The notes beneath the pieces were generated by a model. The model was not told the origin of the DNA, made no database searches, and saw nothing but the letters and a program-made list of their open reading frames with translations. The position numbers were made by a program, and so were the translations under genes. A stretch of DNA of 64,000 nucleotides from an uncultured Gemmatimonadales bacterium (GTDB lineage: Bacteria > Gemmatimonadota > Gemmatimonadetes > Gemmatimonadales > GWC2-71-9): assembly GCA_947259405.1 (NCBI GenBank), contig CAMYLY010000003.1, positions 123,833 through 187,832 of the forward strand. The letters run 5' to 3'. Numbering within the stretch: the first letter of the stretch is position 1; every line of letters starts with the position of its first letter. Positions 1 to 64,000 of this stretch are shown piece by piece.

Positions 1-2685
<2,685 letters not shown>

Positions 2686-2694
2686 GGAGTCACC

Positions 2695-4242
2695 TCAGGC
2701 CAACGGTACCGACTGGCCGGCCTGGACGTAGGCGTGCTCGTGGGACAGCAGGCCGAGTAGCGCGAGCGGTGCGGCAACCATGACGCCAACCCACGGCGTT
2801 GCCACGCCAACCGCCACGAGCACTAGACCGATTCGGAAGTACCACCGGTGGCGGCCCCAGGTCATTTCGTGGGTCGCGAGGCGTGCGTGAGCCGTCGGGT
2901 GACCCATGGTGACTTCACCAAGGACGAACAGCACGTGGAGAGCGCTGGCGGTGGCCAGTGTAAGCACAAGCGCGGGCCCAACGTCCCCATCCGTGCCGGC
3001 GCCGATCAGCAAAAGACTCGCCGAGCCGGCCAGCACCGCCTGGACCAGCAGGTGTGGAGGCAGCAACGTGTTCTGCCAAAGGTCGCGGGCTCTGGCTTGT
3101 GCAAAGAGGTAGGCGGTGTAGACGGCCGTCATCGCGGCCAAGGGAATGCCTGCGATCATGAGCCATTGGTTGAATGCGGTGGTTCCCGTGACCGCCCCGA
3201 AGAAATGCGCCGCGAGCATGGCGGCGTACCCACTGATGATGTAAGCGCCGCGCACCAGCCAGCTGCGCCATTGCGATCGCGTGAAGATGAGATAGAACCG
3301 TGCGGGATGTTCGAGATCCCACAAGAGCACAACGCCTGTCACAGCGAGAAACACACCGCCGACGATGGGAGAGACGAATCGCCATAGCGGCGCGTCCGGT
3401 CCAATCCATCCGAGCAGCACGAGCACGGCCGGTACCAGGTACGCGCCCGCGGCGACGCCTTTGGTCCAGGTGTAAAGGGAAACCCGCCAATCCCAAGGTG
3501 CGGAGTGTGGAACGTCGTAGCTGAGCAGGGCGGAGGCCGACGAGGTACCCGGGTTGGGATGTCCTGAGACCACATGGTGTGAACTTTCCAGCTGCTCGCT
3601 CCACATGAAGAGCCCGCCCTCCGGTCGTTTCGCGGCGATCGGATCGAGTGTCACCTGGTGCGCATCTCTGTAGAACAACTTGGGCCGGGTTGCTTTTTCT
3701 GGGCGACGCACAGTCACGGTGTCACGGTTGATTAGGCGGGACACCGCAGACGTCCCGTCGTGCATGTCGCCGACGAGGATCGCCTGGGTCGGGCAGACGA
3801 CCACACAGGCCGGCTCGAGTCCGATATCCAAACGATGCGCGCAGAAGTTGCACTTCTCGGCCGAGTGGTCGTCCGGATTGATGAAAATCGCATCGTAGGG
3901 GCACGCCGCGATGCAGGCCTTGCATCCAATGCAGATGGACTTGTCGAAGTCTACGATGCCATCGGGCCGCCGGTGCATGGCGGTCGTCGGGCAGGCCTCC
4001 ACACACGGCGGATCCTCGCACTGGTTACATCGTGTGACCTGATACGCCCGGCGCGCGTCAGGAAACACGCCTACGTCCACGTACTTCACGTGCGTGCGGT
4101 TGACCGAGAGGGGGACCTCGTTTTCCGACTTGCACGCCGTAGAGCAAGCGTGACATCCGATGCACCGGCTGTGGTCGATGACCTTGGCCCACTGGGGTGG
4201 AAGGTCAGTTCGCACCGGCGATGCGAGATCGATCACGGGCAA
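2695..4242 (-). CDS. Fused four-cluster [4Fe-4S] ferredoxin subunit (PsrB/DmsB-like) plus NrfD/PsrC-like polytopic membrane anchor
   Basis: 515-aa ORF. The N-terminal ~200 aa carry four Cys groups: CIGCHACSTAC, CNQCEDPPCVEAC, CIGCKACIAACP and CNFCAHR...CVVVCP. The C-terminal ~300 aa are multi-helix hydrophobic (WTKGVAAGAYLVPAVLVLLGW, IISGYAAMLAAHFF, LLVQAVLAGSASLLLIGA). It lies directly upstream of the MopB subunit on the same strand. Confidence 0.85.
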   Translation of the reverse strand: MPVIDLASPVRTDLPPQWAKVIDHSRCIGCHACSTACKSENEVPLSVNRTHVKYVDVGVFPDARRAYQVTRCNQCEDPPCVEACPTTAMHRRPDGIVDFDKSICIGCKACIAACPYDAIFINPDDHSAEKCNFCAHRLDIGLEPACVVVCPTQAILVGDMHDGTSAVSRLINRDTVTVRRPEKATRPKLFYRDAHQVTLDPIAAKRPEGGLFMWSEQLESSHHVVSGHPNPGTSSASALLSYDVPHSAPWDWRVSLYTWTKGVAAGAYLVPAVLVLLGWIGPDAPLWRFVSPIVGGVFLAVTGVVLLWDLEHPARFYLIFTRSQWRSWLVRGAYIISGYAAMLAAHFFGAVTGTTAFNQWLMIAGIPLAAMTAVYTAYLFAQARARDLWQNTLLPPHLLVQAVLAGSASLLLIGAGTDGDVGPALVLTLATASALHVLFVLGEVTMGHPTAHARLATHEMTWGRHRWYFRIGLVLVAVGVATPWVGVMVAAPLALLGLLSHEHAYVQAGQSVPLA

Positions 4243-4255
4243 TTGCTCTCACGCA

Positions 4256-4570
4256 TTAGAGGTCGCAGGTGCGGATGCTACCGAGAATGTGTTGGACTTT
4301 CGGTTCGATGATCCGATAGTACACGTAAGTACCGTCTCGTCGACTCTCCACGACCCCGCGCGATTTCATCGTTGCGAGTTGTTGGGAGACAGCGGCTTGC
4401 GAGGCGCCCGAGTATTCTTGAAGCTCGGTCACGGTCAACTCGCCGTCTTCCAGCGCCTCTAAGAGCCGAAGGCGCAGCGGGTGACCCAGGCACTTGATCA
4501 CATTGGCAGCCCGCTCGAGCACGTCGTCCTGAATGCTCACGGCGCCCCCTGGTGATGTGGTTGGGTTCAT
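4256..4570 (-). CDS. ArsR/SmtB-family winged-helix transcriptional regulator
   Basis: 104 aa. It has the family signature KCLGHPLRLRLLEAL...LTVTELQEYSGASQAAVSQQLATMKSRGVVESRRDGTYVYY. It is the first gene of the molybdoenzyme operon and is divergent from the SulP gene. Confidence 0.85.
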   Translation of the reverse strand: MNPTTSPGGAVSIQDDVLERAANVIKCLGHPLRLRLLEALEDGELTVTELQEYSGASQAAVSQQLATMKSRGVVESRRDGTYVYYRIIEPKVQHILGSIRTCDL

Positions 4571-4597
4571 AAGTCCTCGCTCACAGAGGGACGGATC

Positions 4598-4639
4598 TTG
4601 GGATTATTCAAATATTGCATTATTACTATTTTTGTGCAA
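4598..4639. promoter_or_regulatory. AT-rich divergent promoter/operator region between arsR-like and sulP-like genes
   Basis: This is the only strongly AT-rich tract in the 83-nt spacer. Plus strand: TTGGGA (4598-4603), 17 nt, TATTAC (4621-4626), upstream of the GTG at 4654. Minus strand: TTGCAC (complement of 4634-4639), 17 nt, AATATT (4611-4616), upstream of the ATG at 4570. TATT words recur at 4605, 4613, 4621 and 4627. Hexamer assignment is by eye only. Confidence 0.35.
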
Positions 4640-4653
4640 GGTGAGATCACCAA

Positions 4654-6183
4654 GTGAGTGAGATCAGAGGGATTTCCGGCTCGGACGTCGTGGCTGGGGT
4701 CAGCGTGGCGTTGCTGCTCATTCCGCAATCGATGGCTTACGCCGGATTGGCGGGTGTGCCTGCCGTCCACGGGCTCTATGCTGCGATGCTCCCGCCGCTT
4801 GCGGCGGCGTTCTTCGTTTCGTCGCCGTACTTGCAGACCGGCCCGGTGGCTATGACCGCAGTGCTCTCATTCGGTGCCCTCTCGACGCTGGCCACCCCGT
4901 TGTCCGCGGAGTATGTGGGGCTCGCGGCGTTACTGGCGCTCGTGGTCGGCGTGACGCGCGTGCTGATCGGTATGGCTCGCGCGGGATTCGTGTCGTACCT
5001 GATGTCGCAGCCAGTCCTCACGGGGTTTTCGTCGGCTGCCGCACTACTCATCATCTCGAGTCAGCTTCCTGTTGCGCTCGGGGTCGAGAACGCCCGAGCC
5101 TCCCTACTCCCCGGGGCTTTGCTGGCCTTACTGGAACCGGGCGAATGGTCCACGATGGCGATCGTTCTCACGGGTGGCACGATAGCGGTCGTCGTGTGGG
5201 GTAAGCGTATCCACCAGCTGTTCCCCGGCGTTCTCGTCGCGGTGCTGGCCGGCCTCATCTACTCACTCGTGAGCGGTTATGAGGGTCAAACCGTCGGCAG
5301 CGTGCCGTCGGGCCTTCCACCGTTCTCCATCCGACTGCCATGGGAGCAAGTCCGGCACCTGATCGTTCCGGGAATCGTGATATCGCTCGTCGGGTTCGCC
5401 GAGCCAGCAGCGATTGCCCGGACGATCGCGACGAAACGACGTGAAGTGTGGAATGCGGACCGCGAGTTCGTGAGCCAGGGGGTGGCGAATCTTGCCGCTG
5501 GCCTTTCCGGGGGATTCCCGGTTGGTGGGTCGTTCTCGCGCACCATGGTCAACGTGACCGCTGGTGGGCGGAGCCGCTGGAGCGGGGCGGTCAGCGGCCT
5601 TGCGGTCTTGGCCTTTCTCCCGTTTGCCAACTCGTTGGCGGCCCTTCCACAGGCGGTGTTGGCCGGTATCGTGATCGCGGCGGTGGCGCAGCTTGTTGAC
5701 GTCCGCTCGCTGGTGACGTTGGCGCGCACCAGCCGGTGGCAGGCCGTTGTGGGTCTGGCCACGTTCGCATTGACCCTGGTGCTGGCTCCCCGGATCGACC
5801 TGGGCGTGCTTTTGGGCATCGGCTTGGGGGTGGCCGTGCACCTGTGGCGCGAGCGGCGGGTGGAGGTACTCACGCGTCTCGATGGCGACACGTTATGGCT
5901 CGAGCCGGTCGGCGTCCTCTACTTTGGATCCGCGCCTCGGCTGGAGGATGTGCTTGAGGCTGAGATGGCGGCGCACCCCGAAGCTCAGCGACTTGTCTTG
6001 GACCTACGGCGCGTCGGTCGGCTTGATTACACGAGCGCCATCGTGATCCGGCGTATCGCGACGGCTGTCGAAGAAGCCGGGCTCAGCGTCCGCATTCTGG
6101 CTGGCAAACCGCCCCAGGGGCAGCGCCTCCTGGAGCGGTTGTTGGGACCCGAATCACCATGGCTTGGGGACACACGCGGCTGA
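4654..6183 (+). CDS. SulP-family anion (sulfate) permease with C-terminal STAS domain
   Basis: 509 aa. N-terminus: ISGSDVVAGVSVALLLIPQSMAYAGLAGVPAVHGLYAA (SulP signature). It has many TM helices. The C-terminal soluble ~110 aa (LWLEPVGVLYFGSAPRLEDVL...LVLDLRRVGRLDYTSAIVI) are STAS-like. Confidence 0.85.
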   Translation: MSEIRGISGSDVVAGVSVALLLIPQSMAYAGLAGVPAVHGLYAAMLPPLAAAFFVSSPYLQTGPVAMTAVLSFGALSTLATPLSAEYVGLAALLALVVGVTRVLIGMARAGFVSYLMSQPVLTGFSSAAALLIISSQLPVALGVENARASLLPGALLALLEPGEWSTMAIVLTGGTIAVVVWGKRIHQLFPGVLVAVLAGLIYSLVSGYEGQTVGSVPSGLPPFSIRLPWEQVRHLIVPGIVISLVGFAEPAAIARTIATKRREVWNADREFVSQGVANLAAGLSGGFPVGGSFSRTMVNVTAGGRSRWSGAVSGLAVLAFLPFANSLAALPQAVLAGIVIAAVAQLVDVRSLVTLARTSRWQAVVGLATFALTLVLAPRIDLGVLLGIGLGVAVHLWRERRVEVLTRLDGDTLWLEPVGVLYFGSAPRLEDVLEAEMAAHPEAQRLVLDLRRVGRLDYTSAIVIRRIATAVEEAGLSVRILAGKPPQGQRLLERLLGPESPWLGDTRG

Positions 6184-6311
6184 CTTCTTGCTAAACAATT
6201 CACTTCGAATTCATAAGACGATTAGAGATTTCGGGCGTCTGGACGAGGTCGTACCCCCAACGAGGAGGAAGGGTGGGGACTGGAGCACCGTAAGCCGCTA
6301 CGGTCCAGGCA

Positions 6312-6340
6312 TTTACACCGGTGCAATGTTCTGCTACGAT
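6312..6340 (+). promoter_or_regulatory. Candidate sigma70-type promoter for the glutamate dehydrogenase gene
   Basis: TTTACA (6312-6317), a 17-nt spacer, then TACGAT (6335-6340), about 30 nt upstream of the ATG at 6373. Pattern match by eye only. Confidence 0.35.
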
Positions 6341-6372
6341 GTTCCGTCTTTGGTCACCCCTGCTACCTAACG

Positions 6373-7773
6373 ATGTCAGCAATGCCAGCGAAAAAAACCC
6401 AGAAGAACAAGCCCCGCCTCAAGGCCATCAAGCCCCACTCGGCGGAAGACCTCAATCCCTATCACATCGCGCTCCGCCAGTTCGACAGCGCGGCCGAGTA
6501 TCTGCCGGGCATTCAGAATGGGTTGGCGGAGAACATGAAGCGGCCCGATCGGATGATTCTGGTTGAGTTTCCGATCGAAATGGCCGACGGGTCGGTGCGA
6601 ACCTTTGCCGGATATCGCGTGCTTCACAACCGTGCGCGCGGTCCAGGCAAGGGCGGCATCAGATACCATCCCGGTGTCACGGCGGATGAAGTGCGGGCGT
6701 TGGCGTCCTGGATGACCTGGAAGTGCGCCATCGTCGACATTCCGTTCGGCGGGGCAAAGGGTGGGGTGGCATGCAATCCGAAGGAGCTGACGTCCAGCGA
6801 CGTTCGGAAGATCACGCGGCGCTTCATTGCTGCGCTGGGTGACAACATCGGACCACATACGGACATCCCCGCCCCCGATGTGAACACCAACGCGGGCACT
6901 ATGTCTCGGATTTACGACACGTATCAGATGATGCACGCCGGCGAGAATTGTCTCCCGGTCGTTACAGGCAAGCCCGTCGAGCTCGGTGGCTCGCTGGGAA
7001 GGCGCGAGGCCACTGCCCGCGGCTGTCTTTTTGCGACGCAGCGGGCGCTGGAACGGGGTGTTGTGGAGGGTCTGGACTCCGTCGACGGTGCCACCGTTGT
7101 CATCCAAGGGTTCGGCAACGCCGGGTCCATTGCGGCGCAACTCTTCGCCGAACAGGGATCGAAGATCGTGGCAGTCAGCGATTCGCGTGGCGGCATCTAC
7201 GATCCCAACGGAATCGACGTCGAGGCCGCCATCGAGCACAAGGCCAAGAGAGGATCAGTCGTCGGCTTGGCGGGAACGGAAACGCTCACGAATGAAGAAT
7301 TGCTCGCTGTCGAGTGCGACATTCTCATTCCCGCAGCGCTCGAAAACGCGATTCGGGAGGACAACGTCGACAATATTCGAGCGCGCTTCATTTCAGAGGC
7401 TGCCAACGGTCCCACGACCCCCGGGGCCGAGGATATCTTGTTCAAACGTGGGCTTCCTGTGCTGCCCGACATTCTCGCCAACGCGGGCGGCGTCACGGTG
7501 AGCTACTTCGAATGGGTGCAGAACATCGAAAACGAGCAGTGGGATGTCGAGGAAGTCAACGGTAAGTTGCTCAAGAAGATGCGCTCCGCGACCGACGCCG
7601 TGATCGATACTCAGACGCGCGTCAACGAGAACTTGAAGGAGATCGAGCGGTCGCGTGAACGAGCCGGGCTGCCGGCGAAGAAGCTCACACCGGTGAATCT
7701 GCGTAAGGCGGCCTTCGTCCTGGCGATCGAACGGGTGGCGGACGTCACCCTGGAACGCGGTATCTGGCCGTAG
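6373..7773 (+). CDS. gdh: NAD(P)-dependent glutamate dehydrogenase (Glu/Leu/Phe/Val dehydrogenase family)
   Basis: 466 aa. It has the catalytic Lys-region motif DIPFGGAKGGVACNP and the dinucleotide fold VVIQGFGNAGSIAAQ, and ends TVSYFEWVQN. Confidence 0.9.
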   Translation: MSAMPAKKTQKNKPRLKAIKPHSAEDLNPYHIALRQFDSAAEYLPGIQNGLAENMKRPDRMILVEFPIEMADGSVRTFAGYRVLHNRARGPGKGGIRYHPGVTADEVRALASWMTWKCAIVDIPFGGAKGGVACNPKELTSSDVRKITRRFIAALGDNIGPHTDIPAPDVNTNAGTMSRIYDTYQMMHAGENCLPVVTGKPVELGGSLGRREATARGCLFATQRALERGVVEGLDSVDGATVVIQGFGNAGSIAAQLFAEQGSKIVAVSDSRGGIYDPNGIDVEAAIEHKAKRGSVVGLAGTETLTNEELLAVECDILIPAALENAIREDNVDNIRARFISEAANGPTTPGAEDILFKRGLPVLPDILANAGGVTVSYFEWVQNIENEQWDVEEVNGKLLKKMRSATDAVIDTQTRVNENLKEIERSRERAGLPAKKLTPVNLRKAAFVLAIERVADVTLERGIWP

Positions 7774-7803
7774 CGAGTCCTCTCCGCTCCGGGGCGCGCG
7801 TTT

Positions 7804-8277
7804 CTACTGAACCGTCTCCGCGGCGAAGTTGATCACGTCGGGCTGGACAAGGCGCGCAAAATCCTCGAACGCCAGTTGGATCAACTCCGTGTGCGTGCCG
7901 GCGTTGAACGCAATCACGTCGTCCTTCGTGAGATCTTTGGCGACGTACACCCGCATCCCGTAGAGATTCCCGAACGGCGGCATGGCGCCCGGCTCGCAGT
8001 CGGGGAAGCGTTCGGCGAACTCCCCTTCAGTCGCGAGTTCAACCAGGTCGGCCCCGATCGCGGCACGAAGGACCCCGAGCTCCACGTGCTCCGATGCCGG
8101 CAAGACGGCCATCGCGAGGTTGCGATCGATCTTGAGAATCACCGTCTTGGCCAGTTCTTGACCCGGGATGTGAGCTGACGCGGCCACTTCCTGCGCGGTG
8201 TACGCCGGCGAATGTCGGATCGTCACGTACCGGACGCGGTGCTCATCCAGAAAATTCTTGAGTGTTTTGATCGGCAT
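7804..8277 (-). CDS. YbaK/ProX-like aminoacyl-tRNA deacylase domain protein
   Basis: I trimmed the ORF-track 209-aa ORF to the internal ATG at 8275-8277 (MPIKTLKNFLDEHRVRYVTIRHSPAYTAQEVAASAHIPGQELAKTVILK...). The 52-aa upstream extension is Cys/Pro-rich junk. Fold assignment comes from sequence resemblance to the YbaK/EbsC family. Confidence 0.7.
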   Translation of the reverse strand: MPIKTLKNFLDEHRVRYVTIRHSPAYTAQEVAASAHIPGQELAKTVILKIDRNLAMAVLPASEHVELGVLRAAIGADLVELATEGEFAERFPDCEPGAMPPFGNLYGMRVYVAKDLTKDDVIAFNAGTHTELIQLAFEDFARLVQPDVINFAAETVQ

Positions 8278-8444
8278 AGTGCGCTCCTGGCCGTTGTGTC
8301 GGCAGCCCGTCCCACCAATACAGTCTGACCGGTGAGGTGTGAACCGAGGGTGAAACGACTTCGAATCCGCCACGGGGGGAGAGGCGTTCGCTTCCGAGGG
8401 GCAGCGAAACATGCACATACTGCAATTAATCAATATCTGAGTTG

Positions 8445-8474
8445 TCGAAAAGGGGCACGGGAATCCGTGCCCCT
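8445..8474 (-). terminator. Rho-independent terminator after the DUF4097 gene
   Basis: The minus-strand transcript reads AGGGGCACGG-ATTC-CCGTGCCCCT followed by TTTCGAC, a 9-10 bp GC stem plus a T run. It lies 23 nt after the TAA at 8497-8499. Confidence 0.6.
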
Positions 8475-8496
8475 CCGCTCCTGATAGAACAGGGGG

Positions 8497-9417
8497 TTAA
8501 CGGGCCCTGAGCGTAATGCTGCCGTCGCCCGTTTCCGCGGTGATCTTCGGCCCACCGCCCCGCAAGGTGCCGCGGATCCACCGATTGCGATATTCGCCGT
8601 CAAACTCAGACATCGGGATGACCGCGACCTCCTCGCCCGAGAGATCGATCTCGACACCGAGGGTCCCAATGTCGATCGTGATATCGCCGTCACCGGTCCG
8701 CAGTGTGGTGGCGGCCGCGCTCGTGAGTGTGACAGTGATGTCGCCGTCGCCACTGGACGCGAGCAGCTCGCCCGTCGCCTGGCCCACGTGCACGTCACCG
8801 TCTTGGGTGGTGATCTCGATCCGCGGCGCCGTCAGAGTCTCCACCCAGACGTCCCCGTCATCGGTCTGAAGCACGACCTCCGGGCCATCCACCGCCTCCA
8901 CAGCGATGTCGCCGTCGGAGCTCGCCACGTTCACTCGCCCCGTCAACGCCGCGAGTCGTACGTCGCCATCTTCCGTCGAGACATCGGCATGCACCGCTCT
9001 CGGGACGTCGATCTCCACGGTGACCGTGAAGAACCCATGTTGCCGCCAGTCATTACGATCGAGACGAGGATCTCGAGCCCTGATGTCGACGCGGTCCTGT
9101 GATCCTGTGGCTTCGAACTGCATGCGATCGAAGGCCTCTTGTCCCCAGTCCATGTCCCGAGCCTCGAGATAGACCCTAACGCGAGCGCCGTCGCCAGTGT
9201 GAGAGGTGACGACAATGTCACCGTCTGCGACGTCGACATCGAGTTGCCCGCCCGAGGCCAGCGGGAACTCTCGCTCGAGAATGAGCTCACGTGGCTCCTG
9301 GTGGTCATGGCTCACCGAAAACAGCCCGGGATGGTCTCGCTCGGCCGGTAGCGCCCAAATGCTTAATCCAAGGGCAGTTGCGCCAAAGCTGATGATGGCG
9401 ATCGAAGTGTCTTTCAT
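8497..9417 (-). CDS. Membrane-anchored DUF4097-type (putative adhesin / beta-helix repeat) protein
   Basis: Trimmed to the ATG at 9415-9417 (MKDTSIAIISFGATALGLSIWAL, an N-terminal TM helix). Repeated DGDI/DGDV strands (ADGDIVVTS, EDGDVRLAA, SDGDIAVEA, DDGDVWVET, QDGDVHVGQ, GDGDITVTL, GDGDITIDI, GDGSITLRA) are typical of DUF4097. Confidence 0.7.
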   Translation of the reverse strand: MKDTSIAIISFGATALGLSIWALPAERDHPGLFSVSHDHQEPRELILEREFPLASGGQLDVDVADGDIVVTSHTGDGARVRVYLEARDMDWGQEAFDRMQFEATGSQDRVDIRARDPRLDRNDWRQHGFFTVTVEIDVPRAVHADVSTEDGDVRLAALTGRVNVASSDGDIAVEAVDGPEVVLQTDDGDVWVETLTAPRIEITTQDGDVHVGQATGELLASSGDGDITVTLTSAAATTLRTGDGDITIDIGTLGVEIDLSGEEVAVIPMSEFDGEYRNRWIRGTLRGGGPKITAETGDGSITLRAR

Positions 9418-9470
9418 GATGGCTCCGTGGGGATCTTGGTCAGTTAGATAGCGCCCAGGGCCAGAACGTT

Positions 9471-9500
9471 GAAAGGGGGCCGCGGTTTCCCGCGGCCCCC
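9471..9500 (-). terminator. Rho-independent terminator after the lipoprotein gene
   Basis: The minus-strand transcript reads GGGGGCCGCGG-GAAA-CCGCGGCCCCC followed by TTTC. It lies 24 nt after the stop at 9525-9527. Confidence 0.55.
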
Positions 9501-9524
9501 AAGGACTACACTTGAGCGGACTCC

Positions 9525-10592
9525 CTAGACGTTGAACAGGAAGCCCACCGGGTCGAACAGGTTCTCCCACACGTCGAAGGCATCCTCGACGAAGTCAAAG
9601 AGCTCGCGCAGCACCTGGGCTTCGCGCTCCGACAGTGGTTCACCGTTCGCATTGAGCACCTCGATGCTGGTGAGCGTAAAAGTCAAGGTCGCGAACAGTT
9701 CGCCGTTTCCGAAGACCTGAAGCGTGCCCATCCCGTCTTGGATGCTGCCCGCGATCCGCACTGTATTTTGCCCGTGCGAGACGGACACGTCGACCGTGAT
9801 CGATCCGCCGCTCTCGTTCTCCGCAAAGCTCACGTCGGCACTGACGCTGAAGTCACGCGCATCGACACCGATCGTGTACATGATGTCGACGGTGGTGCCT
9901 CCAATGTTCGTCTGGGTGGCGATAGACAGGTCGAAGTCCGCCACGACCTCGCCGTCCGTGATGAAGCCAACAATGGAGAAGCTGGGCGCGGTCGGTGGCC
10001 CGGCGGCCGACACGAGGTAGTCCACATACGTCACGCCACCAGAGACCACCACCAGCCGCACGGCCGCCGTGGTCTCGGTACTCTCATCGAGCAGCTCGGC
10101 GTGGCCGATCTCGATCAGCGGCTCCACGATCTCTTCCGTCACAGGGTTGACGGCGTACAGCAGGAACCGAATCCCGTTCGCGGGCCCTGTCTGGGTTTCG
10201 TCGACCACGTAGCCCACGCCGGGCTCGAACTTGAGCACCAGGGCTCGATACTGCTGCGGGATGAGCTCGACGGCCGCCGCTGACGCGTACGCCATCTGGA
10301 TTTGCCGGGCGGCAGCTTCCAGGCGCGTCTCGTAGTCGGGTGCAGTCGGACGCGATGCCGCACGCAGGAGCTCCGCGGAGGCCGAGGCTGGAGCGCTCGT
10401 CACGGTGAACTGGTTGCCTAGGGCCGCGAGACTCAAGAAGGCTTCCGTCTCGAACGTGGAATCGATCGCAGCCAGGTCCTGGCTTGTCAGATCGGGATCG
10501 AAGGCCTGTTCGCCGACTCCGAGCGAGTCACCGCAGGCCGCAACGGCGACGGCCAACCCCAGAGCCGCGAACTTCTTGAAACGCTGGATCAT
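9525..10592 (-). CDS. Hypothetical lipoprotein
   Basis: Trimmed to the ATG at 10590-10592, which is preceded by GGGGGA. The N-terminus MIQRFKKFAALGLAVAVAACGDS is a signal peptide with an AVAAC lipobox. I recognise no other family. Confidence 0.6.
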   Translation of the reverse strand: MIQRFKKFAALGLAVAVAACGDSLGVGEQAFDPDLTSQDLAAIDSTFETEAFLSLAALGNQFTVTSAPASASAELLRAASRPTAPDYETRLEAAARQIQMAYASAAAVELIPQQYRALVLKFEPGVGYVVDETQTGPANGIRFLLYAVNPVTEEIVEPLIEIGHAELLDESTETTAAVRLVVVSGGVTYVDYLVSAAGPPTAPSFSIVGFITDGEVVADFDLSIATQTNIGGTTVDIMYTIGVDARDFSVSADVSFAENESGGSITVDVSVSHGQNTVRIAGSIQDGMGTLQVFGNGELFATLTFTLTSIEVLNANGEPLSEREAQVLRELFDFVEDAFDVWENLFDPVGFLFNV

Positions 10593-10675
10593 TGGTCCCC
10601 CAATTGAGTTCATGGGGACAATGTAAGACTGTCGGTAGTGCAGTTCCGTGACGCGGCGCACCGGAGGCTCGTGAC

Positions 10676-11707
10676 CTATTCCCCCCGGGGTCGATTAATG
10701 GAGCGGTAGAGTTCCTGGGCGCGCTCCCGGCTCTCGAGGTCCCCGAAGACCTTCTCACCATCAAACCGGCCGTTCTCGATGAAGACTTCGGAGATCCGCC
10801 GTCCAGTGGTGGGGCTCCCAGCCAGATATACGCGCGGCACGTTCGTCTCGAGGGTATCCGAGTTGAAGGTGGGCCGCCCGGAGTCGACATCGTATTCGAT
10901 CCCGATCCGCTCGAAGAGGTCGAAGTCGGGATGGAACCCGATCATAGCATACACACGGTCGGCCTGGACCTCGACCTTGCTGCCCTCGGCCGTCTGCACC
11001 GAAACATGCGTCGGTGTGATCTGGCACACACGAGCGCCGAGATGGGCGGCGATCTCACCGAAGGCGATTCGGTTCTCGATATCCGGCCTGAGCCAATACT
11101 TGACGGACTTCGTAAACTCCGCCCGTCGGTGCACCAAGGTTACCCGAGCACCAGCTCGGAAGAGCTGAAGTGCAGACTCGACTGCCGAGTTCTTCCCCCC
11201 GATCACCACCACGTCGAGTCCGTAGGCTTCGTGTGCCTCACGGAAGTAATGAGACACGTGCGGAAGGTCTTCGCCCTCGACGCCGAGCGTGTTGGGATGG
11301 TCGAAGTAACCGGTGGCCAGCACGAGTCGGTCGCATGTCCATGTCTCTTGACCGTGCCGCGTTTCGACGGTGCATGCGATGTGGGCGGCGGCGGGTGCCG
11401 CGTCGACCAGGCGCGTGTAGGTCTGGACGCGCAGTTCCTCCGCCCGGGTGACGCCGCGGTAGTACATGAGCGCCTCTTCGCGCGTGGTCTTGGGTCCGGA
11501 GGAGACGATGGGGTGATTGCCGATTTCGAGTCGCTCAGGGGTCGTGAAGAACCGCATACCGATTGGATAGCCGACAATGGAGTTGGCAATCGCACCGCTG
11601 TCGATGACCATGGGATCGAGGCCGCGGCGTTTCGCCGAAATGGCGCACGCAAGGCCAATGGGGCCCGCGCCCACGATGAGTGCGTGTTCGTGTCGGGTGT
11701 CTGGCAT
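10676..11707 (-). CDS. ypdA: YpdA-family FAD/NAD(P)H pyridine-nucleotide disulfide oxidoreductase (putative bacillithiol disulfide reductase)
   Basis: 343 aa. It is collinear with Bacillus YpdA as I remember it: ALIVGAGPIGLACAISA, FFTTPERLEIG, LATGYFDHPN, DVVVIGGKNSAVESAL, GFHPDFDLFERIG, VFIENGRFDG. Confidence 0.8.
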   Translation of the reverse strand: MPDTRHEHALIVGAGPIGLACAISAKRRGLDPMVIDSGAIANSIVGYPIGMRFFTTPERLEIGNHPIVSSGPKTTREEALMYYRGVTRAEELRVQTYTRLVDAAPAAAHIACTVETRHGQETWTCDRLVLATGYFDHPNTLGVEGEDLPHVSHYFREAHEAYGLDVVVIGGKNSAVESALQLFRAGARVTLVHRRAEFTKSVKYWLRPDIENRIAFGEIAAHLGARVCQITPTHVSVQTAEGSKVEVQADRVYAMIGFHPDFDLFERIGIEYDVDSGRPTFNSDTLETNVPRVYLAGSPTTGRRISEVFIENGRFDGEKVFGDLESRERAQELYRSINRPRGE

Positions 11708-11765
11708 GTGTTCGCAGTCTGTATCTGGTGGTCAGCCGTGCGGTTGGCGCATGGCCGCGTGCAAT

Positions 11766-12896
11766 CTAGCGTCCCACCCTCGCTTCCCGGAGGGCGATCA
11801 CGGTTTCGCGCGCCACTCGGCCGAGATTGGTCCGGCCGCGACCGTAGTTGCGCATCAAGACGACCCCGATTTGCGCGTCGGGGTCAAACTGCATAGACGC
11901 ATTGTACCCGGCGACTGAACCCCCGTGTCCTGCGATGCGGTTCCCGGCTTCATCGATCACGATGTTGAAGCCCAGGCCGTAGCCGTTCTGCTCACTTTCC
12001 GGCGTCTGGATCCGCAACATCTCGTCCAAATTGGCCTCGGTGAGGTAGTCTCGAACGCCCACGATGGCCCCGATGAACTTGGCCAAGTCGTAGACGTTGG
12101 CATACACCGCGCCGTTCGGCACCTTGTATCCTCTACCACCGTGTTCGCGGGCAGGAGTCTCGCCGTCGATCGTCCCGTCACGACTCACGGAGTACCCAGC
12201 CGCCAAGTGGCGCTCCAGGTTGGGAGCGGGCCGGAAGCCTGCGGTGGTCATGCCAAGAGGCCTGAAGAACCGCTCGGTGACCAGTACCATGAATGGCTGC
12301 CCAGCTGCTCGGGAGACCGCCAGGCCCATGATCCCGTACCCGATGTTCGAGTACGAGTACTGCGTGCCAGGATCGGTGGTCACGGGCGTCAGAGGGATCG
12401 AGGCCAGGATCTTCTCCTCCCACCGATCCATCGGTCCATCGGCTGCACCTCGCATGGTGGGCTCCCGGACGAGTCCGCCGGTGTGGGTGGCGAGATCGCG
12501 GAACGTGAGCGGGTCCTCGGTTGGGTATCCGGGGAGTTCGGTAATGGCGGGGAGATACCGGGCCACCTGGTCGTCGACGTCCAGTAGACCGTCTTGGACA
12601 AGCACCATCATCATTGTCGCCGTCACGGACTTTGATATCGAACCGACGCGGTAGACCGTGCTATCATCGGCTGGCTCTTGCGTCTCGCGGTTCGCCCACC
12701 CAAACCCCTTGGCCCACACCACGCTGTCGCCGAAGACAACACCTGCGCTGATGCCGCCCACTGCGTCTTCTGACACGTGAGTTTCGAGTAGCGCTTCCAG
12801 TTGTGTGGTGACCGCCTGGAAGGACGTTTCCTGCGCCAGGAGCGCGGAGCCCTGAACCAGAGCTAGGGTAAGAGTAGCGTGGACGAGGTTTCGCAT
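11766..12896 (-). CDS. Secreted serine hydrolase, beta-lactamase/PBP4-like (class C fold)
   Basis: 376 aa. It has a signal peptide (MRNLVHATLTLALVQGSALLAQE), an SxxK motif (GSISKSVTA) and a YxN motif (YSYSNIGYG). Confidence 0.8.
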   Translation of the reverse strand: MRNLVHATLTLALVQGSALLAQETSFQAVTTQLEALLETHVSEDAVGGISAGVVFGDSVVWAKGFGWANRETQEPADDSTVYRVGSISKSVTATMMMVLVQDGLLDVDDQVARYLPAITELPGYPTEDPLTFRDLATHTGGLVREPTMRGAADGPMDRWEEKILASIPLTPVTTDPGTQYSYSNIGYGIMGLAVSRAAGQPFMVLVTERFFRPLGMTTAGFRPAPNLERHLAAGYSVSRDGTIDGETPAREHGGRGYKVPNGAVYANVYDLAKFIGAIVGVRDYLTEANLDEMLRIQTPESEQNGYGLGFNIVIDEAGNRIAGHGGSVAGYNASMQFDPDAQIGVVLMRNYGRGRTNLGRVARETVIALREARVGR

Positions 12897-12996
12897 TAGT
12901 GCAGGCCCAGTTCGGTAGTGCGTTCATCCTAACATCCGGGGTGTTATGCCGTCTAACCAGGTGACCAACGGGATACACTCGAAGTCGGAGCACATC

Positions 12997-13686
12997 ATGA
13001 AGAACTTGATTATTGGTCTCACCGCGATCTTTCTGGTGGCCCCAGCGGTCACTACAGCGCAGGTGAGCGACACGGCGTCGCGGCGGCAGCAGATGCTGGA
13101 GCGCCGCGGCCAAATGAGGGCCGACCGAATGGGGCAGAGAGCTGGGCGGATGGCGCAACGCGGGCTGCGGGTGGACCACCGTCGCGGACCGCGGGGAGTT
13201 CGCAGCTGCCCGGGCGGAGCCGGCAGCTGTGGATTTCTGCCGTCAGCGCTGTTGACCCAGCGCGAGTCGCTAGGACTCGACGCCGCCCAGGTCGAGCAGC
13301 TCGAAGCGCTGCGGGATCAGACGCGCACCGCGCAGGAACAAGCCGTGACCGAGATCCAAGCTCGACGTCAGGCGCTCAATGAGGCGTGGGAGGCGGACGC
13401 TGGTGACCCAGATCTGATTCGCCAGCGCACCCAAGAGCTCCTGGAAGCGGAGCAGCGCGTGGCGCTTGCGAATGCCGACGCGACCGCTCGAGCCCGGGCC
13501 CTCTTGAGTGACGAGCAACGCGGGCGCGTGCAGGGTCGAGCCGACGCCCGCCGTGGTCGGTTGGCGCCGCGTGGTCGGTTGGCGCCGCGTGGTCGGTTCG
13601 ATCGGGGGCGGACCATGCGGGCCCCACGTGGTGGGTCGCGTGGGATGCGTGCCGCGCCGCGGCGAGGGCCGCGTCGCCCGCTCTGA
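12997..13686 (+). CDS. Periplasmic Spy/CpxP-like (LTxxQ-type) protein with Arg-rich tail
   Basis: Trimmed to the ATG at 12997, with GGAG 6 nt upstream. The signal peptide is MKNLIIGLTAIFLVAPAVTTAQ. The body is helical and Gln/Arg/Glu-rich with LLTQRESLGLDAAQVEQL and LLSDEQRGRV motifs. The tail is RGRLAPRGRLAPRGRF. Confidence 0.55.
   Translation: MKNLIIGLTAIFLVAPAVTTAQVSDTASRRQQMLERRGQMRADRMGQRAGRMAQRGLRVDHRRGPRGVRSCPGGAGSCGFLPSALLTQRESLGLDAAQVEQLEALRDQTRTAQEQAVTEIQARRQALNEAWEADAGDPDLIRQRTQELLEAEQRVALANADATARARALLSDEQRGRVQGRADARRGRLAPRGRLAPRGRFDRGRTMRAPRGGSRGMRAAPRRGPRRPL
13552..13598 (+). repeat. Perfect 18-nt tandem repeat (2.6 copies) inside the Spy-like CDS
   Basis: The unit cgtggtcggttggcgccg occurs at 13552-13569 and 13570-13587, with a partial copy at 13588-13598. 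It is in frame and encodes RGRLAP repeats. Confidence 0.85.
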
Positions 13687-13738
13687 ACCGACAGCCGCCC
13701 GGCGCCGAGACGGCCGAGGGTGAAGCCCTTGGCCGTTT

Positions 13739-14317
13739 CTATTTCCACCAATCGTGCACGTGTTCTTCGTCTTCCACCCCCAGAGCGTCTGCCACCCTGC
13801 TGATGTAGTTGAAGTACCCGACCACCTGGACCGCGTCATGGATGGCGGCGTCGTCGAACCCGTGCCCCCGCAGCTCGTCCAAGTCACCCCGCGTCATTTC
13901 ATGCTGCGAGTGCGTGAGCTTTGCTGCCAGCCCGCAGAGCGCGCGATTCGCGGCGGTAAGGTCGGCAGTGTTCCAATCGTTGGCGACCGCGTGAACGAAC
14001 GCGTCTGCCGCGTCTTCGGTGTCGAACTGATCGGCGATCTCGGCACGGAGGTCGTGGGCGTGGGCCAGCGTTCAGTAGCGGCACCCTAACTCGGCGGACG
14101 TCACCGTCGCTAGCAGCTCACGCTGCATGCGAGTCAGAGGCGATCGGCCGAACATCAACGCACCATAGAAATCGATGCTCGTCTTCATCACGCGCGGGTT
14201 GAGGCTCATGATGTGCACGATGTGCCACACGCGACCGGCGCGCTCGATCGCCGCGTCGAACTGCTGTCTCAGGAAGCCGGTGGCTTGATCGACGGATATC
14301 TGGTTGATCCAGGGCAT
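13739..14317 (-). CDS. AhpD/carboxymuconolactone-decarboxylase-family peroxidase-related protein with in-frame TGA (probable selenocysteine, CxxU)
   Basis: ATG at 14315-14317 (MPWINQISVDQATGFLRQQFD...). The ORF-track ORF stops at the TGA at 14072-14074, after ...SAELGCRY. The same frame stays open for 111 more codons to the TAG at 13739-13741. These encode TLAHAHDLRAEIADQFD...LCGLAAKLTHSQHEMTRGDLDELRGHGFDDAAIHDAVQVVGYFNYISRVADALGVEDEEHVHDWWK, which is the conserved C-terminal half of the family. The TGA occupies the second Cys position of C-x-x-C-x-x-x-H. Confidence 0.6.
14035..14054 (-). promoter_or_regulatory. Weak candidate bacterial SECIS hairpin downstream of the in-frame UGA
   Basis: The mRNA reads 5'-CGACCUC CGUGCC GAGAUCG-3'. 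That gives a 7-pair stem with one C/A mismatch and a 6-nt loop containing GU. The stem begins 18 nt after the UGA. Found by eye and not folded. Confidence 0.25.
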
Positions 14318-14476
14318 GGGCAGATCACGGTAGGGTCCGAGAGACGGTATCCGCTGGCTCGGACGGCAACAAGCCCCGGAACCAGACTTTCGCGGGCCGA
14401 ACCGATCCCGATGTGCAAACCGGAGCCGTTCATTCGTCACTCTTGGTGAAGGCACACGAAAACCAAGGAGCGAACA

Positions 14477-15952
14477 ATGCTTCCGACTTATCGCAACGCG
14501 TTACTGGGTACGATCTTAGGGGTCCTCGGACTCCTGGCGACCACGGCGGACGACCATGAGCCGCCGAAGCCCCCGTCAGACGATTCAATCGTGAAGATCG
14601 ATTCCGCCTATCAATCCACGGCGGCGGATCGTCAATCGGTGATGATCACGGTCTACAATCAGAACTTCGGTCTGGTCCGAGAGGTCCGCGACATCAGGTT
14701 CACTCGTGGGACGGCCGCGCTGGAGTTTCGTGATGTCGCGCAGAACGTGCAGCCCGAAACGGTGCACATCCGCCCCCTTCGAGGCGGCCTTCGCGTGCTC
14801 GAGCAGAACTACCAGTTCGACCTGCTGAACCCGCAGAAGCTCCTCGAGAAGTACGTGGGCCGGACCGTGACCGTGTATCGGTACAACTCCGATACCGGAC
14901 AGGACGAACCGTATCAGGCCGAGGTCTTGTCGGTGAACGGCGGGCCGATCCTCAAGATCGGCGATGAAATCACCTTCAATTTTCCGGGGCGCTTTACGTT
15001 CCCCGAAATTCCAGACAACCTGATTGCGAAGCCCACCCTCATGTGGACGCTCAGCAGCGATCGCCCGCGTCACGATCTCGAGGTCTCGTACCTCACGAAC
15101 AACCTCAACTGGAAATCGGATTACGTCTTCGTGATCAACGACGACGACACGCGCGGCGATCTCACCGGTTGGGTGACGCTCACGAACCAGTCCGGGGCCA
15201 CGTACGAAAACGCGCGTCTCAAGCTGGTAGCCGGCGACGTGCAGCGTGTGACGCCCGATCCGGCTGGCCGCATGCGTATGGAGGCACAGCGTGCGATGGC
15301 CGCCGATGCTGTGTCACAGTTTTCTGAAGAGAGCTTCTTCGAGTATCACCTGTACACGCTCGACCGGCCCACCACGCTGCTCCAGAACGAGCAAAAGCAA
15401 GTAACGCTGCTCGAAGGCAACGGGATTGGTGTCGACAAGAAGCTCATCTTCTACGGCGCGGCGTACTACTATCGTGGCTCATATGGTGAAGTCGTGTCGA
15501 ACCAGAAGGTCGGCGTCTTCCTCGACTTCCAGAACTCACAGAACAACCGGCTCGGTGTGCCACTTCCGAAGGGTATCGTGCGGGTGTACAAGGCGGACCC
15601 AACCGGCGCGCAGCAGTTCATCGGCGAAGATCGGATCGATCACACGCCCAAGGACGAGCGCGTGCGCATCAAGATGGGCGAGGCGTTCGACGTGGTGGGC
15701 GACCGGCGCCAAATGGAATACAAGGTCATCTCCGGGTGCGTGTCCGAGAGCGCGTGGGAAGTGACCCTGCGCAATCACAAGGACGACGACGCCGAAGTTG
15801 AAGTGATCGAACCGATCGGTGGCGACTGGGACATGATCGGCTCGAGCCACGAATGGCAGAAGCTGGATGCCCATACGTTCAAGTACGTGGTCGACGTGCC
15901 CGAGGATGGGGAGACGAAGATCAACTATCGGGTGCGAGTGAGATGGTGCTAG
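14477..15952 (+). CDS. DUF4139-family secreted protein
   Basis: 491 aa with an N-terminal signal/anchor (ALLGTILGVLGLLATTA). Its length and the motifs ITVYNQNFGLVREVR and LTGWVTLTNQSG resemble DUF4139 (MuiA-like) proteins. Function is unknown. Confidence 0.65.
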   Translation: MLPTYRNALLGTILGVLGLLATTADDHEPPKPPSDDSIVKIDSAYQSTAADRQSVMITVYNQNFGLVREVRDIRFTRGTAALEFRDVAQNVQPETVHIRPLRGGLRVLEQNYQFDLLNPQKLLEKYVGRTVTVYRYNSDTGQDEPYQAEVLSVNGGPILKIGDEITFNFPGRFTFPEIPDNLIAKPTLMWTLSSDRPRHDLEVSYLTNNLNWKSDYVFVINDDDTRGDLTGWVTLTNQSGATYENARLKLVAGDVQRVTPDPAGRMRMEAQRAMAADAVSQFSEESFFEYHLYTLDRPTTLLQNEQKQVTLLEGNGIGVDKKLIFYGAAYYYRGSYGEVVSNQKVGVFLDFQNSQNNRLGVPLPKGIVRVYKADPTGAQQFIGEDRIDHTPKDERVRIKMGEAFDVVGDRRQMEYKVISGCVSESAWEVTLRNHKDDDAEVEVIEPIGGDWDMIGSSHEWQKLDAHTFKYVVDVPEDGETKINYRVRVRWC

Positions 15953-15994
15953 CTGTTCGCTGTTCGCTGTCAGCAATCAGCAACCAGCAACCAA
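15953..15994. repeat. Degenerate heptamer tandem array (6 units) directly after the stop codon
   Basis: The units are ctgttcg ctgttcg ctgtcag caatcag caaccag caaccaa. They start 1 nt after the TAG at 15950-15952. Confidence 0.75.
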
Positions 15995-16006
15995 CATTCG
16001 GTTGAG

Positions 16007-16036
16007 GCGGGGGGTCGAGAGGCCCCCCGCTTGTCG
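16007..16036 (+). terminator. Hairpin terminator between convergent genes
   Basis: GCGGGGGG(tc)-GAGA-(gg)CCCCCCGC is an 8-10 bp stem with a GAGA loop, followed by TTGTCG. It lies between the DUF4139 gene (+) and the amidohydrolase gene (-). Confidence 0.5.
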
Positions 16037-16067
16037 AACCCCGGCTCCTTCCGCCCTTCGACCTCCG

Positions 16068-17756
16068 CTACGCCTCGTGCATCGTCTTGCCGCCCACCAC
16101 GGTTCGCACGACCGGAATGTCCTTGAGCGTGCTCGGGTCTACCGAGTGCGGGTCCTCGCCGAGCATGACGAAGTCTGCGAGCTTGCCGGCTGTGATCGAC
16201 CCCTTAGTATGCTCTTCGTGTGAGGCGTAGGCGCCATTCATGGTGCAAATGCGAAGCGCCTCATCCACGGTGACCCGCTGGTTAGGTCCCCACTCCCGAC
16301 CGCGGAAGTCCGTCCGTGTGACCATGCTCTGCAACGCCATCATGGGCTCGTAGGGACCGGGCATGTAGTCCGACGCCGGGGCGACCGGAATTCCATGATC
16401 CAAGAACGATCGGTGTGCGAACATGTTGCGCAGCTTCTCGTCACCGTATTCACCCCACTTGTCGCCATGATAGTAGACGTACGTGTAGAACGGCGTGGGA
16501 ATGGCCCTCGTCGCCGCAATGCGGCGGAGCAGGCTTGGGTTGACGAGCGTGCAATGTTCAATCCGGTGGCGGGTGTCTACGCGGGGCCATTCGCGTTGGG
16601 CGCGCTCGTAGGCGTTCAGCACCATACCGATCGTCACGTCGCCGTTGGCGTGGATCCCGATCTGCCACCCGGCCTGATGGGCGTCGTCCACGGCCTCGTG
16701 GATTTCCTCCTGATTCATCGTGAGAATGCCGTAGTCGTCGGGTCGTCCCACGTAGGGCGTGCTCATCCGCATCGTGCGTTCCGAGGCAGAGCCGTCGGCG
16801 CCGTACTTGACCGCACCGATCTGTAGCCACTCGTCACCGAACCCGGTGCGGATGCCGGTTCCCTTGAGCTCGCGATAGAGACCGCGGTTCGGGAAGAAGT
16901 ACATGCGGAACCGCATCTCCCCCGCGCTGTGTGCGTCCTGCAGCGCGATCAGCGCCGCGCGACTCCCCCCGGTGTGATGCACCGTGGTGAGGCCGGCTCG
17001 CGTCATAGCCTCTGAGATGAACTTGATCCCCGCCTGCCGAGTTTGACGCGTCACCTCCTCACGCTGCCCGACTCCGTTGAACACGCCACGTGCCCGCTCG
17101 GCGACCTTGCCCGTGAGCTGTCCGTCTTCGCGATAGAAATGTCCTCCAGTGGGGTCGGGTGTTTCCACCGTCACCCCGGCGCGTTCGAACGCGATGGAGT
17201 TATACACGCCCGTATGGCCGCCACGGTGACCGACACTCGCCGGATGATTCGGCACGGCCTCGTCCAAATCCACTCGGGTGACGGGGCGGTCGAGCTTGGT
17301 GTCGTCGTACATGTACCCGGTCACCCAGTACCCGGGTGGTGTCGTCCTGGCCTTTTCGGCGAGTGCCGCTTGCACCTGAGCCACGGTCTCCAGGTTCACG
17401 TTCACCCCAGTGAGCTCGTTCACCCCCGACGGGTGACAGTGAGCATCGATGAACCCCGGCACCACGGTCATTCCCTCGGCGTCGAGCACCCTCGTATTTC
17501 TGCGAGCGAGATTGCGAACGTCGGCATTGGATCCGACCGCGACAAACCGCCCGTGCTTGACCGCAAACGCTTGAGCGCGGGATTGCGCATCGTTGATGGT
17601 GTGTACGGTGGCGTTGACGACGATGAAATCCGGGTCGGGGTCCTGCGTCACCGGGGTACTCGCGCGTTGCCGATGCAGGTGGCGCGCGCCGTCCAGGTTC
17701 CACAGTGCAGCCGCGGCCACACCGGTTTCTACAAATTCGCGTCGCGTTGGAGACAT
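16068..17756 (-). CDS. Tat-exported amidohydrolase (YtcJ-like / Amidohydro_3 metal-dependent hydrolase)
   Basis: 562 aa. It has a twin-arginine signal (MSPTRREFVETGVAAAAL) and GFIDAHCH metal-binding His residues near the N-terminus. The C-terminus is APASDYMPGP...GSITAGKLADFV, which is typical of the family. Confidence 0.85.
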   Translation of the reverse strand: MSPTRREFVETGVAAAALWNLDGARHLHRQRASTPVTQDPDPDFIVVNATVHTINDAQSRAQAFAVKHGRFVAVGSNADVRNLARRNTRVLDAEGMTVVPGFIDAHCHPSGVNELTGVNVNLETVAQVQAALAEKARTTPPGYWVTGYMYDDTKLDRPVTRVDLDEAVPNHPASVGHRGGHTGVYNSIAFERAGVTVETPDPTGGHFYREDGQLTGKVAERARGVFNGVGQREEVTRQTRQAGIKFISEAMTRAGLTTVHHTGGSRAALIALQDAHSAGEMRFRMYFFPNRGLYRELKGTGIRTGFGDEWLQIGAVKYGADGSASERTMRMSTPYVGRPDDYGILTMNQEEIHEAVDDAHQAGWQIGIHANGDVTIGMVLNAYERAQREWPRVDTRHRIEHCTLVNPSLLRRIAATRAIPTPFYTYVYYHGDKWGEYGDEKLRNMFAHRSFLDHGIPVAPASDYMPGPYEPMMALQSMVTRTDFRGREWGPNQRVTVDEALRICTMNGAYASHEEHTKGSITAGKLADFVMLGEDPHSVDPSTLKDIPVVRTVVGGKTMHEA

Positions 17757-17778
17757 GAGAGTCCTCGCCTTCTGTCAG

Positions 17779-19248
17779 TCAGATTGCGTGTCGAATCTCT
17801 TCGAACTCGTCGAGAATATCTTGCCCTGGTGGTGCGGTCATGAGACTGACCGCCACGGTCGCGATAAACCCAGCAGCAAAACCCGGGATCATTTCATAGA
17901 GGTCGTAGAACCGTTCCTTGAAGAGAATGACCCAAAGAACGGCCGTCGTGAATCCGGTGACCATACCGGCGATGGCGCCACCTCGCGTGGTGCGTTTCCA
18001 GAACAACGAACAGAGAACCACCGGCGTAAAGGCGGATGCCAATCCGGACCAGGCGAAGAGCACGAACCAGAAGATCACGCGCACCTCGCCAATAGCGAAA
18101 GCGACTGCACCGATCCCGATCACCACGGTGGCGAGCTTTCCGATGAGCGCCACTGTACGTTCCGCAAGATCAGGTCGGAAGATCTTCTGCACCACGTCAC
18201 GCGCGATCGATGACGAGACTAGGATCAACAGTGAGTCGACGGTCGACATCGACGCGGCTAGCACAATCACCAGGAACACGCCGGTGAAGATTGCCGGCAT
18301 CAGCTCGGCGGTCATCGATGGCAGGATGGTTTCGGGATCGAGGAGACCGGGGAACAATACGCGGCCGGCCATCCCGGCAAAGACCGCTCCGATGTCGAAG
18401 ACGATCACGCACAGCACCGCGATGAATCCACCGTCAACGATCTCCTTGCGATCGCGTGCCGCGATCCACCTCGTCAGGAGTTGGGGGGCGCCCAAGAAGG
18501 CGAATCCGATCGCCACGAAGCCAACGGCACTGACGACGCCGGCGGTGGACATCCCGAATGATCCCATGGGCTTGAGCAGCGCGGGGTCGGCGGTACGAAG
18601 TCCATCCATCACGGTCGTCCAGCCCCCGGCAGCGGCGAAGCCGACAAACGGGAGCGCGGCCAACCCGAGCAGCATCAACACGCCCTGGAGTACGTCACTG
18701 TACGCCACGGCCTTGAATCCGCCGACTGCCGTGTAGTAGAGGATGATAACGGCGCCCAGGATGACACCCGCCTCATAAGTCGTGCCCACGAACGAGTTGA
18801 ACGCTTTGCCCGTGGCCGTGAGCTGTGCCGCCGTGTACGCGGTCACCATCGAAAACACGATAATGAGCCCGAGCCAGCGGAACACGTGCGAGCGATCTCG
18901 GAACCGCTGCTCCAGATAATCCGGTACGGTGATCGCGTTGTAGCGGTCTGCATACGCTTTGAAGGGTAGGGCGACCATGGTCCACCCTAACGCGACGCCC
19001 AACACCTCGCCGAGGATGACCCAAAAGGCGTGAACGCCCACGGCATAGCCCATGCCGGTGAGTCCCAGGAGCAGCCACGCGCTTTCACCGGTCGCGTTGG
19101 AGCTGAACGCGATGACCCATGACGGAAGCTGCTTGCCCGCGACGTAGTAGCCGGCCACGCTCTGTGATTCGCGGCGTGCCCACCACCCGATGGCGAAGAG
19201 CACCATGCCATAGGTGATGAGGACAGCGAGGATCGGGAGAGAGGGCAC
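17779..19248 (-). CDS. Sodium:solute symporter family (SSF) transporter
   Basis: 489 aa with a GTG start and ~13 TM helices. It has the SSF N-terminal motif YYVAGKQLPSWVIAFSSNATGESAWLLLGLTG. Confidence 0.85.
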   Translation of the reverse strand: MPSLPILAVLITYGMVLFAIGWWARRESQSVAGYYVAGKQLPSWVIAFSSNATGESAWLLLGLTGMGYAVGVHAFWVILGEVLGVALGWTMVALPFKAYADRYNAITVPDYLEQRFRDRSHVFRWLGLIIVFSMVTAYTAAQLTATGKAFNSFVGTTYEAGVILGAVIILYYTAVGGFKAVAYSDVLQGVLMLLGLAALPFVGFAAAGGWTTVMDGLRTADPALLKPMGSFGMSTAGVVSAVGFVAIGFAFLGAPQLLTRWIAARDRKEIVDGGFIAVLCVIVFDIGAVFAGMAGRVLFPGLLDPETILPSMTAELMPAIFTGVFLVIVLAASMSTVDSLLILVSSSIARDVVQKIFRPDLAERTVALIGKLATVVIGIGAVAFAIGEVRVIFWFVLFAWSGLASAFTPVVLCSLFWKRTTRGGAIAGMVTGFTTAVLWVILFKERFYDLYEMIPGFAAGFIATVAVSLMTAPPGQDILDEFEEIRHAI

Positions 19249-19251
19249 CGA

Positions 19252-19359
19252 TTATGGGCTTCGATCCGCTTGCGACCGCGTGCGCAGGAAGAACCGCACT
19301 TCGATAGCGAGGCCGAGCCCGACTGCGACGGCTAGGAGAAGCCAGGCGCTGAGCGGCAT
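19252..19359 (-). CDS. Small 35-aa single-TM ORF wedged between the aminotransferase and SSF genes
   Basis: My translation is MPLSAWLLLAVAVGLGLAIEVRFFLRTRSQADRSP. Its ATG shares one base with the TGA of the upstream gene (TGATG). Its TAA is 3 nt before the GTG of the SSF gene. It is too short for the ORF track. Confidence 0.4.
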   Translation of the reverse strand: MPLSAWLLLAVAVGLGLAIEVRFFLRTRSQADRSP

Positions 19360-20666
19360 CAGGTGACGGTGGAACAGGCGCGACGCAACCGACTGAGCGC
19401 GTCGTCAACCTCCTCTTCAGTCACGAGGAGGGACGGGCCAATCCGGATCACCTGATCGTGGAGTCCGCCAATGCCGATCAGCAGATGCTCTTGCTTGGCG
19501 GCCTCGAGCAGCGCTTTCGCTTTGGCCGACGAAGGGGTTTTCGAGGATCGGTCTTCGACGATCTCGAGTGCTTGCATCAAGCCCATGCCCCGCACTTCGC
19601 CGATCCAGGGAAACTCGTGTGCCAGGGTGTCGAGTCCCTTGCGGAGCTGAGCCCCGCGGACGGCGGCACGCGTTGGCACGTCTTCTCGGACCATCACCTC
19701 GTTGGTCGCGATGGCCGCAGCCATCGACACCGGATTGCCCCCAAACGTCGAGATCGTCTTGGCCTTCCAATGCTCAGCGATGTCACGCCGAGTGGTCGTT
19801 GCCCCCACGGGGAATCCATTGGCGATGCCTTTTGCCATCACCATGATGTCGGGTTCAACGTTCCAATGCTCGATACCGAACCAGCGGGAACCGGTGCGTC
19901 CGAATCCGGCCTGCACCTCGTCGGCGATGAAGAGCCCTCCGTAGCTCCGGATCATATCCGCGGCCATCGCGAAGTACCCCTCCGGCGGTACGATGTAGCC
20001 CCCAACCCCTTGAATCGTTTCCGCGAAGAAGGCGGCTGGCTTGCCGCTCGTGCAGGTCTGAATCGCCTCCTCCAGATCCCGGGCCAATGCGTCCAGGCAT
20101 CCTGAGTCGCACGGTGTTTTGACAGGACAGCGGTAGGGATACGGCGATCGCGCATGCACGATGCCGGGGATGGACGCCGCCAAGGGCCGCCATGCGGCGT
20201 GCGCCGTCATGTTCGTGGCCAACACACTGCGACCCGAATACGCGTGTCGGAGCGCGATGATCTCGGTGCGATCCGTTGCCTGGCAGGCGAGCATGATCGC
20301 GGTCTCGACCGCTTCGGTCCCCGAGTTGGTGAAGAACGTGGTATCGAGACGGCCCGGCGCGATCGCGGCCAGCCGCTGAGCCATCTCCACCTGATGCTCC
20401 GTGAGATACAGCGTCGACGTGTGGCCGAGCACGGCCATCTGTTCGGCGACGCGCTGTGTCACCTCGGGATGACAGTGGCCCACGGAGGTGGTCAGGATCC
20501 CCGCGAAGAAGTCGAGATACTGGTCGCCTTTGGCATCCGTGACCCAAATGCCGCGCCCTTCGGTGAGCACGAGTGGTTCCTTGTACAGAGGAGGCGCACA
20601 CTGGAACAGGTGGCGCTGATAGCCCGCGAGGACGGATTGCGGATCGGTCGTGAGCGTCTTGGTCAT
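19359..20666 (-). CDS. Class-III (omega-type) pyridoxal-phosphate aminotransferase
   Basis: The ORF-track ORF (460 aa) contains FFTNSGTEAVETAI, FIADEVQAGFGRTG and AKGIANGFPVGA (PLP-Lys region). I place the start at the ATG at 20664-20666 (MTKTLTTDPQSV). The GTG at 20741 is the alternative. Confidence 0.85.
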   Translation of the reverse strand: MTKTLTTDPQSVLAGYQRHLFQCAPPLYKEPLVLTEGRGIWVTDAKGDQYLDFFAGILTTSVGHCHPEVTQRVAEQMAVLGHTSTLYLTEHQVEMAQRLAAIAPGRLDTTFFTNSGTEAVETAIMLACQATDRTEIIALRHAYSGRSVLATNMTAHAAWRPLAASIPGIVHARSPYPYRCPVKTPCDSGCLDALARDLEEAIQTCTSGKPAAFFAETIQGVGGYIVPPEGYFAMAADMIRSYGGLFIADEVQAGFGRTGSRWFGIEHWNVEPDIMVMAKGIANGFPVGATTTRRDIAEHWKAKTISTFGGNPVSMAAAIATNEVMVREDVPTRAAVRGAQLRKGLDTLAHEFPWIGEVRGMGLMQALEIVEDRSSKTPSSAKAKALLEAAKQEHLLIGIGGLHDQVIRIGPSLLVTEEEVDDALSRLRRACSTVT

Positions 20667-20842
20667 AGGCGTTTGAGAGGGCGTCCCGGTAGAGGTCTGA
20701 GACGAAGATCCGTCGCGGAAGACCGTTGTCAATCTGGGCACGTAAGTCGTTATTTGACAGCCGATTGGGAATCGCCTACCTTCGCTGCTGGAACAGGTGC
20801 GGGGCGGTCGCGGTTTCCCTTACTGGACGGGAAAGGGACCCG

Positions 20843-21043
20843 ATGCCAGTAGTCGCCTTGATGGTCATCGTAGGGACCTGGTTTGTGTTGAGCGTCGCCG
20901 CTTGGGCGGTTTTCGTGGCCTGCGGCTTCCAGTATGAGACGCGCCATCGGGCGGTTCCCCCAGCCCTTACGCTGCCTGAACGAGACGCCATGCTCGCCAC
21001 TTCACGCGGGCAACGGGCATACGCGGCCGCTCGGCGAAACTGA
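20843..21043 (+). CDS. Hypothetical small membrane protein (66 aa)
   Basis: Internal ATG at 20843, preceded by GGGAAAGGGA. It encodes MPVVALMVIVGTWFVLSVAAWAVFVACGF..., i.e. one or two TM helices. There is no other support. Confidence 0.25.
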   Translation: MPVVALMVIVGTWFVLSVAAWAVFVACGFQYETRHRAVPPALTLPERDAMLATSRGQRAYAAARRN

Positions 21044-21158
21044 TCGCCGCAGGCCTCACCGTTCTGCTCACACCGCACGGGCCCCACGCTACCGCAAACG
21101 CAGGTCGTCCACTATCTTGCGTGCCCCTTCCCACTACCGACACCCCTAGGAACGAATC

Positions 21159-21851
21159 ATGAACACCACGACGCGCGCCCTTGCTGGGGCCATGTTGCTC
21201 GCGGCCTGTGGCGGCGGATCACGCGATGCGGCGCTAGGCACCTTCAATGACAGCGCCAGCTATGCCCTCGGCATGAACATGGCCGCATCGCTTGGGCCAG
21301 CAAAGAGCGATGTCCAACTCGAGGCATTCATCTCCGGATTCGACGACTTCTACAATGAACGCGCGCTGGAGTTCGACGAGACACAGGGACGCCAGTTGCT
21401 GCAGGTGTTCATTCAGCAGGTGCAGCAACGCGAGCAGGCCGACATGGCGGAGCAGGGTGACAAGAACATGGCGGAAGGCGCGGCGTACCTCGAGCAGAAC
21501 GGCGCCCGATCAGGGGTAACGACCACGGCGTCCGGGCTCCAGTTCGAGGTGCTCGAAGAAGGCACCGGTGAACGCCCTGGGGAAAACAGCACCGTCAGCG
21601 TCAACTATCGTGGGACCTTCGTCGACGGGACGGAGTTCGATAGCTCCGACCGGCTGGGACAGCCTGCTCGATTCTCGATCAACGGCGTCATCGCGGGCTG
21701 GACCGAGGGGTTGAAGCTCATGCGGACGGGCGGGCGGTACCGGCTGGTCGTCCCCTCAGATTTGGGCTACGGTGATGCCGGGTACCCACCCGACATCGCG
21801 CCCCACGCGACGCTCATCTTTGAGGTGGAGTTGGTAGAGTTTGAAGGATAG
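21159..21851 (+). CDS. FKBP-type peptidyl-prolyl cis-trans isomerase lipoprotein (FkpA/Mip-like)
   Basis: 230 aa. It has a lipobox (AMLLAACGG) and an N-terminal dimerisation helix region. The C-terminal FKBP domain reads VNYRGTFVDGTEFDSS...FSINGVIAGWTEGL...YRLVVPSDLGYG. Confidence 0.9.
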   Translation: MNTTTRALAGAMLLAACGGGSRDAALGTFNDSASYALGMNMAASLGPAKSDVQLEAFISGFDDFYNERALEFDETQGRQLLQVFIQQVQQREQADMAEQGDKNMAEGAAYLEQNGARSGVTTTASGLQFEVLEEGTGERPGENSTVSVNYRGTFVDGTEFDSSDRLGQPARFSINGVIAGWTEGLKLMRTGGRYRLVVPSDLGYGDAGYPPDIAPHATLIFEVELVEFEG

Positions 21852-21899
21852 AAGGGGTGAAGGATGCAGGACGTAGGGTGCTGATTGCCGATTAGGCCG
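21844..21899. repeat. Degenerate 7-nt periodic tract spanning the stop codon
   Basis: The units are gaaggat agaaggg gtgaagg atgcagg acgtagg gtgctga ttgccga ttaggcc. The periodicity is weak. Confidence 0.4.
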
Positions 21900-21914
21900 C
21901 CGGCCCCGGACTGC

Positions 21915-23162
21915 TCACGAGGTTCCGAGGAGTCCGGGGCCGACTTGCGCAATGGAAGGGGCGCCAGCGAGCTGCATGGCGATCTTGAGTTCGGCACGCA
22001 GAATGTCGAGCACCGCCTCGACTCCGGGTTGTCCGAAGGCACCTAATCCCCAGAGGTAAGGCCGCCCGATCCCGATGGCCGTCGCCCCAAGGGCGAGCGC
22101 TGTGAAGATGTCGTTTCCGCGACGGAATCCGCCATCTACGATCACGGGTAACCGACCTCGCGTGGCGCGCACCACTTCTCCCAGACTCAGGATCGTGGCC
22201 CGGCCGCTCGCTTCCGCCCGCCCGCCATGGTTCGAGACAATGATGCCATCGGCGCCGTACTCGATGCATCGCTCCGCATCCTCGCCGGTGACGATTCCTT
22301 TGATCACGACCGGCATGGTCGTGATGTCCTTGAGTCGCTGAATGAACTCCCAGGTCATCATCGGTGCATAGAGCTCGGTGATGTTGGAGAGATCGAGCCC
22401 GTCGAACATTGGCTTTCGGCCGAACTGGCTTTCGACGGTGTCCAGGTGGCATGTCGTGCAGTCGCGGTCATCCACCGCGGCGTAGCGTGCCTCTGTGTTA
22501 CGATTGCTGGCCGTCGGTAGATCCACCGTGAGTACCAGCACCGGGCATCCTGCGCGCTCCGCGCGTGCCACGAGTGCGCGTGTGATTGCCCAGTCGACCG
22601 TCGGATACAGTTGATACCAAATTGGCTTTGCGCGAGCCTCGGTGACGTCCTCGACCGAACTCGTCGTGACCGTCGAGAGGATCTGCAAGTGGTCCCTGGA
22701 CCGCGCCGCACGTGCCACGGCAATCTCGCCCTCAGGGTGAAACCCCTTCTGACTCCCCGCTGGGCAAAGCAGGATGGGTGTATCCCACTGCTCGCCAAAC
22801 AGCTCGACACTCATGTCGATGTTCGTCACATCGATCATGCGGCGTGGACGCATGTGGAAGTGCGAGAATCCCTCACGGTTGGCGCGTAGTGTGGCGTCGT
22901 CGTCGACTCCCGTCGCCATGTACCCGAAGTGCGCCGTGGGGACCGTCTCTTGCGCCGCCTGTTCGAAGTCGAACACGCTGATAGCGTCGTCCGGTGACCG
23001 TAGGGGCTGTACCAACGTGGCCGCATCCGCGTCGCCGTTACGTTCACACGCCGTAAGGCCGGCGGATGCCAGCAGGGGACTCGACGCCAGAAAACGCATG
23101 AAGTGGCGGCGAGAGAGTTCGAATCGGGTCGGCATAGCGCCTCGGGGCGAGGGGTCGTCCAA
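21915..23162 (-). CDS. FMN-dependent alpha-hydroxy-acid dehydrogenase/oxidase (LldD/glycolate-oxidase family) with Tat-lipoprotein signal
   Basis: 415 aa. The N-terminus is MPTRFELSRRHFMRFLASSPLLASAGLTAC. The barrel motifs are IWYQLY, VLVLTVD, VIKGI, DGIIVSNHGGR and VIVDGGFRRGNDIFTALALGA. The start may be the ATG at 23135. Confidence 0.85.
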   Translation of the reverse strand: MDDPSPRGAMPTRFELSRRHFMRFLASSPLLASAGLTACERNGDADAATLVQPLRSPDDAISVFDFEQAAQETVPTAHFGYMATGVDDDATLRANREGFSHFHMRPRRMIDVTNIDMSVELFGEQWDTPILLCPAGSQKGFHPEGEIAVARAARSRDHLQILSTVTTSSVEDVTEARAKPIWYQLYPTVDWAITRALVARAERAGCPVLVLTVDLPTASNRNTEARYAAVDDRDCTTCHLDTVESQFGRKPMFDGLDLSNITELYAPMMTWEFIQRLKDITTMPVVIKGIVTGEDAERCIEYGADGIIVSNHGGRAEASGRATILSLGEVVRATRGRLPVIVDGGFRRGNDIFTALALGATAIGIGRPYLWGLGAFGQPGVEAVLDILRAELKIAMQLAGAPSIAQVGPGLLGTS

Positions 23163-23186
23163 GGTTGTGGGGCGGGACCTTCCTCG

Positions 23187-24383
23187 TCAAACGCGGTGAA
23201 TGACCTGTGCGGTGTGGAGTCGGTCGATATCGGTGGAGCTATACCCGAGGCGCGCCAGCACATCGGCCGTATGCTCGCCGAGCACGGGCGCGCCGCGATC
23301 GACACCGGTTTGCGTTTCACTGAACTTGATGGGCGTGCCAAGCGTTTTGACGGTGCCGAGTGTTCGGTGCGGTACGGAAGTGACCATCTGGCGTGCCAGC
23401 GTCTGCGGAAACTCCAGCATGGCTTCCAGATCGAGAACAGGGCCAGCCGGAACGTGCGCGGCGTCGAGACGTTCGAGCCATTCCGCGGTCGTCCGTTGCT
23501 TGAAGCGAGCGCTCAGGATGGCGACCAGCTTGCCACGGTGCTTCATGCGTGACGCGTTTTCCCGAAAACGGTCGTCGTCTGCCAGCTCCGGTAACTCCAT
23601 GGCGTGGGGCAGTCGTTCCCAGGTTGCCTGATTCGATGCACCGAGGTTGATCCAGCCATCCGCCGTCTTGAACGCTTCATATGGGGCGCTGAGGGGATGG
23701 GCGGATCCCAATGGCCCTGGTGACGTCCCGGTCGCCAGCGTTATGGCCGCCTGCCAATAGGTGTGGGTGATGCCGGCCTCGAACAGCGAGGTATCGACGT
23801 ATTGTCCCTCGCCCGTGCGGAGTTGGTGGACGTACGCCGAGACGAGCCCGAGCGCGCCGAGGATACCGGCGGTGATATCCGTGATGGGGACGCCGACTTT
23901 CACCGGGGGTCGGTCTGGTCCTTCGCCGGTCACGCTCATGAGGCCGCTATATCCCTGCGCGGTGAGGTCAAAGCCTCCCCGTTGCGCCATGGGACCCGTG
24001 CGGCCGAATCCGGAAACCGCGCACCAGATGAGGCGTGGATTCGTCACGCGCACGGTGTCGTACCCCAAGCCCATCTTTTCCATCGTACCCGCACGGAAGT
24101 TCTCGATCAGGCCGTCCGCTGAGGCGAGGAGCTTGGTGAGGACGGCCCGCCCCTGGGGTTGCCGGAGATCGACCGCGATACCGCGTTTGTTGCGGTTCAT
24201 GATCATGAACGCCGCGGACTCGTCGCCCACCGACGGTGGTAGGAACCGGCGGGATGGGTCGCCGTGCGGTAGCGTTTCCACTTTGATCACGTCGGCCCCG
24301 AGGTCGGCCAGCATGAGGCCGCACACCGGTCCGGCCATGATTCTGCCGAGATCGACGATGCGAAGTCCTTCGAGCGGGCCCAT
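23187..24383 (-). CDS. Family III CoA-transferase (CaiB/BaiF)
   Basis: 398 aa. The N-terminus is GPLEGLRIVDLGRIMAGPVCGLMLADLGADVIKVE, and it also contains GRTGP and VTDITAG-type motifs. Confidence 0.9.
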   Translation of the reverse strand: MGPLEGLRIVDLGRIMAGPVCGLMLADLGADVIKVETLPHGDPSRRFLPPSVGDESAAFMIMNRNKRGIAVDLRQPQGRAVLTKLLASADGLIENFRAGTMEKMGLGYDTVRVTNPRLIWCAVSGFGRTGPMAQRGGFDLTAQGYSGLMSVTGEGPDRPPVKVGVPITDITAGILGALGLVSAYVHQLRTGEGQYVDTSLFEAGITHTYWQAAITLATGTSPGPLGSAHPLSAPYEAFKTADGWINLGASNQATWERLPHAMELPELADDDRFRENASRMKHRGKLVAILSARFKQRTTAEWLERLDAAHVPAGPVLDLEAMLEFPQTLARQMVTSVPHRTLGTVKTLGTPIKFSETQTGVDRGAPVLGEHTADVLARLGYSSTDIDRLHTAQVIHRV

Positions 24384-24386
24384 CCG

Positions 24387-25166
24387 TCAGCGACCGCTGA
24401 AGTCGGGTTTTTCCTTGTTCAGGAACGCCTCGTACCCAATGCGGTAATCCTCGGTGTCGAACGCGGCGTAGCCCTCGGCGATCTCCTCCGGGGTCAATGG
24501 CGTGGGGTCAGCGAGTCGCCGGGCGAACTTCTTGTGCCAGCGATTAACGAGTGGTGCTCCGGCGATGATGCGCTGCGCCACCGCGTACGTCTCGGACTCG
24601 ATGTCGGCATCGCCCACGACGCGGGAGACGACACCCAACTCCCGGGCTCGCTGTGCATCGAACACGTTCCCTTCCAGCAGGATCTCCAGGGCCACGGTCT
24701 TTCCGACGGCGGCGATAAAGAACTCCAGTTCGTCGTAGGCCATGGTGAGGCCGAGGCGGTTGATGGGCACACCGAAGCGACTTGAGTCTGCGGCCACGCG
24801 CACGTCACAGGCACAGGCAATCTCGAGTCCGCCACCCACACAGGCTCCCTGGATCAGCGCGACGGTTGGATGGCGGCAGGCGGCGACCGCCCGGATGCCG
24901 TTCATCTCCGCATCTCCATACGCACGGGCTGCGCTGAGGTCGCCCCGCTCGTCGGCGAAGGCGCTGATGTCTGCACCGGACGCAAAGGCCTCCGTGCCTG
25001 CGCCCCGAATGACAACACATCGCAGGTCGTCATCGGCGTCGAGCGTCCGGAACGTGGCGGCAAGCCCATTCCACCCGGCGAAGTTCAACGCATTGCGTTT
25101 CTCGGGCCGATTCAAGACGACCGTGGCAATCGAGCCGTCGCGTTCGAGCAAGACTTCGTCGGCCAT
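24387..25166 (-). CDS. Enoyl-CoA hydratase/isomerase (crotonase) family protein
   Basis: 259 aa. It contains IATVVLNRPEKRNAL, FASGADI and ALIQGACVGGGLEIACACD. Confidence 0.9.
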   Translation of the reverse strand: MADEVLLERDGSIATVVLNRPEKRNALNFAGWNGLAATFRTLDADDDLRCVVIRGAGTEAFASGADISAFADERGDLSAARAYGDAEMNGIRAVAACRHPTVALIQGACVGGGLEIACACDVRVAADSSRFGVPINRLGLTMAYDELEFFIAAVGKTVALEILLEGNVFDAQRARELGVVSRVVGDADIESETYAVAQRIIAGAPLVNRWHKKFARRLADPTPLTPEEIAEGYAAFDTEDYRIGYEAFLNKEKPDFSGR

Positions 25167-25172
25167 TGTCCC

Positions 25173-26456
25173 TCAGTTATAGAAGAGATTCACCAACGCC
25201 ATTGGGATGATGGGAACGTAGGTGACGAGGAGCAGCATGGCCAGCAAGACTGCAACGAACCACACGTTGACTTTACTCACTTCCCAGATATCGGCCTTGG
25301 CCACCGAACACGCCGTGACGAGCACGCTCGCGACCGGTGGCGTTTGCTGGCCGATGCCAAGGTTGAGCGTCACGACCAACCCGAAGTGGACGGGATCGAT
25401 CCCCACCGCCGTCACCAACGGCATGACGATGGGGACCACCAGGATGATCGCGGCGGCCGAGTGGAGAAAGAGCCCGATCACGAGAAAGAATACGTTGAGC
25501 AGAGCCAGGATGGCGTAGGGATTGTCCGTGAGGTCGAGCGTGGCCTGGGCAATCTGCTGCGGCAGTTGAATCTCGGTGAGGTACTCGCTCAGCACGGCGG
25601 ACGTGGCGACGAGCAGCATGACCACGGCCGTTTGATTGCCCGCTTCGACGAGGGCCTCCTTGAGCCCGCGCCACGTGAGCTCGCGGTACACGACACCCCC
25701 GATGACTACGGCGGCGACCACCGCCAGACCGGCCCCCTCGGTCGCCGTGACCCATCCGCTGAAAATGCCGCCGAGCACGAAGACTGGCAGCAGGAGTGCC
25801 CACGCGGCTTGACGGAACGTCGTCCACACGCGCGCCATTCGAAACACTTCGGCAACCGGATAGTCGTTGCGTAAGGCGAGGAAGTAGGCGACCCCCATCA
25901 TCAGAGCCCCGCCAAGCACGCCGGGAACGATACCCGCCACGAACAGCTCAACGATCGAGCTGCTCGACATCACCCCGTACAGGATCATCGGGATGCTCGG
26001 AGGGATGATGACCGCCAGGGTGGCCGATGACGACGTGACCGCCGCCGCAAAGGGTGTGGGATACCCTTTGCGCTTCATCGCTGGGATGAGGACCGACCCC
26101 AAGGCGGCCACGTCTGCGACAGCGGACCCGGAGATTTCGGCAAAGAACAGCGAGGCGCCGATGGTGACCATCGACAGGCCACCCTTCACGAATCCGATGA
26201 TCGCCGAGGCCAAAGCGATCAATCGCGTTGAGATCCCCGACGTGTTCATGATGGCGCCCGCGAGAATGAACAGGGGAATCGCGATTAGAGGGAACTTGGT
26301 CGCGCCGGTGAACAACACCAACGCCATGTTGGGCAGGATATCGACACCGCTCGTGGCGACCATCGCCACCACCGCGACCACGCCAAGCGCGACGGCAATC
26401 GGCACGTTGATGACCACGAGTGCCACCAGTCCGATGAAGAGAACGAGCAGGATCAC
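25173..26456 (-). CDS. dctM: TRAP transporter large permease
   Basis: 427 aa, polytopic. It has a 4-nt overlap with the dctQ stop. Confidence 0.9.
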   Translation of the reverse strand: MILLVLFIGLVALVVINVPIAVALGVVAVVAMVATSGVDILPNMALVLFTGATKFPLIAIPLFILAGAIMNTSGISTRLIALASAIIGFVKGGLSMVTIGASLFFAEISGSAVADVAALGSVLIPAMKRKGYPTPFAAAVTSSSATLAVIIPPSIPMILYGVMSSSSIVELFVAGIVPGVLGGALMMGVAYFLALRNDYPVAEVFRMARVWTTFRQAAWALLLPVFVLGGIFSGWVTATEGAGLAVVAAVVIGGVVYRELTWRGLKEALVEAGNQTAVVMLLVATSAVLSEYLTEIQLPQQIAQATLDLTDNPYAILALLNVFFLVIGLFLHSAAAIILVVPIVMPLVTAVGIDPVHFGLVVTLNLGIGQQTPPVASVLVTACSVAKADIWEVSKVNVWFVAVLLAMLLLVTYVPIIPMALVNLFYN

Positions 26457-26920
26457 GACTCGGCCTCAGGCGGTGTGCGCAGGCTCAGGAGCTCCGCAAT
26501 GATGAACAGCACAGCTCCGATGGGAATGACCGACTGCGTGACTTGCAGCGGCATCCAGGGGAGGCTCACCAACGTGGTGCCGCCCAGCACGAGCACGACA
26601 CGCCAGCCTGCCCATGCAGCCAGCGCGAAGAATGCGATGACGATCACCTCGGCCACGATAGCGGTGGCCCGGCGAGCGCCCGGCGACAGGTGTTGCACAA
26701 CCGTGCCGAACCCAATGTGTCCGCGTCGCAACGCCGCGTACGCCGCACCGTAATACGTGAGCCAGGCGAGTAACACAGAGGCGATCTCGTCGTACCAAAC
26801 CAATGCCGCACCGCCCTTGCGGAACGCGACACCAACGATGACGAGAATCGTGAGCGATGCCATCAGCGCAACCACCACGATCTCCAGGAATCGCTCGAAG
26901 TACCGCCTAGCCTGTTCCAC
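26453..26920 (-). CDS. dctQ: TRAP transporter small permease
   Basis: 155 aa with 4 TM helices. It lies between the dctP and dctM homologues. Confidence 0.8.
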   Translation of the reverse strand: MEQARRYFERFLEIVVVALMASLTILVIVGVAFRKGGAALVWYDEIASVLLAWLTYYGAAYAALRRGHIGFGTVVQHLSPGARRATAIVAEVIVIAFFALAAWAGWRVVLVLGGTTLVSLPWMPLQVTQSVIPIGAVLFIIAELLSLRTPPEAES

Positions 26921-26928
26921 GGTGCGGT

Positions 26929-27936
26929 TCAGGGAGTCCGAAGCGCGAGGGCACGGTCGATGAGGTCCCGCCCCCCCGTGACCTCCGCGGCGAACTCGTC
27001 ATAGACAGCCCGGCTCGCGCGCACGAACGCCGCGCGGTCCGGAAGGTTGATGGCGACGCCGGCATCACGCACACGCGCGAGGAGGGCGACGTCCATGCTG
27101 TCGGCAACCTGATAGACGTAGGGTTGGAGGTCCCGGGCAATGGCTTCGAGTTCCGTGCGCACGTCGTCGGGCAACCGAATCCACGCGCTGAGGCCAACTG
27201 TCACGTACCCTGGGGTGTAGACGTGCTCAGTGAGCGACAGATACGTCTGCACCTCGTGGAAGTTCGAGCTGTAGATTTGCGCGAACGGGTTCTCCTGCCC
27301 GTCCATCACGCCCGTCTGCAAGGCGATGAAGACTTCTGATAAGGGCATCGGGGTCGGGTTGGCACCGTAGGACTGGAACATCCGGATCCGCCATCGCCCC
27401 CGTGGAGTACGCAGCTTGATGCCTTGGAGGTCGCTGGGGGTCACAATGGGTCGCCGGTTATTGGTGACATGCCGAAAGCCGTTCTCCCACACGGCGATGA
27501 CCTTGTATCCCTGCGTTTCCGCCAACGGAGCGAGGGTGGGCCAAATGATGGAATCGGCAATTCGCTGCATGTGCTGCCGATCGTCGATCAGGTAGGGCAT
27601 CTCGAACAGCCCGAACTCATCGATCATAGACGACATGATAGTCGAAGGCAGCGACAGATCGAGGGTACCGAGTCGAAGTTTCTGGAGCATGGCGTCATCG
27701 CCACCCAATTGACTCGAACCAAAGACGGTGACGTGCACGCGGCCGGTCAGCTGGGTGTTCACGCGGCGTGCGAACTCTTCAGCGGATTCGGCGAAGAGCG
27801 ATCCGGGTGCCCCCACGTGACCGAACTTGAGCTCGATGAGCTCCCCTTCGGCTCCGCGCTCGGCCGGTGTGCACGCAAGGGCACCAGCCGCCACCAGCAG
27901 GAGGACGGTGGCCCATAGTCGTGCCTGTGGTCCCAT
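26929..27936 (-). CDS. dctP: TRAP transporter substrate-binding protein
   Basis: 335 aa. It has a signal peptide/lipobox (LLLVAAGALAC) and DctP-like motifs: LKFGHVGAPGS, SNFHEVQTYLSLTEHVY. Confidence 0.9.
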   Translation of the reverse strand: MGPQARLWATVLLLVAAGALACTPAERGAEGELIELKFGHVGAPGSLFAESAEEFARRVNTQLTGRVHVTVFGSSQLGGDDAMLQKLRLGTLDLSLPSTIMSSMIDEFGLFEMPYLIDDRQHMQRIADSIIWPTLAPLAETQGYKVIAVWENGFRHVTNNRRPIVTPSDLQGIKLRTPRGRWRIRMFQSYGANPTPMPLSEVFIALQTGVMDGQENPFAQIYSSNFHEVQTYLSLTEHVYTPGYVTVGLSAWIRLPDDVRTELEAIARDLQPYVYQVADSMDVALLARVRDAGVAINLPDRAAFVRASRAVYDEFAAEVTGGRDLIDRALALRTP

Positions 27937-27939
27937 CGT

Positions 27940-29103
27940 CTAATGATCTCCCAGATAATCCAACGCCGCCTGCACGCCACCCGGTTGATATGGCACTCCC
28001 GCAGCCCGGAGCCCCAGCTCGACTCCGCTCAGGGTTGCGCCAAGCATGAGTTCGTTGAAGTCGCCGAGATGGCCGAGCCGGACCACCTTGCCTTGCAGTG
28101 GGCCGAGCCCACCCCCAAGCGACAGGTTGAATTGCTCCCGTACAATTCGACGGAACGCGTTGGCGTCATGGTCGTCGGGAAACAAGACCGCGGTGAGCGT
28201 ATCACTGCGGGCGCTCACATCGGTGCAATAGAATTCGAGGTCCCATGCTGACACCGCCCGTCGTGTCGCCTCCGCCAACCGACCGTGGCGCGCCCAGGCG
28301 GTTTCGAGTCCCTCCTCCTCCAACATGATCAGCGCCTCCTGCAGCCCGTACAACAGATTGGTGGCCGGCGTGTAGGGAAAGAAGCCGTCGGCATTGAACT
28401 CGAGCATGTCTTCCCAGCGCCAGTAGGACCGAGGCAGGATGGCGGATTCGGCGGCTGCCAGCGCCGTGGAGCTGACCGCCGTGAAACTGAGACCCGGGGG
28501 CAGCATCAGGCCCTTCTGCGAACCGACCACGGTGACGTCCACATTCCACGCATCGTGTGCGAACTCCATGCACCCCAGCGAGGAGACGGCGTCCACGAAC
28601 AACAAGGCTGGATGCCCGGAATCATCCAGCGCGGAGCGCACGGCGGTCACGTCATTGGCCACGCCGGTAGAGGTCTCGTTGTGCACCAGTGCCACCGCCT
28701 TGATCGCATGCTGTCCGTCGTTGTGTAGCACTTCGCGCAGCTGGGTGACGTCGATCGGCTTGCGCCAGTCCGCCGGAAGAAGTTCGATTTCCAATCCGAA
28801 CCGTTCGCCAACGCGTCGCCAGTTCGCCGAGAAGAACCCGTGGTCGAACATGACGACGCGGTCACCAGGCGACAGCGTATTCACGAACGCTGCCTCCCAT
28901 GCCCCACTGGCCGACCCGGGAAACATGATGACGTCGTGCTCTGTCTTGAACACGCGTCGCAGTCCGGCCTGGAGTGAGCGAGTGAGTTTGGCGAATTCCG
29001 GACCCCGATGGTCGATCGTGGGGCGATCGATCGCGCGTAGGATGCGGTCGGGGACGTTGCTGGGCCCGGGAAGTTGTAGGAGGTGCCGTCCGCGCAGAGT
29101 CAC
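27940..29103 (-). CDS. Class-V aminotransferase (serine/alanine-glyoxylate or serine-pyruvate aminotransferase family)
   Basis: I place the start at the GTG at 29101-29103, downstream of GGAGGA (MTLRGRHLLQLPGPSNVPDRILRA). The PLP-Lys region is VTVVGSQKGLMLPPG. Confidence 0.85.
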   Translation of the reverse strand: MTLRGRHLLQLPGPSNVPDRILRAIDRPTIDHRGPEFAKLTRSLQAGLRRVFKTEHDVIMFPGSASGAWEAAFVNTLSPGDRVVMFDHGFFSANWRRVGERFGLEIELLPADWRKPIDVTQLREVLHNDGQHAIKAVALVHNETSTGVANDVTAVRSALDDSGHPALLFVDAVSSLGCMEFAHDAWNVDVTVVGSQKGLMLPPGLSFTAVSSTALAAAESAILPRSYWRWEDMLEFNADGFFPYTPATNLLYGLQEALIMLEEEGLETAWARHGRLAEATRRAVSAWDLEFYCTDVSARSDTLTAVLFPDDHDANAFRRIVREQFNLSLGGGLGPLQGKVVRLGHLGDFNELMLGATLSGVELGLRAAGVPYQPGGVQAALDYLGDH

Positions 29104-29233
29104 ACCATGATCCTTTCCTCCCAAGATGTCGCCGTTACCTTCAAATCCGAGCGTCCGTGTCCACGCCGACGCCCAATAGGAACCGACACTCGGTGCATGT
29201 CAATTTGAGCCTACCGCCCTCGTTGGGAAGAAC

Positions 29234-32134
29234 GTGACCGCCGCGAGCCCCGCGGGCGACCCGCGGCTGGCCCGGCGCCTGGAATCAGAAGTTGAAGGCG
29301 AGGTCCGGTTCGACCCCCTGTCGCGGGGGCTGTACAGCACGGATGCGTCGTTCTATCAGATCAACCCCATCGGCGTCGTCATCCCGCGCAACACCGCCGA
29401 CGTGCTGCGTACGCTCCAGATTGCCGCCGAGGCCGATGTGCCTGTGTTGCCGAGAGGTGCCGGGACATCGCAGGCTGGCCAAACGGTCGGGCACGCGCTG
29501 GTGATCGACACCAGCAAGTATCTCACGCGGATTCATCCGGTGAATGAGGATGCGATGTCCGTGGTTGTTGAGCCGGGTGTGGTCCTCGATGATCTCAACG
29601 ACGCACTCGGCCGCCACGGACTGTTCTTCCCAGTGGACGTGGCCACGTCGAATCGGGCCACGATCGGTGGTATGGCAGGCAACAACAGCTCGGGAGCGCG
29701 GTCGCTGCGTTACGGCATTATGGCGGACAACGTGCGCCGTATCGATACCGTCCTGGCGGGGGGCGAACAGATTCAGTTCGGTCCGGTTCCAGCCAACCTG
29801 CAGGACCCATTCTTTGCTGAGGTTGCACCGCGTTATCGCGACGTGGTGCGGCGCATCCGTGCGCTCTACGTGCAGGAACGCGATGAACTCGAACGACGCG
29901 TCCCACAGGTGCTGCGCCACGTTGCCGGGTACAACCTCCACCGTATGGGACTCGACGGCCACAACATGGCTGAGTTGCTCGTCGGGTCCGAAGGTACGCT
30001 GGGCTTCTTCACGGGGATCGAGCTACAGCTCGAACCCATGCCGAGTTCGCGTGTACTCGGCGTCTGCCATTTCCCCACACTTCGCGCCGCCATGGAGACC
30101 ACGCAACACGTCGTCGAGCTCGCGCCGACGGCGGTGGAGCTCGTCGACCGTCAGCTGCTCGATCGTGCCACTGCGAACCCCGCTTTCGCCAAGTCGCTTG
30201 CTCGGTTCGTACGGGGTGCACCGGGGGCGCTGCTGATGGTGGAGTTCTCCGCGACGGATCTGTCGACGAACCGCCGCGAACTCGATCGCCTCGATGAGCT
30301 CATGCGAGGCCGAGGTTATACCGACGCCGTGGTACGTGCGGAGGATTCGGCGTTCCAGCGCGAGATCTGGAGCGTACGCAAGGCGGGTCTGAACATCGTC
30401 ATGTCGATGCGGGGCCCGCGGAAGCCGGTATCGTTCATCGAGGATTGTGCCGTGCCGCTGGATCGGCTTGCTGAGTATACCGATCGGCTGAACGATGTGT
30501 TTGCCGACTATGGTGTGGACGCCACGTGGTACGCCCACGCATCCGTGGGATGTCTCCATGTGCGGCCGGCGCTCGATCTCAAGGATGCGGGGGATGTGGC
30601 CGCGATGCGGAGGATTGCCGAGCGGGCACACGCGATCGTCAGGGAGTTCAAGGGGTCGCATTCAGGCGAACACGGAGACGGGATCGTGCGGTCGGAGTTT
30701 CTGGCTTCGATGGTCGGGCAACGTCTCGTGCGGGCATTCGGCGAGATCAAGAGCACCTTCGACCCCAACGGTCGCTTCAATCCCGGAAAGATTGTGGACC
30801 CCCCCGTGATGGATGACCGTTCCCTATTCCGGTATCCCCCGACCTACCATATCAATGACAGCCACGCGGCACTCGATTGGTCGGCATGGGGTGGCTTGGG
30901 TGGAGCCGTCGAGATGTGCAACAACAATGGAGCGTGTCGCAAGCGCTCGGTCGGGGGCATGTGTCCGTCCTTCCGCGTGACAAACGAAGAACAGCACGTG
31001 ACACGTGGCCGAGCGAACGTGCTCCGCCTCGCACTCAGCGGTCAGCTCGACGAGCATTCGCTAGCGTCGGATGCGTTGTACCACACGATGGAACTTTGTA
31101 TCGGGTGCAAGGCGTGTCGATCTGAGTGCCCCACCGGTGTCGACATGGCCAGGATGAAGATCGAGGTCATGCGGGCACGCGCGAAGACGAGCGGCGTGTC
31201 ACGACGCGACTCGCTTGTTGCCAATCTCCCGAGGTATGCACCGTGGATGTCCCGATTCTCGGGCATTGCCAACGCGGTGCAGCGCCTTGGTGCCGGGATG
31301 GTGGAGCGGGCCTTTGGGCTTTCGGCGAAGCGCACCATGCCGCAGTGGCATCGACGACCATTCGACGCATCTGAAGTGTCGAACGCCCCAGAACCGGACG
31401 TCGTCCTGTTCGCTGATTCGTTCAATACGCACTTCGAGCCCGAGAATCTGCGGGCCGCGGTACGTGTGTTGGCGGCGGCGGGCTACCGTGTTGCCGTCGC
31501 CACGGCCCGGTCTGGGAAGCGCTTGTGTTGCGGTCGGACCTATCTCAACGCGGGGATGGTCGACCAGGCGCGCCGCGAAATGCGGCGTACGCTCGAGACA
31601 TTAGACCCATTCGTCAACCGAGGCGTACCGGTGATCGGATTGGAGCCCTCGTGCCTGCTCACCTTCCGGGACGAGCTCATGGTTGTGCTACCCACAGAGG
31701 AATCGAGGGGCCTCGGTGGCGCCGCGCTCCTTTTCGAAGAGTTCGCGGTGCGCGAACAGGAGGCGGGCCGTTGGCGGCTCAACCTCGCCGCGGCCCCCGC
31801 GACGAGGGTACTCGTGCACGGGCATTGCCATCAGACGGCGCTCGGCGCTGGTTCGGCGGTTGCGACGATGCTGCAGTGGATTCCCGGGGTGGAGGTGCAG
31901 ATGACCGACGGGACCTGCTGCGGAATGGCGGGGTCGTTCGGATACGAGCTGGAGCACTACGATCTGTCGCTCGCCATAGGTGAGCTGGACCTCTTGCCCG
32001 CGGTTCGTCGGTCCGATCCGGCGACGACCATCGTCGCGGATGGGACAAGTTGCCGCGCACAGATCGCCCACGCGACCCGCCGTGAGGCGGTGCACGCGGT
32101 TCAAGTGCTCGACAAACGGTTGATCGGCCAATGA
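29234..32134 (+). CDS. Fused FAD-linked oxidase (GlcD-like) + Fe-S/CCG-domain (GlcF-like) protein, YdiJ-like putative D-2-hydroxyacid dehydrogenase
   Basis: 966 aa with a GTG start. The N-terminal FAD-binding domain reads VVIPRNTADV...PRGAGTSQAGQ...IGGMAGNNSSGARS. Mid-protein ferredoxin Cys motifs are CNNNGACRK...MCPS and CIGCKACRSECP. The C-terminus has two CCG-type Cys regions (CCGRTY, CCGMAGSFG). Confidence 0.85.
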   Translation: MTAASPAGDPRLARRLESEVEGEVRFDPLSRGLYSTDASFYQINPIGVVIPRNTADVLRTLQIAAEADVPVLPRGAGTSQAGQTVGHALVIDTSKYLTRIHPVNEDAMSVVVEPGVVLDDLNDALGRHGLFFPVDVATSNRATIGGMAGNNSSGARSLRYGIMADNVRRIDTVLAGGEQIQFGPVPANLQDPFFAEVAPRYRDVVRRIRALYVQERDELERRVPQVLRHVAGYNLHRMGLDGHNMAELLVGSEGTLGFFTGIELQLEPMPSSRVLGVCHFPTLRAAMETTQHVVELAPTAVELVDRQLLDRATANPAFAKSLARFVRGAPGALLMVEFSATDLSTNRRELDRLDELMRGRGYTDAVVRAEDSAFQREIWSVRKAGLNIVMSMRGPRKPVSFIEDCAVPLDRLAEYTDRLNDVFADYGVDATWYAHASVGCLHVRPALDLKDAGDVAAMRRIAERAHAIVREFKGSHSGEHGDGIVRSEFLASMVGQRLVRAFGEIKSTFDPNGRFNPGKIVDPPVMDDRSLFRYPPTYHINDSHAALDWSAWGGLGGAVEMCNNNGACRKRSVGGMCPSFRVTNEEQHVTRGRANVLRLALSGQLDEHSLASDALYHTMELCIGCKACRSECPTGVDMARMKIEVMRARAKTSGVSRRDSLVANLPRYAPWMSRFSGIANAVQRLGAGMVERAFGLSAKRTMPQWHRRPFDASEVSNAPEPDVVLFADSFNTHFEPENLRAAVRVLAAAGYRVAVATARSGKRLCCGRTYLNAGMVDQARREMRRTLETLDPFVNRGVPVIGLEPSCLLTFRDELMVVLPTEESRGLGGAALLFEEFAVREQEAGRWRLNLAAAPATRVLVHGHCHQTALGAGSAVATMLQWIPGVEVQMTDGTCCGMAGSFGYELEHYDLSLAIGELDLLPAVRRSDPATTIVADGTSCRAQIAHATRREAVHAVQVLDKRLIGQ

Positions 32135-33621
32135 TCGAGGCAGTCGGGCGTGCAATGGCCCATGGGAGCCGGCCGGCGATTGTGACACCTACAGGGACGT
32201 CCACGTACCGAGACCTGATCGATGCATCGACGAGGGTCGCTACCATGTTGCTCCGCGGTCGCGAGGATCTCGATGGTGCCCGTGTGGCGTTTCTCACGAC
32301 CGCTGGCGACGAGTACGTGACGGCGCACTGGGGGATTTGGCGCGCCGGCGGGATCGCGGTGCCGTTGGCCACGTCCCATCCGGTGCCGGAGCTCGAACGG
32401 GTCGTGCGCGACTGTCATCCGGAAGTGGTTCTTCACGACGAGGCATTTGGAGCGCGGGCCGAGCAGGTGGCGACCTCGTGCGGTGTCTCGACCACGGATG
32501 TACGAGATGCGGCGGGGCACGACGCGGGCGCCCTCCCCGATGTCGCCGCCGAACGGCGTGCAATGATCGTCTACACGAGCGGGACCACAGGAAGCCCGAA
32601 GGGGGTCGTCACTACTCATGCCAACTATCGTGCGCAGGTTCGCACCCTGATCGATGCGTGGGAGATCACTGCCACCGACCGCACGCTCCTGGTCTTACCG
32701 CTCCATCATGTGCATGGCATCGTGAACGTGCTCGGATGCGCGTTGTGGGCCGGCGCCGCGGTCAACGTCCGAGTGCCGTTTGACGCCGGAGAGACGTGGC
32801 GACGCATGTCGAGCGGTGAGGTGACCGTGCTGATGGCGGTTCCAACCATCTATCGCAAGTTGATCACAGCGTGGGAGTCGATGGATACGGCGGTCCGAAG
32901 GCGAGCGTCCGAGGCATGTCGCGCCATGCGCCTGTTCGTGTCCGGCTCCGCGGCACTCCCGGTCACCGTGATGGCGCAGTGGCGTGAGATAACCGGACAC
33001 ACGCTTCTCGAGCGCTATGGCACGACGGAGACGGGGATGGTGCTCTCAAATCCTCTACAAGGTGGACGGCGGGCCGGATACGTGGGCACTCCCTTGCCAG
33101 GCGTTGAGGTGCGACTCGTCGATGACGAAGGGAGTGACGTGGACGAGGGAAATAGCGGCCAGCTGTTGGTTCGCGGGGACGCCGTGTTTCTCGAGTATTG
33201 GAATCGGCCGGCGGAAACGGCTGCCGCTTCGGTGAATGGGTGGTACCGCACGGGTGACGTTGCGACACTCGAGCATGGTGCCTATCGCATCATGGGACGG
33301 GAGAGCACCGATATCATCAAGAGTGGCGGATACAAGATTTCGGCCCTCGAGATCGAAGAGGTCCTCAGAGAACACGCATCGATCGTCGAGTGCGCGGTGG
33401 TCGGTGTGCCGGACGACGAATGGGGGGAGCGAGTCTGCGTGGCGGTGGAGTGTGTCCGTGGCGCGCTGGTCGACGCGGGCGAGCTTCGTGAGTGGTGTCG
33501 TGACCGGTTGGCACCCTACAAGATCCCGCGGTCCGTTACGGTGACTACGCTGCCGCGAAACGCGATGGGCAAGGTGACGAAGCCCCAAGTGACCGCCCTC
33601 TTCATCGGGCATCGTCCATGA
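32131..33621 (+). CDS. AMP-forming acyl-CoA synthetase (malonyl-CoA-synthetase/ACSF3-like)
   Basis: 496 aa. It contains the AMP-binding motif IVYTSGTTGSPKGVVTTH, plus YGTTETG, YRTGD and GGYKISALEIE. It has an ATGA overlap with the upstream gene. Confidence 0.85.
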   Translation: MIEAVGRAMAHGSRPAIVTPTGTSTYRDLIDASTRVATMLLRGREDLDGARVAFLTTAGDEYVTAHWGIWRAGGIAVPLATSHPVPELERVVRDCHPEVVLHDEAFGARAEQVATSCGVSTTDVRDAAGHDAGALPDVAAERRAMIVYTSGTTGSPKGVVTTHANYRAQVRTLIDAWEITATDRTLLVLPLHHVHGIVNVLGCALWAGAAVNVRVPFDAGETWRRMSSGEVTVLMAVPTIYRKLITAWESMDTAVRRRASEACRAMRLFVSGSAALPVTVMAQWREITGHTLLERYGTTETGMVLSNPLQGGRRAGYVGTPLPGVEVRLVDDEGSDVDEGNSGQLLVRGDAVFLEYWNRPAETAAASVNGWYRTGDVATLEHGAYRIMGRESTDIIKSGGYKISALEIEEVLREHASIVECAVVGVPDDEWGERVCVAVECVRGALVDAGELREWCRDRLAPYKIPRSVTVTTLPRNAMGKVTKPQVTALFIGHRP

Positions 33622-35078
33622 GGTGGATTGCGACGCATTGGATCGTGTTGGTCATGTTCGCCGTCTATACGGCGTTCTTGGTGCATCATGCCATCGCAGG
33701 CAAGCGTCGCACGCGCGCGCTATCCGACTACTACGTCGGCGGTCGATCGATGGGCGGTATCGTGCTCGGACTCTCGTTCTTCGCGACGTACTCCAGCACG
33801 AACAGTTTCGTGGGCTTTTCGGGTCAAGCGTACTCGTACGGTGCTGCGTGGCTGCTGTTGGCACCGGCTGCCGTCATCTTCTCGCTGCTTGCATGGATGT
33901 TCGTGGCACCGCGGCTACGGTCCTTCACGGAGCAGCTCGATTCCGTCACGATCCCGGATTTCATCGGCTTTCGGTTTGACAGCACAGCGGCGCGCTTTAC
34001 AGCGGCGTTGATCGTGCTGTTCGCGAGCTTCCTCTATATGACGGCCATCTTCAAGGGCATCGGCAATCTCCTCGAGGTCTTCCTCGACATTCCATATGTC
34101 GTGGCGATTTTCATCGTGCTGGTGATCGTGATGGTGTACACAGCGGTCGGCGGCTTCATTTCGGTCGTTCGGACGGACGCCCTCCAGGGCATCGTCATGT
34201 CCTTTGCCGCGCTCCTGCTCTTCGTCGGCACCGTGTCTGCGGCAGGCGGATTGGGGACCATCGCCGATCTCAAGGTCGACCCAGCCACGGCGGACCTCTT
34301 CCGTTGGGACACCGCGATGCCGTTTCCGGTGCTGATCGGCATCATCATGGCCGGCACCATGAAGTTCATCGTCGAACCGCGCCAGTTGTCGCGTTTCTAT
34401 GCGTTGGAAGATGAGCGCGCACGAAAGCAAGGGCTGTGGGTTTCCACGCTCACGTTCCTGGTTGTCTATGCCATGCTGCTGCCGATCGGGCTCTACGCCC
34501 ATTCAGCCATCCCGCAGACATTGACTGACACGGATCTGGTGGTTCCCACCCTGCTGGACAGCGATGTCTTCGCGGCACCCATCAGCGCGTTCCTCCTCGT
34601 CGCAATGGTTGCCGCGGCGATGTCGTCACTCGACAGCGTGCTCCTCGTGATGGCATCGACCTGCGAACGCGACGTCGTCGGCATCTGGCAACGGGCGCTG
34701 ACCGACAGAAAAGCGCTCAGAGCCACGCGCGGGTACGTCGCGCTCTTCGCAGTGATTACGGCCGCCATCGCGCTCGACCCGCCGGGACAGATTGTCGAGC
34801 TGACGGTCTTTTCGGGCGGGCTCTACGCCGCCTGCTTCTTTCCTGCTATTGTGCTCGGTCTCTACTGGCGTGGCGGCACGGGCGTCGGTGCGGTTTCGTC
34901 GTTCGTCGTGGGCACGCTGAGCTATGCCGTCTGGCGCGCGCTCCCCGTGAGCGAGGTGGTCCATGAGGTATTCCCCGCCATGGTGCTGGCCACGGGCACG
35001 TATGTGGTGGTTGGGGCGACCGTGGGGCGGAAGCCGGCGATCGTGGGGGAGCTGTTTAGGACGGGCAGCGAAGGGTGA
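33618..35078 (+). CDS. Sodium:solute symporter family transporter
   Basis: 486 aa, polytopic. The N-terminal motif is YYVGGRSMGGIVLGLSFFATYSSTNSFVGFSG. It has an ATGA overlap with the synthetase gene. Confidence 0.85.
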   Translation: MRWIATHWIVLVMFAVYTAFLVHHAIAGKRRTRALSDYYVGGRSMGGIVLGLSFFATYSSTNSFVGFSGQAYSYGAAWLLLAPAAVIFSLLAWMFVAPRLRSFTEQLDSVTIPDFIGFRFDSTAARFTAALIVLFASFLYMTAIFKGIGNLLEVFLDIPYVVAIFIVLVIVMVYTAVGGFISVVRTDALQGIVMSFAALLLFVGTVSAAGGLGTIADLKVDPATADLFRWDTAMPFPVLIGIIMAGTMKFIVEPRQLSRFYALEDERARKQGLWVSTLTFLVVYAMLLPIGLYAHSAIPQTLTDTDLVVPTLLDSDVFAAPISAFLLVAMVAAAMSSLDSVLLVMASTCERDVVGIWQRALTDRKALRATRGYVALFAVITAAIALDPPGQIVELTVFSGGLYAACFFPAIVLGLYWRGGTGVGAVSSFVVGTLSYAVWRALPVSEVVHEVFPAMVLATGTYVVVGATVGRKPAIVGELFRTGSEG

Positions 35079-35126
35079 AGGGAGCCGCATCTTGGTACGG
35101 TTGCCCTCTGTCCTTCGATCTGCGCC

Positions 35127-35627
35127 CTATCCTCTATAGTTCCCGAACTTCAGCTCTACTCCGTAGTCCTGCTCCCGCAAGAACTGCATGACCGCCTGGA
35201 GCGAATCCCGTGAGGGGGAGCTGACGCGTACCTCGTCGCCCTGAATGGCGGCCTGGACCTTCTTCATCTTCTGGTCCTTGATGTCCTTCACGATAGCTCG
35301 GGCCGTGTCGGTCGGCAGGCCCTGCTGCAGCATCACACGCTGGCGCACTCGGCTGCCGGCGGCTGGCTCGATCGTCCCGGGGTGCACGTTCTTGAGGGGG
35401 ACTTTGCGCTTGATGAGCTTGGTCTGGACGACGTCCCAAACGGCCTTGATCCGATAGTCGTCGTCAGCTTCGAGATCGATGACGGCGTCCGCACGCTTGA
35501 AGTCGATCGCGCAGTTGGTGCCCTTGAAGTCGTACCGCTGCTGGATCTCTTTGCGCGCCTGATTGGTGGCGTTGTCGACCTCCTGGAGGTCGGCGCCGGT
35601 CGAGATGTCGAACGATGCTTGAGCCAT
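35127..35627 (-). CDS. yajQ: YajQ-family (UPF0234) nucleotide / c-di-GMP-binding protein
   Basis: Trimmed to the ATG at 35625-35627. The product MAQASFDISTGADLQEVDNATNQARKEIQQRYDFKG...ELKFGNYR has the characteristic YajQ termini. Confidence 0.85.
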   Translation of the reverse strand: MAQASFDISTGADLQEVDNATNQARKEIQQRYDFKGTNCAIDFKRADAVIDLEADDDYRIKAVWDVVQTKLIKRKVPLKNVHPGTIEPAAGSRVRQRVMLQQGLPTDTARAIVKDIKDQKMKKVQAAIQGDEVRVSSPSRDSLQAVMQFLREQDYGVELKFGNYRG

Positions 35628-35707
35628 GGCCCGAAGAATCGAAGGTCGACGCCAGGGGGGCAAGGGGCCAGATCGTTTTTTCGCTTCGGCTCGGAGTTCG
35701 CTATGTT

Positions 35708-36862
35708 ATGAGTGGCCAACGCGGAACCAGGAGCGCAATGATGTTCGATCCGGCGAGCAAGAAATTGGTGGGGGCGGTCACCGTCGGCATGGTCGCCGTC
35801 GGCTGCGGGGGTGGTATCATCCTGCTGGACGAGCCGTGGAGCCTCCAGGAGGTCCAGCTCAACACGGATGACGGAATCCGCGTCCTGGTGCTGCACGACA
35901 TGGAGGGTCTGTCCGGGCAGGACGATCCCCTGACATTCGAGTTCGGCAGCGAGCGGTATGAAGAAGGGCAGGAGCTCTTGGTCGGCGACGTGAACGCCGT
36001 GATCGACGGGCTCTACGCGGGCGGAGCTACCGAGGTCCATGTAGTGGACGGGCACGGCAGCGGAAACCCGGAGCCGGATATTCTCACCGAGAAGCTCGAC
36101 CCACGGGCCTCCCAAGTCCTGCGCGATGAACCGTTCGATACCTACTTCGACTTGGTGGAACGTGGAGCGTACGATGCCGTGGCGGTCGTCGGCATGCACG
36201 CCAAGACGGGCAGTGAGGGATTTGCCTCACACACGTACACGCTCGGCATCGACATCATTCTCAACGATGAATCCATTACGGAGACGGAGCTCGTGGCCCT
36301 CAGTTGGGGTCGCGTCGGGGTCCCAGTCATCTTTGCCTCGGGTGACGACAAGCTGGCCGGCGACCTTCGTACCATGCCCTGGATCGAGTTCGTGACGGTG
36401 AAGGAAGCCACCAGCGCGTCGACGGCGATACCGCGACCGTTGGAGGAAGCGCGCGCAGATCTCCGGGCCGGCGCGCAGCGAGCGGTCGAGAATCTGGCGG
36501 ACGCCAGGGTGATGCGGGTGACGCTCCCGATGAAGGCGGCGGTCCGTGCCGTCCCACCAGCGAGTCTCGTCCATCTCGAGGGCTTCCCCGGTGTCCACTA
36601 CCGAGACAACACCGTCAGCTTCGCGGTCGACGACCTTTGGGAAGCCTATGACGGCATTCAGGCCGTCATCCGCGAGGCCCGGCAGGGATACCGCAGCATC
36701 CTCACCGAACGGATGCGCGAGTCCGAAGAGTTCGATTCGATCATTGCCGATTACAGCGCGCGGCTCTTCACCAGGTGGCTCGATGTGGAATCGGGTCGGT
36801 GGGAGGCGCCGCCGGATGAGGACGAGCCTGCAGCGTCAGGCATGTATCACGGCTATCGCTGA
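35708..36862 (+). CDS. Peptidase M55 (DppA-type D-aminopeptidase) family protein, secreted/anchored
   Basis: Trimmed to the ATG at 35708. It has an N-terminal hydrophobic segment (VGAVTVGMVAVGCGGG). The motifs VLHDMEGLSG, EVHVVDGHGSG, VGMHAKTGS and FASGDDK are collinear with Bacillus DppA. Confidence 0.8.
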   Translation: MSGQRGTRSAMMFDPASKKLVGAVTVGMVAVGCGGGIILLDEPWSLQEVQLNTDDGIRVLVLHDMEGLSGQDDPLTFEFGSERYEEGQELLVGDVNAVIDGLYAGGATEVHVVDGHGSGNPEPDILTEKLDPRASQVLRDEPFDTYFDLVERGAYDAVAVVGMHAKTGSEGFASHTYTLGIDIILNDESITETELVALSWGRVGVPVIFASGDDKLAGDLRTMPWIEFVTVKEATSASTAIPRPLEEARADLRAGAQRAVENLADARVMRVTLPMKAAVRAVPPASLVHLEGFPGVHYRDNTVSFAVDDLWEAYDGIQAVIREARQGYRSILTERMRESEEFDSIIADYSARLFTRWLDVESGRWEAPPDEDEPAASGMYHGYR

Positions 36863-36925
36863 GACTGGCGCGAGCGGCCACCACAACGCAGAATTCTCCC
36901 CGACCCTGAACTCGAGGACCTCGGC

Positions 36926-37123
36926 ATGGCAGTGAAGAACCCGTTAGGCGTGTTTGGACCACTGTGGATGGGAGTGATGTTGGTGGCGCTTATTATCTCC
37001 GCCTTCTTCTCGGCGCCGCGCGAGTTCCTCTCGGGGCTCAACATCTACACGCACCTGTTGTTCTTCTGGGCCCTCATGGCCCCGGGGGTGGTGATGTGTG
37101 TGTTGGCGGTGAAGAGAGATTAG
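36926..37123 (+). CDS. Hypothetical small membrane protein (65 aa, 2 TM)
   Basis: The product is MAVKNPLGVFGPLWMGVMLVALIISAFF...LLFFWALMAPGVVMCVLAV. Hydrophobicity is the only support. Confidence 0.35.
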   Translation: MAVKNPLGVFGPLWMGVMLVALIISAFFSAPREFLSGLNIYTHLLFFWALMAPGVVMCVLAVKRD

Positions 37124-37124
37124 A

Positions 37125-37205
37125 GGGGACGGAAGGGACTGATGGGACAGCAGGGACTGAGATTCGTTCAGTCCATCCGTCCCATCCGTGCCCTCCCTCC
37201 CCTCC
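37125..37205. repeat. 9-nt periodic G-rich / C-rich inverted arms filling a convergent intergenic spacer (bidirectional terminator / G4 candidate)
   Basis: The left arm is gggacggaa gggactgat gggacagca gggactgag. The spacer is attcgttca. The right arm is gtccatccg tcccatccg tgccctccc tcccctcct. The arms are imperfect reverse complements. The element is bounded by the stop codons at 37121-37123 (+) and 37206-37208 (-). Confidence 0.65.
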
Positions 37206-39437
37206 TCAGTTGTTCTCTCCTTCCGTCGCGATCTTTCCCTCGTCCCCTTTCTCGAAATGCTCCGCATACCATCCGATGATCCGACTCCAGTGGTCGTGGA
37301 AGTCTTCCACGGTACTGGACCGGCCGGCGCCGTGACCGGCGTTCATGTAGTGTACCCAGACGACGTCTTTCCCCAGCCGGCGTAGCGCGTAGTACATCTC
37401 GCGTTGGTTCGTGGCGGGAACGTTCCAATCACCTTCGCCACTCAGCATGAGTAAGGGTGTCTCAATGCGATCTGCGTAGAGGATGGCCGTATGCGCGAGG
37501 TACTTCTGCGGCTGCTGCCAAAGCGTTGCACCCAGGCGGTCCTGGCCTTCTTCCGCGGCGCGGTAATTCCGCGTCGTGATCTTGGGTGAATCGCCGAGGA
37601 AGCTGATGATGTTGACCTTGCCCGAAATGTTGATCGCGGCGGCAAACCGGTCGGTTTGGGTGATCAAGAGATTGGTCGCGTACCCACCGTAACTCGTGCC
37701 GTGGACGCCGAGCTTATCGGGGTCGACGAGGCCGCGGTCGATCACCTTGTTGATCCCGGCGGTGACGCCCTTCAGCCAGCCCTCGCCGGGAAATCCGATC
37801 TCGAGATTCGCGGATGGTCGGAACCCGAAGAATCCCGCGTTGGCCAACAGGTTCATCCGATGGTTGAACCCGTTGTCGAAGAACTCCTCGTAGATCTCTG
37901 CTACGAGAGGGTATCGCGTACCGGGCTCGTAGTCGACCGGGTAGTAGAGAATGCCGTGCAACGTGTTGCCATCGACGTCTAAGTACTCGACCAGCTCGCT
38001 GCGCGTCATTTTGCGCGCTGCCAACCACGGATTGAGATCCGTCAGCCGAGTGGTGGTGGCGAAATCAGTATCGGCGACGTACAAGTCCGCTGGACGGTCT
38101 CCGCTCGACATCGTGTAGAAGACGTGCTCGCCGTTCTCCGAGAATCGCCAGTTACGGTAGAGATTGGCGTCCTTCACGAGGTCGGCGCTGCGCTTCGCTT
38201 CGAGATCGTACCGCACGAGACCGCGTTCCCAACGGTCTCGCGCCGAATAGGCCATGAACAACCCCTGCCCGTCACGGCTCCACCCGTTCACCGTGAGGCG
38301 TGGACCTTCGTCGTCGTCCTCGTCCTCCGAGAGCTCGTAGACCAGCTCCATTTCGGCCGATCGAACGTCAAGGACGTGATACCCTTTCTGCGATCGAACG
38401 AGAACCGCCCCGTCGTCCGGCCGCCAGCGCATCATCGTGTACCGCAGCTTGGTGGAATCGTCGTCACTGATCGGGGTCCGGTAATCTTCGGTGAGGTTCC
38501 GTGGCTCGCTGTCATCGAACCCACGCACGAACACGTCGCCCTCTTGCGCGTATGCAAAAGCATTGCCGCGTTCATTCCATGACGGGTTGACCCGATCTTC
38601 GTCCTTTTCGGTGAGGATCCGCGTCTCACCGGACTGCAAGTCGAACGCCAGCACCTCGTACTCGGTGCCCTTGCCGCGTTCGTACGATGTCTTGAGTGGC
38701 GTCGATTGCGTGTAGCTCACGAAACGGCCGTCGTCCGATTGTGAGAATCCGGTGTAACGGCCCTCGGGCAGCAATTCTCGCACTTCCCGCGAATCGGGGT
38801 CGACGATGGCGGGAATCATGAGCTGCCCGCGACTCCGCACCGCGTCCCAGGCGAGGAAGTCGTTTCGCGAATCCTGCACGATGATGGGTCCAAACGACAG
38901 CGCTCTGTAGGCCTCGCGGGCGGCCTCAGTCCACCCACTGTCGCGAAGGCCGAGCAACAGCCCGCTTCCGTCCGGTCGCCATTCCAGTGGAGAGTTGGAC
39001 GCGATCTGCTTGTTGGTTCGCAGGTCCACGCGTCGTGTTCGGTTGCGCTCGCGGTCGTGCGTGTACAGGACGTACTGGTCCCCGTCACGGAGGAAGAACG
39101 CCACCATGGTCCCGTCTGGTGACCAACGCGCGTTTCGAATCTGCACTCGACGGTCGAACACCAAATGGGACCGTGCCGTGGCGGTCTCGATCACGATCAG
39201 CTCACCCGTCGACGGCGAGATGTACGTCGGGTCTCCGAAACGCATGTGATCGACGTTCTTGCGGTCGCGCTGTGTCCACAGGGTTGCCACCACGTACGCG
39301 CCGTCATCGGAAACATCTTGCGCCGAGATGTTGACCACGTTGAGCGCGTCTTCGGTGGTGAAGGGCTGGAGCGTCTGTGCATCGGCGCCTGCTGCCAAGC
39401 TCCCGACGAGTGTTAGGGCGACCACGATACGGCGCAT
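37206..39437 (-). CDS. Secreted S9-family serine peptidase (prolyl oligopeptidase/DPP-like) with N-terminal beta-propeller
   Basis: 743 aa. It has a signal peptide (MRRIVVALTLVGSLAAGADAQ) and propeller repeats (WSPDGTMVAF, WRPDGSGLLL). The nucleophile motif is GVHGTSYGGYAT. The C-terminus contains GEGDWNVP and NAGHGAG. Confidence 0.9.
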   Translation of the reverse strand: MRRIVVALTLVGSLAAGADAQTLQPFTTEDALNVVNISAQDVSDDGAYVVATLWTQRDRKNVDHMRFGDPTYISPSTGELIVIETATARSHLVFDRRVQIRNARWSPDGTMVAFFLRDGDQYVLYTHDRERNRTRRVDLRTNKQIASNSPLEWRPDGSGLLLGLRDSGWTEAAREAYRALSFGPIIVQDSRNDFLAWDAVRSRGQLMIPAIVDPDSREVRELLPEGRYTGFSQSDDGRFVSYTQSTPLKTSYERGKGTEYEVLAFDLQSGETRILTEKDEDRVNPSWNERGNAFAYAQEGDVFVRGFDDSEPRNLTEDYRTPISDDDSTKLRYTMMRWRPDDGAVLVRSQKGYHVLDVRSAEMELVYELSEDEDDDEGPRLTVNGWSRDGQGLFMAYSARDRWERGLVRYDLEAKRSADLVKDANLYRNWRFSENGEHVFYTMSSGDRPADLYVADTDFATTTRLTDLNPWLAARKMTRSELVEYLDVDGNTLHGILYYPVDYEPGTRYPLVAEIYEEFFDNGFNHRMNLLANAGFFGFRPSANLEIGFPGEGWLKGVTAGINKVIDRGLVDPDKLGVHGTSYGGYATNLLITQTDRFAAAINISGKVNIISFLGDSPKITTRNYRAAEEGQDRLGATLWQQPQKYLAHTAILYADRIETPLLMLSGEGDWNVPATNQREMYYALRRLGKDVVWVHYMNAGHGAGRSSTVEDFHDHWSRIIGWYAEHFEKGDEGKIATEGENN

Positions 39438-39449
39438 GTCCGACTCCTA

Positions 39450-39573
39450 GTGAGCGATAAGCGGTAAGCCGTAATCAGTGGCAGTGCGTGGTGCGTCGCG
39501 ACGACGATTCAACGTGCAGGCTTCCCGCACCCTGCACTCTCTCCCCACGCACGGCTCACCGCTCACTGCTCAC
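39450..39573 (-). other. Nested RNA-structure element made of GTGAGCG-type heptamers between two co-directional genes
   Basis: The outer arms are 39551-39573 and 39450-39472 (23 nt each). In the minus-sense RNA, 22 of 23 positions pair, including three G-U pairs that would be A/C mismatches on the other strand. The inner perfect 7-bp hairpin is GTGCAGG (39514-39520) with CCTGCAC (39531-39537). The 5' arm overlaps the last codons and stop of the amidohydrolase gene. The 3' arm ends next to the AGGAG SD of the S9 peptidase gene. Confidence 0.5.
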
Positions 39574-40782
39574 GTTCTTGTACACCTTCCCATCCTTCAT
39601 CACAAACACCACGCGGCGCAGGGCCGTGATGTCCTCCGCCGGGTTTCCTTGCATGGCGATGAGGTCGGCCCGGAAGCCGGGTGCCAGTGTGCCGATTTCG
39701 TCCTGCATGCCGAGTGAGGCTGCGGCAAGTGACGTCGCCGAGACGACGGCGGCCATGGGGTCCTGCCCGCCGGTTTGTACACGGTAGATCAGCTCTTCCC
39801 AGTTGTCCCCGTGGCTTCCGGCGAGGGCATCCGTACCGAAGATGATCTTCAAGGCGGGTCGTTGCAGTGCGTTCTTGAAGATCTCGAGCATCGTCGGAAC
39901 GAGCCGTTCCATGTGGGCGAACCCTTCTTCGGTGTAGTTCCCAACCCCTAGGAAACGCGGCTTGTTGTCGAAGTAGTTCTGTAACACGAGGTGCGTATGC
40001 GGATCGTAGAACGTCCCGGCCGATGCCATGAGATCGAGTGCCTCGTCGTTGGCGAGGCCGCCGTGCTCGATAGTCGTACACCCAGCGCGGACAGCGCTGA
40101 CGATCGCTTCGGCCGCATGGGCGTGGATGACCGACCGCACGCCGTGCGCTGAGGCTTCGCCGCACGCGGCGCGCAGTTGCGCTTCCGATAGCGTGGGTAC
40201 GCCGCCTTCACGGATGCTGCGGGAGGCGAAGATCTTCACGAGATCGGCACCGGCTTCGATACGTTCGCGCACGGTCGCGCGGAGGTGCTGCTCGCTGCCC
40301 GCGGTCACCCATTCGTACGACGTCAGCAACCGTGGACCAGGGAGAACGCCCCGAGCGATCGCGTCGCGGATGTGCCGGTCGACGCGCGCCCCCAGACTTT
40401 GCATGGTCGTGATCCCTGCCATCAACGTGACGTAGGCGTTCTCGGCGACGTAGAGAATCAGATCCTGCGGTGTCTCGTCACTCTCGTCCCGCGCGCGGTG
40501 CACGCGCCCGTCGATCACGTCGAAGTGCGAGGCAATGTGGACGTGCGTGTCGATACCGCCCGGCATGATAGTCAGGTTCGAGAGGTCGTAGGTTGGAGTT
40601 GTCGCCGCCGCGTCGGAAATGCGTGCAATGGTGGAACCTTGGATGACGATCGTAGTGGGCCCCAGCGCGGCGCCGGTCCCGTCGAGGAGTTGTCCCGCGC
40701 GGATCGTGATTGGTGTTTCCTGTGCCATTAGGATGCATGGGAGCAGTGCAGCGGCCGACAGGGCGAGGAGCGTCTTCGACAT
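39556..40782 (-). CDS. Secreted metal-dependent amidohydrolase (imidazolonepropionase/Xaa-Pro-dipeptidase-like)
   Basis: 408 aa. It has a signal peptide (MSKTLLALSAAALLPCILMAQE) and contains GGIDTHVHI, SVIHAHA and FGTDA, then the C-terminus GFRADLIAMQGNP. Confidence 0.85.
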   Translation of the reverse strand: MSKTLLALSAAALLPCILMAQETPITIRAGQLLDGTGAALGPTTIVIQGSTIARISDAAATTPTYDLSNLTIMPGGIDTHVHIASHFDVIDGRVHRARDESDETPQDLILYVAENAYVTLMAGITTMQSLGARVDRHIRDAIARGVLPGPRLLTSYEWVTAGSEQHLRATVRERIEAGADLVKIFASRSIREGGVPTLSEAQLRAACGEASAHGVRSVIHAHAAEAIVSAVRAGCTTIEHGGLANDEALDLMASAGTFYDPHTHLVLQNYFDNKPRFLGVGNYTEEGFAHMERLVPTMLEIFKNALQRPALKIIFGTDALAGSHGDNWEELIYRVQTGGQDPMAAVVSATSLAAASLGMQDEIGTLAPGFRADLIAMQGNPAEDITALRRVVFVMKDGKVYKNVSSER

Positions 40783-41017
40783 GGATATCTCCGGGGGTTG
40801 GCGGTGATATACGGTCCCGCAGGGACCTTGTCTAGGACATGGCTACCGTATTTGAGCCTCTTCTACTACTTTAGTCCGCGTCGTCCAACATGACGACATG
40901 TTGAGCGCCGCATAGGGCGGCACCCGGCGCGGGGGCGTGTCCGCGCAGCATGTTTGGTGTAGTCGGTGGGAGGACTTCCGATCTCCGACGAACATCAGCA
41001 ACACCCGAGGAGCAGGT

Positions 41018-41230
41018 ATGCCTTCTACCGGCAAGGTCAAGTGGTTCAACGATCAGAAGGGCTTCGGATTCATCACCCCAGACAACGGCGAGCGCGATTG
41101 CTTCGTGCATTTCTCAGCCATCGAGGGCTCGGGCTTCAAGTCTCTCAGGGAGGGGGAAGCTGTGGAGTTCGAGGTTGTCGACGGCGAGAAGGGCCCGGCT
41201 GCCCAGGCCGTGCGGAAGCTCGAAGCCTAG
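41018..41230 (+). CDS. csp: Cold-shock protein (CspA family)
   Basis: Trimmed to the ATG at 41018, preceded by GAGGAGCAGG. The product is [35 protein letters not shown]... with RNP1/RNP2 motifs. Confidence 0.95.
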
Positions 41231-41257
41231 GCCACTGCCTTGAAACTGTCGGCTGAA

Positions 41258-41297
41258 AGAAGAGGCCGCCCGCATCGGGCGGCCTCTTCTCTTGTTA
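41258..41297. terminator. Strong bidirectional Rho-independent terminator
   Basis: AGAAGAGGCCGCCCG-CAT-CGGGCGGCCTCTTCT is a ~14-bp perfect stem. It is followed by CTTGTTATT on the plus strand and preceded by an A-rich run (CTGAAAGA) on the plus strand (a U-rich run in the minus-sense transcript). It lies between csp (+) and a convergent minus-strand gene. Confidence 0.8.
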
Positions 41298-41327
41298 TTG
41301 GAGCCATGCGGTTGTACGACCTCAGGG

Positions 41328-41756
41328 CTATTCCCACCAGCCGATCTCACCCTGGTGACCGCAGGCCTCGCAGGTGCGAGCACTCGGGCGGCCCCAGAGC
41401 GCCGAGCGATACGAGCAGTCCGGGCACACCACATAGCGCGCTCCCAGGTCCATGGACTTGCGAGAGGTGTCTGGGACGTATCCCACGCGGTGCACGATGC
41501 TGAAATGTCTGGGACGCCGCGGGCGGACATCGAGAATACGCCGCGGGACGTAGACCGGATCACCATACAACATCAACGCGACTCGGTCTTCGCGCTTGTC
41601 CTCCACCACGGGGTACCATGCCCCATGCCGGAGATTACGGGACTGCGGGGGCCAGTATGCCGCGAGGACACGGGCCCACGCGACTGGGCCGTCGGAGTCG
41701 GTCGTCATACGATCGGAAGATGCTGGTGCGTACGACGGAACGGTAGAGGTTCTCAA
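41328..41756 (-). CDS. Hypothetical protein with C-terminal CxxC...CxxC zinc-ribbon
   Basis: 142-aa ORF. The C-terminus is YVVCPDCSYRSALWGRPSARTCEACGHQGEIGWWE. The start is uncertain (ATG at 41756 or 41708). I recognise no family. Confidence 0.45.
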   Translation of the reverse strand: MRTSTVPSYAPASSDRMTTDSDGPVAWARVLAAYWPPQSRNLRHGAWYPVVEDKREDRVALMLYGDPVYVPRRILDVRPRRPRHFSIVHRVGYVPDTSRKSMDLGARYVVCPDCSYRSALWGRPSARTCEACGHQGEIGWWE

Positions 41757-41806
41757 GGGATTTCAAGTTGCTGAAATGGGCCCCGCAGAGGCTGTGATTT
41801 GGGTCA

Positions 41807-41851
41807 CGGATAGCGGGGATAGTAGGGATAGCTGGGAGGGTAGGTGAGACC
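41807..41851. repeat. 9-nt periodic GGGA-type tandem array in an intergenic spacer
   Basis: The units are cggatagcg gggatagta gggatagct gggagggta ggtgagacc. The plus strand matches a G4 motif: GGGG-N6-GGG-N6-GGG-N1-GGG at 41815-41840. Confidence 0.6.
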
Positions 41852-41875
41852 TTCTCTGCCCTTCGCCCTCGCTCG

Positions 41876-42886
41876 CTAGTAGTTCTCCATCCCGTCCACG
41901 GCTTGTCGGAGCTTGCGCACGCTCTCGACGACGGCGGCCGGCCGTTCTTCGAAGATGTAGAGACCTACATCAGGCACAGAATCGACGGCGAACGCGGGCA
42001 GCGCGCGACGGAGTACGTCGATTTCCTGCGTGGGAACGGATCCCGCGTGTTCGGCCGTGCCGATCATCAAGCGAACTGGGGATTGAATGCTGCCGAGGGT
42101 GGATTCCAGCGTCCACGGTTCGGTTGCTCGGCCCATCCCTTGTAACGCGTCGATGGTGGCGCCAAGGTCGCGCGCGGCGTCGTCCGTATACCCATACACC
42201 ACGTCGTCCGTGATCCACGACGGATCACCGGCCGATTCCACCATCCGTCGGTACACGATGCTGCGGAAGAGGTCTTTGCCCCCGATGATCTTGAGTGCTG
42301 GCGCGAAGCGCATCGAGCGTCGGAATCCCGAAGTCACCGCCTCCTCGGTGGGCCCGCCTCCGATCGACACGATGCCGTCGACCAAGTCCGGTCGCTGCAC
42401 TGCGAGCCGGAAGGCCATCGATGCACCAATCGAGTGCGCGATGACGATCGCGCCACCCACGCCGAGTGAATCCCCAACGGCCGCGATCCTTACAGCCTGT
42501 GCCGTGAGCGAATAATCTGCGTCTTTGGGCCGTGACGACGCGCCGATTCCCAATGGTTCCACGGCCAACACCTGGTATCCCTCTCCGACGAGGAGTGGTG
42601 TGAGCTGTCGGAATCCATAGGAGGCGCCGAAGATGCCCGGAACGAGCACGACGGGCTTGCCGGCACCAGTCACGGTAACAGCGAGCGTCTCCGCGGGCGC
42701 GACAGGGATCTTGTGAACCTGAATCGTGTCGGTGATGGCGAGGAGGCAGAGGAGCAGCACGTTGAATGCAAGCGGGTTGGGTGCGTTTGAGCAACCCTGT
42801 GGCGTGTGGGGCCGCGGCCCATTCGTCGGCGGGATCTCCCCAGGTCGCGGACTTCCGATCCGCAATCTCCAATCTGCATTCTGCAA
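41876..42886 (-). CDS. Alpha/beta-fold hydrolase
   Basis: It contains VVLVPGIFGASYGF and the nucleophile elbow VIAHSIGASMA. The 5' end is uncertain. The first ~12 codons of the ATG-42886 model are encoded by the heptamer repeat at 42862-42896 and are followed by a Pro/Gly-rich stretch. An internal GTG near 42745 (MLLLCLLAITD) is an alternative. Confidence 0.7.
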   Translation of the reverse strand: MQNADWRLRIGSPRPGEIPPTNGPRPHTPQGCSNAPNPLAFNVLLLCLLAITDTIQVHKIPVAPAETLAVTVTGAGKPVVLVPGIFGASYGFRQLTPLLVGEGYQVLAVEPLGIGASSRPKDADYSLTAQAVRIAAVGDSLGVGGAIVIAHSIGASMAFRLAVQRPDLVDGIVSIGGGPTEEAVTSGFRRSMRFAPALKIIGGKDLFRSIVYRRMVESAGDPSWITDDVVYGYTDDAARDLGATIDALQGMGRATEPWTLESTLGSIQSPVRLMIGTAEHAGSVPTQEIDVLRRALPAFAVDSVPDVGLYIFEERPAAVVESVRKLRQAVDGMENY

Positions 42887-42896
42887 TTCATTCAGC
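42862..42896. repeat. GCAATCT-type heptamer tandem array
   Basis: The units are gcaatct ccaatct gcattct gcaattc attcagc. It shares the 9-mers gcaatctcc and atctgcatt with the 54791-54826 locus. Confidence 0.6.
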
Positions 42897-42964
42897 CCGT
42901 CTTCAGGCCTGCTTTAAGCTTGGACGTCGATCTTACCTGATCCGCGACCGGCAGGGAGGCGGAG

Positions 42965-43987
42965 ATGGTGGTTGCGAACGGGGATCGCGACAAGCTCGCC
43001 GCGCTGGAGCGCCTCGGGTTCGAGCGCAGCCAGACGGCGCGCGTCGAGTCGGAAACGCTCCGGTTCGGCCTAAACAAGTGGCGTACGAAGAGTTGGCTGC
43101 CCGCCATGGGCACGCGCGTCTCGGTGACAGCGCTTGGCGCGTCGCCGGCGCGGACGGAGGAGGCAACGGGCCGCGCGATCGAGGAGATGGCGCGACTGAT
43201 CGCGCTGCTGAGCCGCTATGAACCCGGGTCCGCCCTCACCTGTCTGAACGACGCGGGCACCCTCCGTCACCCGCCCCTGGAGCTGCGGCGCGTGGTCGTC
43301 AGCTCGGCGCTCTACCACACCATGAGTCGCGGCGCGTTCGACGTGACGGTCGCGCCCATCGTCGACCTCTACCGCGCGAGCGGCGGCACGATCCCCAGCG
43401 AGGCGGCCACGCGCGAGGCCCTGCAGCTGGTCGGTCCGCGCCACATCACCATGTCCGGGCACGAACTGCGATTCGAGCGGTCCGGGATGTGGATCACGCT
43501 GGACGGGATTGCCAAAGGGTTCATTGTGGATGCCATGGCCGGCGAGCTCCAACGGCACGGTATCCGTGATTTTCTGATCGATGCGGGCGGGGATATTCGA
43601 ACGTCGGGCACCAACCAGGCGGGCGACGCTTGGCGTATTGCGGTCCGCGATCCCGCCGGCGCCGGCATCACCGGGGACACGATTCCCGCCTCGAACGCTG
43701 CAATCGCCACGTCAGGCGGGTACGAGAACTACTTCGGTGTTGACACGCATCTCCATCACATCGTCAACGGCACAACGGGTACGTCGCCGCATCGCGCGGC
43801 GAGCGTGACGATCATGGCCCCGACCGCGATGGCCGCGGATGCGCTGGCCACTGCCGCGTTCGTCATGGAGCCGTCGGGCGCGGTCGACCTCATCGAGTCG
43901 ATTCCCGGCTGTGCGTGTCTCGTCATCGATAGCGAAGGCCATCACCTACCATCTCACGGCTGGCACACCGAGGTGCAGTCATCATGA
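42965..43987 (+). CDS. apbE: FAD:protein FMN transferase (ApbE family), no signal peptide
   Basis: 340 aa with a GGGAGG SD. An in-frame stop at 42938-42940 rules out a longer N-terminus. The motifs are AMGTRVSVTA, FDVTVAPI, ITLDGIAKGFIVD, LIDAGGDI, AIATSGGYENYF and ADALATAAFV. The N-terminal 45 aa are hydrophilic. Confidence 0.9.
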   Translation: MVVANGDRDKLAALERLGFERSQTARVESETLRFGLNKWRTKSWLPAMGTRVSVTALGASPARTEEATGRAIEEMARLIALLSRYEPGSALTCLNDAGTLRHPPLELRRVVVSSALYHTMSRGAFDVTVAPIVDLYRASGGTIPSEAATREALQLVGPRHITMSGHELRFERSGMWITLDGIAKGFIVDAMAGELQRHGIRDFLIDAGGDIRTSGTNQAGDAWRIAVRDPAGAGITGDTIPASNAAIATSGGYENYFGVDTHLHHIVNGTTGTSPHRAASVTIMAPTAMAADALATAAFVMEPSGAVDLIESIPGCACLVIDSEGHHLPSHGWHTEVQSS

Positions 43988-44505
43988 CGCAAGCAGAACA
44001 TACATACACGAAGTTCCAGGCCACCGCGCTCGTCGTCCTGCAGTTGTTCATTGGCTGGCATTTCCTCTATGAAGGATTCGCCAAGCTCTTGAATCCGCAT
44101 TGGACGGCGGCGGGGTATCTCGCCGACTCGCAGTGGTGGTTCTCAGGACTGTTCGTTCGCCTGGCCGCGAGCCCCGCTGCTCTCACGGTCGTGGACTTCC
44201 TGAACGTCTGGGGACTGGTGGCCATCGGTGCGGGCCTGATGCTCGGTTTGTTGACGCGGTACGCCGCGATGGCCGGTATTGCGCTCCTGCTCCTGTACTA
44301 TGTCGCTGCTCCCCCTTTCGCCGGATACGTATACGGGGCGCCGACCGAGGGCAGCTACCTCGTGGTCAACAAGATTCTGATCGAGACAGCTGCATTGATG
44401 GTTCTCGTTGCCTTCCCCACGCGTGGCGTCTTTGGACTCGACCGATTAGTGGCGGCGTGGCGTGGCAAATCCGAAGCGCAGTCCCTCAAACAAGCAACCG
44501 CGTGA
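43984..44505 (+). CDS. DoxX-family membrane protein
   Basis: 173 aa with 4 TM helices. The N-terminal region contains LVVLQLFIGWHFLYEGFAKL. It has an ATGA overlap with the apbE stop. Confidence 0.8.
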   Translation: MTQAEHTYTKFQATALVVLQLFIGWHFLYEGFAKLLNPHWTAAGYLADSQWWFSGLFVRLAASPAALTVVDFLNVWGLVAIGAGLMLGLLTRYAAMAGIALLLLYYVAAPPFAGYVYGAPTEGSYLVVNKILIETAALMVLVAFPTRGVFGLDRLVAAWRGKSEAQSLKQATA

Positions 44506-44515
44506 GGAGTGAACG

Positions 44516-46093
44516 ATGAACGACCAAAGCCAAAAACCAGAGCATTGGACGAATATCAGCCGACGCGGTTGGCTCAAAGCGCTCGCCTCGTTGCCGGTCG
44601 TCGGCGTGTTCTTCTACAACTTCCTGAAGAAGAAAGCCAAGGACGACGCCGCGCAGGAAGCCATCATGTCCGAACTGCGCGTCCGCGAGGGTGGTCCGGC
44701 GTTCATTCCCGAGGCGGTGTCGCGACCACCCGGTGATCGTATCGGCATAGGGATCATTGGCATGGGCGGAGAGGGAGAGGCGTTGGTACGTCACGCGGGG
44801 TTCGCGCATCCGGAATGGATCGACGAGTCGCATGAAGAGCTCAAGGAGAATCCGGCCAGTAAGCGTCTCGAGACGTACCTCAATCAAGAAGACCTCAACA
44901 TCGCGATTACCGCGGCGTGCGATGTGTTTGACGTGCGCGCCGATCGTGCCATTGCGGCGTCGCAAGCGGAGGTGCGCTCAGGCGGCGGGCCGGCACTGGG
45001 TCCGGCCACGCGGTATCGCCGGTACACGGAAATGCTGGAGAGCCCGGATGTCGACGCGGTGATCATCGCCACGCCCGATCACTGGCACTCCCGCATGACG
45101 ATTGATGCCGCGGCCATGGGGAAGCACGTCTACTGCGAGAAATGCCTGACGCGCACCGAAGACGAGGCACACGCGGTCTACGACGCCGTCAAGAACTCCG
45201 ACATCGTGTTCCAGCTCGGGCACCAGAACCGGCAGTCGGAGAGCCACAGCAAGGCGAGCGAAGTCATCGACGCCGACATCCTCGGGCCGATCACGCTCGT
45301 AGAAGCGACCACGAATCGGAACACCACGTGGGGCGCGTGGGTGTGGGACATTCATGAGGATGGAAATCCGCAGACCATCGATTGGGAACACTTCCAGGAA
45401 CCGGCGCCCAACAAGGTGCCGTTCAATCTCGAGCGCTTCTTCCGCTGGCGCTGCTGGTTCGACTACGGCACCGGGTTAGCAGGCGACCTCTTGTCACACG
45501 AATACGATGCCGTGAACCAAGCACTCCAGTGTGGCATCCCACACTCGGCGTTTGCGTCTGGGGGGATCTACTACTTCAAGGACGGGCGCGACGTACCCGA
45601 TGTGTTCCAGGTCGTGTACGAGTATCCCGACCGCGACATGACGTTCGTGTACAGCGCGACGCTGGCGAACAGCAACTACCGCGGTCTCAAGTTCATGGGC
45701 CACGATGCGACCATGGAAGTGAGCGGCACGCTGTCCGTTACCGCTGAGCGCGACTCGACGCGCTACAAGGACAAAATCGAGGAAAAAATCATCGATCCTG
45801 CGCGGCCGATGTTCACGTATCGTGCCGGCTTCAAGGGCATCGACGCCGTCACGTCGGCGACCGAGCAGTACTTTGCCAGTCGCGGACTGCTGTACACGTA
45901 TCGGGAAGGCAGGCGCGTCTCCGCGTATCACTTGTTGATCAAGGACTGGCTTGACTGCATCCGGTACGGTGGCGAGCCCGCCTGCAACATCGAGCGGGCC
46001 ATCGAGGAGGCGATCACGTGTCACATGGCCACGCGATCACTGGAGGAAGGCCGATTGGTGAAGTGGGATCCAGTGCAGCGACGGATTGTCTGA
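44516..46093 (+). CDS. Tat-signal-anchored Gfo/Idh/MocA-family NAD(P)-dependent oxidoreductase
   Basis: 525 aa. It has the twin-arginine motif NISRRGWLKALASLPVVGVFFYNFL followed by KKKAKDD. The Rossmann motif is IGIGIIGMGGEG. It also contains VDAVIIATPDHWH and HVYCEK. The motif D443-A-V-T-S-A-T449 lies near the C-terminus. Confidence 0.85.
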   Translation: MNDQSQKPEHWTNISRRGWLKALASLPVVGVFFYNFLKKKAKDDAAQEAIMSELRVREGGPAFIPEAVSRPPGDRIGIGIIGMGGEGEALVRHAGFAHPEWIDESHEELKENPASKRLETYLNQEDLNIAITAACDVFDVRADRAIAASQAEVRSGGGPALGPATRYRRYTEMLESPDVDAVIIATPDHWHSRMTIDAAAMGKHVYCEKCLTRTEDEAHAVYDAVKNSDIVFQLGHQNRQSESHSKASEVIDADILGPITLVEATTNRNTTWGAWVWDIHEDGNPQTIDWEHFQEPAPNKVPFNLERFFRWRCWFDYGTGLAGDLLSHEYDAVNQALQCGIPHSAFASGGIYYFKDGRDVPDVFQVVYEYPDRDMTFVYSATLANSNYRGLKFMGHDATMEVSGTLSVTAERDSTRYKDKIEEKIIDPARPMFTYRAGFKGIDAVTSATEQYFASRGLLYTYREGRRVSAYHLLIKDWLDCIRYGGEPACNIERAIEEAITCHMATRSLEEGRLVKWDPVQRRIV

Positions 46094-46242
46094 CCGTATT
46101 CCTCACCGTCTTCGGGTTGGCTGTGGGGAGGATCGTGGATCGGCGTGGGGTGCGATCGAGGGGCTCGGCACGATGTGAGCAGTAGCCGGAGCATTCACCG
46201 CTCGGCTCGATGGTGCGAGCCCCCGGTCGTCGACGGGGGGTG

Positions 46243-47970
46243 CTATTGAGGTTCGCGTCGTTGCACTCTCCAGCTGCGCTCACCTTCACCGGGCACGAGT
46301 TCCCATCCGTCGGCTAAATCCAGTACCCAGCCGTCACCGGTCATGGGTGCGCCGTCTGCTGCGCCCGTCACCGGTACGACAACCGCTGTGATGAAACGAT
46401 CGTCGCGCACCAACAAGACACCACCGGAAGTTACGTCCAGGATGCCCCACTCATCAGTGATCCGTGCCGCGTCGTACACGGTCCCGATGCCCTGGAGAGG
46501 GTTCGCGCCGTTGGGGTTGAAGGAGTAGCGAAAGCTCGCTCCGGGAGCGACGGTGAGCGTCGGCGACTCGAGAAACCGCGTTCGCAACTCAGCCTGCACG
46601 GCGGCCTCCTGATCGGCCCGATCCTGTTCCTGGGCGATCACGCGTGTTCCGTCGTAGGCTGCCACACGTGACTCGGCGCCGGCATGGCGAACACGAAGCC
46701 CGTGCGCATCAGCAAGCATCGCGCCGAGGTCGCTCGTGGCAGTCACGTTGATACGCCAATTGTCTTCGACCGCGTCGAGCAACAGACCGTAGGCGGGACC
46801 TGAGGCATACGCGAAGCTCCGTACGAAGCTGTCCTGCAAATCGCGACGGCTGAGTGCAATGGCCGCGCGGTCGGCGAGCACGGATCCGGGCAGACCGCTC
46901 ATCACGAGCCCCGTGTATTCAGCGATTCCTTCGTTCAACTCAAGTGCGTTTTCAGTGGCTGCGGCACCGGGCACCAGCGAACGGCGGCGAGCGCGGAAGG
47001 CGAGGGCATCCTCGATGGCCGTTCGGCGATCCGCACCGCCACGCAGCAAAGCCTCGGCCAAGGCGCGCCATTCGAGGCGCAGCCAGATCCGACCGTCGCG
47101 TGTGGCAAGATGGTCGTTGGCCGGGTCCGACGCCGGCAGATTGAGGGCAGGCTGCAGGCGATGAAACGATTCGTGGAACAGCAGTTGTTGTCGAGCGTAT
47201 CGGTCCGACGGGACGGGCCACGCCACCATCGTCCACCTCCGTCCCGCCCACTCGAACGCGGTGTTGGCGATACTCTGATCTTCGGGAAGCGTCCCAGTCC
47301 ACACGCCGCCTTGGTCCGTCAGCATCTGTGCCGAGTCGGGGGCGTTGGCGGCAATGAACCGTGTGGCGCGGTCGACGAACATCAGTGGGCCCCGAAGGTC
47401 TTTACCCCAGAGCGCGCCGCCGTCAGCAGCACCGGCGGCCTCGACCTCGGCGAAGTATTGCCGAACCCACTCGAGGGGGATCGGTGTGTCTTGCGTTGGA
47501 TCCGTACCGTCTCGCCCTTGCCATTGGATCGTGCCGTCCTCGACGAGGTCGATCTTGAGGGCGTGGGTGGGGTCGTCCGTGTGAAACGTGATCGTGTTCC
47601 CGATGGTTGAGATGCGTGACAGCGGGAACGGAAGACCGTCCATGGACGCCGCCAGTACTTTCCGGTCTCGAACCTCGAGTGTGAACACGCCGGCAGCATC
47701 CCGGCCGTCAAACGCGTAGGACAAAGGACGCGACGCGGCAATAGGGGCCGCACCGATCACCGCTACAGCTGCTGCGGTCACCAACGCCGCCACCGACCAC
47801 TGGTGAGGTCCCCAGTCGCGCGCGCGCGACTGATGAAGTGCCATGCTGATGGTGTCCACCCACGCGCGCCCATCGCGGCGCGCGTGAAGCTCGGCCAAGT
47901 CCCCCAACAGCTCCTCGTGCCGACCGGGAGCGCAGAGCAGCCGGATGCACCACTCGATAAGGCGGCTCAT
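46243..47970 (-). CDS. PadR-coupled single-pass membrane protein with periplasmic HExxH (peptidase-MA-like) domain
   Basis: I place the start at the ATG at 47968-47970, which makes an ATGA overlap with the padR stop. The layout is a cytoplasmic N-terminal ~55 aa, then a TM helix (WSVAALVTAAAVAVIGAAPIAA), then a ~500-aa external region. The external region contains LLFHESFHRLQ and, ~70 aa downstream, LELNEGIAEYTG (a gluzincin-like third ligand). Confidence 0.6.
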   Translation of the reverse strand: MSRLIEWCIRLLCAPGRHEELLGDLAELHARRDGRAWVDTISMALHQSRARDWGPHQWSVAALVTAAAVAVIGAAPIAASRPLSYAFDGRDAAGVFTLEVRDRKVLAASMDGLPFPLSRISTIGNTITFHTDDPTHALKIDLVEDGTIQWQGRDGTDPTQDTPIPLEWVRQYFAEVEAAGAADGGALWGKDLRGPLMFVDRATRFIAANAPDSAQMLTDQGGVWTGTLPEDQSIANTAFEWAGRRWTMVAWPVPSDRYARQQLLFHESFHRLQPALNLPASDPANDHLATRDGRIWLRLEWRALAEALLRGGADRRTAIEDALAFRARRRSLVPGAAATENALELNEGIAEYTGLVMSGLPGSVLADRAAIALSRRDLQDSFVRSFAYASGPAYGLLLDAVEDNWRINVTATSDLGAMLADAHGLRVRHAGAESRVAAYDGTRVIAQEQDRADQEAAVQAELRTRFLESPTLTVAPGASFRYSFNPNGANPLQGIGTVYDAARITDEWGILDVTSGGVLLVRDDRFITAVVVPVTGAADGAPMTGDGWVLDLADGWELVPGEGERSWRVQRREPQ

Positions 47971-48293
47971 GAGCGCGCGGGGGCTTGGATCGCGTTCCAC
48001 AGGTAGTCGCGCAGCGTGCGCGCTTCGGCCATGGCGGCTTGGCCTCGGCCGGTGATGCGGAACAGCCGCTTACGCTTGCCACCGCGTTCGGCTGTGGTGC
48101 CGCCCATCCGCGACTTGACGAGTCCTTTGCGCTGGAGTCGATCGAGTGTGGCGTACACCGCGCCAACCGACACGCGGTTGCCCGTACCTTCCTCCAGGTG
48201 GTCTCGAATCGTCACGCCGTATCCGTCGCCAGCCAATCCGGCGACCGCCAGCAGTACGAGCTCTTCGAACCCACCGAGTCGCTCTTCGGCCAT
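47967..48293 (-). CDS. PadR-family transcriptional regulator
   Basis: 108 aa. It contains LVLLAVAGLAGDGYGVTIRDHLEEGTGNRVSVGAVYATLDRLQRKGLVKS. Confidence 0.9.
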   Translation of the reverse strand: MAEERLGGFEELVLLAVAGLAGDGYGVTIRDHLEEGTGNRVSVGAVYATLDRLQRKGLVKSRMGGTTAERGGKRKRLFRITGRGQAAMAEARTLRDYLWNAIQAPARS

Positions 48294-48298
48294 GATTG

Positions 48299-48327
48299 AT
48301 TATATCTACATAATAGAATAAATTCAA
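48299..48327 (-). promoter_or_regulatory. Near-consensus sigma70 promoter giving a leaderless or near-leaderless padR transcript
   Basis: The minus strand reads TTGAAT (complement of 48322-48327), a 17-nt spacer, then TATAAT (complement of 48299-48304). Only 5 nt (caatc) then precede the padR ATG. The spacer contains the small palindrome TCTA-N5-TAGA. Confidence 0.5.
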
Positions 48328-48446
48328 CGACGGCGGCTGCCTGTCGTGGTGGTGGGGGTGCGCAGTTCTCGCCAAACCGATATCCTTCCCGATCCATCAT
48401 GCCCTGGTGAAGCGATGGAAAGCCAACGGCATTGTTCTGCTCACGC

Positions 48447-50114
48447 ATGAGTTTCTTTGAAAGGCGGCGCAACGTGAGGCGATACCTGTCTTTGCTTCTG
48501 GCATTGACCACACTGGGTTGGGGCAGCGCATGGGCGCAGTCAACCGATCAGTACGAGCGCATCCTCACCAACGCCTACGAACCGGACGGCCCGGGCGCGA
48601 CCGCCATCGTCGCGCGCGGCGACTCGGTCCTCTTCCTCGGTGCGGCCGGACTGGCCGACGTCGAGTTGGGCGTCCCGCTCGGCCCGGACATGGTATTTGA
48701 GATCGGGTCCATCACCAAGCAGTTCACGGCGGCGGCGATCATGATGTTGGCGGAAGAGGGCAAGCTCTCGACTGACGATCCGCTATCCAAGTTCCTGCCG
48801 GATTATCCGAACGGCGATGCGTATACGGTCGAGCACCTGCTCACGCACACATCAGGCATCGTGAGTTATACGGGCATACCGGAGTACATGCGCACCAAAG
48901 TGCGCCAGGACATGACGCCCGATGAAATCATCGATGAGTTCGATCATCTGCCGGTCGAATTCGAGCCGGGAGAGCGTTTCGCGTACAACAACTCGGGGTA
49001 CATCCTGCTCGGCGCGATCATCGAGGAGGTGAGCGGCGAAAGCTACGAGGACTACGTCGAAGAACACATCTTCGCGAAACTCGGCATGGCATCGGCGCGC
49101 TACGGACATCGTGACGAGATCATCCCGCGCCGCGCCGAGGGGTATCGCGGTACTGCAGGATCGTACGCGAACGCCCAGTACTTGAGCATGACACAGCCGT
49201 ACGCGGCCGGCTCGTTGATGATGAACGTGGCAGATTGGCATCGGTGGAGCCGAGCATTGTTCGGTGGCCATGTGATCTCGCCCGAGGCCGTCGAGCGAAT
49301 GAGTACGCCGTACGTGCTGGACGACGGTGACACGACGCAGTACGGATACGGTCTCGGCGTCGGCGATATCCGCGACCGTCCGGTTGTGCAGCATGGTGGC
49401 GGCATCTTCGGGTACTCAACCTCGGGGTACTACGTCCCGGACGACGAGATCTTCGTTGCCGTGTTTTCCAATAACCCGAATGCTGGCATGAACGGCATCA
49501 CCGCCATCCGACTCGCGGCCGCTGCGTTGGGTGAGCCGTTCCCGATGCCCGAGGCGGTCGCGTTCGATCCCGCGGTCCACGGGCGCTATGAGGGTCTCTA
49601 CGAGATGGAGGATAGTGTGGAGATGTCCGTGTGGATCGAGGACGGTGCACTGTACACGCAACGAGCGGGGCAGCCGCGTCGTCAAGCGACGCCCGCGTCG
49701 GACACTGAGTTCTTCTACAAGCGCGCGTTGTTGAATGTCGAGTTCGTGGTGGAAAACGACGCGGTGACGGGCATGGTCGTGCATACTGCAGACGAAACGA
49801 TGCGCGCCGAGCGCGTGGGCGACGTACCTGCCACGAAGCGCGACGTTTCGGTCAGTGTAGAGATTCTCGAGCGCTACGTCGGTGTCTACGTCGTTCGTGA
49901 GGGGTTCGAACTCACGATCAGTCGCGAACAGGACGGGCTGCGCGCCGTGGCCACCGGGCAAGGCGGGATTGAGTTACAGGCCAGGTCCGAGACCGAGTTC
50001 TTCAACTCGCAAATCGGCGTCGACATCGAATTCGTGGTCGAGAACGGGCAGGCGGTGGCATTGATCGTCAGGCAGGGAGCGCAGGAGATTCGGGCCGAGA
50101 AGAAGAACGACTGA
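48447..50114 (+). CDS. Secreted serine hydrolase (beta-lactamase class C fold) with C-terminal extra domains
   Basis: Start at the ATG at 48447 (MSFFERRRNVRRYLSLLLALTTLGWGSAWAQ). The SxxK motif is GSITKQFTA and the YxN motif is YNNSGY. Confidence 0.85.
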   Translation: MSFFERRRNVRRYLSLLLALTTLGWGSAWAQSTDQYERILTNAYEPDGPGATAIVARGDSVLFLGAAGLADVELGVPLGPDMVFEIGSITKQFTAAAIMMLAEEGKLSTDDPLSKFLPDYPNGDAYTVEHLLTHTSGIVSYTGIPEYMRTKVRQDMTPDEIIDEFDHLPVEFEPGERFAYNNSGYILLGAIIEEVSGESYEDYVEEHIFAKLGMASARYGHRDEIIPRRAEGYRGTAGSYANAQYLSMTQPYAAGSLMMNVADWHRWSRALFGGHVISPEAVERMSTPYVLDDGDTTQYGYGLGVGDIRDRPVVQHGGGIFGYSTSGYYVPDDEIFVAVFSNNPNAGMNGITAIRLAAAALGEPFPMPEAVAFDPAVHGRYEGLYEMEDSVEMSVWIEDGALYTQRAGQPRRQATPASDTEFFYKRALLNVEFVVENDAVTGMVVHTADETMRAERVGDVPATKRDVSVSVEILERYVGVYVVREGFELTISREQDGLRAVATGQGGIELQARSETEFFNSQIGVDIEFVVENGQAVALIVRQGAQEIRAEKKND

Positions 50115-50159
50115 CTGACCTCGCGGTGTTGTGCAACCGCAGGCGGAACGCCGCTGGCT

Positions 50160-51467
50160 TCATCGCTCCGCCGCGAGTTCGAGCAGGATCACCAGATCGA
50201 TCGTGTCCGGGTCGCGCGGTGGAAGGCGCAGCGTTAGCCCGTCGCGACTCAGGCGAAATTCCACGGGGATATCGTCGGCCAGCATGCGCGCAGCCCGCAC
50301 GGCGCGCGGCAGACGGGGGAGTGATAGTTCGGGATCGTCCCAATCCAGCACATGCACGAACACTGAGTCGCCACGCTGCGTCGTGACGCCCCACGGTCGC
50401 GGCCCGATGGGACCGCCACGGGTGCCATAGATACTCTCACCGTACCGGGCGATCCATTCGCCGATGCCGCGTAGGCGGGCGACGTGCTCGGGGTGGATCG
50501 TCCCATCGGGGAGCGGCCCCACGTTGAGAAGCAGATTGGCATTGCGTCCCGCGGCTTCGACCAGCAGGCGCACCAGGGCCGACACCGATTTGTAGTTCCG
50601 ATCCGTAATGCTGTAGCCCCATGTAGACCCGATCGTCTCCGATGTCTCGAGCGGGACCGCGTCGCTGATGGCAGCGGTGTTCCAGCCGGCCGTGTTGCCT
50701 CCGGGAAGATCCTTCTCGAACGTCTGGGCGTCCTCACCGGGTAACGGGTCCTGGTGATGGTTGGGGATGATGAGCGCCGCCGGCTGGAGGTCGTGGATCA
50801 TCGAGTAGGTCTGTTCCAAACGCCATTCCGCGTCAGGACGGTCCCACATACCGTCGAACCACACGCCGCCCAACGCACCATAGTTGGTGAACAACTCTCG
50901 CAACTGTGCATCCATGTAGTCGAGGTATCGCTCCCACTTGCCACTCTCCGGTCGCCCTGCGCGGTTGCCCGTGCGTCCACGTGGGAAGTAATCGGGATGA
51001 TGCCAGTCGAGCTGTGAGTAGTAGACGAACAGCTTAAGACCTTGCCGTCGGCAAGCGTCGGCGAGCTCTCGGACGATGTCGCGCTTGAACGGCGTGCGAT
51101 CCATCACGTCCCAGTCGCTCACCTCGGAGTCGAAGAGCGCGAACCCGTCGTGGTGTTTCGTGATGAGCGTGATGTAGCGCATGCCCGCGGCGCGAGCGAG
51201 GGTCACCCAGGCGTCGGCATCGAACGCCGTGGGGTTGAACGTCCCCGCGATGCGTTCGTACTCGCCGGCAGGAATTCCCCGGACCTCCATCACCCACTCG
51301 CCGTCCATCAACACGCTCGAGATGCCCCAGTGGATGAACATGCCGAGCTTGGCATCTTGGAACCATTCGCGCGCGCGCAGGTTTTCGTGAGAGGGTTCGT
51401 ACACGTCCTGCGCGAGAAGCAGGAACGGGAAGAGCATGAGCATCGTGAGTGCTCGGATGACGCGCAC
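50160..51467 (-). CDS. Secreted alpha-L-fucosidase (GH29)
   Basis: 435 aa with a signal peptide. It contains WFQDAKLGMFIHWG, ITLITKHHDGFALFDS, YYSQLDWHHP and GVWFDG. Confidence 0.9.
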   Translation of the reverse strand: MRVIRALTMLMLFPFLLLAQDVYEPSHENLRAREWFQDAKLGMFIHWGISSVLMDGEWVMEVRGIPAGEYERIAGTFNPTAFDADAWVTLARAAGMRYITLITKHHDGFALFDSEVSDWDVMDRTPFKRDIVRELADACRRQGLKLFVYYSQLDWHHPDYFPRGRTGNRAGRPESGKWERYLDYMDAQLRELFTNYGALGGVWFDGMWDRPDAEWRLEQTYSMIHDLQPAALIIPNHHQDPLPGEDAQTFEKDLPGGNTAGWNTAAISDAVPLETSETIGSTWGYSITDRNYKSVSALVRLLVEAAGRNANLLLNVGPLPDGTIHPEHVARLRGIGEWIARYGESIYGTRGGPIGPRPWGVTTQRGDSVFVHVLDWDDPELSLPRLPRAVRAARMLADDIPVEFRLSRDGLTLRLPPRDPDTIDLVILLELAAER

Positions 51468-51534
51468 GGATCCTCCGAAGTAGGTCGTGTCGCAATCTGT
51501 GGATGGGAAGTGCTACGCGCCAGGATCTGACGAG

Positions 51535-54500
51535 CTAGCGCTCCGCGACCAACGCCGCAATCCGCTGGCGCACGTCTCCAACCACGGGTTGTAACTCGGG
51601 ATCGGCGTCCTGCCATCGATCGACAAAGCGGCTGTAGTACGCGATCGCATCGTCGCGTTCCCCGCGCGCTTCGTACAGCTCGCCCAGCCGTTTGTGCACC
51701 TGTGGCTGCCAGAACGCATCCACGTTGATGCGGTTGTATCTCAGTGTGGCGTCATACTTGCGGAAATAGTGGATGGCGGAGTCGGCTGCGCCGAGGCGAT
51801 CGAACGTGCTGGCCAGGGCGATGGCCGACCGCCTTTCCGACCAGTAGCGCGCGTCGGAGGAATGGAACCCCAACAGAGATTGCTCGAGTTGCCCTCGTGT
51901 CTGCGCGATCACAGCTTCGGCGGCCGCGAACCCCCGATTGCGGGCTTGTACCGTTTCTGGAACCTGGGAACGATACGCGCTCCAGGCCGCCTGTGCGCGG
52001 GCGGGCTGGCCAGCGTGCGCGTAGAAGCGTACGAGGTTGAGGTACGGCCGGTCGGCCGGTGCAAGGGAGTCGAAGGGGAACCGCTCGAGTGCGCCTTCAA
52101 TCTCGCCCAGCGCACGAGCGGTGTCGCCCTGAAGGGCAAGGTGCATCCACGCGATACGCTCAGCGGCGAAGAAATACGGCCGTCCACGTCCCTGTCGTTC
52201 AAAGGTTCGCATTGCCTCGCGCTCGTGCCGTTCAGCCTCGGTGAGCTTGCCCTCGAATTCCGCGAGCCGCGCCAGCCACCAGGACGTGTTCGCTTGAACC
52301 GCCTGGTTCGACGCTAAGCGCCCACGCAGCTCCGTGATGTGCCGCCGCGTCTCCGACACACTGCCCGTGTCGAAGGCGATGTGGGCCCGGTGGTAGCTCG
52401 GCGCCGGGTTGTCCGCGGGGAGCAGTTCTTCCAACTGGTCGATGGTCCGGCTCGCCTCCTGGAACTCGCCCAATGCCACCTGGGCCTGGATGAGCCCCGC
52501 GAACATGAAACTTCCAGTGCCTCCGCGATCAATGGCCTCCCGGCTCATCCGCGCCGCGTCGGAGTAACGACGCACCCCCCGGTACATCACCGCGAGGTTG
52601 TTGTAGCCATTTAGGTGGTCTGGATCGAGGCTCACGAGCGCTTCGTACGCATCGATGGCCTCGTCCAGGTCACCGGTGACGAGCCAGTGATACTTGCCGG
52701 CGATGTAGTACTGCTGGGCATCCGGTAGGCGGGACCGGAGCGTGAACGCCCGCGTCATGGCCTCGTCGACCCGTGCCGGTTCGCGTCCTTCGTTCGACAG
52801 GTAGGTGCCGATGCGATCCCACGCTTCGGCAAACGTCGTGTCGATCTCGACGGCGCGTTCGTAAAACGGCAATGCGGCATCGAGGTCGCCGGTCATCCAC
52901 ATCGTTCGGTTGCCTTCAGTGAAGTTGCGCAGAGCGTCGAGCGACGACGTGGTGGCGCGCGAGAGACGAGGACTCGCGCGCAAGTTGCGCAGGGATTCGC
53001 CCGTACGCTCTCGCAATTGGCGTGAGAGCGATTCGATGGCCGAGATGATCTGCCCGTCGTCTGATGCCGTCGCACGTACCCCCGTGAGGTCCGTGCCATC
53101 ACCCGCGCCGACAACGGTGGCACTCAGCACGTATCCTGCTCCAGCAGGGTTGATCTCGCCAACTACGATAGCCTCTGCGCCCTCGCGAATGGCAATCTCG
53201 CGCGCAAGGGAAGGCTCGAGTGGCAATGTCGGGTCGCGCTCCATCCGTTCTAGGACCTCGACGACGTCACTGAGCGACATCAGCTCGACCGTCGAGGTCT
53301 GTGCCAAGTCGATCCGCAACGCCTCGGTCACGGTTTCTGAAATGCCAGCGTCCGTGTTGTCCGAAAAATCCGCTAGGACCACCAACGCACCCTCGGTGAG
53401 TGCGTTGGACGATACCAGGGTCGCCGCGGGTCCGATCCCGAACGTGCGCATCCCGGCCCATGCGGTGGCAGCGATAACGAGTGCGGTCAGCGCGGCGCCT
53501 GCTCCGGCGATGGTCCGGCGCCACCTAAACCATCCCGCAATCCCGGTGGGAGTTTCGAGCATGGCACCCGTTGTCCGCGCCAGTGCCCTCTTCCGTTCGT
53601 GGTGGCCGGTGAGCAGCATGGCGGGAAGACCGAACGCGAGAACTGCGATGGCGCCCGACAACACCCACGACGGTAGTCCTATGAAGTTCATGGTGGCGTA
53701 CACCAAGGCGACCACGCCGACACTGGCCAGCGCGTAGAGTGCGGCGACGCGCACCGGGTGCGCGCGACGTGCCGCCTCGTGATGCTCAACAGCCGCGACT
53801 GGCTGCGTGCCTGTTGGCGTCATGCCGCCGCTTGGCGTCGCCATCGACTCGAACTGCACGCGGAGTTCCTCCACGTGTTGCCAGCGGTCGGCCGGCTTCT
53901 TCGCAAGGCAACGCATAACCAGCTCGGCCAGCGCGACGGGGACCGTGTCGCGGTGGGCGGTTACCGGATCGGGATCTTGGGTGACATGGGCCGCCAGCAC
54001 TCCCTGGGGCGTTCCGCTGGTGAAGGGAGGCCTGCCCGTCAGCATCTCGTACGCCATCGCGCCCAGCGCGTAGACGTCTGCACGGTGGTCGATGGTCGGA
54101 TTCGCCGCCGCTTGTTCCGGCGACATGTAGGCTGGCGTGCCGAGTGCCACACCAACAGACGTGAGCGTGTCGCCGCCACTGGACTCACTTACGGCCTTGG
54201 CAACCCCAAAGTCTGTCACGACCGCGTGATTGCCCGTCAGCAAAACGTTGTCCGGTTTCACGTCGCGGTGCACGACGCCGTGTTCGTGGGCGTAGGCCAA
54301 CGCATCGGCCACGTCGCGCAGGATTCGCGCGGCTTCCCCAATGGGCAGCTCGCCTTCGCGGGCGAGCTTGGCACGCAGCGACTCGCCCTCGATGAAGGGC
54401 ATCACGTACCACAGCAGGTCACCGTGCGAGCCTGCGGTGAGGAGGGGGACGACGTGCGGATGTTGGAGACGCGCCGCGAGTTGAATCTCCCGTCGGAACC

Positions 54501-54675
54501 GGTCGATGTTGACGCCGGCGGACATCTCGGGCGGAAGCACCTTAATGACGACCTGGCGTCCGAGCTCTGTCTCCTGGGCCAGGAACACGCGACTCATGCC
54601 CCCACCGCCAAGTTCACGCTCGATACGGTACGTGTCGCCGAGTGCCGATTTCAGGCGGCCGACCAGATCCGGCAC
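51535..54675 (-). CDS. Hanks-type Ser/Thr protein kinase with TM segments and large TPR-repeat C-terminal region
   Basis: 1046 aa. It contains LGGGGMSRVFLA, VVIKVL, HRDVKPDNVLL, DFGVAK and GTPAYMSPEQ. Hydrophobic helices fall around aa 330-420, followed by repeated TPR-like helices. Confidence 0.9.
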   Translation of the reverse strand: MPDLVGRLKSALGDTYRIERELGGGGMSRVFLAQETELGRQVVIKVLPPEMSAGVNIDRFRREIQLAARLQHPHVVPLLTAGSHGDLLWYVMPFIEGESLRAKLAREGELPIGEAARILRDVADALAYAHEHGVVHRDVKPDNVLLTGNHAVVTDFGVAKAVSESSGGDTLTSVGVALGTPAYMSPEQAAANPTIDHRADVYALGAMAYEMLTGRPPFTSGTPQGVLAAHVTQDPDPVTAHRDTVPVALAELVMRCLAKKPADRWQHVEELRVQFESMATPSGGMTPTGTQPVAAVEHHEAARRAHPVRVAALYALASVGVVALVYATMNFIGLPSWVLSGAIAVLAFGLPAMLLTGHHERKRALARTTGAMLETPTGIAGWFRWRRTIAGAGAALTALVIAATAWAGMRTFGIGPAATLVSSNALTEGALVVLADFSDNTDAGISETVTEALRIDLAQTSTVELMSLSDVVEVLERMERDPTLPLEPSLAREIAIREGAEAIVVGEINPAGAGYVLSATVVGAGDGTDLTGVRATASDDGQIISAIESLSRQLRERTGESLRNLRASPRLSRATTSSLDALRNFTEGNRTMWMTGDLDAALPFYERAVEIDTTFAEAWDRIGTYLSNEGREPARVDEAMTRAFTLRSRLPDAQQYYIAGKYHWLVTGDLDEAIDAYEALVSLDPDHLNGYNNLAVMYRGVRRYSDAARMSREAIDRGGTGSFMFAGLIQAQVALGEFQEASRTIDQLEELLPADNPAPSYHRAHIAFDTGSVSETRRHITELRGRLASNQAVQANTSWWLARLAEFEGKLTEAERHEREAMRTFERQGRGRPYFFAAERIAWMHLALQGDTARALGEIEGALERFPFDSLAPADRPYLNLVRFYAHAGQPARAQAAWSAYRSQVPETVQARNRGFAAAEAVIAQTRGQLEQSLLGFHSSDARYWSERRSAIALASTFDRLGAADSAIHYFRKYDATLRYNRINVDAFWQPQVHKRLGELYEARGERDDAIAYYSRFVDRWQDADPELQPVVGDVRQRIAALVAER

Positions 54676-54750
54676 GAGCTAATCTCCAGGTGGGCTCTCA
54701 GGATAACGATACGGGCCGAAGACAACGTTGGCCAGAGACGTCCGCCCCCC

Positions 54751-54826
54751 GCAGATTAACGAAGGGAGATTGCAGATAGGGTTCGCTTTGCCATCTGCAT
54801 TTGTTATTCGCTAATCTGCAATCTCC
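54751..54826. promoter_or_regulatory. Four GCAGAT boxes at exact 21-bp spacing in a 2+2 inverted arrangement (includes a 13-bp perfect inverted repeat)
   Basis: GCAGAT occurs at 54751 and 54772. ATCTGC occurs at 54793 and 54814. All four are symmetric about 54785. ggagattgcagat (54765-54777) is the exact reverse complement of atctgcaatctcc (54814-54826). The element lies 76-150 nt upstream of the kinase start (54675) and abuts the stop of the 101-aa gene. Confidence 0.6.
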
Positions 54827-55131
54827 TAGCCCCAGAGCCGCAGCAGCGCGACCATCGTCCCGATCGTCGTGACCCACGACGCGAACATCCAGCGGAGCAG
54901 CCGGTTCTCGGCAGTCCGGATCTCGATCCGAATATCGGCAAGATCCGTACTCCGAAGCTGCGCGATCTGGTTTCTGAAGTCGTCGCGCAGTTCCGCGATC
55001 TTCTTGTCGACCCTGGACTCGAACTCCGTCAGGCGCTGTTCGAGCTTCGAATCGAACCTTAAGAAGTTCTGCTCGTTGAGCTCCCGCAGGTCGTTCCGAT
55101 AGGTTGCGTCCACCTGATTGAACCAGTCCAC
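54826..55131 (-). CDS. Hypothetical coiled-coil protein with C-terminal TM anchor; 5' end possibly truncated
   Basis: 101 aa from the GTG at 55131. The product is heptad-rich (LRELNEQNFLRFDSKLEQRLTEFESRVDKKIAELRDDF) and ends WMFASWVTTIGTMVALLRLWG. The frame stays open and protein-like upstream (AKLSKAFYERFGEQIANEL) but has no start codon before the TAG at 55228-55230. Confidence 0.5.
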   Translation of the reverse strand: MDWFNQVDATYRNDLRELNEQNFLRFDSKLEQRLTEFESRVDKKIAELRDDFRNQIAQLRSTDLADIRIEIRTAENRLLRWMFASWVTTIGTMVALLRLWG

Positions 55132-55323
55132 GAGTTCATTAGCGATCTGCTCACCAAACCGCTCGTAAAAGGCCTTGGATAACTTTGCCGTGACCGGCCT
55201 GGCGGACGATCCGTGATCGGGACGCCGCTACGATACAACATACGCTCGGCTGGCCGAGTACCGAAAGAGTGTGGGGATGGTCCCGAATCTCGCGGGACCC
55301 GCGCGTTCGCTTCATCTTAGGGG

Positions 55324-56382
55324 ATGCCCGATGACCCTGCCCGTCTCGCCCAAGCCGATGAGACACTGCTCGCGGCACCCTTCGATCCCGGGAGGCCCGA
55401 GATCACCGGCGACGTCGTCCCGTTCGAGTCGGGGGTCATTGTCTACACCGGCGGCGCGGCGCAATTCGATGTCGCGGCGTCGGGTACGCTCGTCTATCGT
55501 CGGACCACCGACGACTTCCTCACCACGCTCGTGATTCTGGACCGGGGTGGGAACCGTATCGAGCGGCTCCCGCTCGAGCCCAGTACGGTGTTCGACCCTC
55601 GCTATTCGCCCGATGGCTCGCGCATCGTCATGGGCATTCAGCGTGGTAGTGACGCCGACATCTGGATGTACGACGTCGCGCAACAGTCCACGTCGGTCGT
55701 CACCGAAGCCGGCATCAATGTGTATGGAGCGTGGACACCGGATGGACGCCGCATCGTGTTCTCGTCGAACAGTCAGGGTCAGCAGGATCTGTTCTGGGTT
55801 TCGGGCGCGTTACCCGGCGAACCCGAGGTGCTCGTAGACACGCGGCCGGAACAGTGGGCGAGCAGCTTTTCGCCGTTGGGTCCCACACTGTTCTGCAGCG
55901 AGCGGAAGGTGACGAGCAGTATCGACATCATGGCCATGACCGTTGGCGATACGGTTCGCAGCGTGCTCGAAACGAGCGCGGACGAGGTGGACCCGGCAGT
56001 CTCGCCGGACGGACGATGGCTCGCGTACGCCTCCGATGAAACGGGTGTGAGTGAGGTGTATGTCGTCAGCGCAGATGGGGACGGTCGACACGTTTCCGTT
56101 TCGCGTGGTGGTGGGGGTGTGGCCCGCTGGGCCTCGGGCACCGGCGAGATCTTCTACATTGCGGGTGACACGATCCTCGTCGCGGCACGCTACGTCGAGG
56201 TGCCCGAGTTCGAGGTGGTGTCGCGCGACACGCTGTTCGCCCATCCCAACCTCTCGTGGGGGGCGTATGACGTGCACCCTGATGGTGATCGGTTCGTGCT
56301 GGTCGACGGAAGGGCGCCCAGTCCTCGCGTCATCGTGGTGCGGGGAGTGCTGGAAGAGTTGCGTCGGGTACCAGGTCGATAA
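55324..56382 (+). CDS. Stand-alone TolB-like beta-propeller ORF, equivalent to only the C-terminal ~340 aa of the kinase-propeller paralogue (possible relic)
   Basis: 352 aa with no signal peptide or TM helix. A stop lies immediately upstream, at 55318-55320. It aligns by eye with the tail of the 58006-60684 product: AAPFDPGRPEITGDVVPFESGV against VAFDPAKHTLEGRPVEVHSGV, with repeated SPDG/TPDG blades. Confidence 0.5.
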   Translation: MPDDPARLAQADETLLAAPFDPGRPEITGDVVPFESGVIVYTGGAAQFDVAASGTLVYRRTTDDFLTTLVILDRGGNRIERLPLEPSTVFDPRYSPDGSRIVMGIQRGSDADIWMYDVAQQSTSVVTEAGINVYGAWTPDGRRIVFSSNSQGQQDLFWVSGALPGEPEVLVDTRPEQWASSFSPLGPTLFCSERKVTSSIDIMAMTVGDTVRSVLETSADEVDPAVSPDGRWLAYASDETGVSEVYVVSADGDGRHVSVSRGGGGVARWASGTGEIFYIAGDTILVAARYVEVPEFEVVSRDTLFAHPNLSWGAYDVHPDGDRFVLVDGRAPSPRVIVVRGVLEELRRVPGR

Positions 56383-56428
56383 GTCCCAACCTCGCGGGAT
56401 GACGGTGCGGTCACCATCTTAGTCCCCA

Positions 56429-57994
56429 ATGACCGACACCCCCTCCCGTCTCACCACGGCACTGTCCGATCGCTATGCCATCGAGCGCGCCGTCGGCGCC
56501 GGCGGCATGGCCACCGTCTACCTCGCCGAAGACCTCAAGCACCGGCGGAAGGTCGCCATCAAAGTCCTACGGCCGGACATTGCGGAGGTGATCGGTGCCG
56601 AGCGATTCCTGAAGGAGATCGAGGTCACGGCCAAGCTGCAGCATCCACACATCTTGCCCCTCCACGACTCGGGCGAAGCGGACGACTTCCTGTATTACGT
56701 CATGCCGTACGTCGACAGTGCGTCGCTCCGTGGTGTGATGAACGGGCAAGGGCAACTCGACCTGCCGTACGTGCTGCAAATGGCGAGCGAAGTTGCCGGC
56801 GCGTTGGATTATGCGCACCGGCAGGGCGTGCTGCACCGCGACATCAAACCGGAGAACATATTGCTTTCAGAGGGCCACGCCGTGGTGGCGGACTTTGGGA
56901 TCGCGAAGGCCATCACCGCGGCCGGCGGGGACAACCTGACGATGACGGGGTGGGCGCTCGGTACGCCGGGCTACATGAGCCCGGAGCAGGCGACCGGGAG
57001 CGGAAAGCTCGATGCACGCAACGACGTGTTCAGCCTCGCATGTGTCGTTTACGAAATGCTGACTGGGGCTACGCCCCAGTTGTGGCCGACCGATGAGGAA
57101 GTGCGCGTCGGGCGGTTCCTCGACGCTCCACCCGAACATCGCGCGGTGTTCGATGCGCATCCCGTCACGGTGGAGCAGGCGCTGACGAAGGCAATGGCGA
57201 TGCGGCCGGCCCACCGGTTCGCGACGCCGGGTGAACTGGCCAACGCGCTCCGCGCGCAGCCAGGGAAGGGCGGTTCCTACGACACCGCGCAGGTCCGGGA
57301 GATCGTGCGACGTGCCACCGACGATGAGGTGCAACGGCCCACGGAAGATGCCCCGCTCACGTTAGGTGCCGTCCAGCGGATCGGCGCCGAGGCAGGGATT
57401 CGACCGCAACGCATCAAGGACGCGGCGGCGTCACTCGACAGACCGGTTGAGGATCGAGGCAAGCGCAGCATCCTGTTTGGCCCGGACGCCCAGGTCGACA
57501 TGGAAACGGTCGTTGGTCGCGAAATCACCGACGACGAGTACGAAGAGCTGTTGGCGGAGATCCGTGGTTCGATGGGCGAGGTCGGTCGGCTCAACCAGAC
57601 CCTCGGGAAGTCGCTGAGTTGGAATTCGCTCTCGTATCAGAACACGATCGAAGGGTCTGGGCGGTTGACCCATGTGATGGTCAAACCGGGTGACGGTGAA
57701 ACGAGGATTCGCATTACCGAGGGTAGTGGGCAGCAGCCGGCGTTTCTGGCAGCCGGGGCTGCCATTGGGGGCGTGGGTGGCATGATGCTGGCGGCCCTTC
57801 TCGACATGCGAGAAATCATCGTGCCGGTAGCGGCGCTGGGTGCGAGTGGAGCTATGGTCTTCGCTCGCTCGGTGTTGATGCGGATCTTGGCGAAGCGGCG
57901 TCGGCATCTGACCGCGCTGCTCGCGCGTCTCGGTGCGCTGGCAGGGGGGGCGCGGGATTCGAGTCACGTGCTCCCCACGGGCGAAGACGTATAG
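56429..57994 (+). CDS. Hanks-type Ser/Thr protein kinase with unknown middle domain and C-terminal TM pair
   Basis: 521 aa. It contains VGAGGMATVYLAEDLKHRRKVAIKVL, HRDIKPENILL, DFGIAK and GTPGYMSPEQ. The C-terminus is AFLAAGAAIGGVGGMMLAALL...VAALGASGAMVFA. Confidence 0.9.
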   Translation: MTDTPSRLTTALSDRYAIERAVGAGGMATVYLAEDLKHRRKVAIKVLRPDIAEVIGAERFLKEIEVTAKLQHPHILPLHDSGEADDFLYYVMPYVDSASLRGVMNGQGQLDLPYVLQMASEVAGALDYAHRQGVLHRDIKPENILLSEGHAVVADFGIAKAITAAGGDNLTMTGWALGTPGYMSPEQATGSGKLDARNDVFSLACVVYEMLTGATPQLWPTDEEVRVGRFLDAPPEHRAVFDAHPVTVEQALTKAMAMRPAHRFATPGELANALRAQPGKGGSYDTAQVREIVRRATDDEVQRPTEDAPLTLGAVQRIGAEAGIRPQRIKDAAASLDRPVEDRGKRSILFGPDAQVDMETVVGREITDDEYEELLAEIRGSMGEVGRLNQTLGKSLSWNSLSYQNTIEGSGRLTHVMVKPGDGETRIRITEGSGQQPAFLAAGAAIGGVGGMMLAALLDMREIIVPVAALGASGAMVFARSVLMRILAKRRRHLTALLARLGALAGGARDSSHVLPTGEDV

Positions 57995-58005
57995 GCGGTG
58001 TCTTC

Positions 58006-60684
58006 ATGACGGACGCACTCGACCGCCTCACCGTCGCCCTCGCCGACCGCTACGCCATCGAGCGCGAACTCGGCGCTGGCGGCATGGCGACCGTCTACCT
58101 CGCCGAGGATCTCAAACACAAGCGCAAAGTCGCGCTCAAGGTACTGCGGCCCGAACTCGCCGCCGTCCTGGGCGCCGATCGTTTCGTTCAGGAGATCACG
58201 ACGACCGCGAGTCTGCAGCACCCACATATCCTGCCGCTGTTCGATTCGGGGGAAGCGGACTCTTTCCTTTATTACGTGATGCCGTACATCGAAGGCGAGA
58301 CGCTCCGTGCCAAGCTAGATCGCGAGAAGCAACTCGGCATCGATGAGGCGGTGAGGATCACCACGGAGGTCGGCGACGCGCTGGACTACGCGCACAGCCA
58401 CAACGTGATCCACCGCGACATCAAGCCCGAGAACATTCTGCTGCACAACGGGCGTCCGATGGTGGCGGACTTCGGCATCGCGTTGGCAGTGAGTGCCGCA
58501 GCGGGTGGGCGGATGACGGAGACGGGGTTGAGCCTCGGCACGCCGCACTACATGTCGCCGGAGCAGGCGACGGCCGAGAAGCACCTCACCAGCCGGTCAG
58601 ATGTCTACTCGCTGGGTGCGGTCCTCTACGAAATGTTGACGGGAGATCCGCCGCACGTGGGGAGTACGGCGCAGCAGATCATCATGAAGATCGTGACGGA
58701 GGAACCGGAGCCCGTCACGAATGCGCGAAAGACGGTGCCGGCCAACGTCGCTGCGGCGGTGGCAAAAGCCTTGGAGAAGCTACCGGCGGACCGTTTCGAG
58801 AATGCGGCTGGTCTGGCAGGTGCGCTCGGGGATCCTGGATTCATCGGGACGGCACTCGATGCCGGCGAACGCGCGGCCGCTGACACCCGCACCCGCGCAC
58901 GGTCGGCGCTGATGGCGATGGTTGTCATGGTGCTCGGAATTCTAGCTGCGTGGGGTTGGTCCCGCGGTCGGCAGCCGTCGGAATCATCCGTCCAGTACCT
59001 GAGCATCATCCTGCCGGATTCGGCGCCTTTGGCCTTCATCGGTGAAGGGACGCTGGGAGCCGGCCGCCGCGCCATCGCGTTGCTGCCCAATGGGCAGGGG
59101 CTCGTGTATGCTGGTCGCGGACGAACCGCCAACCGTCTTTACCACAGGGATTTCACTGGTTTTCGAGTTACACCGATCACCGGGACCGACAGCGCGTTTT
59201 CACCCTTCGTCTCACCCGATGGGCAATGGGTAGGGTTCTTCGTCGGCGCCGAACTGCGTAAGGTGCCGCTCGAGGGCGGCTCTCCCGTTCGCCTCACGTC
59301 GACCCCGGAGACCATGGGGGCGGCATGGGCCGACGACGGGAGAATCCTCGTCACAGCGAGGGAGGGTACGGTCCTGGGGTGGGTTCCCGAGTCGGGTGGG
59401 CAGATTCAGGAACTTCCGAATCCCCAGTCGGTTCGGCGCTTGCGGCCAAGCATCTTGCCGGACGGTAGGCATGCTCTTGTGGAGATCTTCAACATCGCGC
59501 TTATCAATGTGATTGGTGTCACCGATCTCGAGACTGGGCGCACGGTTGCGCTCACCGTGTCTGGACCAATCGTGGCTGACTCGGTCCAGATCGGTGCGGC
59601 CATCAGCGGAATGGAACCGCGGTATCTACCGTCTGGTCACCTGGTCTACTCGACGCCCGCCGGATTGATCTCGGTCGCCTTCGATCCGGCGAAGCACACG
59701 CTCGAGGGGCGTCCCGTCGAAGTACACAGTGGGGTGCGCAGCGACGCAGCCGGTGTGCATTATGCGATTGGCGAAGACGGCACACTCGTGTATGCGCCAG
59801 GTGCCGATGGCGTTGTCGGGGCGTTTGTGTGGGTGAATCGCGACGGCTCGGTTGATAGCCTGGGATTTGCTCCCCAGTGGTATGGGACCTTTGAGCTCTC
59901 GCCTGACGGCCAACGGCTTGCGGCTCTCGTGCACCAGTCCGCCGGTTCCGTCGAGTTGTGGATCTATGATCTGCAGCGCCGCACCCAGTCCAAAGTCCTT
60001 ACGAACGGTATTCCGTATTTGCCGCGCTGGTGGCCCGATGGCCGCCGGATCGCGTTCACGGAGGTTTTGCCCCGTCCCCCATACTCGGTTATGTCGGTCA
60101 GACAGCTGGTGGAGAGTGCCGGCGAGCGAGACACGCTGGGCGGGGGGTGGGCGATTTCCGACGTTGCACCGGATACTGTCCGTGCTGTGGGCGTGCCGGG
60201 CCTCTTGGAAGGTGGGACCTGGATCTATCCCCTCGGCTCGGGTGAGGACGCCGTCGCTGTCGATACGTACGGCGGTGCATGGGGCCCCGTGTTCTCTCCG
60301 GACGGTCGGTGGATTGCTTACACCTCAAATGAATCGGGTCAATACGAGGTCTACGCCATAGATACAGACCAAATGGGCGCGCGTGCGAAGGTGTCTCTCG
60401 ACGGTGGTGAAGAGCCAATGTGGCTGCCTGATGGGGACCAACTCGTGTATCGGTGGGGTCAGGAGTGGTTGGCCGCCGAGGTGCCGGCTCCCGGTTCGAC
60501 CACCTTCGGGCGTCCGCGGGTGATCTTCCGGGGCCCCTATGTCAACGTCGCCTGGCGCTCTCACGACATTTCGCCGGACGGAACCAGGCATCTCCTGGTT
60601 CTGGGCCCACTCGAAGAAACCACAAATCGGCTGAACGTCATCACGAACTGGTTCGATGAAGTGAAACGGAGACTCGAGCAATGA
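58006..60684 (+). CDS. Hanks-type Ser/Thr protein kinase - TM - TolB-like beta-propeller sensor
   Basis: 892 aa. It contains LGAGGMATVYLAEDLKHKRKVALKVL, HRDIKPENILL, DFGIALA and GTPHYMSPEQ. The TM helix is ALMAMVVMVLGILAAWGW. Propeller blades follow (SPDGQWVGF, LPDGRHAL, SPDGQRLAAL, WPDGRRIAF, SPDGRWIAYTSNESG, SPDGTRHLLV). Confidence 0.9.
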   Translation: MTDALDRLTVALADRYAIERELGAGGMATVYLAEDLKHKRKVALKVLRPELAAVLGADRFVQEITTTASLQHPHILPLFDSGEADSFLYYVMPYIEGETLRAKLDREKQLGIDEAVRITTEVGDALDYAHSHNVIHRDIKPENILLHNGRPMVADFGIALAVSAAAGGRMTETGLSLGTPHYMSPEQATAEKHLTSRSDVYSLGAVLYEMLTGDPPHVGSTAQQIIMKIVTEEPEPVTNARKTVPANVAAAVAKALEKLPADRFENAAGLAGALGDPGFIGTALDAGERAAADTRTRARSALMAMVVMVLGILAAWGWSRGRQPSESSVQYLSIILPDSAPLAFIGEGTLGAGRRAIALLPNGQGLVYAGRGRTANRLYHRDFTGFRVTPITGTDSAFSPFVSPDGQWVGFFVGAELRKVPLEGGSPVRLTSTPETMGAAWADDGRILVTAREGTVLGWVPESGGQIQELPNPQSVRRLRPSILPDGRHALVEIFNIALINVIGVTDLETGRTVALTVSGPIVADSVQIGAAISGMEPRYLPSGHLVYSTPAGLISVAFDPAKHTLEGRPVEVHSGVRSDAAGVHYAIGEDGTLVYAPGADGVVGAFVWVNRDGSVDSLGFAPQWYGTFELSPDGQRLAALVHQSAGSVELWIYDLQRRTQSKVLTNGIPYLPRWWPDGRRIAFTEVLPRPPYSVMSVRQLVESAGERDTLGGGWAISDVAPDTVRAVGVPGLLEGGTWIYPLGSGEDAVAVDTYGGAWGPVFSPDGRWIAYTSNESGQYEVYAIDTDQMGARAKVSLDGGEEPMWLPDGDQLVYRWGQEWLAAEVPAPGSTTFGRPRVIFRGPYVNVAWRSHDISPDGTRHLLVLGPLEETTNRLNVITNWFDEVKRRLEQ

Positions 60685-61050
60685 AGTGCGTGGACGCGGG
60701 ATGGACGGGAACTCGTATGGCGGAATGGCGCGGACGTCGTGGCGGCGTCGGTGGACCAGACGAGCGGCGCCACCGGACGCCCCGTCGTCTTGGTTTCCGG
60801 CGACTACCAATACTCCCCGCGTGTGACGCGCGGGTGGGACGCCGCGGCGGACGGGGAGCGATTCCTTCTCGTCAAACGCCCACCCGAACGCGCCGCGCGA
60901 CGCGTGATGTTGGTGACGAATTGGGTGCAACAGCTGCGGGACGAAGGGCGCGTCGTGTACAATCACAACGTCGAGCGGCTCGTGAGCGAAGCGTGGAGGC
61001 TGAACTCGAACCAGCTGCTGGTGAAGATGCAGTATGCGATGAGGTTCTAG
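60685..61050 (+). pseudogene. Relic of a paralogous propeller C-terminus, in frame directly after the kinase TGA
   Basis: Same frame as 58006-60684. After the TGA (60682-60684) the frame reads SAWTRDGRELVWRNGADVVAASVDQTSGATGRPVVLVSGDYQYSPRVTRGWDAAADGERFLLVKRPPERAARRVMLVTNWVQQLRDEG. This is collinear with the last ~85 aa of the kinase itself (MWLPDGDQLVYRWGQEWLAAEV...HDISPDGTRHLLVLGPLEETTNRLNVITNWFDEVKRRL). Confidence 0.45.
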
Positions 61051-61064
61051 AGCAGCTCGCGCCC

Positions 61065-62984
61065 TCACGTCGGCCGCAGCAACGCGTTCACCTCAACCAT
61101 CCCGTCCATGAGTTGCTCGATCTCGTGACCGACTGCGGAGGCGGCAGCGAGGTCAACGGTGAGACTCTCGACCGACCCGGCACCCATCGACAGGCGCAGG
61201 AGTCCAAGACGGACGGATTCGAGGGCGGCCACGGCGTCGGCCAACCGCTGTTCGGTGTCGGTGCGGGCGGCGGCAATGTCTCCTGCCACCGGCTGTCCGG
61301 CGACGCGCGCGGTGTCCTGTGCCTCGTCCAACGCCTTGAGCGTTTCGCGGAGTCGTTGTGCGTCGGACTCGAGCCCGCGCAACACCGAGGGAACGTCGCC
61401 CAGCTGTTTTCGCACCGGTCGCGGGAGGTCGTCGTAGAGTCCTTCGGCGGCAAAGCCGATCTGGAGTTCGGTGGGGCGATGCGTGAGACCAGTGGGGAGC
61501 GCCGTGCGCTTGATTCCTAGACCGCACAACTTGAACAACCACTTGGCCGGCCGGCTCTTCCAGAACTTGTAGCGCCGCTCCGCCTTGAGATCGACCCGCC
61601 GGCCCTTGGACGACCACCCTGCGGCAAATCCCAGGAAGCTGCCGAGCCCCGTCGTGATGAACCCCCCGAACAGGACGTCCGTGAGTGCCGCCCAATAAGT
61701 GAACGGTGCCACGCCGATGGTCTCCAACCCGATCAGTGCGGCGAAACTTGCGAGGCTCGACACACCGGCGATCCGACCGATCGAGTAGGCCACGCGCTCG
61801 CTCTGGGGCGCGTCGATGCCGAAGGCGGCGGCCAGTTCCTCTCGCCGCCGTTCCAGAGCGACCTTGAGGCCGGCCTCGAGGTCGCGCGGCCCGTGACCCG
61901 ACTTGAGCAGTCGCCGGACGCGAGGAACGACGAACACGAGCGGCGGCGCCAACATCAGAGCCGACACACCCCAGACGAACGGGCTGCTCGACCCTATCGC
62001 ACTGGTGACCGCCGCGTTCAACACCGCGATGGCCAGCGCCGTGAACACGTAGAACAGCGGGCCGTCGCCGGGGAGGTCGATGGGATCGTTCAAGAAGTTG
62101 CGGACCGCCACCGGAATCTCCCGCCGCTGCAGCAACGCGGCGTCCATCGTGTCCGCGACGTCGTTCGCCGATTGAAACCGTGATGCCGGGTCCTTCTGGA
62201 GACATCGGTCCACGGCCCGGCCGAGGCGACTGGGGACCGCGCTCGAGACGGTAGAGAGCGGTGGCGCGGGTTCTTCCCGATGTTTGCGCAAGATCTCCAG
62301 TACGGTGTCGGCGTGGAACGGGAGCGTGCCCGTGAGGGTGTAGAACCCCAGGACCCCCAGCGAGTAGATGTCGCTCCTTCCGTCGACGCCATCACCGCTG
62401 GCCTGCTCCGGACTCATGAACTCGGCGGTACCGATGATCTCCCCGATCCCCACTGCGCCTGTCGCCTCCATGACACCGGCGATACCGAAATCCGCGACGA
62501 GGGCGCGGTTGGTGCCATCTTCGAGGAGGATGTTGTCGGGTTTCACGTCCCGGTGGATCACGCCCCGCTCATGAGCATACGCGAGCGCCCAGCCGACTTC
62601 CTTGAGGATGCGCGCGGTCTCCGACGCGGGGAGCGGCCCGCGGCTGCGGATCCGCTGGCCCAGGCTCTCGCCCTGTACGTAGGCCATGACGAAGAAGACG
62701 AACCGGTCGACCTCGTCGACGGAAAAGATCGGGATGATGTTGGGGTGCGAGAGTTTGGCAGCGGTACGCGCCTCACGCAGGAAGCGGTCGCGCAGCTCCT
62801 CTTGTTGCGACAGCGTGTCGGGCAACAGCTTGAGTGCGACGGGGCGGTCGAGCCTGACGTCATGCGCCAGGTACACCACGCCCATGCCCCCACGGCCGAT
62901 CTCCGACTGCAGCGAGTACCGGCCGGCGAGTGCTTCTTGCAGGGCAAAGAACTGGGCGTCCGGTTGGGCCGTCATCAGTGCCAC
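61065..62984 (-). CDS. Hanks-type Ser/Thr protein kinase with polytopic membrane and coiled-coil C-terminal region
   Basis: 639 aa. It contains IGRGGMGVVYLAHDVRLDRPVALKLL, HRDVKPDNILL, DFGIAG and GTAEFMSPEQ, plus several TM helices between aa 330 and 470. Confidence 0.9.
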   Translation of the reverse strand: MALMTAQPDAQFFALQEALAGRYSLQSEIGRGGMGVVYLAHDVRLDRPVALKLLPDTLSQQEELRDRFLREARTAAKLSHPNIIPIFSVDEVDRFVFFVMAYVQGESLGQRIRSRGPLPASETARILKEVGWALAYAHERGVIHRDVKPDNILLEDGTNRALVADFGIAGVMEATGAVGIGEIIGTAEFMSPEQASGDGVDGRSDIYSLGVLGFYTLTGTLPFHADTVLEILRKHREEPAPPLSTVSSAVPSRLGRAVDRCLQKDPASRFQSANDVADTMDAALLQRREIPVAVRNFLNDPIDLPGDGPLFYVFTALAIAVLNAAVTSAIGSSSPFVWGVSALMLAPPLVFVVPRVRRLLKSGHGPRDLEAGLKVALERRREELAAAFGIDAPQSERVAYSIGRIAGVSSLASFAALIGLETIGVAPFTYWAALTDVLFGGFITTGLGSFLGFAAGWSSKGRRVDLKAERRYKFWKSRPAKWLFKLCGLGIKRTALPTGLTHRPTELQIGFAAEGLYDDLPRPVRKQLGDVPSVLRGLESDAQRLRETLKALDEAQDTARVAGQPVAGDIAAARTDTEQRLADAVAALESVRLGLLRLSMGAGSVESLTVDLAAASAVGHEIEQLMDGMVEVNALLRPT

Positions 62985-63106
62985 GGTATATGATGCCGCT
63001 CATGGGCGCCAGGGACGGGAGAGTTTTATGCGATGTAGATCGGCGCGAGCGACGGCTTAGCCTTCCTAGATTCGCGGCGATGGCCAATGCTCGCCATTTT
63101 ACACCG

Positions 63107-63394
63107 ATGCCCGAGGTCCCCTCCCGTCTCAAAGAGGCCCTTGCCGACCGCTACACCATCGAGCGCGAGCTCGGTGCGGGCGGTATGGCCACCGTGTACC
63201 TCGCTCAGGATCTCAAGCACAAGCGCCACGTCGCGCTCAAAGTCCTGCGACCGGAGCTGGCTGCTGTGTTGGGTACGGATCGCTTCGCGCGCGAGATCGA
63301 GATTACGGCGGGCTTGACCGGGCACGGGATCCCGTATCACATGCTCGCGCAGGAAGTCATGGAGTGGCTGGATCAGTTTTTGGGACCGACATGA
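63107..63394 (+). pseudogene. Chimeric remnant: first ~70 aa of a kinase N-lobe fused to a hydrolase-like C-terminal tail
   Basis: The product starts MPEVPSRLKEALADRYTIERELGAGGMATVYLAQDLKHKRHVALKVLRPELAAVLGTDRFAREIEITAGL. Where the paralogues continue QHPHILPL, it switches at about 63317 to TGHGIPYHMLAQEVMEWLDQFLGPT-stop. That tail resembles the GHG...W..C-terminus of alpha/beta-hydrolase peptidases. There is no catalytic loop. Confidence 0.55.
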
Positions 63395-63453
63395 GCCCTC
63401 GGTGCCGCTGGCGACTTCATTGCGAGGCGAACCCGCGATGGCGATAGAACGGT

Positions 63454-64000
63454 ATGTCTAAATCTCTCGAGCGACTGAATGCCGCTCTCTCCGATCGGTA
63501 TATGATCGTGAGAGAGTTAGGTGCCGGTGGCATGGCCACCGTGTACCTGGCCGAAGATCTCAAACACCAACGCAACGTCGCGCTGAAAGTCCTGCGGCCC
63601 GAACTTGCCGCCGTGATCGGCGCCGAGAGGTTCCTGGCCGAGATCAAGACCACGGCGAATCTCCAACACCCGCACATCCTCCCGTTGCACGACTCGGGAG
63701 AGGTGGACGGCACCGTCTATTACGTGATGCCGTTTATCGAAGGCGAATCTCTGCGTGACCGGCTCGATCGGGAGAAGCAGCTCCCGATCAATGAAGCCGT
63801 TGGCATCGCGTCCGAAGTGGCCGGTGCACTGGACTACGCTCACCGCCAGGGCGTGGTGCACCGCGACATCAAGCCTGAAAACATCCTGCTACATGACCGG
63901 CGTGCGTTGGTTGCCGACTTCGGCATCGCGCTTGCCGCCAGCCGCTCCGACGGTGAGGGGCGCTTGACCGAAACCGGCATGTCGCTGGGCACCCCGCATT
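63454..64000 (+). CDS. Hanks-type Ser/Thr protein kinase, 3' end runs off the right edge
   Basis: Not in the ORF track because the frame has no stop in the window. My translation is MSKSLERLNAALSDRYMIVRELGAGGMATVYLAEDLKHQRNVALKVLRPELAAVIGAERFLAEIKTTANLQHPHILPLHDSGE...HRDIKPENILLHDRRALVADFGIALA...GMSLGTPH. Confidence 0.85.
   Translation, partial: MSKSLERLNAALSDRYMIVRELGAGGMATVYLAEDLKHQRNVALKVLRPELAAVIGAERFLAEIKTTANLQHPHILPLHDSGEVDGTVYYVMPFIEGESLRDRLDREKQLPINEAVGIASEVAGALDYAHRQGVVHRDIKPENILLHDRRALVADFGIALAASRSDGEGRLTETGMSLGTPH

Follow-up and report, generated by a model that had tools for sequence, protein, structure and literature searches.

The window, by which we mean the whole 64,000-nucleotide stretch of DNA analysed here, carries on its minus strand, at 13739-14317, a single frame of 192 codons whose sole interruption, as seen in the translation, is a TGA at codon 82 (14072-14074). 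The frame has the extent of a complete AhpD-like (TIGR01926) gene, opening with an ATG at 14315-14317 and closing with a TAG at 13739-13741, and its in-frame TGA, which we read as selenocysteine (Sec), falls where the AhpD C-x-x-C motif has its second Cys. The residues around it are C-R-Y-TGA-T-L-A-H, the preceding stretch ending in ...SAELGCRY. What a naive gene caller produces here is an artefactual 127-aa ORF (14072-14455, minus strand) running from a GTG at 14455 to the TGA; homologues start at MPWI, which corresponds to the ATG at 14317 and is common to them (ATG in that column in 141 of 157). A 111-aa ORF on the plus strand (13754-14089) lies as an antisense shadow over the conserved C-terminal half and is spurious, because the strand opposite to it carries conserved coding sequence that is under purifying selection. 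The original prediction had described this layout, with a 127-aa ORF ending at the TGA, a frame continuing to the TAG and a full product of 192 aa from the ATG at 14317, and translation bore it out; the antisense ORF that it dismissed as spurious is present in the ORF list. Its count of 111 sense codons after the TGA is to be corrected to 110 (192 - 82 = 110). When the entire window was scanned for same-frame coding segments split by one TGA, this gene was the only real case, three other candidates being adjacent genes that share a frame. A TGA-interrupted pattern of this kind is far beyond chance.

The genes next to it are unrelated: a divergent gene for a DUF4139 protein, a convergent gene for a signal-peptide protein without a Pfam match, and genes for a beta-lactamase-family protein and a Pyr_redox_3 oxidoreductase. 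Positions 2695-15952 of the window are collinear with positions 5-15016 of a contig (L007) from the Gemmatimonadota MAG AB_69_Bin_222, at 66-83% amino-acid identity, and from this collinearity we take the gene to be a resident orthologue in a Gemmatimonadota-like genome. Between its DUF4139 and AhpD-like genes the L007 contig carries an additional gene-sized segment (about 3246-4073), which is absent from the window.

For family searches, a Cys was placed at the TGA position of the conceptual product. It matched NCBIfam TIGR01926 (peroxidase-related, AhpD-like, COG2128) at 122.7 bits against a cutoff of 81.8, over residues 2-183, that is on both sides of the TGA, and profile positions 1-175 of 178, and Pfam PF02627 CMD (carboxymuconolactone decarboxylase / AhpD superfamily) at 39.2 bits against a gathering threshold of 23. 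The best matches among solved structures were 2OYO, 6K40 (Deinococcus radiodurans AhpD), 2PFX, 2PRR and 3C1L, with E-values of 1e-16 to 1e-20 (about 1e-20 for 2OYO, 6K40 and 2PFX), and in all five the TGA column is Cys, with C-x-Y-C-x-x-x-H in register. Thus, two claims made at the outset hold: the codons after the TGA are homologous to the CMD/AhpD family, as both family models and the PDB relatives indicate, and the TGA occupies the second Cys of C-x-x-C-x-x-x-H, where it aligns with Cys in the PDB homologues and in the database proteins P0058 and P0076.

The relay constellation of AhpD, Glu-x11-Cys-x-[His/Tyr]-Cys/Sec-x3-His, is found in the window protein as E67, C79, Y81, U82 and H86; across the family alignment, E67, C79, Y81 and H86 do not vary. 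On the minus strand, the codon of the proton-relay Glu67 lies at 14117-14119, 12 residues before Cys79; that of Cys79, the first residue of the CxxU pair, is the TGC at 14081-14083 (TGC in 117 sequences and TGT in 40); and that of the proton-relay His86, 4 residues after Sec82, lies at 14060-14062. The spacing of Glu67-Cys79-Tyr81-Sec82-His86 is identical to that of the relays described for M. tuberculosis AhpD (Glu118, Cys130, His132, Cys133, His137) and PA0269 (Glu36, Cys48, Tyr50, Cys51, His55) (PMC3141380). The x residue of C-x-Y-U varies in the Sec clade, being His in 59, Phe in 40 and Arg in 16 of 151 sequences.

A protein search returned 117 matches, most of which are ~110 aa long and extend over no more than 42-56% of the query. 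These half-protein entries either end exactly at ...C-x-Y (P0045, P0066, P0071) or start just past it with MQAHAHDL..., because gene callers split the gene at the in-frame stop; about 100 database entries are half-proteins of this kind, and two others (P0010, P0011) lack the stretch around the TGA, as though the gene model had spliced it out. At the nucleotide level, GTDB genomes and metagenomes were scanned with the family alignment and yielded 160 full-length loci at 57-80% identity; a scan of genome contigs with the single protein as query had returned no relative, whereas the alignment query succeeded. The nearest loci belong to Gemmatimonadota MAGs (79-80%); next come Anaerolineae/Chloroflexota, Acidobacteriota, Actinomycetota and others.

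Codons at the Sec column were counted over these 160 loci plus six fetched earlier (n = 166). TGA is present in 162 of the 166, from at least four phyla, and the syntenic Gemmatimonadota orthologue L007 keeps it. A strain-specific nonsense mutation, one of the objections raised beforehand, is thereby ruled out. The other four are L001-L003, with TGG (codon ~10244-10246 in L001), and L005 (10001-10555), with TCG. L001-L003 are three contigs of identical gene order carrying the same gene, which encodes P0006, a real Trp form present on 12 contigs, and the Ser form of L005 is P0035. Outside the 166, locus L170 (367-963) has a real GGA/Gly at the column (P0005). The TGG/Trp and GGA/Gly sense codons each differ from TGA by a single base. 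Cys at the Sec column is not seen in any homologue above about 57% identity; true Cys forms are found only at 41% identity or below (P0058, P0076). At 37-46% identity there is a Ser clade with C-x-Y-S for C-x-Y-U (P0063, P0064, P0073, P0074), in two members of which, P0063 and P0064, the following His is also lost, which suggests that this Ser branch is no longer redox-active. The Sec form itself is a coherent clade across several phyla.

Downstream of the TGA, at 14035-14054 on the minus strand and starting 17 nt after the UGA, lies a SECIS-type hairpin, predicted from covariation, RNAalifold and frozen synonymous sites. In the window it consists of a 5' arm CGACCUC (14054-14048), a loop CGUGCC (14047-14042) and a 3' arm GAGAUCG (14041-14035). 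The family consensus is (C)GACCUC-CGKGNN-GAGGUC(G), at the same distance from the UGA: almost every sequence with the TGA encodes D-L-R-x-E-V as GAC CTC CGK GNN GAG GTC, a perfect inverted repeat that, together with the flanking C and G, gives a 7-bp helix closed by a 6-nt loop. Its statistics were computed on an ungapped alignment of 149 distinct sequences. Standard pairs fill 97.7% of cells, as compared with 23-47% after a shift of the 3' partner by 1-3 columns, and none of 500 column shuffles reaches the observed percentage paired, the number of cells with changes on both sides or the covariation score; the pair-count and pair-type measures are not distinguishing, since 482 of 500 shuffles reach them. 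Pair 33-46, for example, is C-G in 123 sequences, U-A in 18, U-G in 6 and C.A in 1, the window, and in its U-A state a synonymous change from GAC to GAT goes together with replacement of Val by Ile. The helix is also recovered by RNAalifold, which was given no hint of it, and loop positions C37, G38 and G40 are invariant.

Codon usage at the hairpin points in the same direction. Frozen synonymous sites occur only at hairpin codons 90-94 and nowhere else in the gene: the hairpin Leu is CTC in 156 of 157 sequences (1.04 effective codons, whereas the remaining conserved Leu positions have 2.9-4.6), the Glu is GAG in all 157, the Arg is CGG or CGT only, and the variable loop codon always begins with G. 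From this pattern, we conclude that the hairpin is under RNA-level selection, and indeed that it is so constrained that it, as the codons read, dictates the peptide D-L-R-x-E-V. The conserved structure that had been anticipated downstream of the TGA is thus present in the family as a covarying 7-bp hairpin. It is visible only comparatively: the fold of the single sequence, over 76 nt around the UGA, is no better than shuffles (z -0.44), and an Rfam scan of 13700-14400 gave no relevant match. The UGA-to-loop spacing of ~24 nt should also lie within the range of the bSECISearch model. Among the sense-codon relatives, the hairpin is kept in L001 and L170 and lost in L005.

The window copy of the hairpin carries a C14051.A14038 mismatch (GACCUC...GAGAUC), the only C.A among the 149 sequences, which is due to one G-to-A change that also turns Val into Ile. 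In isolation, the window hairpin is predicted at -3.8 kcal/mol, as compared with a family median of -9.0 and with -10.5 if A14038 is reverted to G, so that the mismatch costs about 6.7 kcal/mol. In a wider context the MFE structure still includes the hairpin, its helix interrupted by a 1x1 internal loop, and the helix has an ensemble probability of about 0.3, the family median being about 0.97. A few relatives have comparably weak hairpins; the L007 orthologue has the TGA together with an intact one. According to these folding models the hairpin of the window copy is weakened, not lost, and Sec insertion may, given the mismatch, be less efficient here than in relatives.

Selection was assessed against eight close relatives. 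The pN/pS ratio is 0.11-0.32 upstream of the TGA and 0.27-0.52 downstream of it, and values this low on both sides indicate that both halves are under purifying selection as protein. Taken together, the continuous frame, the family models, the conservation of UGA across several phyla at the catalytic column and the conserved hairpin lead us to conclude that 13739-14317 on the minus strand is very probably one gene, encoding a 192-residue AhpD-like thiol/selenol oxidoreductase in which UGA-82 is decoded as Sec.

By analogy with the established bacterial mechanism, the pathway of which is summarised in PMC13326102, the hairpin would recruit SelB.GTP.Sec-tRNA(Sec) to the ribosome stalled at the UGA, and Sec would be inserted there in place of termination. 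Sec82 would then replace the second Cys of the relay Glu67-Cys79-Tyr81-Sec82-His86, and the Cys79/Sec82 pair would, by extension from the AhpD literature (PMC3141380), cycle between a reduced selenol/thiol and a selenenylsulfide. Reducing equivalents would be passed to a peroxiredoxin-type or other oxidised partner. We assume that Sec82 is the attacking nucleophile and Cys79 the resolving residue.

The machinery for Sec insertion was looked for as well. None of selA, selB, selD and tRNA-Sec is found in the window, which holds no tRNA at all, and 64 kb is too short for this absence to be informative. When E. coli SelA, SelB and SelD served as tblastn queries on the window plus about 1.6 Mb of flanks, the window again gave no match. 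The only linked hint of Sec machinery comes from an Anaerolinea MAG (L079), which encodes at 3-1000 (plus strand), ~6 kb upstream of the AhpD-like selenoprotein gene, a SelD homologue that shares 39% identity with E. coli SelD and is truncated by the contig end; a 'SelB' match in L041 proved to be EF-Tu. From the gene and its relatives, we regard the organism as a probable selenium user.

Could the family be a true selenoprotein family and the window copy nevertheless be decaying? The SECIS would then be damaged or the Sec machinery lost, translation would stop at codon 82, and the gene would be an early pseudogene. The C14051.A14038 mismatch, unique among 149 and costly as described above, fits such a course, as does the lack of Sec machinery in the 64-kb window, and the C-terminal tail reads EDEEHVHDWWK instead of the family's usual EPExFIRPWG. 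Against this, both halves are intact, without a frameshift or a second stop, all relay residues are kept, the downstream pN/pS stays below 0.52, and the hairpin still forms in the MFE structure, with several relatives comparably weak. The tail, moreover, recurs as an EDEDHVRDWW-type sequence in the independent sequence P0013 and is therefore a lineage variant, not a sign of decay. We consider decay of the window copy unlikely.

A smaller probability still attaches to the reading in which the UGA is not decoded as Sec at all, either because it is a real stop, leaving an 81-residue fragment, perhaps along with a C-terminal piece that is initiated on its own, or because it is suppressed by tRNA-Trp or near-cognate leakage. 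The rare relatives with Trp (L001-L003), Gly (L170) or Ser (L005) lend this some substance, since they imply that the protein can exist with a non-redox residue at the Sec column. Yet no start codon follows directly on the window TGA (the sequence continues ACG CTG GCC...), distant homologues and solved structures have Cys in the column, and a long-conserved stop at a catalytic Cys column, when a covarying hairpin and frozen synonymous sites come after it, is characteristic of SelB-dependent recoding rather than of termination or of passive leakage. We find this reading quite improbable.

That TGA is a sense codon (Trp under code 4 or Gly under code 25), or that it stems from a sequencing or assembly error, we hold to be a negligible prospect: several full-length database entries do print W at the Sec column (P0001-P0004 and others), but TGA terminates 22 of the 39 high-confidence window ORFs, many of them longer than 400 aa, which excludes a TGA-sense genetic code, the W of P0001 is a TGA translated under code 4 with the terminal TGA read through too, and the same TGA recurs in 162 independent assemblies. 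In P0001 the readthrough of the true terminal TGA has given the protein a false C-terminal extension. The idea that the W or G in all full-length entries reflects code-4/25 readthrough is true for P0001 and false for P0006 (TGG) and P0005 (GGA).

With decoding of UGA-82 as Sec as the preferred reading, a more speculative extension may be mentioned. The escapes seen in the Sec clade lead to Trp, Gly or Ser and never to Cys. Conceivably, Cys is unable to replace Sec in the chemistry of this enzyme, and the window copy is a natural low-efficiency or conditionally decoded variant; we give this only a slim chance. If the window copy were conditionally decoded, Sec insertion could be tuned, e.g. by selenium supply.

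That AhpD-like proteins are an established bacterial selenoprotein family, as the original prediction had it, is supported by three sources. The Sargasso Sea survey introduced CxxU proteins of this type (COG2128) as a new selenoprotein family and counted 27 sequences (Zhang, Fomenko and Gladyshev 2005, PMC1088965); the GOS survey lists 'AhpD-like 1' as fourth in abundance, with 299 sequences (PMC2398784); and a 2026 review places the AhpD-like selenoprotein family under TIGR01926 (PMC13188914). The window gene resembles the family of PMC1088965 in passing TIGR01926, in having CxxU at the same column with a single Sec, in the SECIS-type hairpin with a G-containing loop directly downstream, and in being a stand-alone protein of ~190 aa. 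Nothing essential differs, the window copy being distinguished by its Gemmatimonadota-like origin and its unique C.A mismatch. Gemmatimonadota are not named in the main texts of the selenoprotein papers cited here, and a search for literature on Sec use in Gemmatimonadota found nothing useful.

Four further comparisons place the window gene more precisely. Firstly, NCBIfam NF041238 (AhpD_rel_CFYUT (seleno)protein) corresponds to 'hypothetical protein 1' in the Sargasso Sea survey (PMC13188914); it shares the local motif C-[F/H/R]-Y-U-T with the window clade and has a homologous domain. The window protein is not a member, because it matches only the C-terminal part, at positions 215-339 of a profile of 357, and scores 61 bits, below the cutoff of 175. 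Secondly, the Cys-form proteins 2OYO, 2PFX, 2PRR, 3C1L and 6K40 have the same length, fold family and E...C-x-Y-C-x3-H as the window protein. They differ from it in having Cys for the UGA and in being without the hairpin-encoding D-L-R-x-E-V, with e.g. SHGAALREF instead. Thirdly, the proton relay of M. tuberculosis AhpD (TIGR00777), an adaptor that re-reduces AhpC, maps onto the window protein (PMC3141380). The latter has Tyr for His at the middle position, as in PA0269, there is no ahpC near the window gene, and its score against TIGR00777, 18.3 bits versus a cutoff of 191.95, means that it is not a member. Finally, the window hairpin is unrelated in sequence to the SECIS of E. coli fdhF and has no Rfam match. 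The fdhF element, archetypal for Sec insertion in bacteria, is likewise a hairpin within the coding sequence that lies just 3' of the UGA and depends on G-containing positions in its loop; the window stem is shorter than that of fdhF (7 bp, with a 6-nt loop) and specific to its own protein family.

As the CxxU AhpD-like family has been known since 2005, the window gene amounts to an annotation fix, not a discovery. It leaves the knowledge of selenoprotein biology unchanged and will not surprise the specialist; its value lies in annotation correction. Standard callers split the gene into fragments of 81-127 aa and ~110 aa or apply the wrong genetic code, and reading the UGA as Sec would restore one intact antioxidant-type enzyme. 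New here are the Gemmatimonadota-like lineage, a SECIS consensus defined precisely for this family, the observation that escapes from Sec, rare in this clade, lead to Trp, Gly or Ser but not to Cys, and the weakened hairpin of the window copy. The hairpin consensus 17 nt after the UGA could serve for bulk annotation repair.

The AhpD-like gene is a stand-alone unit. Clustering of the neighbours at about 155 loci revealed no conserved partner and no peroxiredoxin, the largest cluster being generic ABC ATPases (14 of the about 155 loci), and with no conserved neighbour the genomic context does not identify a redox partner. In the window, a Pyr_redox_3 pyridine-nucleotide-disulphide oxidoreductase is encoded two genes downstream on the same strand (10676-11707, minus). 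This gene also lies near the homologue in L007 and L021 and not in the other loci, and its protein is a possible lineage-specific reductant for the CxxU protein. Near the Trp-variant homologue of L001, positions 12605-15513 encode a peroxiredoxin (AhpC-TSA/Redoxin), a second CMD-family protein and a hydrolase-OsmC fusion; this antioxidant-type gene cluster is not seen around the Sec forms.

Directly after the TAG, a second hairpin can be drawn at 13710-13736 on the minus strand (10 bp with one mismatch, -21.2 kcal/mol, z -1.41). It is not clearly more stable than shuffles, has no T-run and is not called by the terminator scan; on the fold, it might, tentatively, be a terminator shared by the convergent genes. 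A terminator-like match inside the gene (14160-14178) was dismissed as a chance match. The convergent ORF (12946-13686, plus strand) is overlapped by a 205-aa ORF on the minus strand (13270-13887); GC3 is equally high in the two, and either may be the real gene. The product of the convergent ORF, 246 aa long and without a Pfam match, begins with a sequence resembling a signal peptide and continues in a body rich in Arg and Gln, in which a short tandem repeat lies close to the C-terminus.

Follow-up and report, generated by a model that had tools for sequence, protein, structure and literature searches.

The closest characterized relatives of the dehydrogenase considered here are AL3 and BT2158, Gfo/Idh/MocA proteins that are exported by Tat and hold NAD tightly (PDB 8tdf and 8tdh). 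Zymomonas mobilis glucose-fructose oxidoreductase (GFOR), also of the Gfo family, works by a ping-pong mechanism at a single site (cited in PMC8121099). How periplasmic, Tat-exported, NAD-bound dehydrogenases of the Gfo type are re-oxidized is a stated open problem (PMC8121099; bioRxiv 10.1101/2024.03.25.586180). ApbE attaches FMN at a motif with the consensus D-x-x-[S/T]-G-A-[S/T]; at its Gly only a change to Ala has been tested, and about 50 % of flavinylation was retained (PMC12052999). Within flavinylation gene clusters, the extracellular-electron-transfer (EET) NADH dehydrogenase is a Pyr_redox_2-DoxX fusion, according to the supplement to PMC8238504. The locus described here joins genes of these kinds in one operon, and we found no description of such a module in the literature searched.

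RESULTS

Organization of the locus

Within the window, that is, the whole 64-kb stretch of DNA analyzed, apbE, doxX, and a Gfo/Idh/MocA gene with a twin-arginine motif form a single compact unit on the plus strand (42965-46093). The apbE gene (42965-43987; 340 amino acids) encodes a leaderless homologue of FAD:protein FMN transferase, doxX (43984-44505; 173 amino acids) a DoxX/DoxD-type membrane protein, and the third gene (44516-46093; 525 amino acids) a dehydrogenase of a DoxX-associated subfamily. The apbE stop codon (TGA, 43985-43987) overlaps the doxX start as ATGA (43984-43987), implying that translation of the two genes would be coupled, and the ATG of the dehydrogenase gene stands 10 nt past the doxX stop, with a GGAG ribosome-binding site (44506-44509) in the spacer. 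Both flanking genes, an alpha/beta hydrolase gene upstream and a 585-amino-acid ORF downstream, lie on the opposite strand, and thus the three genes are a self-contained unit. The packing, the overlap, and the spacing had been claimed in the original prediction, and all of its statements about the sequence hold on direct reading.

The dehydrogenase

In profile searches the dehydrogenase matches PF01408, PF22725, and PF02894, with no recognizable FMN-binding domain. Its AlphaFold model has a mean pLDDT of 85.6, and structurally it is closest to levoglucosan dehydrogenase, DgpA, and the Alistipes glucoside-3-dehydrogenase AL3. More than 6000 relatives were found, the best 120 of them at 70 % identity or more. 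The Rossmann dinucleotide-binding loop, G79-IIGMGGE-G87 (44750-44776), has invariant or near-invariant G82, G84, and G87, and beta-2 ends in an invariant D136. The family's EKP motif with the catalytic Lys, here EKC (E208-K209; 45137-45142), is invariant in 52 sequences. The DxxxH catalytic pair, D324-LLS-H328 (45485-45499), in which H328 is invariant, is equivalent to AL3 Asp248/His252, as judged by alignment to 8tdf with the AL3 residue numbering of bioRxiv 10.1101/2024.03.25.586180; in all, AL3 Gln161, Arg192, Trp195, Asp248, and His252 align to Q237, R268, W271, D324, and H328. With its GxGxxG loop and these residues, the protein appears to be a functional sugar dehydrogenase that depends on NAD.

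At the N terminus, the twin-arginine motif S15-R-R-G-W-L-K21 (44558-44578), with nearly invariant R16, R17, and L20, is followed by 16 uncharged residues (A22-L37) and the basic cluster K38-KKAKDD44 (together 44579-44647), as had been noted earlier; AlphaFold predicts helices at 16-24 and 27-54. At the loci examined, module proteins have RRxxLK, then about 16 uncharged residues and mostly 3 to 7 K/R in the next 12, with no AxA site, whereas the signals of control Tat-Gfo proteins are of the ordinary cleavable kind, rich in Ala. The N terminus is thus probably an uncleaved Tat signal-anchor.

DoxX and the conservation of the module

DoxX has four predicted hydrophobic helices. In the window its score against PF07681, 21.8 bits, falls just below the 23.6-bit cutoff; 35 of 36 DoxX orthologues match that family, and 15 of 36 match the DoxD family of TQO (PF04173). 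Invariant or near-invariant positions are L19, G24, W25, E30, G31, K34, W40, L46, N74, G82, G88, P110, G123, K130, P145, and G151.

The original prediction hinged on synteny beyond the source genome, which we found to be widespread. A doxX gene adjoins the dehydrogenase gene in all 51 module loci, versus none of 32 loci for ordinary Tat-Gfo controls (p = 1e-23), and the adjacency persists despite swapped gene order in L042-L045. The pairing is obligate in this dehydrogenase subfamily. Besides one Gammaproteobacteria MAG, at least four phyla contribute module loci, with members in Gemmatimonadota, Aminicenantes, Neomarinimicrobiota, and many Bacteroidota, among them Odoribacter laneus, Dysgonomonas, and Algoriphagus. 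The arrangement is more than a chance occurrence, since it is found again where the genomic surroundings are unrelated. An apbE gene lies near 11 of the 51 loci versus 0 of the 32 controls (p = 0.005); it is operonic in Gemmatimonadota (the window, L001, L002, L004, L005, and L083-L085), in L046, and in Bacteroidales (L016, L017, L086, and L088). No apbE lies within 6 kb at about 78 % of the module loci, and the organisms concerned would therefore need an ApbE encoded elsewhere.

Neighboring genes often belong to a 3-keto-glycoside pathway: a 3-keto-disaccharide hydrolase in 18 of the 51 loci, a TIM-barrel isomerase-like gene in 15, and a true BT_2158-family glycoside 3-dehydrogenase in 13, the match at L016 scoring 892.6 bits against a cutoff of 750 bits.

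A flavinylation-like motif in the dehydrogenase

The dehydrogenase carries D443-A-V-T-S-A-T449 (45842-45862), which agrees with the ApbE consensus at six of seven positions, the mismatch being Ser for Gly; T449 would be the site of FMN attachment. No other long ORF of the window has such a motif, and by chance it would be expected in 0.5 % of composition-shuffled copies of the protein. It is present in 120/120 close homologues and in nearly all complete cluster representatives of about 500-540 amino acids, down to 36-38 % identity; two of these (P0136 and P0139) have the canonical DAVSGAT. Across the subfamily the motif takes the form D-x-[VILY]-[TSA]-[STG]-[AP]-[TS] with an invariant final T/S; among 47 full-length members, conservation is 100 % at D443 and 96 % at T449, with Ser in the remainder. 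In the AlphaFold model, loop 439-448 has pLDDT < 50, and T449 starts helix 448-455.

In ordinary Tat-Gfo relatives that have no DoxX, neither the Asp nor the [ST]-[SG]-A part is present. The terminal T/S is kept there too (…QPS…, …SPT…), and for this reason it may have a structural role apart from flavinylation. Five module loci (L004, L009, L010, L030, and L034) have Pro at position -1, and L004 still has an adjacent apbE despite it. By the strict motif, the DoxX-adjacent Gfo protein is the sole bearer among neighboring ORFs in 9 of the 11 apbE-containing loci; at L004 and L005 no neighboring ORF has it, and their Gfo proteins carry the variants TTPT and TTAT.

Leaderless ApbE proteins track with the module

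The ApbE homologue matches PF02424 (E = 1e-68, profile search), and in an alignment with 6nxi, the ApbE of V. cholerae, it retains the position of the catalytic His (HHIV in the query versus SHIID); 6nxj is the His-to-Gly mutant counterpart. An in-frame TGA (42938-42940) lies upstream of its ATG, with no alternative start in the eight codons between, so the protein cannot be longer. Neither a lipobox nor a hydrophobic stretch occurs in its first 46 residues (the highest 12-residue Kyte-Doolittle mean is 0.05); an N-terminal extension of about 46 amino acids stands where a signal peptide would be. The lack of a signal peptide, lipobox, or longer N terminus had been correctly predicted. All 120 of the closest relatives likewise have no hydrophobic leader and share the extension 'kLaaLe.lGFER' (Gemmatimonadota type), and every look-up anchored on this type led to the same operon.

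In Bacteroidales, the operonic ApbE is most closely related to the proteins of L086, L087, and L088, all three of which are leaderless. The full operon is visible on the contigs of L086 and L088, and the 2.5-kb contig of L087 shows only its TIM-barrel-apbE-tatC end. Where the N terminus of more distant relatives can be read, it carries a signal of the lipoprotein type (two contigs being truncated or unclear), and the module is absent from all of these relatives, including L094-L096, with 10-17 kb of context. Signal-peptide loss by ApbE in Bacteroidales thus tracks with membership of the module operon. Together with the Gemmatimonadota, this makes two phyla in which ApbE clades that lack a signal peptide are linked to the module. 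A tatC gene follows apbE in L016, L017, L086, and L087 and adjoins it on the opposite strand in L088. The Bacteroidales pattern and the motif at 443-449, the strongest evidence available, had been overlooked in the original prediction.

DISCUSSION

We favor, with a probability of roughly 0.5, a reading in which the three genes are one maturation-plus-function unit for a membrane-anchored periplasmic glycoside or sugar dehydrogenase, electrons passing from bound NAD(H) to covalent FMN, to DoxX, and on to the quinone pool. Before export, leaderless ApbE would use cytoplasmic FAD to place FMN on Thr449 of the DAVTSAT loop. Tat would then export the dehydrogenase folded, with NAD(H) bound, and the uncleaved signal-anchor would tether it to the outward-facing side of the membrane beside the four-helix DoxX. 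There, the enzyme would oxidize a glycoside or sugar, most likely at C3, and enzyme-bound NADH would reduce the tethered FMN, which in turn would reduce quinone at DoxX, although the opposite direction can be envisioned. Periplasmic sugar oxidation would thereby be net and respiration linked rather than redox-neutral. We infer the step from DoxX to quinone by precedent, from the DoxD of TQO and the Pyr_redox_2-DoxX fusion; few characterized cases underlie the link between DoxX and quinone.

The order of events proposed originally, cytoplasmic flavinylation followed by Tat export, gains from the leaderless ApbE proteins tied to the module in two phyla. It is not universal: lipoprotein ApbEs occur near the module in L046, L021, L006, and L003, and therefore flavinylation before export cannot be a general rule, nor do most loci have an apbE close by.

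It is rather unlikely, in our judgment, that DoxX and the dehydrogenase make a real membrane complex without flavin, DAVTSAT being an ordinary conserved loop or helix cap and apbE serving another substrate elsewhere in the genome, or flavin trafficking. Such a complex would fit the terminal T/S of relatives that have neither DoxX nor ApbE, the Pro-containing members that retain DoxX and in one case apbE, the missing FMN-binding domain, and the scarcity of apbE within 6 kb. It would not account for the Asp and [ST]-[SG]-A positions being specific to the DoxX-linked subfamily, for two independent leaderless ApbE clades found only in the module operon, or for the motif occurring in no other ORF near module-linked apbE genes; nor does the 64-kb window contain any Nqr, Rnf, NosR, or FMN_bind gene. 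The dehydrogenase might also sit in the cytoplasm, modified in place by leaderless ApbE, if the RR motif were not a Tat signal and the helix were an N-out/C-in anchor; the basic cluster makes this topology formally possible, and the positive-inside rule, applied to the mostly 3 to 7 K/R past the hydrophobic stretch, would favor a cytoplasmic location, with which an ApbE that has no leader also agrees. We give this little credence, since RRxxLK agrees with the Tat consensus and its conservation extends across phyla, the relatives all bear ordinary Tat signals, tatC lies within the Bacteroidales operon, and pathway partners have signal peptides. Moreover, basic c-regions are a known feature of Tat signals, where they serve Sec avoidance.

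Two other readings concern electron flow. Redox-neutral glycoside processing, with bound NAD cycling between glycoside oxidation and keto-sugar reduction and DoxX only a scaffold or assembly partner, is how the closest characterized relatives work, and the five retained AL3 active-site residues and the pathway genes that often adjoin the module agree with it. We nevertheless consider it decidedly unlikely: 13 loci encode a genuine BT_2158-family enzyme beside the module, which is therefore not a simple replacement, and the signal-anchor, the obligate DoxX, the motif, and the apbE linkage would be left unexplained. Flow might instead run in reverse through the same architecture, from quinol via DoxX and FMN to bound NAD+, driving reduction of periplasmic 3-keto-sugars. 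Frequent neighbors do produce or hydrolyze 3-keto-sugars, and flavinylated systems are known to run either way (PMC8238504), but without coupling, electron transfer from quinol to NAD+ is energetically uphill, and we hold this to be very improbable.

If respiration-linked sugar oxidation through covalent FMN and DoxX is indeed the function, the module would be an undescribed bacterial route from extracytoplasmic sugar oxidation to the respiratory chain, and it would fit the open problem of how Tat-exported, NAD-bound Gfo-type dehydrogenases are re-oxidized.

Comparison with known systems

AL3 and BT2158 share with the module dehydrogenase the fold, a twin-arginine N terminus, the NAD-binding and catalytic residues (Q237, R268, W271, D324, and H328, as aligned to AL3), and a neighborhood with genes for 3-keto-disaccharide hydrolase and TIM-barrel proteins. 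The sequences are only about 20 % identical, however, and the module protein scores 124.9 against the cutoff of 750 for NCBIfam BT_2158. AL3 and BT2158 have a cleavable signal rather than the probable signal-anchor, are soluble and redox-neutral, and differ from the module in its obligate DoxX, flavinylation-like motif, and apbE linkage. GFOR is Tat-exported with its nicotinamide cofactor bound (cited in PMC8121099), but it is soluble, uses a second sugar as acceptor, and has no DoxX, flavin motif, or ApbE.

The NqrC, RnfG, PplA, DUF2271, and DUF3570 systems (Meheust et al. 2021, PMC8238504) likewise combine apbE with an extracytosolic protein that bears the motif and with a small membrane partner possibly reaching the quinone pool, and in ApbE-flavinylated proteins, as here, the last residue of the motif is the Thr to which the flavin would be attached. 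Their carriers are FMN_bind, DUF2271, or DUF3570 domains rather than an NAD-dependent dehydrogenase, their motif has Gly in place of Ser, and their ApbE is not leaderless. That survey kept only genes with a signal peptide or a lipidation site and would therefore have missed the module. The cytoplasmic ApbE of Klebsiella pneumoniae is leaderless, like that of the module, and flavinylates a soluble fumarate reductase in the cytoplasm (PMC12052999); its target has an FMN_bind domain and stays there, whereas the target in the module bears a Tat motif and, once modified, would be exported.

The EET type-II NADH dehydrogenase and the DoxD of TQO join a DoxX/DoxD-type membrane module to a quinone-reducing enzyme, as we propose here, but DoxX is fused to a cytoplasmic flavoenzyme in the former and DoxD is part of thiosulfate:quinone oxidoreductase in the latter, whereas in the module DoxX is separate and paired with a predicted periplasmic NAD enzyme. 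Finally, the FAD-dependent glucoside 3-dehydrogenases LacABC and ThuAB have the role that we envision for the module, respiration-linked periplasmic oxidation of glycosides to 3-keto-glycosides, with unrelated proteins and cofactors (FAD and cytochrome c).

Arrangement of the module in the window

The three genes of the module lie on the forward strand, with ORFs read from the sequence at 42965-43987 (apbE), 43984-44505 (doxX), and 44516-46093 (the Gfo/Idh/MocA gene). The apbE stop is joined to the doxX start in ATGA at 43984-43987, and the 10 nt between the doxX stop and the ATG of the dehydrogenase contain GGAG. ApbE cannot begin further upstream, as a TGA in its frame at 42938-42940 is followed by no other start codon before the ATG. 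The layout is exactly as the original prediction described it: three packed ORFs, the overlap, the 10-nt spacer, and the upstream stop. Scans of 42600-46400 gave no promoter-like site and three terminator-like sites, all inside genes and as many as expected from shuffled sequence.

Both flanking genes are opposite in strand to the module and functionally unrelated to it. Upstream is an alpha/beta hydrolase gene; downstream are a 585-amino-acid ORF without a Pfam family and a PadR regulator, a pair that converges on the module. The ORF (46243-48293, reverse strand) is directly downstream of the PadR-family gene, its start overlapping the end of that gene. Elsewhere in the window, four Ser/Thr protein kinase genes fall within 12 kb (51535-54675, reverse; 56429-57994 and 58006-60684, forward; 61065-62984, reverse), one with TPR repeats and one with PD40 beta-propeller repeats; PD40 also occurs in a separate protein at 55324-56382. 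At 29234-35078 (forward), what looks like a separate catabolic operon encodes a 966-amino-acid FAD-linked oxidase/4Fe-4S dicluster fusion and, after it, an AMP-binding enzyme and a sodium:solute symporter.

Linkage of doxX and apbE to the dehydrogenase

Scanning 185,579 species genomes for the pattern gave 80 loci, whose six-frame ORFs were searched with the three window proteins. The resulting 51 module loci, which include the window and two earlier look-ups, were compared with 32 control loci carrying ordinary Tat-Gfo relatives. doxX was directly adjacent and on the same strand in 51/51 module loci, versus 0/32 controls (Fisher P = 1e-23). This adjacency survives a swapped gene order in four loci (L042-L045); in that Bacteroidales clade, at about 5950-8150, the dehydrogenase (37% identical, with the motif DAVSSAT) comes first and doxX second, with a 4-nt overlap. 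An apbE gene was found near the module in 11 of the 51 loci and in none of the 32 controls (P = 0.005), so that most module loci are without a nearby apbE. Synteny of both genes with the dehydrogenase, as the original prediction would have it, therefore extends beyond this genome, and its conservation across phyla leads us to reject chance adjacency.

Carriers are found among Gemmatimonadota, Aminicenantes, Neomarinimicrobiota, and many Bacteroidota (Odoribacter laneus, Dysgonomonas, Prevotella sp. 10(H), Algoriphagus, and Carboxylicivirga among them), as well as in one Gammaproteobacteria metagenome-assembled genome (MAG). Every Gemmatimonadota locus and one Bacteroidetes MAG (L046) have apbE-doxX-gfo as an operon. 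In Dysgonomonas and Prevotella, the operon of the module includes apbE at a more downstream position, and in Aminicenantes and one Neomarinimicrobiota locus a nearby apbE is on the other strand. Three extra look-ups anchored on distinct ApbE relatives returned apbE-doxX-gfo every time. Some individual loci have their own peculiarities. A gene of the VKOR (vitamin K epoxide reductase) family directly follows the module in L085 (8174-9490), and in L083 (8138-9156) the opposite strand carries, just downstream, a second DoxX gene and a MarR regulator. In L084 (6068-7900), the dehydrogenase after apbE-doxX is split into fragments, probably by assembly frameshift errors rather than as a pseudogene.

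The window DoxX scores 21.8 bits against PF07681, just under the 23.6-bit gathering score; the profile matches 35 of 36 DoxX orthologues (best E = 2.3e-9), and the TQO subunit DoxD also matches 15 of the 36. NCBIfam has no specific model for this DoxX or for the dehydrogenase subfamily.

ApbE proteins without a leader

The window ApbE matches PF02424 over nearly the whole profile (E = 1.1e-68; residues 48-319, profile positions 1-265 of 266) and matches ApbE chains in the PDB with E values down to 2.9e-32. The catalytic His (V. cholerae His257) is kept: HHIVNGTTG in the query stands opposite SHIIDPTTG of 6nxi, and the same position is G in 6nxj, the His-to-Gly mutant entry. Against NF007774, the E. 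coli-type equivalog, the protein scores 111.6 bits, below the curated cutoff of 498 bits; judged from sequence, it is a divergent subfamily.

Its N terminus has no hydrophobic leader and no lipobox. Leaderless ApbEs are already known (PMC12052999), a lipoprotein or secretion signal being typical for ApbE and not obligatory. None of the 120 closest relatives has a hydrophobic leader, and an N-terminal extension of about 46 amino acids is conserved across them. In the leaderless Gemmatimonadota ApbE, this extension ("kLaaLe.lGFER…"; window 42965-43102) takes the place of the signal peptide. One might speculate that it serves to dock or proofread the Tat substrate.

The operonic ApbEs of Dysgonomonas and Prevotella are also leaderless, but without the extension, which we read as independent loss of the signal peptide. 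When the Dysgonomonas ApbE was used as the query for a metagenome scan, its three closest relatives (59 to 75% identity) were leaderless. Two of them (L086 and L088) lie in the order doxX-gfo-BT2158-type dehydrogenase-3-keto-disaccharide hydrolase-TIM barrel-apbE, with tatC next to apbE; the contig of the third (L087) is 2.5 kb long and has only the TIM barrel-apbE-tatC end. Where the N terminus of more distant relatives could be read (two contigs are truncated or unclear), it carries a lipoprotein-type signal; none of these relatives has the module, an absence that is meaningful for L094-L096, with 10 to 17 kb of sequence.

Leaderless ApbEs and the module thus met twice, in keeping with the earlier proposal of cytoplasmic flavinylation followed by Tat export. 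That order of events is not general, however, since a lipoprotein ApbE adjoins the module in L046, L021, L006, and L003. In the Aminicenantes loci L006 (4069-4911, reverse) and L003 (3-272), the lipoprotein ApbE is divergent from the module, and a NusG_II-domain protein with an RR-containing N terminus sits between the two.

A flavinylation-like motif in the dehydrogenase

ApbE recognizes D-x-x-[S/T]-G-A-[S/T] and places FMN on the last residue; changing the Gly to Ala or the Ala to Val each left about half of flavinylation (PMC12052999). Residues 443-449 of the window dehydrogenase are D-A-V-T-S-A-T, which fit at six of seven positions, with Ser for Gly; T449 would be the attachment site. This motif went unnoticed in the original prediction and is new here. 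It appears in 0.5% of composition-preserving shuffles of the protein. Of four matches in window frames of at least 100 codons, only that in the dehydrogenase is inside a long, plausibly coding ORF; the other three were set aside as spurious from their reading frame alone.

The form DA[VIM][TS]SAT is present in all 120 closest homologues (at least 70% identity). Among 50% cluster representatives, the motif is kept in nearly all complete members of about 500 to 540 amino acids, down to 36% identity, with the canonical DAVSGAT in two distant ones, and it is absent from lower-ranked ordinary Tat-Gfo proteins (about 400 to 490 amino acids). All 47 full-length members taken from genome loci have the Asp (100%); the last residue is Thr in 96% of them and Ser in the others. 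The equivalent segment in relatives without DoxX reads …QPS… or …SPT…. The T/S predates the subfamily; what is peculiar to the subfamily is the Asp and the [ST]-[SG]-A part. Five loci (L004, L009, L010, L030, and L034) resemble these relatives in having Pro at the -1 position (…T[ST]PT…), and one of them, L004, still has an adjacent apbE.

In 9 of the 11 loci containing apbE, the DoxX-adjacent dehydrogenase is the only neighboring ORF with the strict motif; the other two, L004 and L005, have no such ORF, and their dehydrogenases carry the variants TTPT and TTAT. No other ApbE substrate was found in the 64-kb window, either in a motif scan of its whole length or in Pfam scans of 23 of its longer ORFs. 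DoxX itself is ruled out as the target, as it has no [ST][GS]A[ST] motif.

Fold, active site, and position of the motif

The dehydrogenase matches PF01408, PF22725, and PF02894, and Pfam detects no carrier domain of the FMN_bind, DUF2271, or DUF3570 type in it. The Gfo/Idh/MocA NAD apparatus is complete (G79-x-x-G-x-G-x-x-G87, D136, E208-K209, and D324-x-x-x-H328). Across 52 aligned relatives, these residues are invariant or nearly so: E208-K209 and H328 are invariant, and G82, G84, and G87 are conserved. AlphaFold models the protein with confidence (mean pLDDT, 85.6), leaving a single low-confidence internal segment (pLDDT of <50) at residues 439-448 (window 45830-45859), before a helix from 448. 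A loop so strictly conserved and yet not confidently modeled would suit a site that is ordered only with its cofactor or partner.

Among solved structures, the closest are dehydrogenases of the sugar C3 type: levoglucosan dehydrogenase, DgpA, and the Alistipes glucoside-3-dehydrogenase AL3. Six sugar-binding and catalytic residues of AL3 were mapped by HMMER alignment to 8tdf and the published numbering (chain index + 29; bioRxiv 10.1101/2024.03.25.586180). Five have aligned and conserved counterparts, with Gln161, Arg192, Trp195, Asp248, and His252 corresponding to Q237, R268, W271, D324, and H328; the equivalent of the sixth, Tyr349, rests on a low-identity alignment. In a MAFFT alignment, the motif comes just after the segment aligned with Tyr349, a Tyr missing from the intermediate family, and we place the motif relative to this residue only tentatively. 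The protein does not belong to the BT_2158 family itself (NF058561), scoring 124.9 bits over part of the model against a cutoff of 750 bits.

3-Keto-glycoside context and membrane topology

A 3-keto-disaccharide hydrolase is encoded in 18 of the 51 module loci, a xylose-isomerase-like TIM barrel in 15, and a bona fide BT_2158-family glycoside 3-dehydrogenase in 13 (892.6 bits against NF058561 in L016). By these neighbors, the module belongs to the periplasmic metabolism of 3-keto-glycosides. Other frequent neighbors are a nucleoside:H+ symporter-type MFS transporter and a cytoplasmic Gfo paralogue. The Bacteroidales operon (L016, 4007-13428; L017, 4007-13263; L086, 2289-10170; L088, 2-6057) runs (cytoplasmic Gfo)-doxX-motif Gfo-BT_2158-family dehydrogenase-3-keto-disaccharide hydrolase-TIM barrel-leaderless apbE-tatC, and its second Tat-Gfo paralogue is without the flavinylation-like motif.

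RRxxLK is conserved in the dehydrogenase family. The window protein has SRRGWLK followed by 16 uncharged residues, in agreement with the Tat consensus [ST]-R-R-x-F-L-K before a hydrophobic region. N termini of the module proteins generally have RRxxLK, about 16 uncharged residues, and then 12 residues of which mostly 3 to 7 are Lys/Arg, and they lack an AxA site, whereas the control Tat-Gfo relatives have ordinary, Ala-rich Tat signals that look cleavable. The lack of an AxA site, together with the basic cluster after the hydrophobic region, suggests that a Tat signal-anchor is plausibly retained, and this type of N terminus occurs together with the DoxX partnership. The same basic cluster after a hydrophobic stretch could formally also leave the catalytic domain facing the cytoplasm. 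We find this unlikely, given that the Tat consensus is conserved, the relatives are of the Tat type, tatC is in the operon, and the pathway partners are secreted. We favor an exported, membrane-anchored dehydrogenase.

Discussion

The gene arrangement, the protein families, the catalytic residues, the distribution of the motif, the linkage of doxX and apbE, and the correlation with leaderless ApbEs are supported directly by the data. They bear on a puzzle in the literature. The NAD(P) of periplasmic Gfo-type dehydrogenases cannot exchange with a pool (PMC8121099), and BT2158 and AL3 have a tightly bound cofactor that is recycled via a second sugar substrate (PMC8121099; bioRxiv 10.1101/2024.03.25.586180). 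Its reoxidation was explicitly left open (PMC8121099; bioRxiv 10.1101/2024.03.25.586180), the BT2158 work proposing only an unidentified second sugar (PMC8121099).

We propose that the module addresses this question of how nonexchangeable periplasmic NAD(P) is reoxidized. Electrons would pass from a sugar or glycoside to the bound NAD, on to an FMN tethered at T449, and then to DoxX and quinone. A covalent FMN on the flexible, strictly conserved loop would act as a built-in second substrate that reoxidizes the NADH, and dedicated leaderless ApbEs would install it in the cytoplasm, a maturation step that would have to precede Tat export. DoxX may be the membrane or quinone link by analogy with DoxD of TQO and with the Ndh-DoxX fusion of extracellular electron transfer (EET), an NADH-oxidizing flavoenzyme; supplementary material of the 2021 flavinylation survey gives the EET NADH dehydrogenase as Pyr_redox_2 plus DoxX within flavinylation clusters (PMC8238504).

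The original prediction of a flavinylation-linked dehydrogenase-to-quinone module gains from the synteny, the motif, and the leaderless ApbEs. We regard the path from sugar through NAD and FMN to DoxX and quinone as a well-founded hypothesis, with a probability of roughly one half. The more elaborate version, in which a Tat-exported, anchored NAD dehydrogenase has its NADH reoxidized by a tethered FMN, hands electrons over to DoxX and quinone, and receives its flavin before export from leaderless ApbEs, seems to us rather doubtful as a whole. The weak points of the mechanism are the change from Gly to Ser, the Pro variants, the T/S conserved outside the subfamily, the lack of an FMN-binding domain, and the many loci without a nearby apbE.

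Our literature search returned no paper combining ApbE with Gfo/Idh/MocA proteins, none combining DoxX with Gfo, and nothing relevant for flavinylation and 3-keto-glycosides, and the main texts of two flavinylation surveys do not mention Gfo/Idh/MocA or a DoxX-Gfo pairing. The 2021 survey kept only genes with a signal peptide or lipidation site, a filter that would exclude these leaderless ApbEs and would have missed the module (PMC8238504). The same survey noted that genomes with an orphan apbE imply undiscovered substrates (PMC8238504).

If the mechanism holds, periplasmic NAD-dependent sugar oxidation would be wired into respiration in a previously unknown way, the tethered flavin and DoxX providing a direct route to the quinone pool and energy conservation. 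The list of ApbE substrates would gain an NAD-dependent enzyme class, DoxX-family proteins would gain a concrete role, and flavinylation would become a cofactor-loading step coupled to Tat export. The module is widespread: it occurs in Gemmatimonadota of soil and sea, in Marinisomatota and Aminicenantes, and in many Bacteroidota, gut-associated genera among them. Carriers available in culture are Odoribacter laneus YIT 12061, Dysgonomonas sp. 521, Prevotella sp. 10(H), Algoriphagus alkaliphilus DSM 22703, and Carboxylicivirga sediminis JR1. We would place the module among the ApbE-dependent extracytosolic electron-transfer systems, where its NAD-dependent dehydrogenase base and its DoxX partner would be the new elements.
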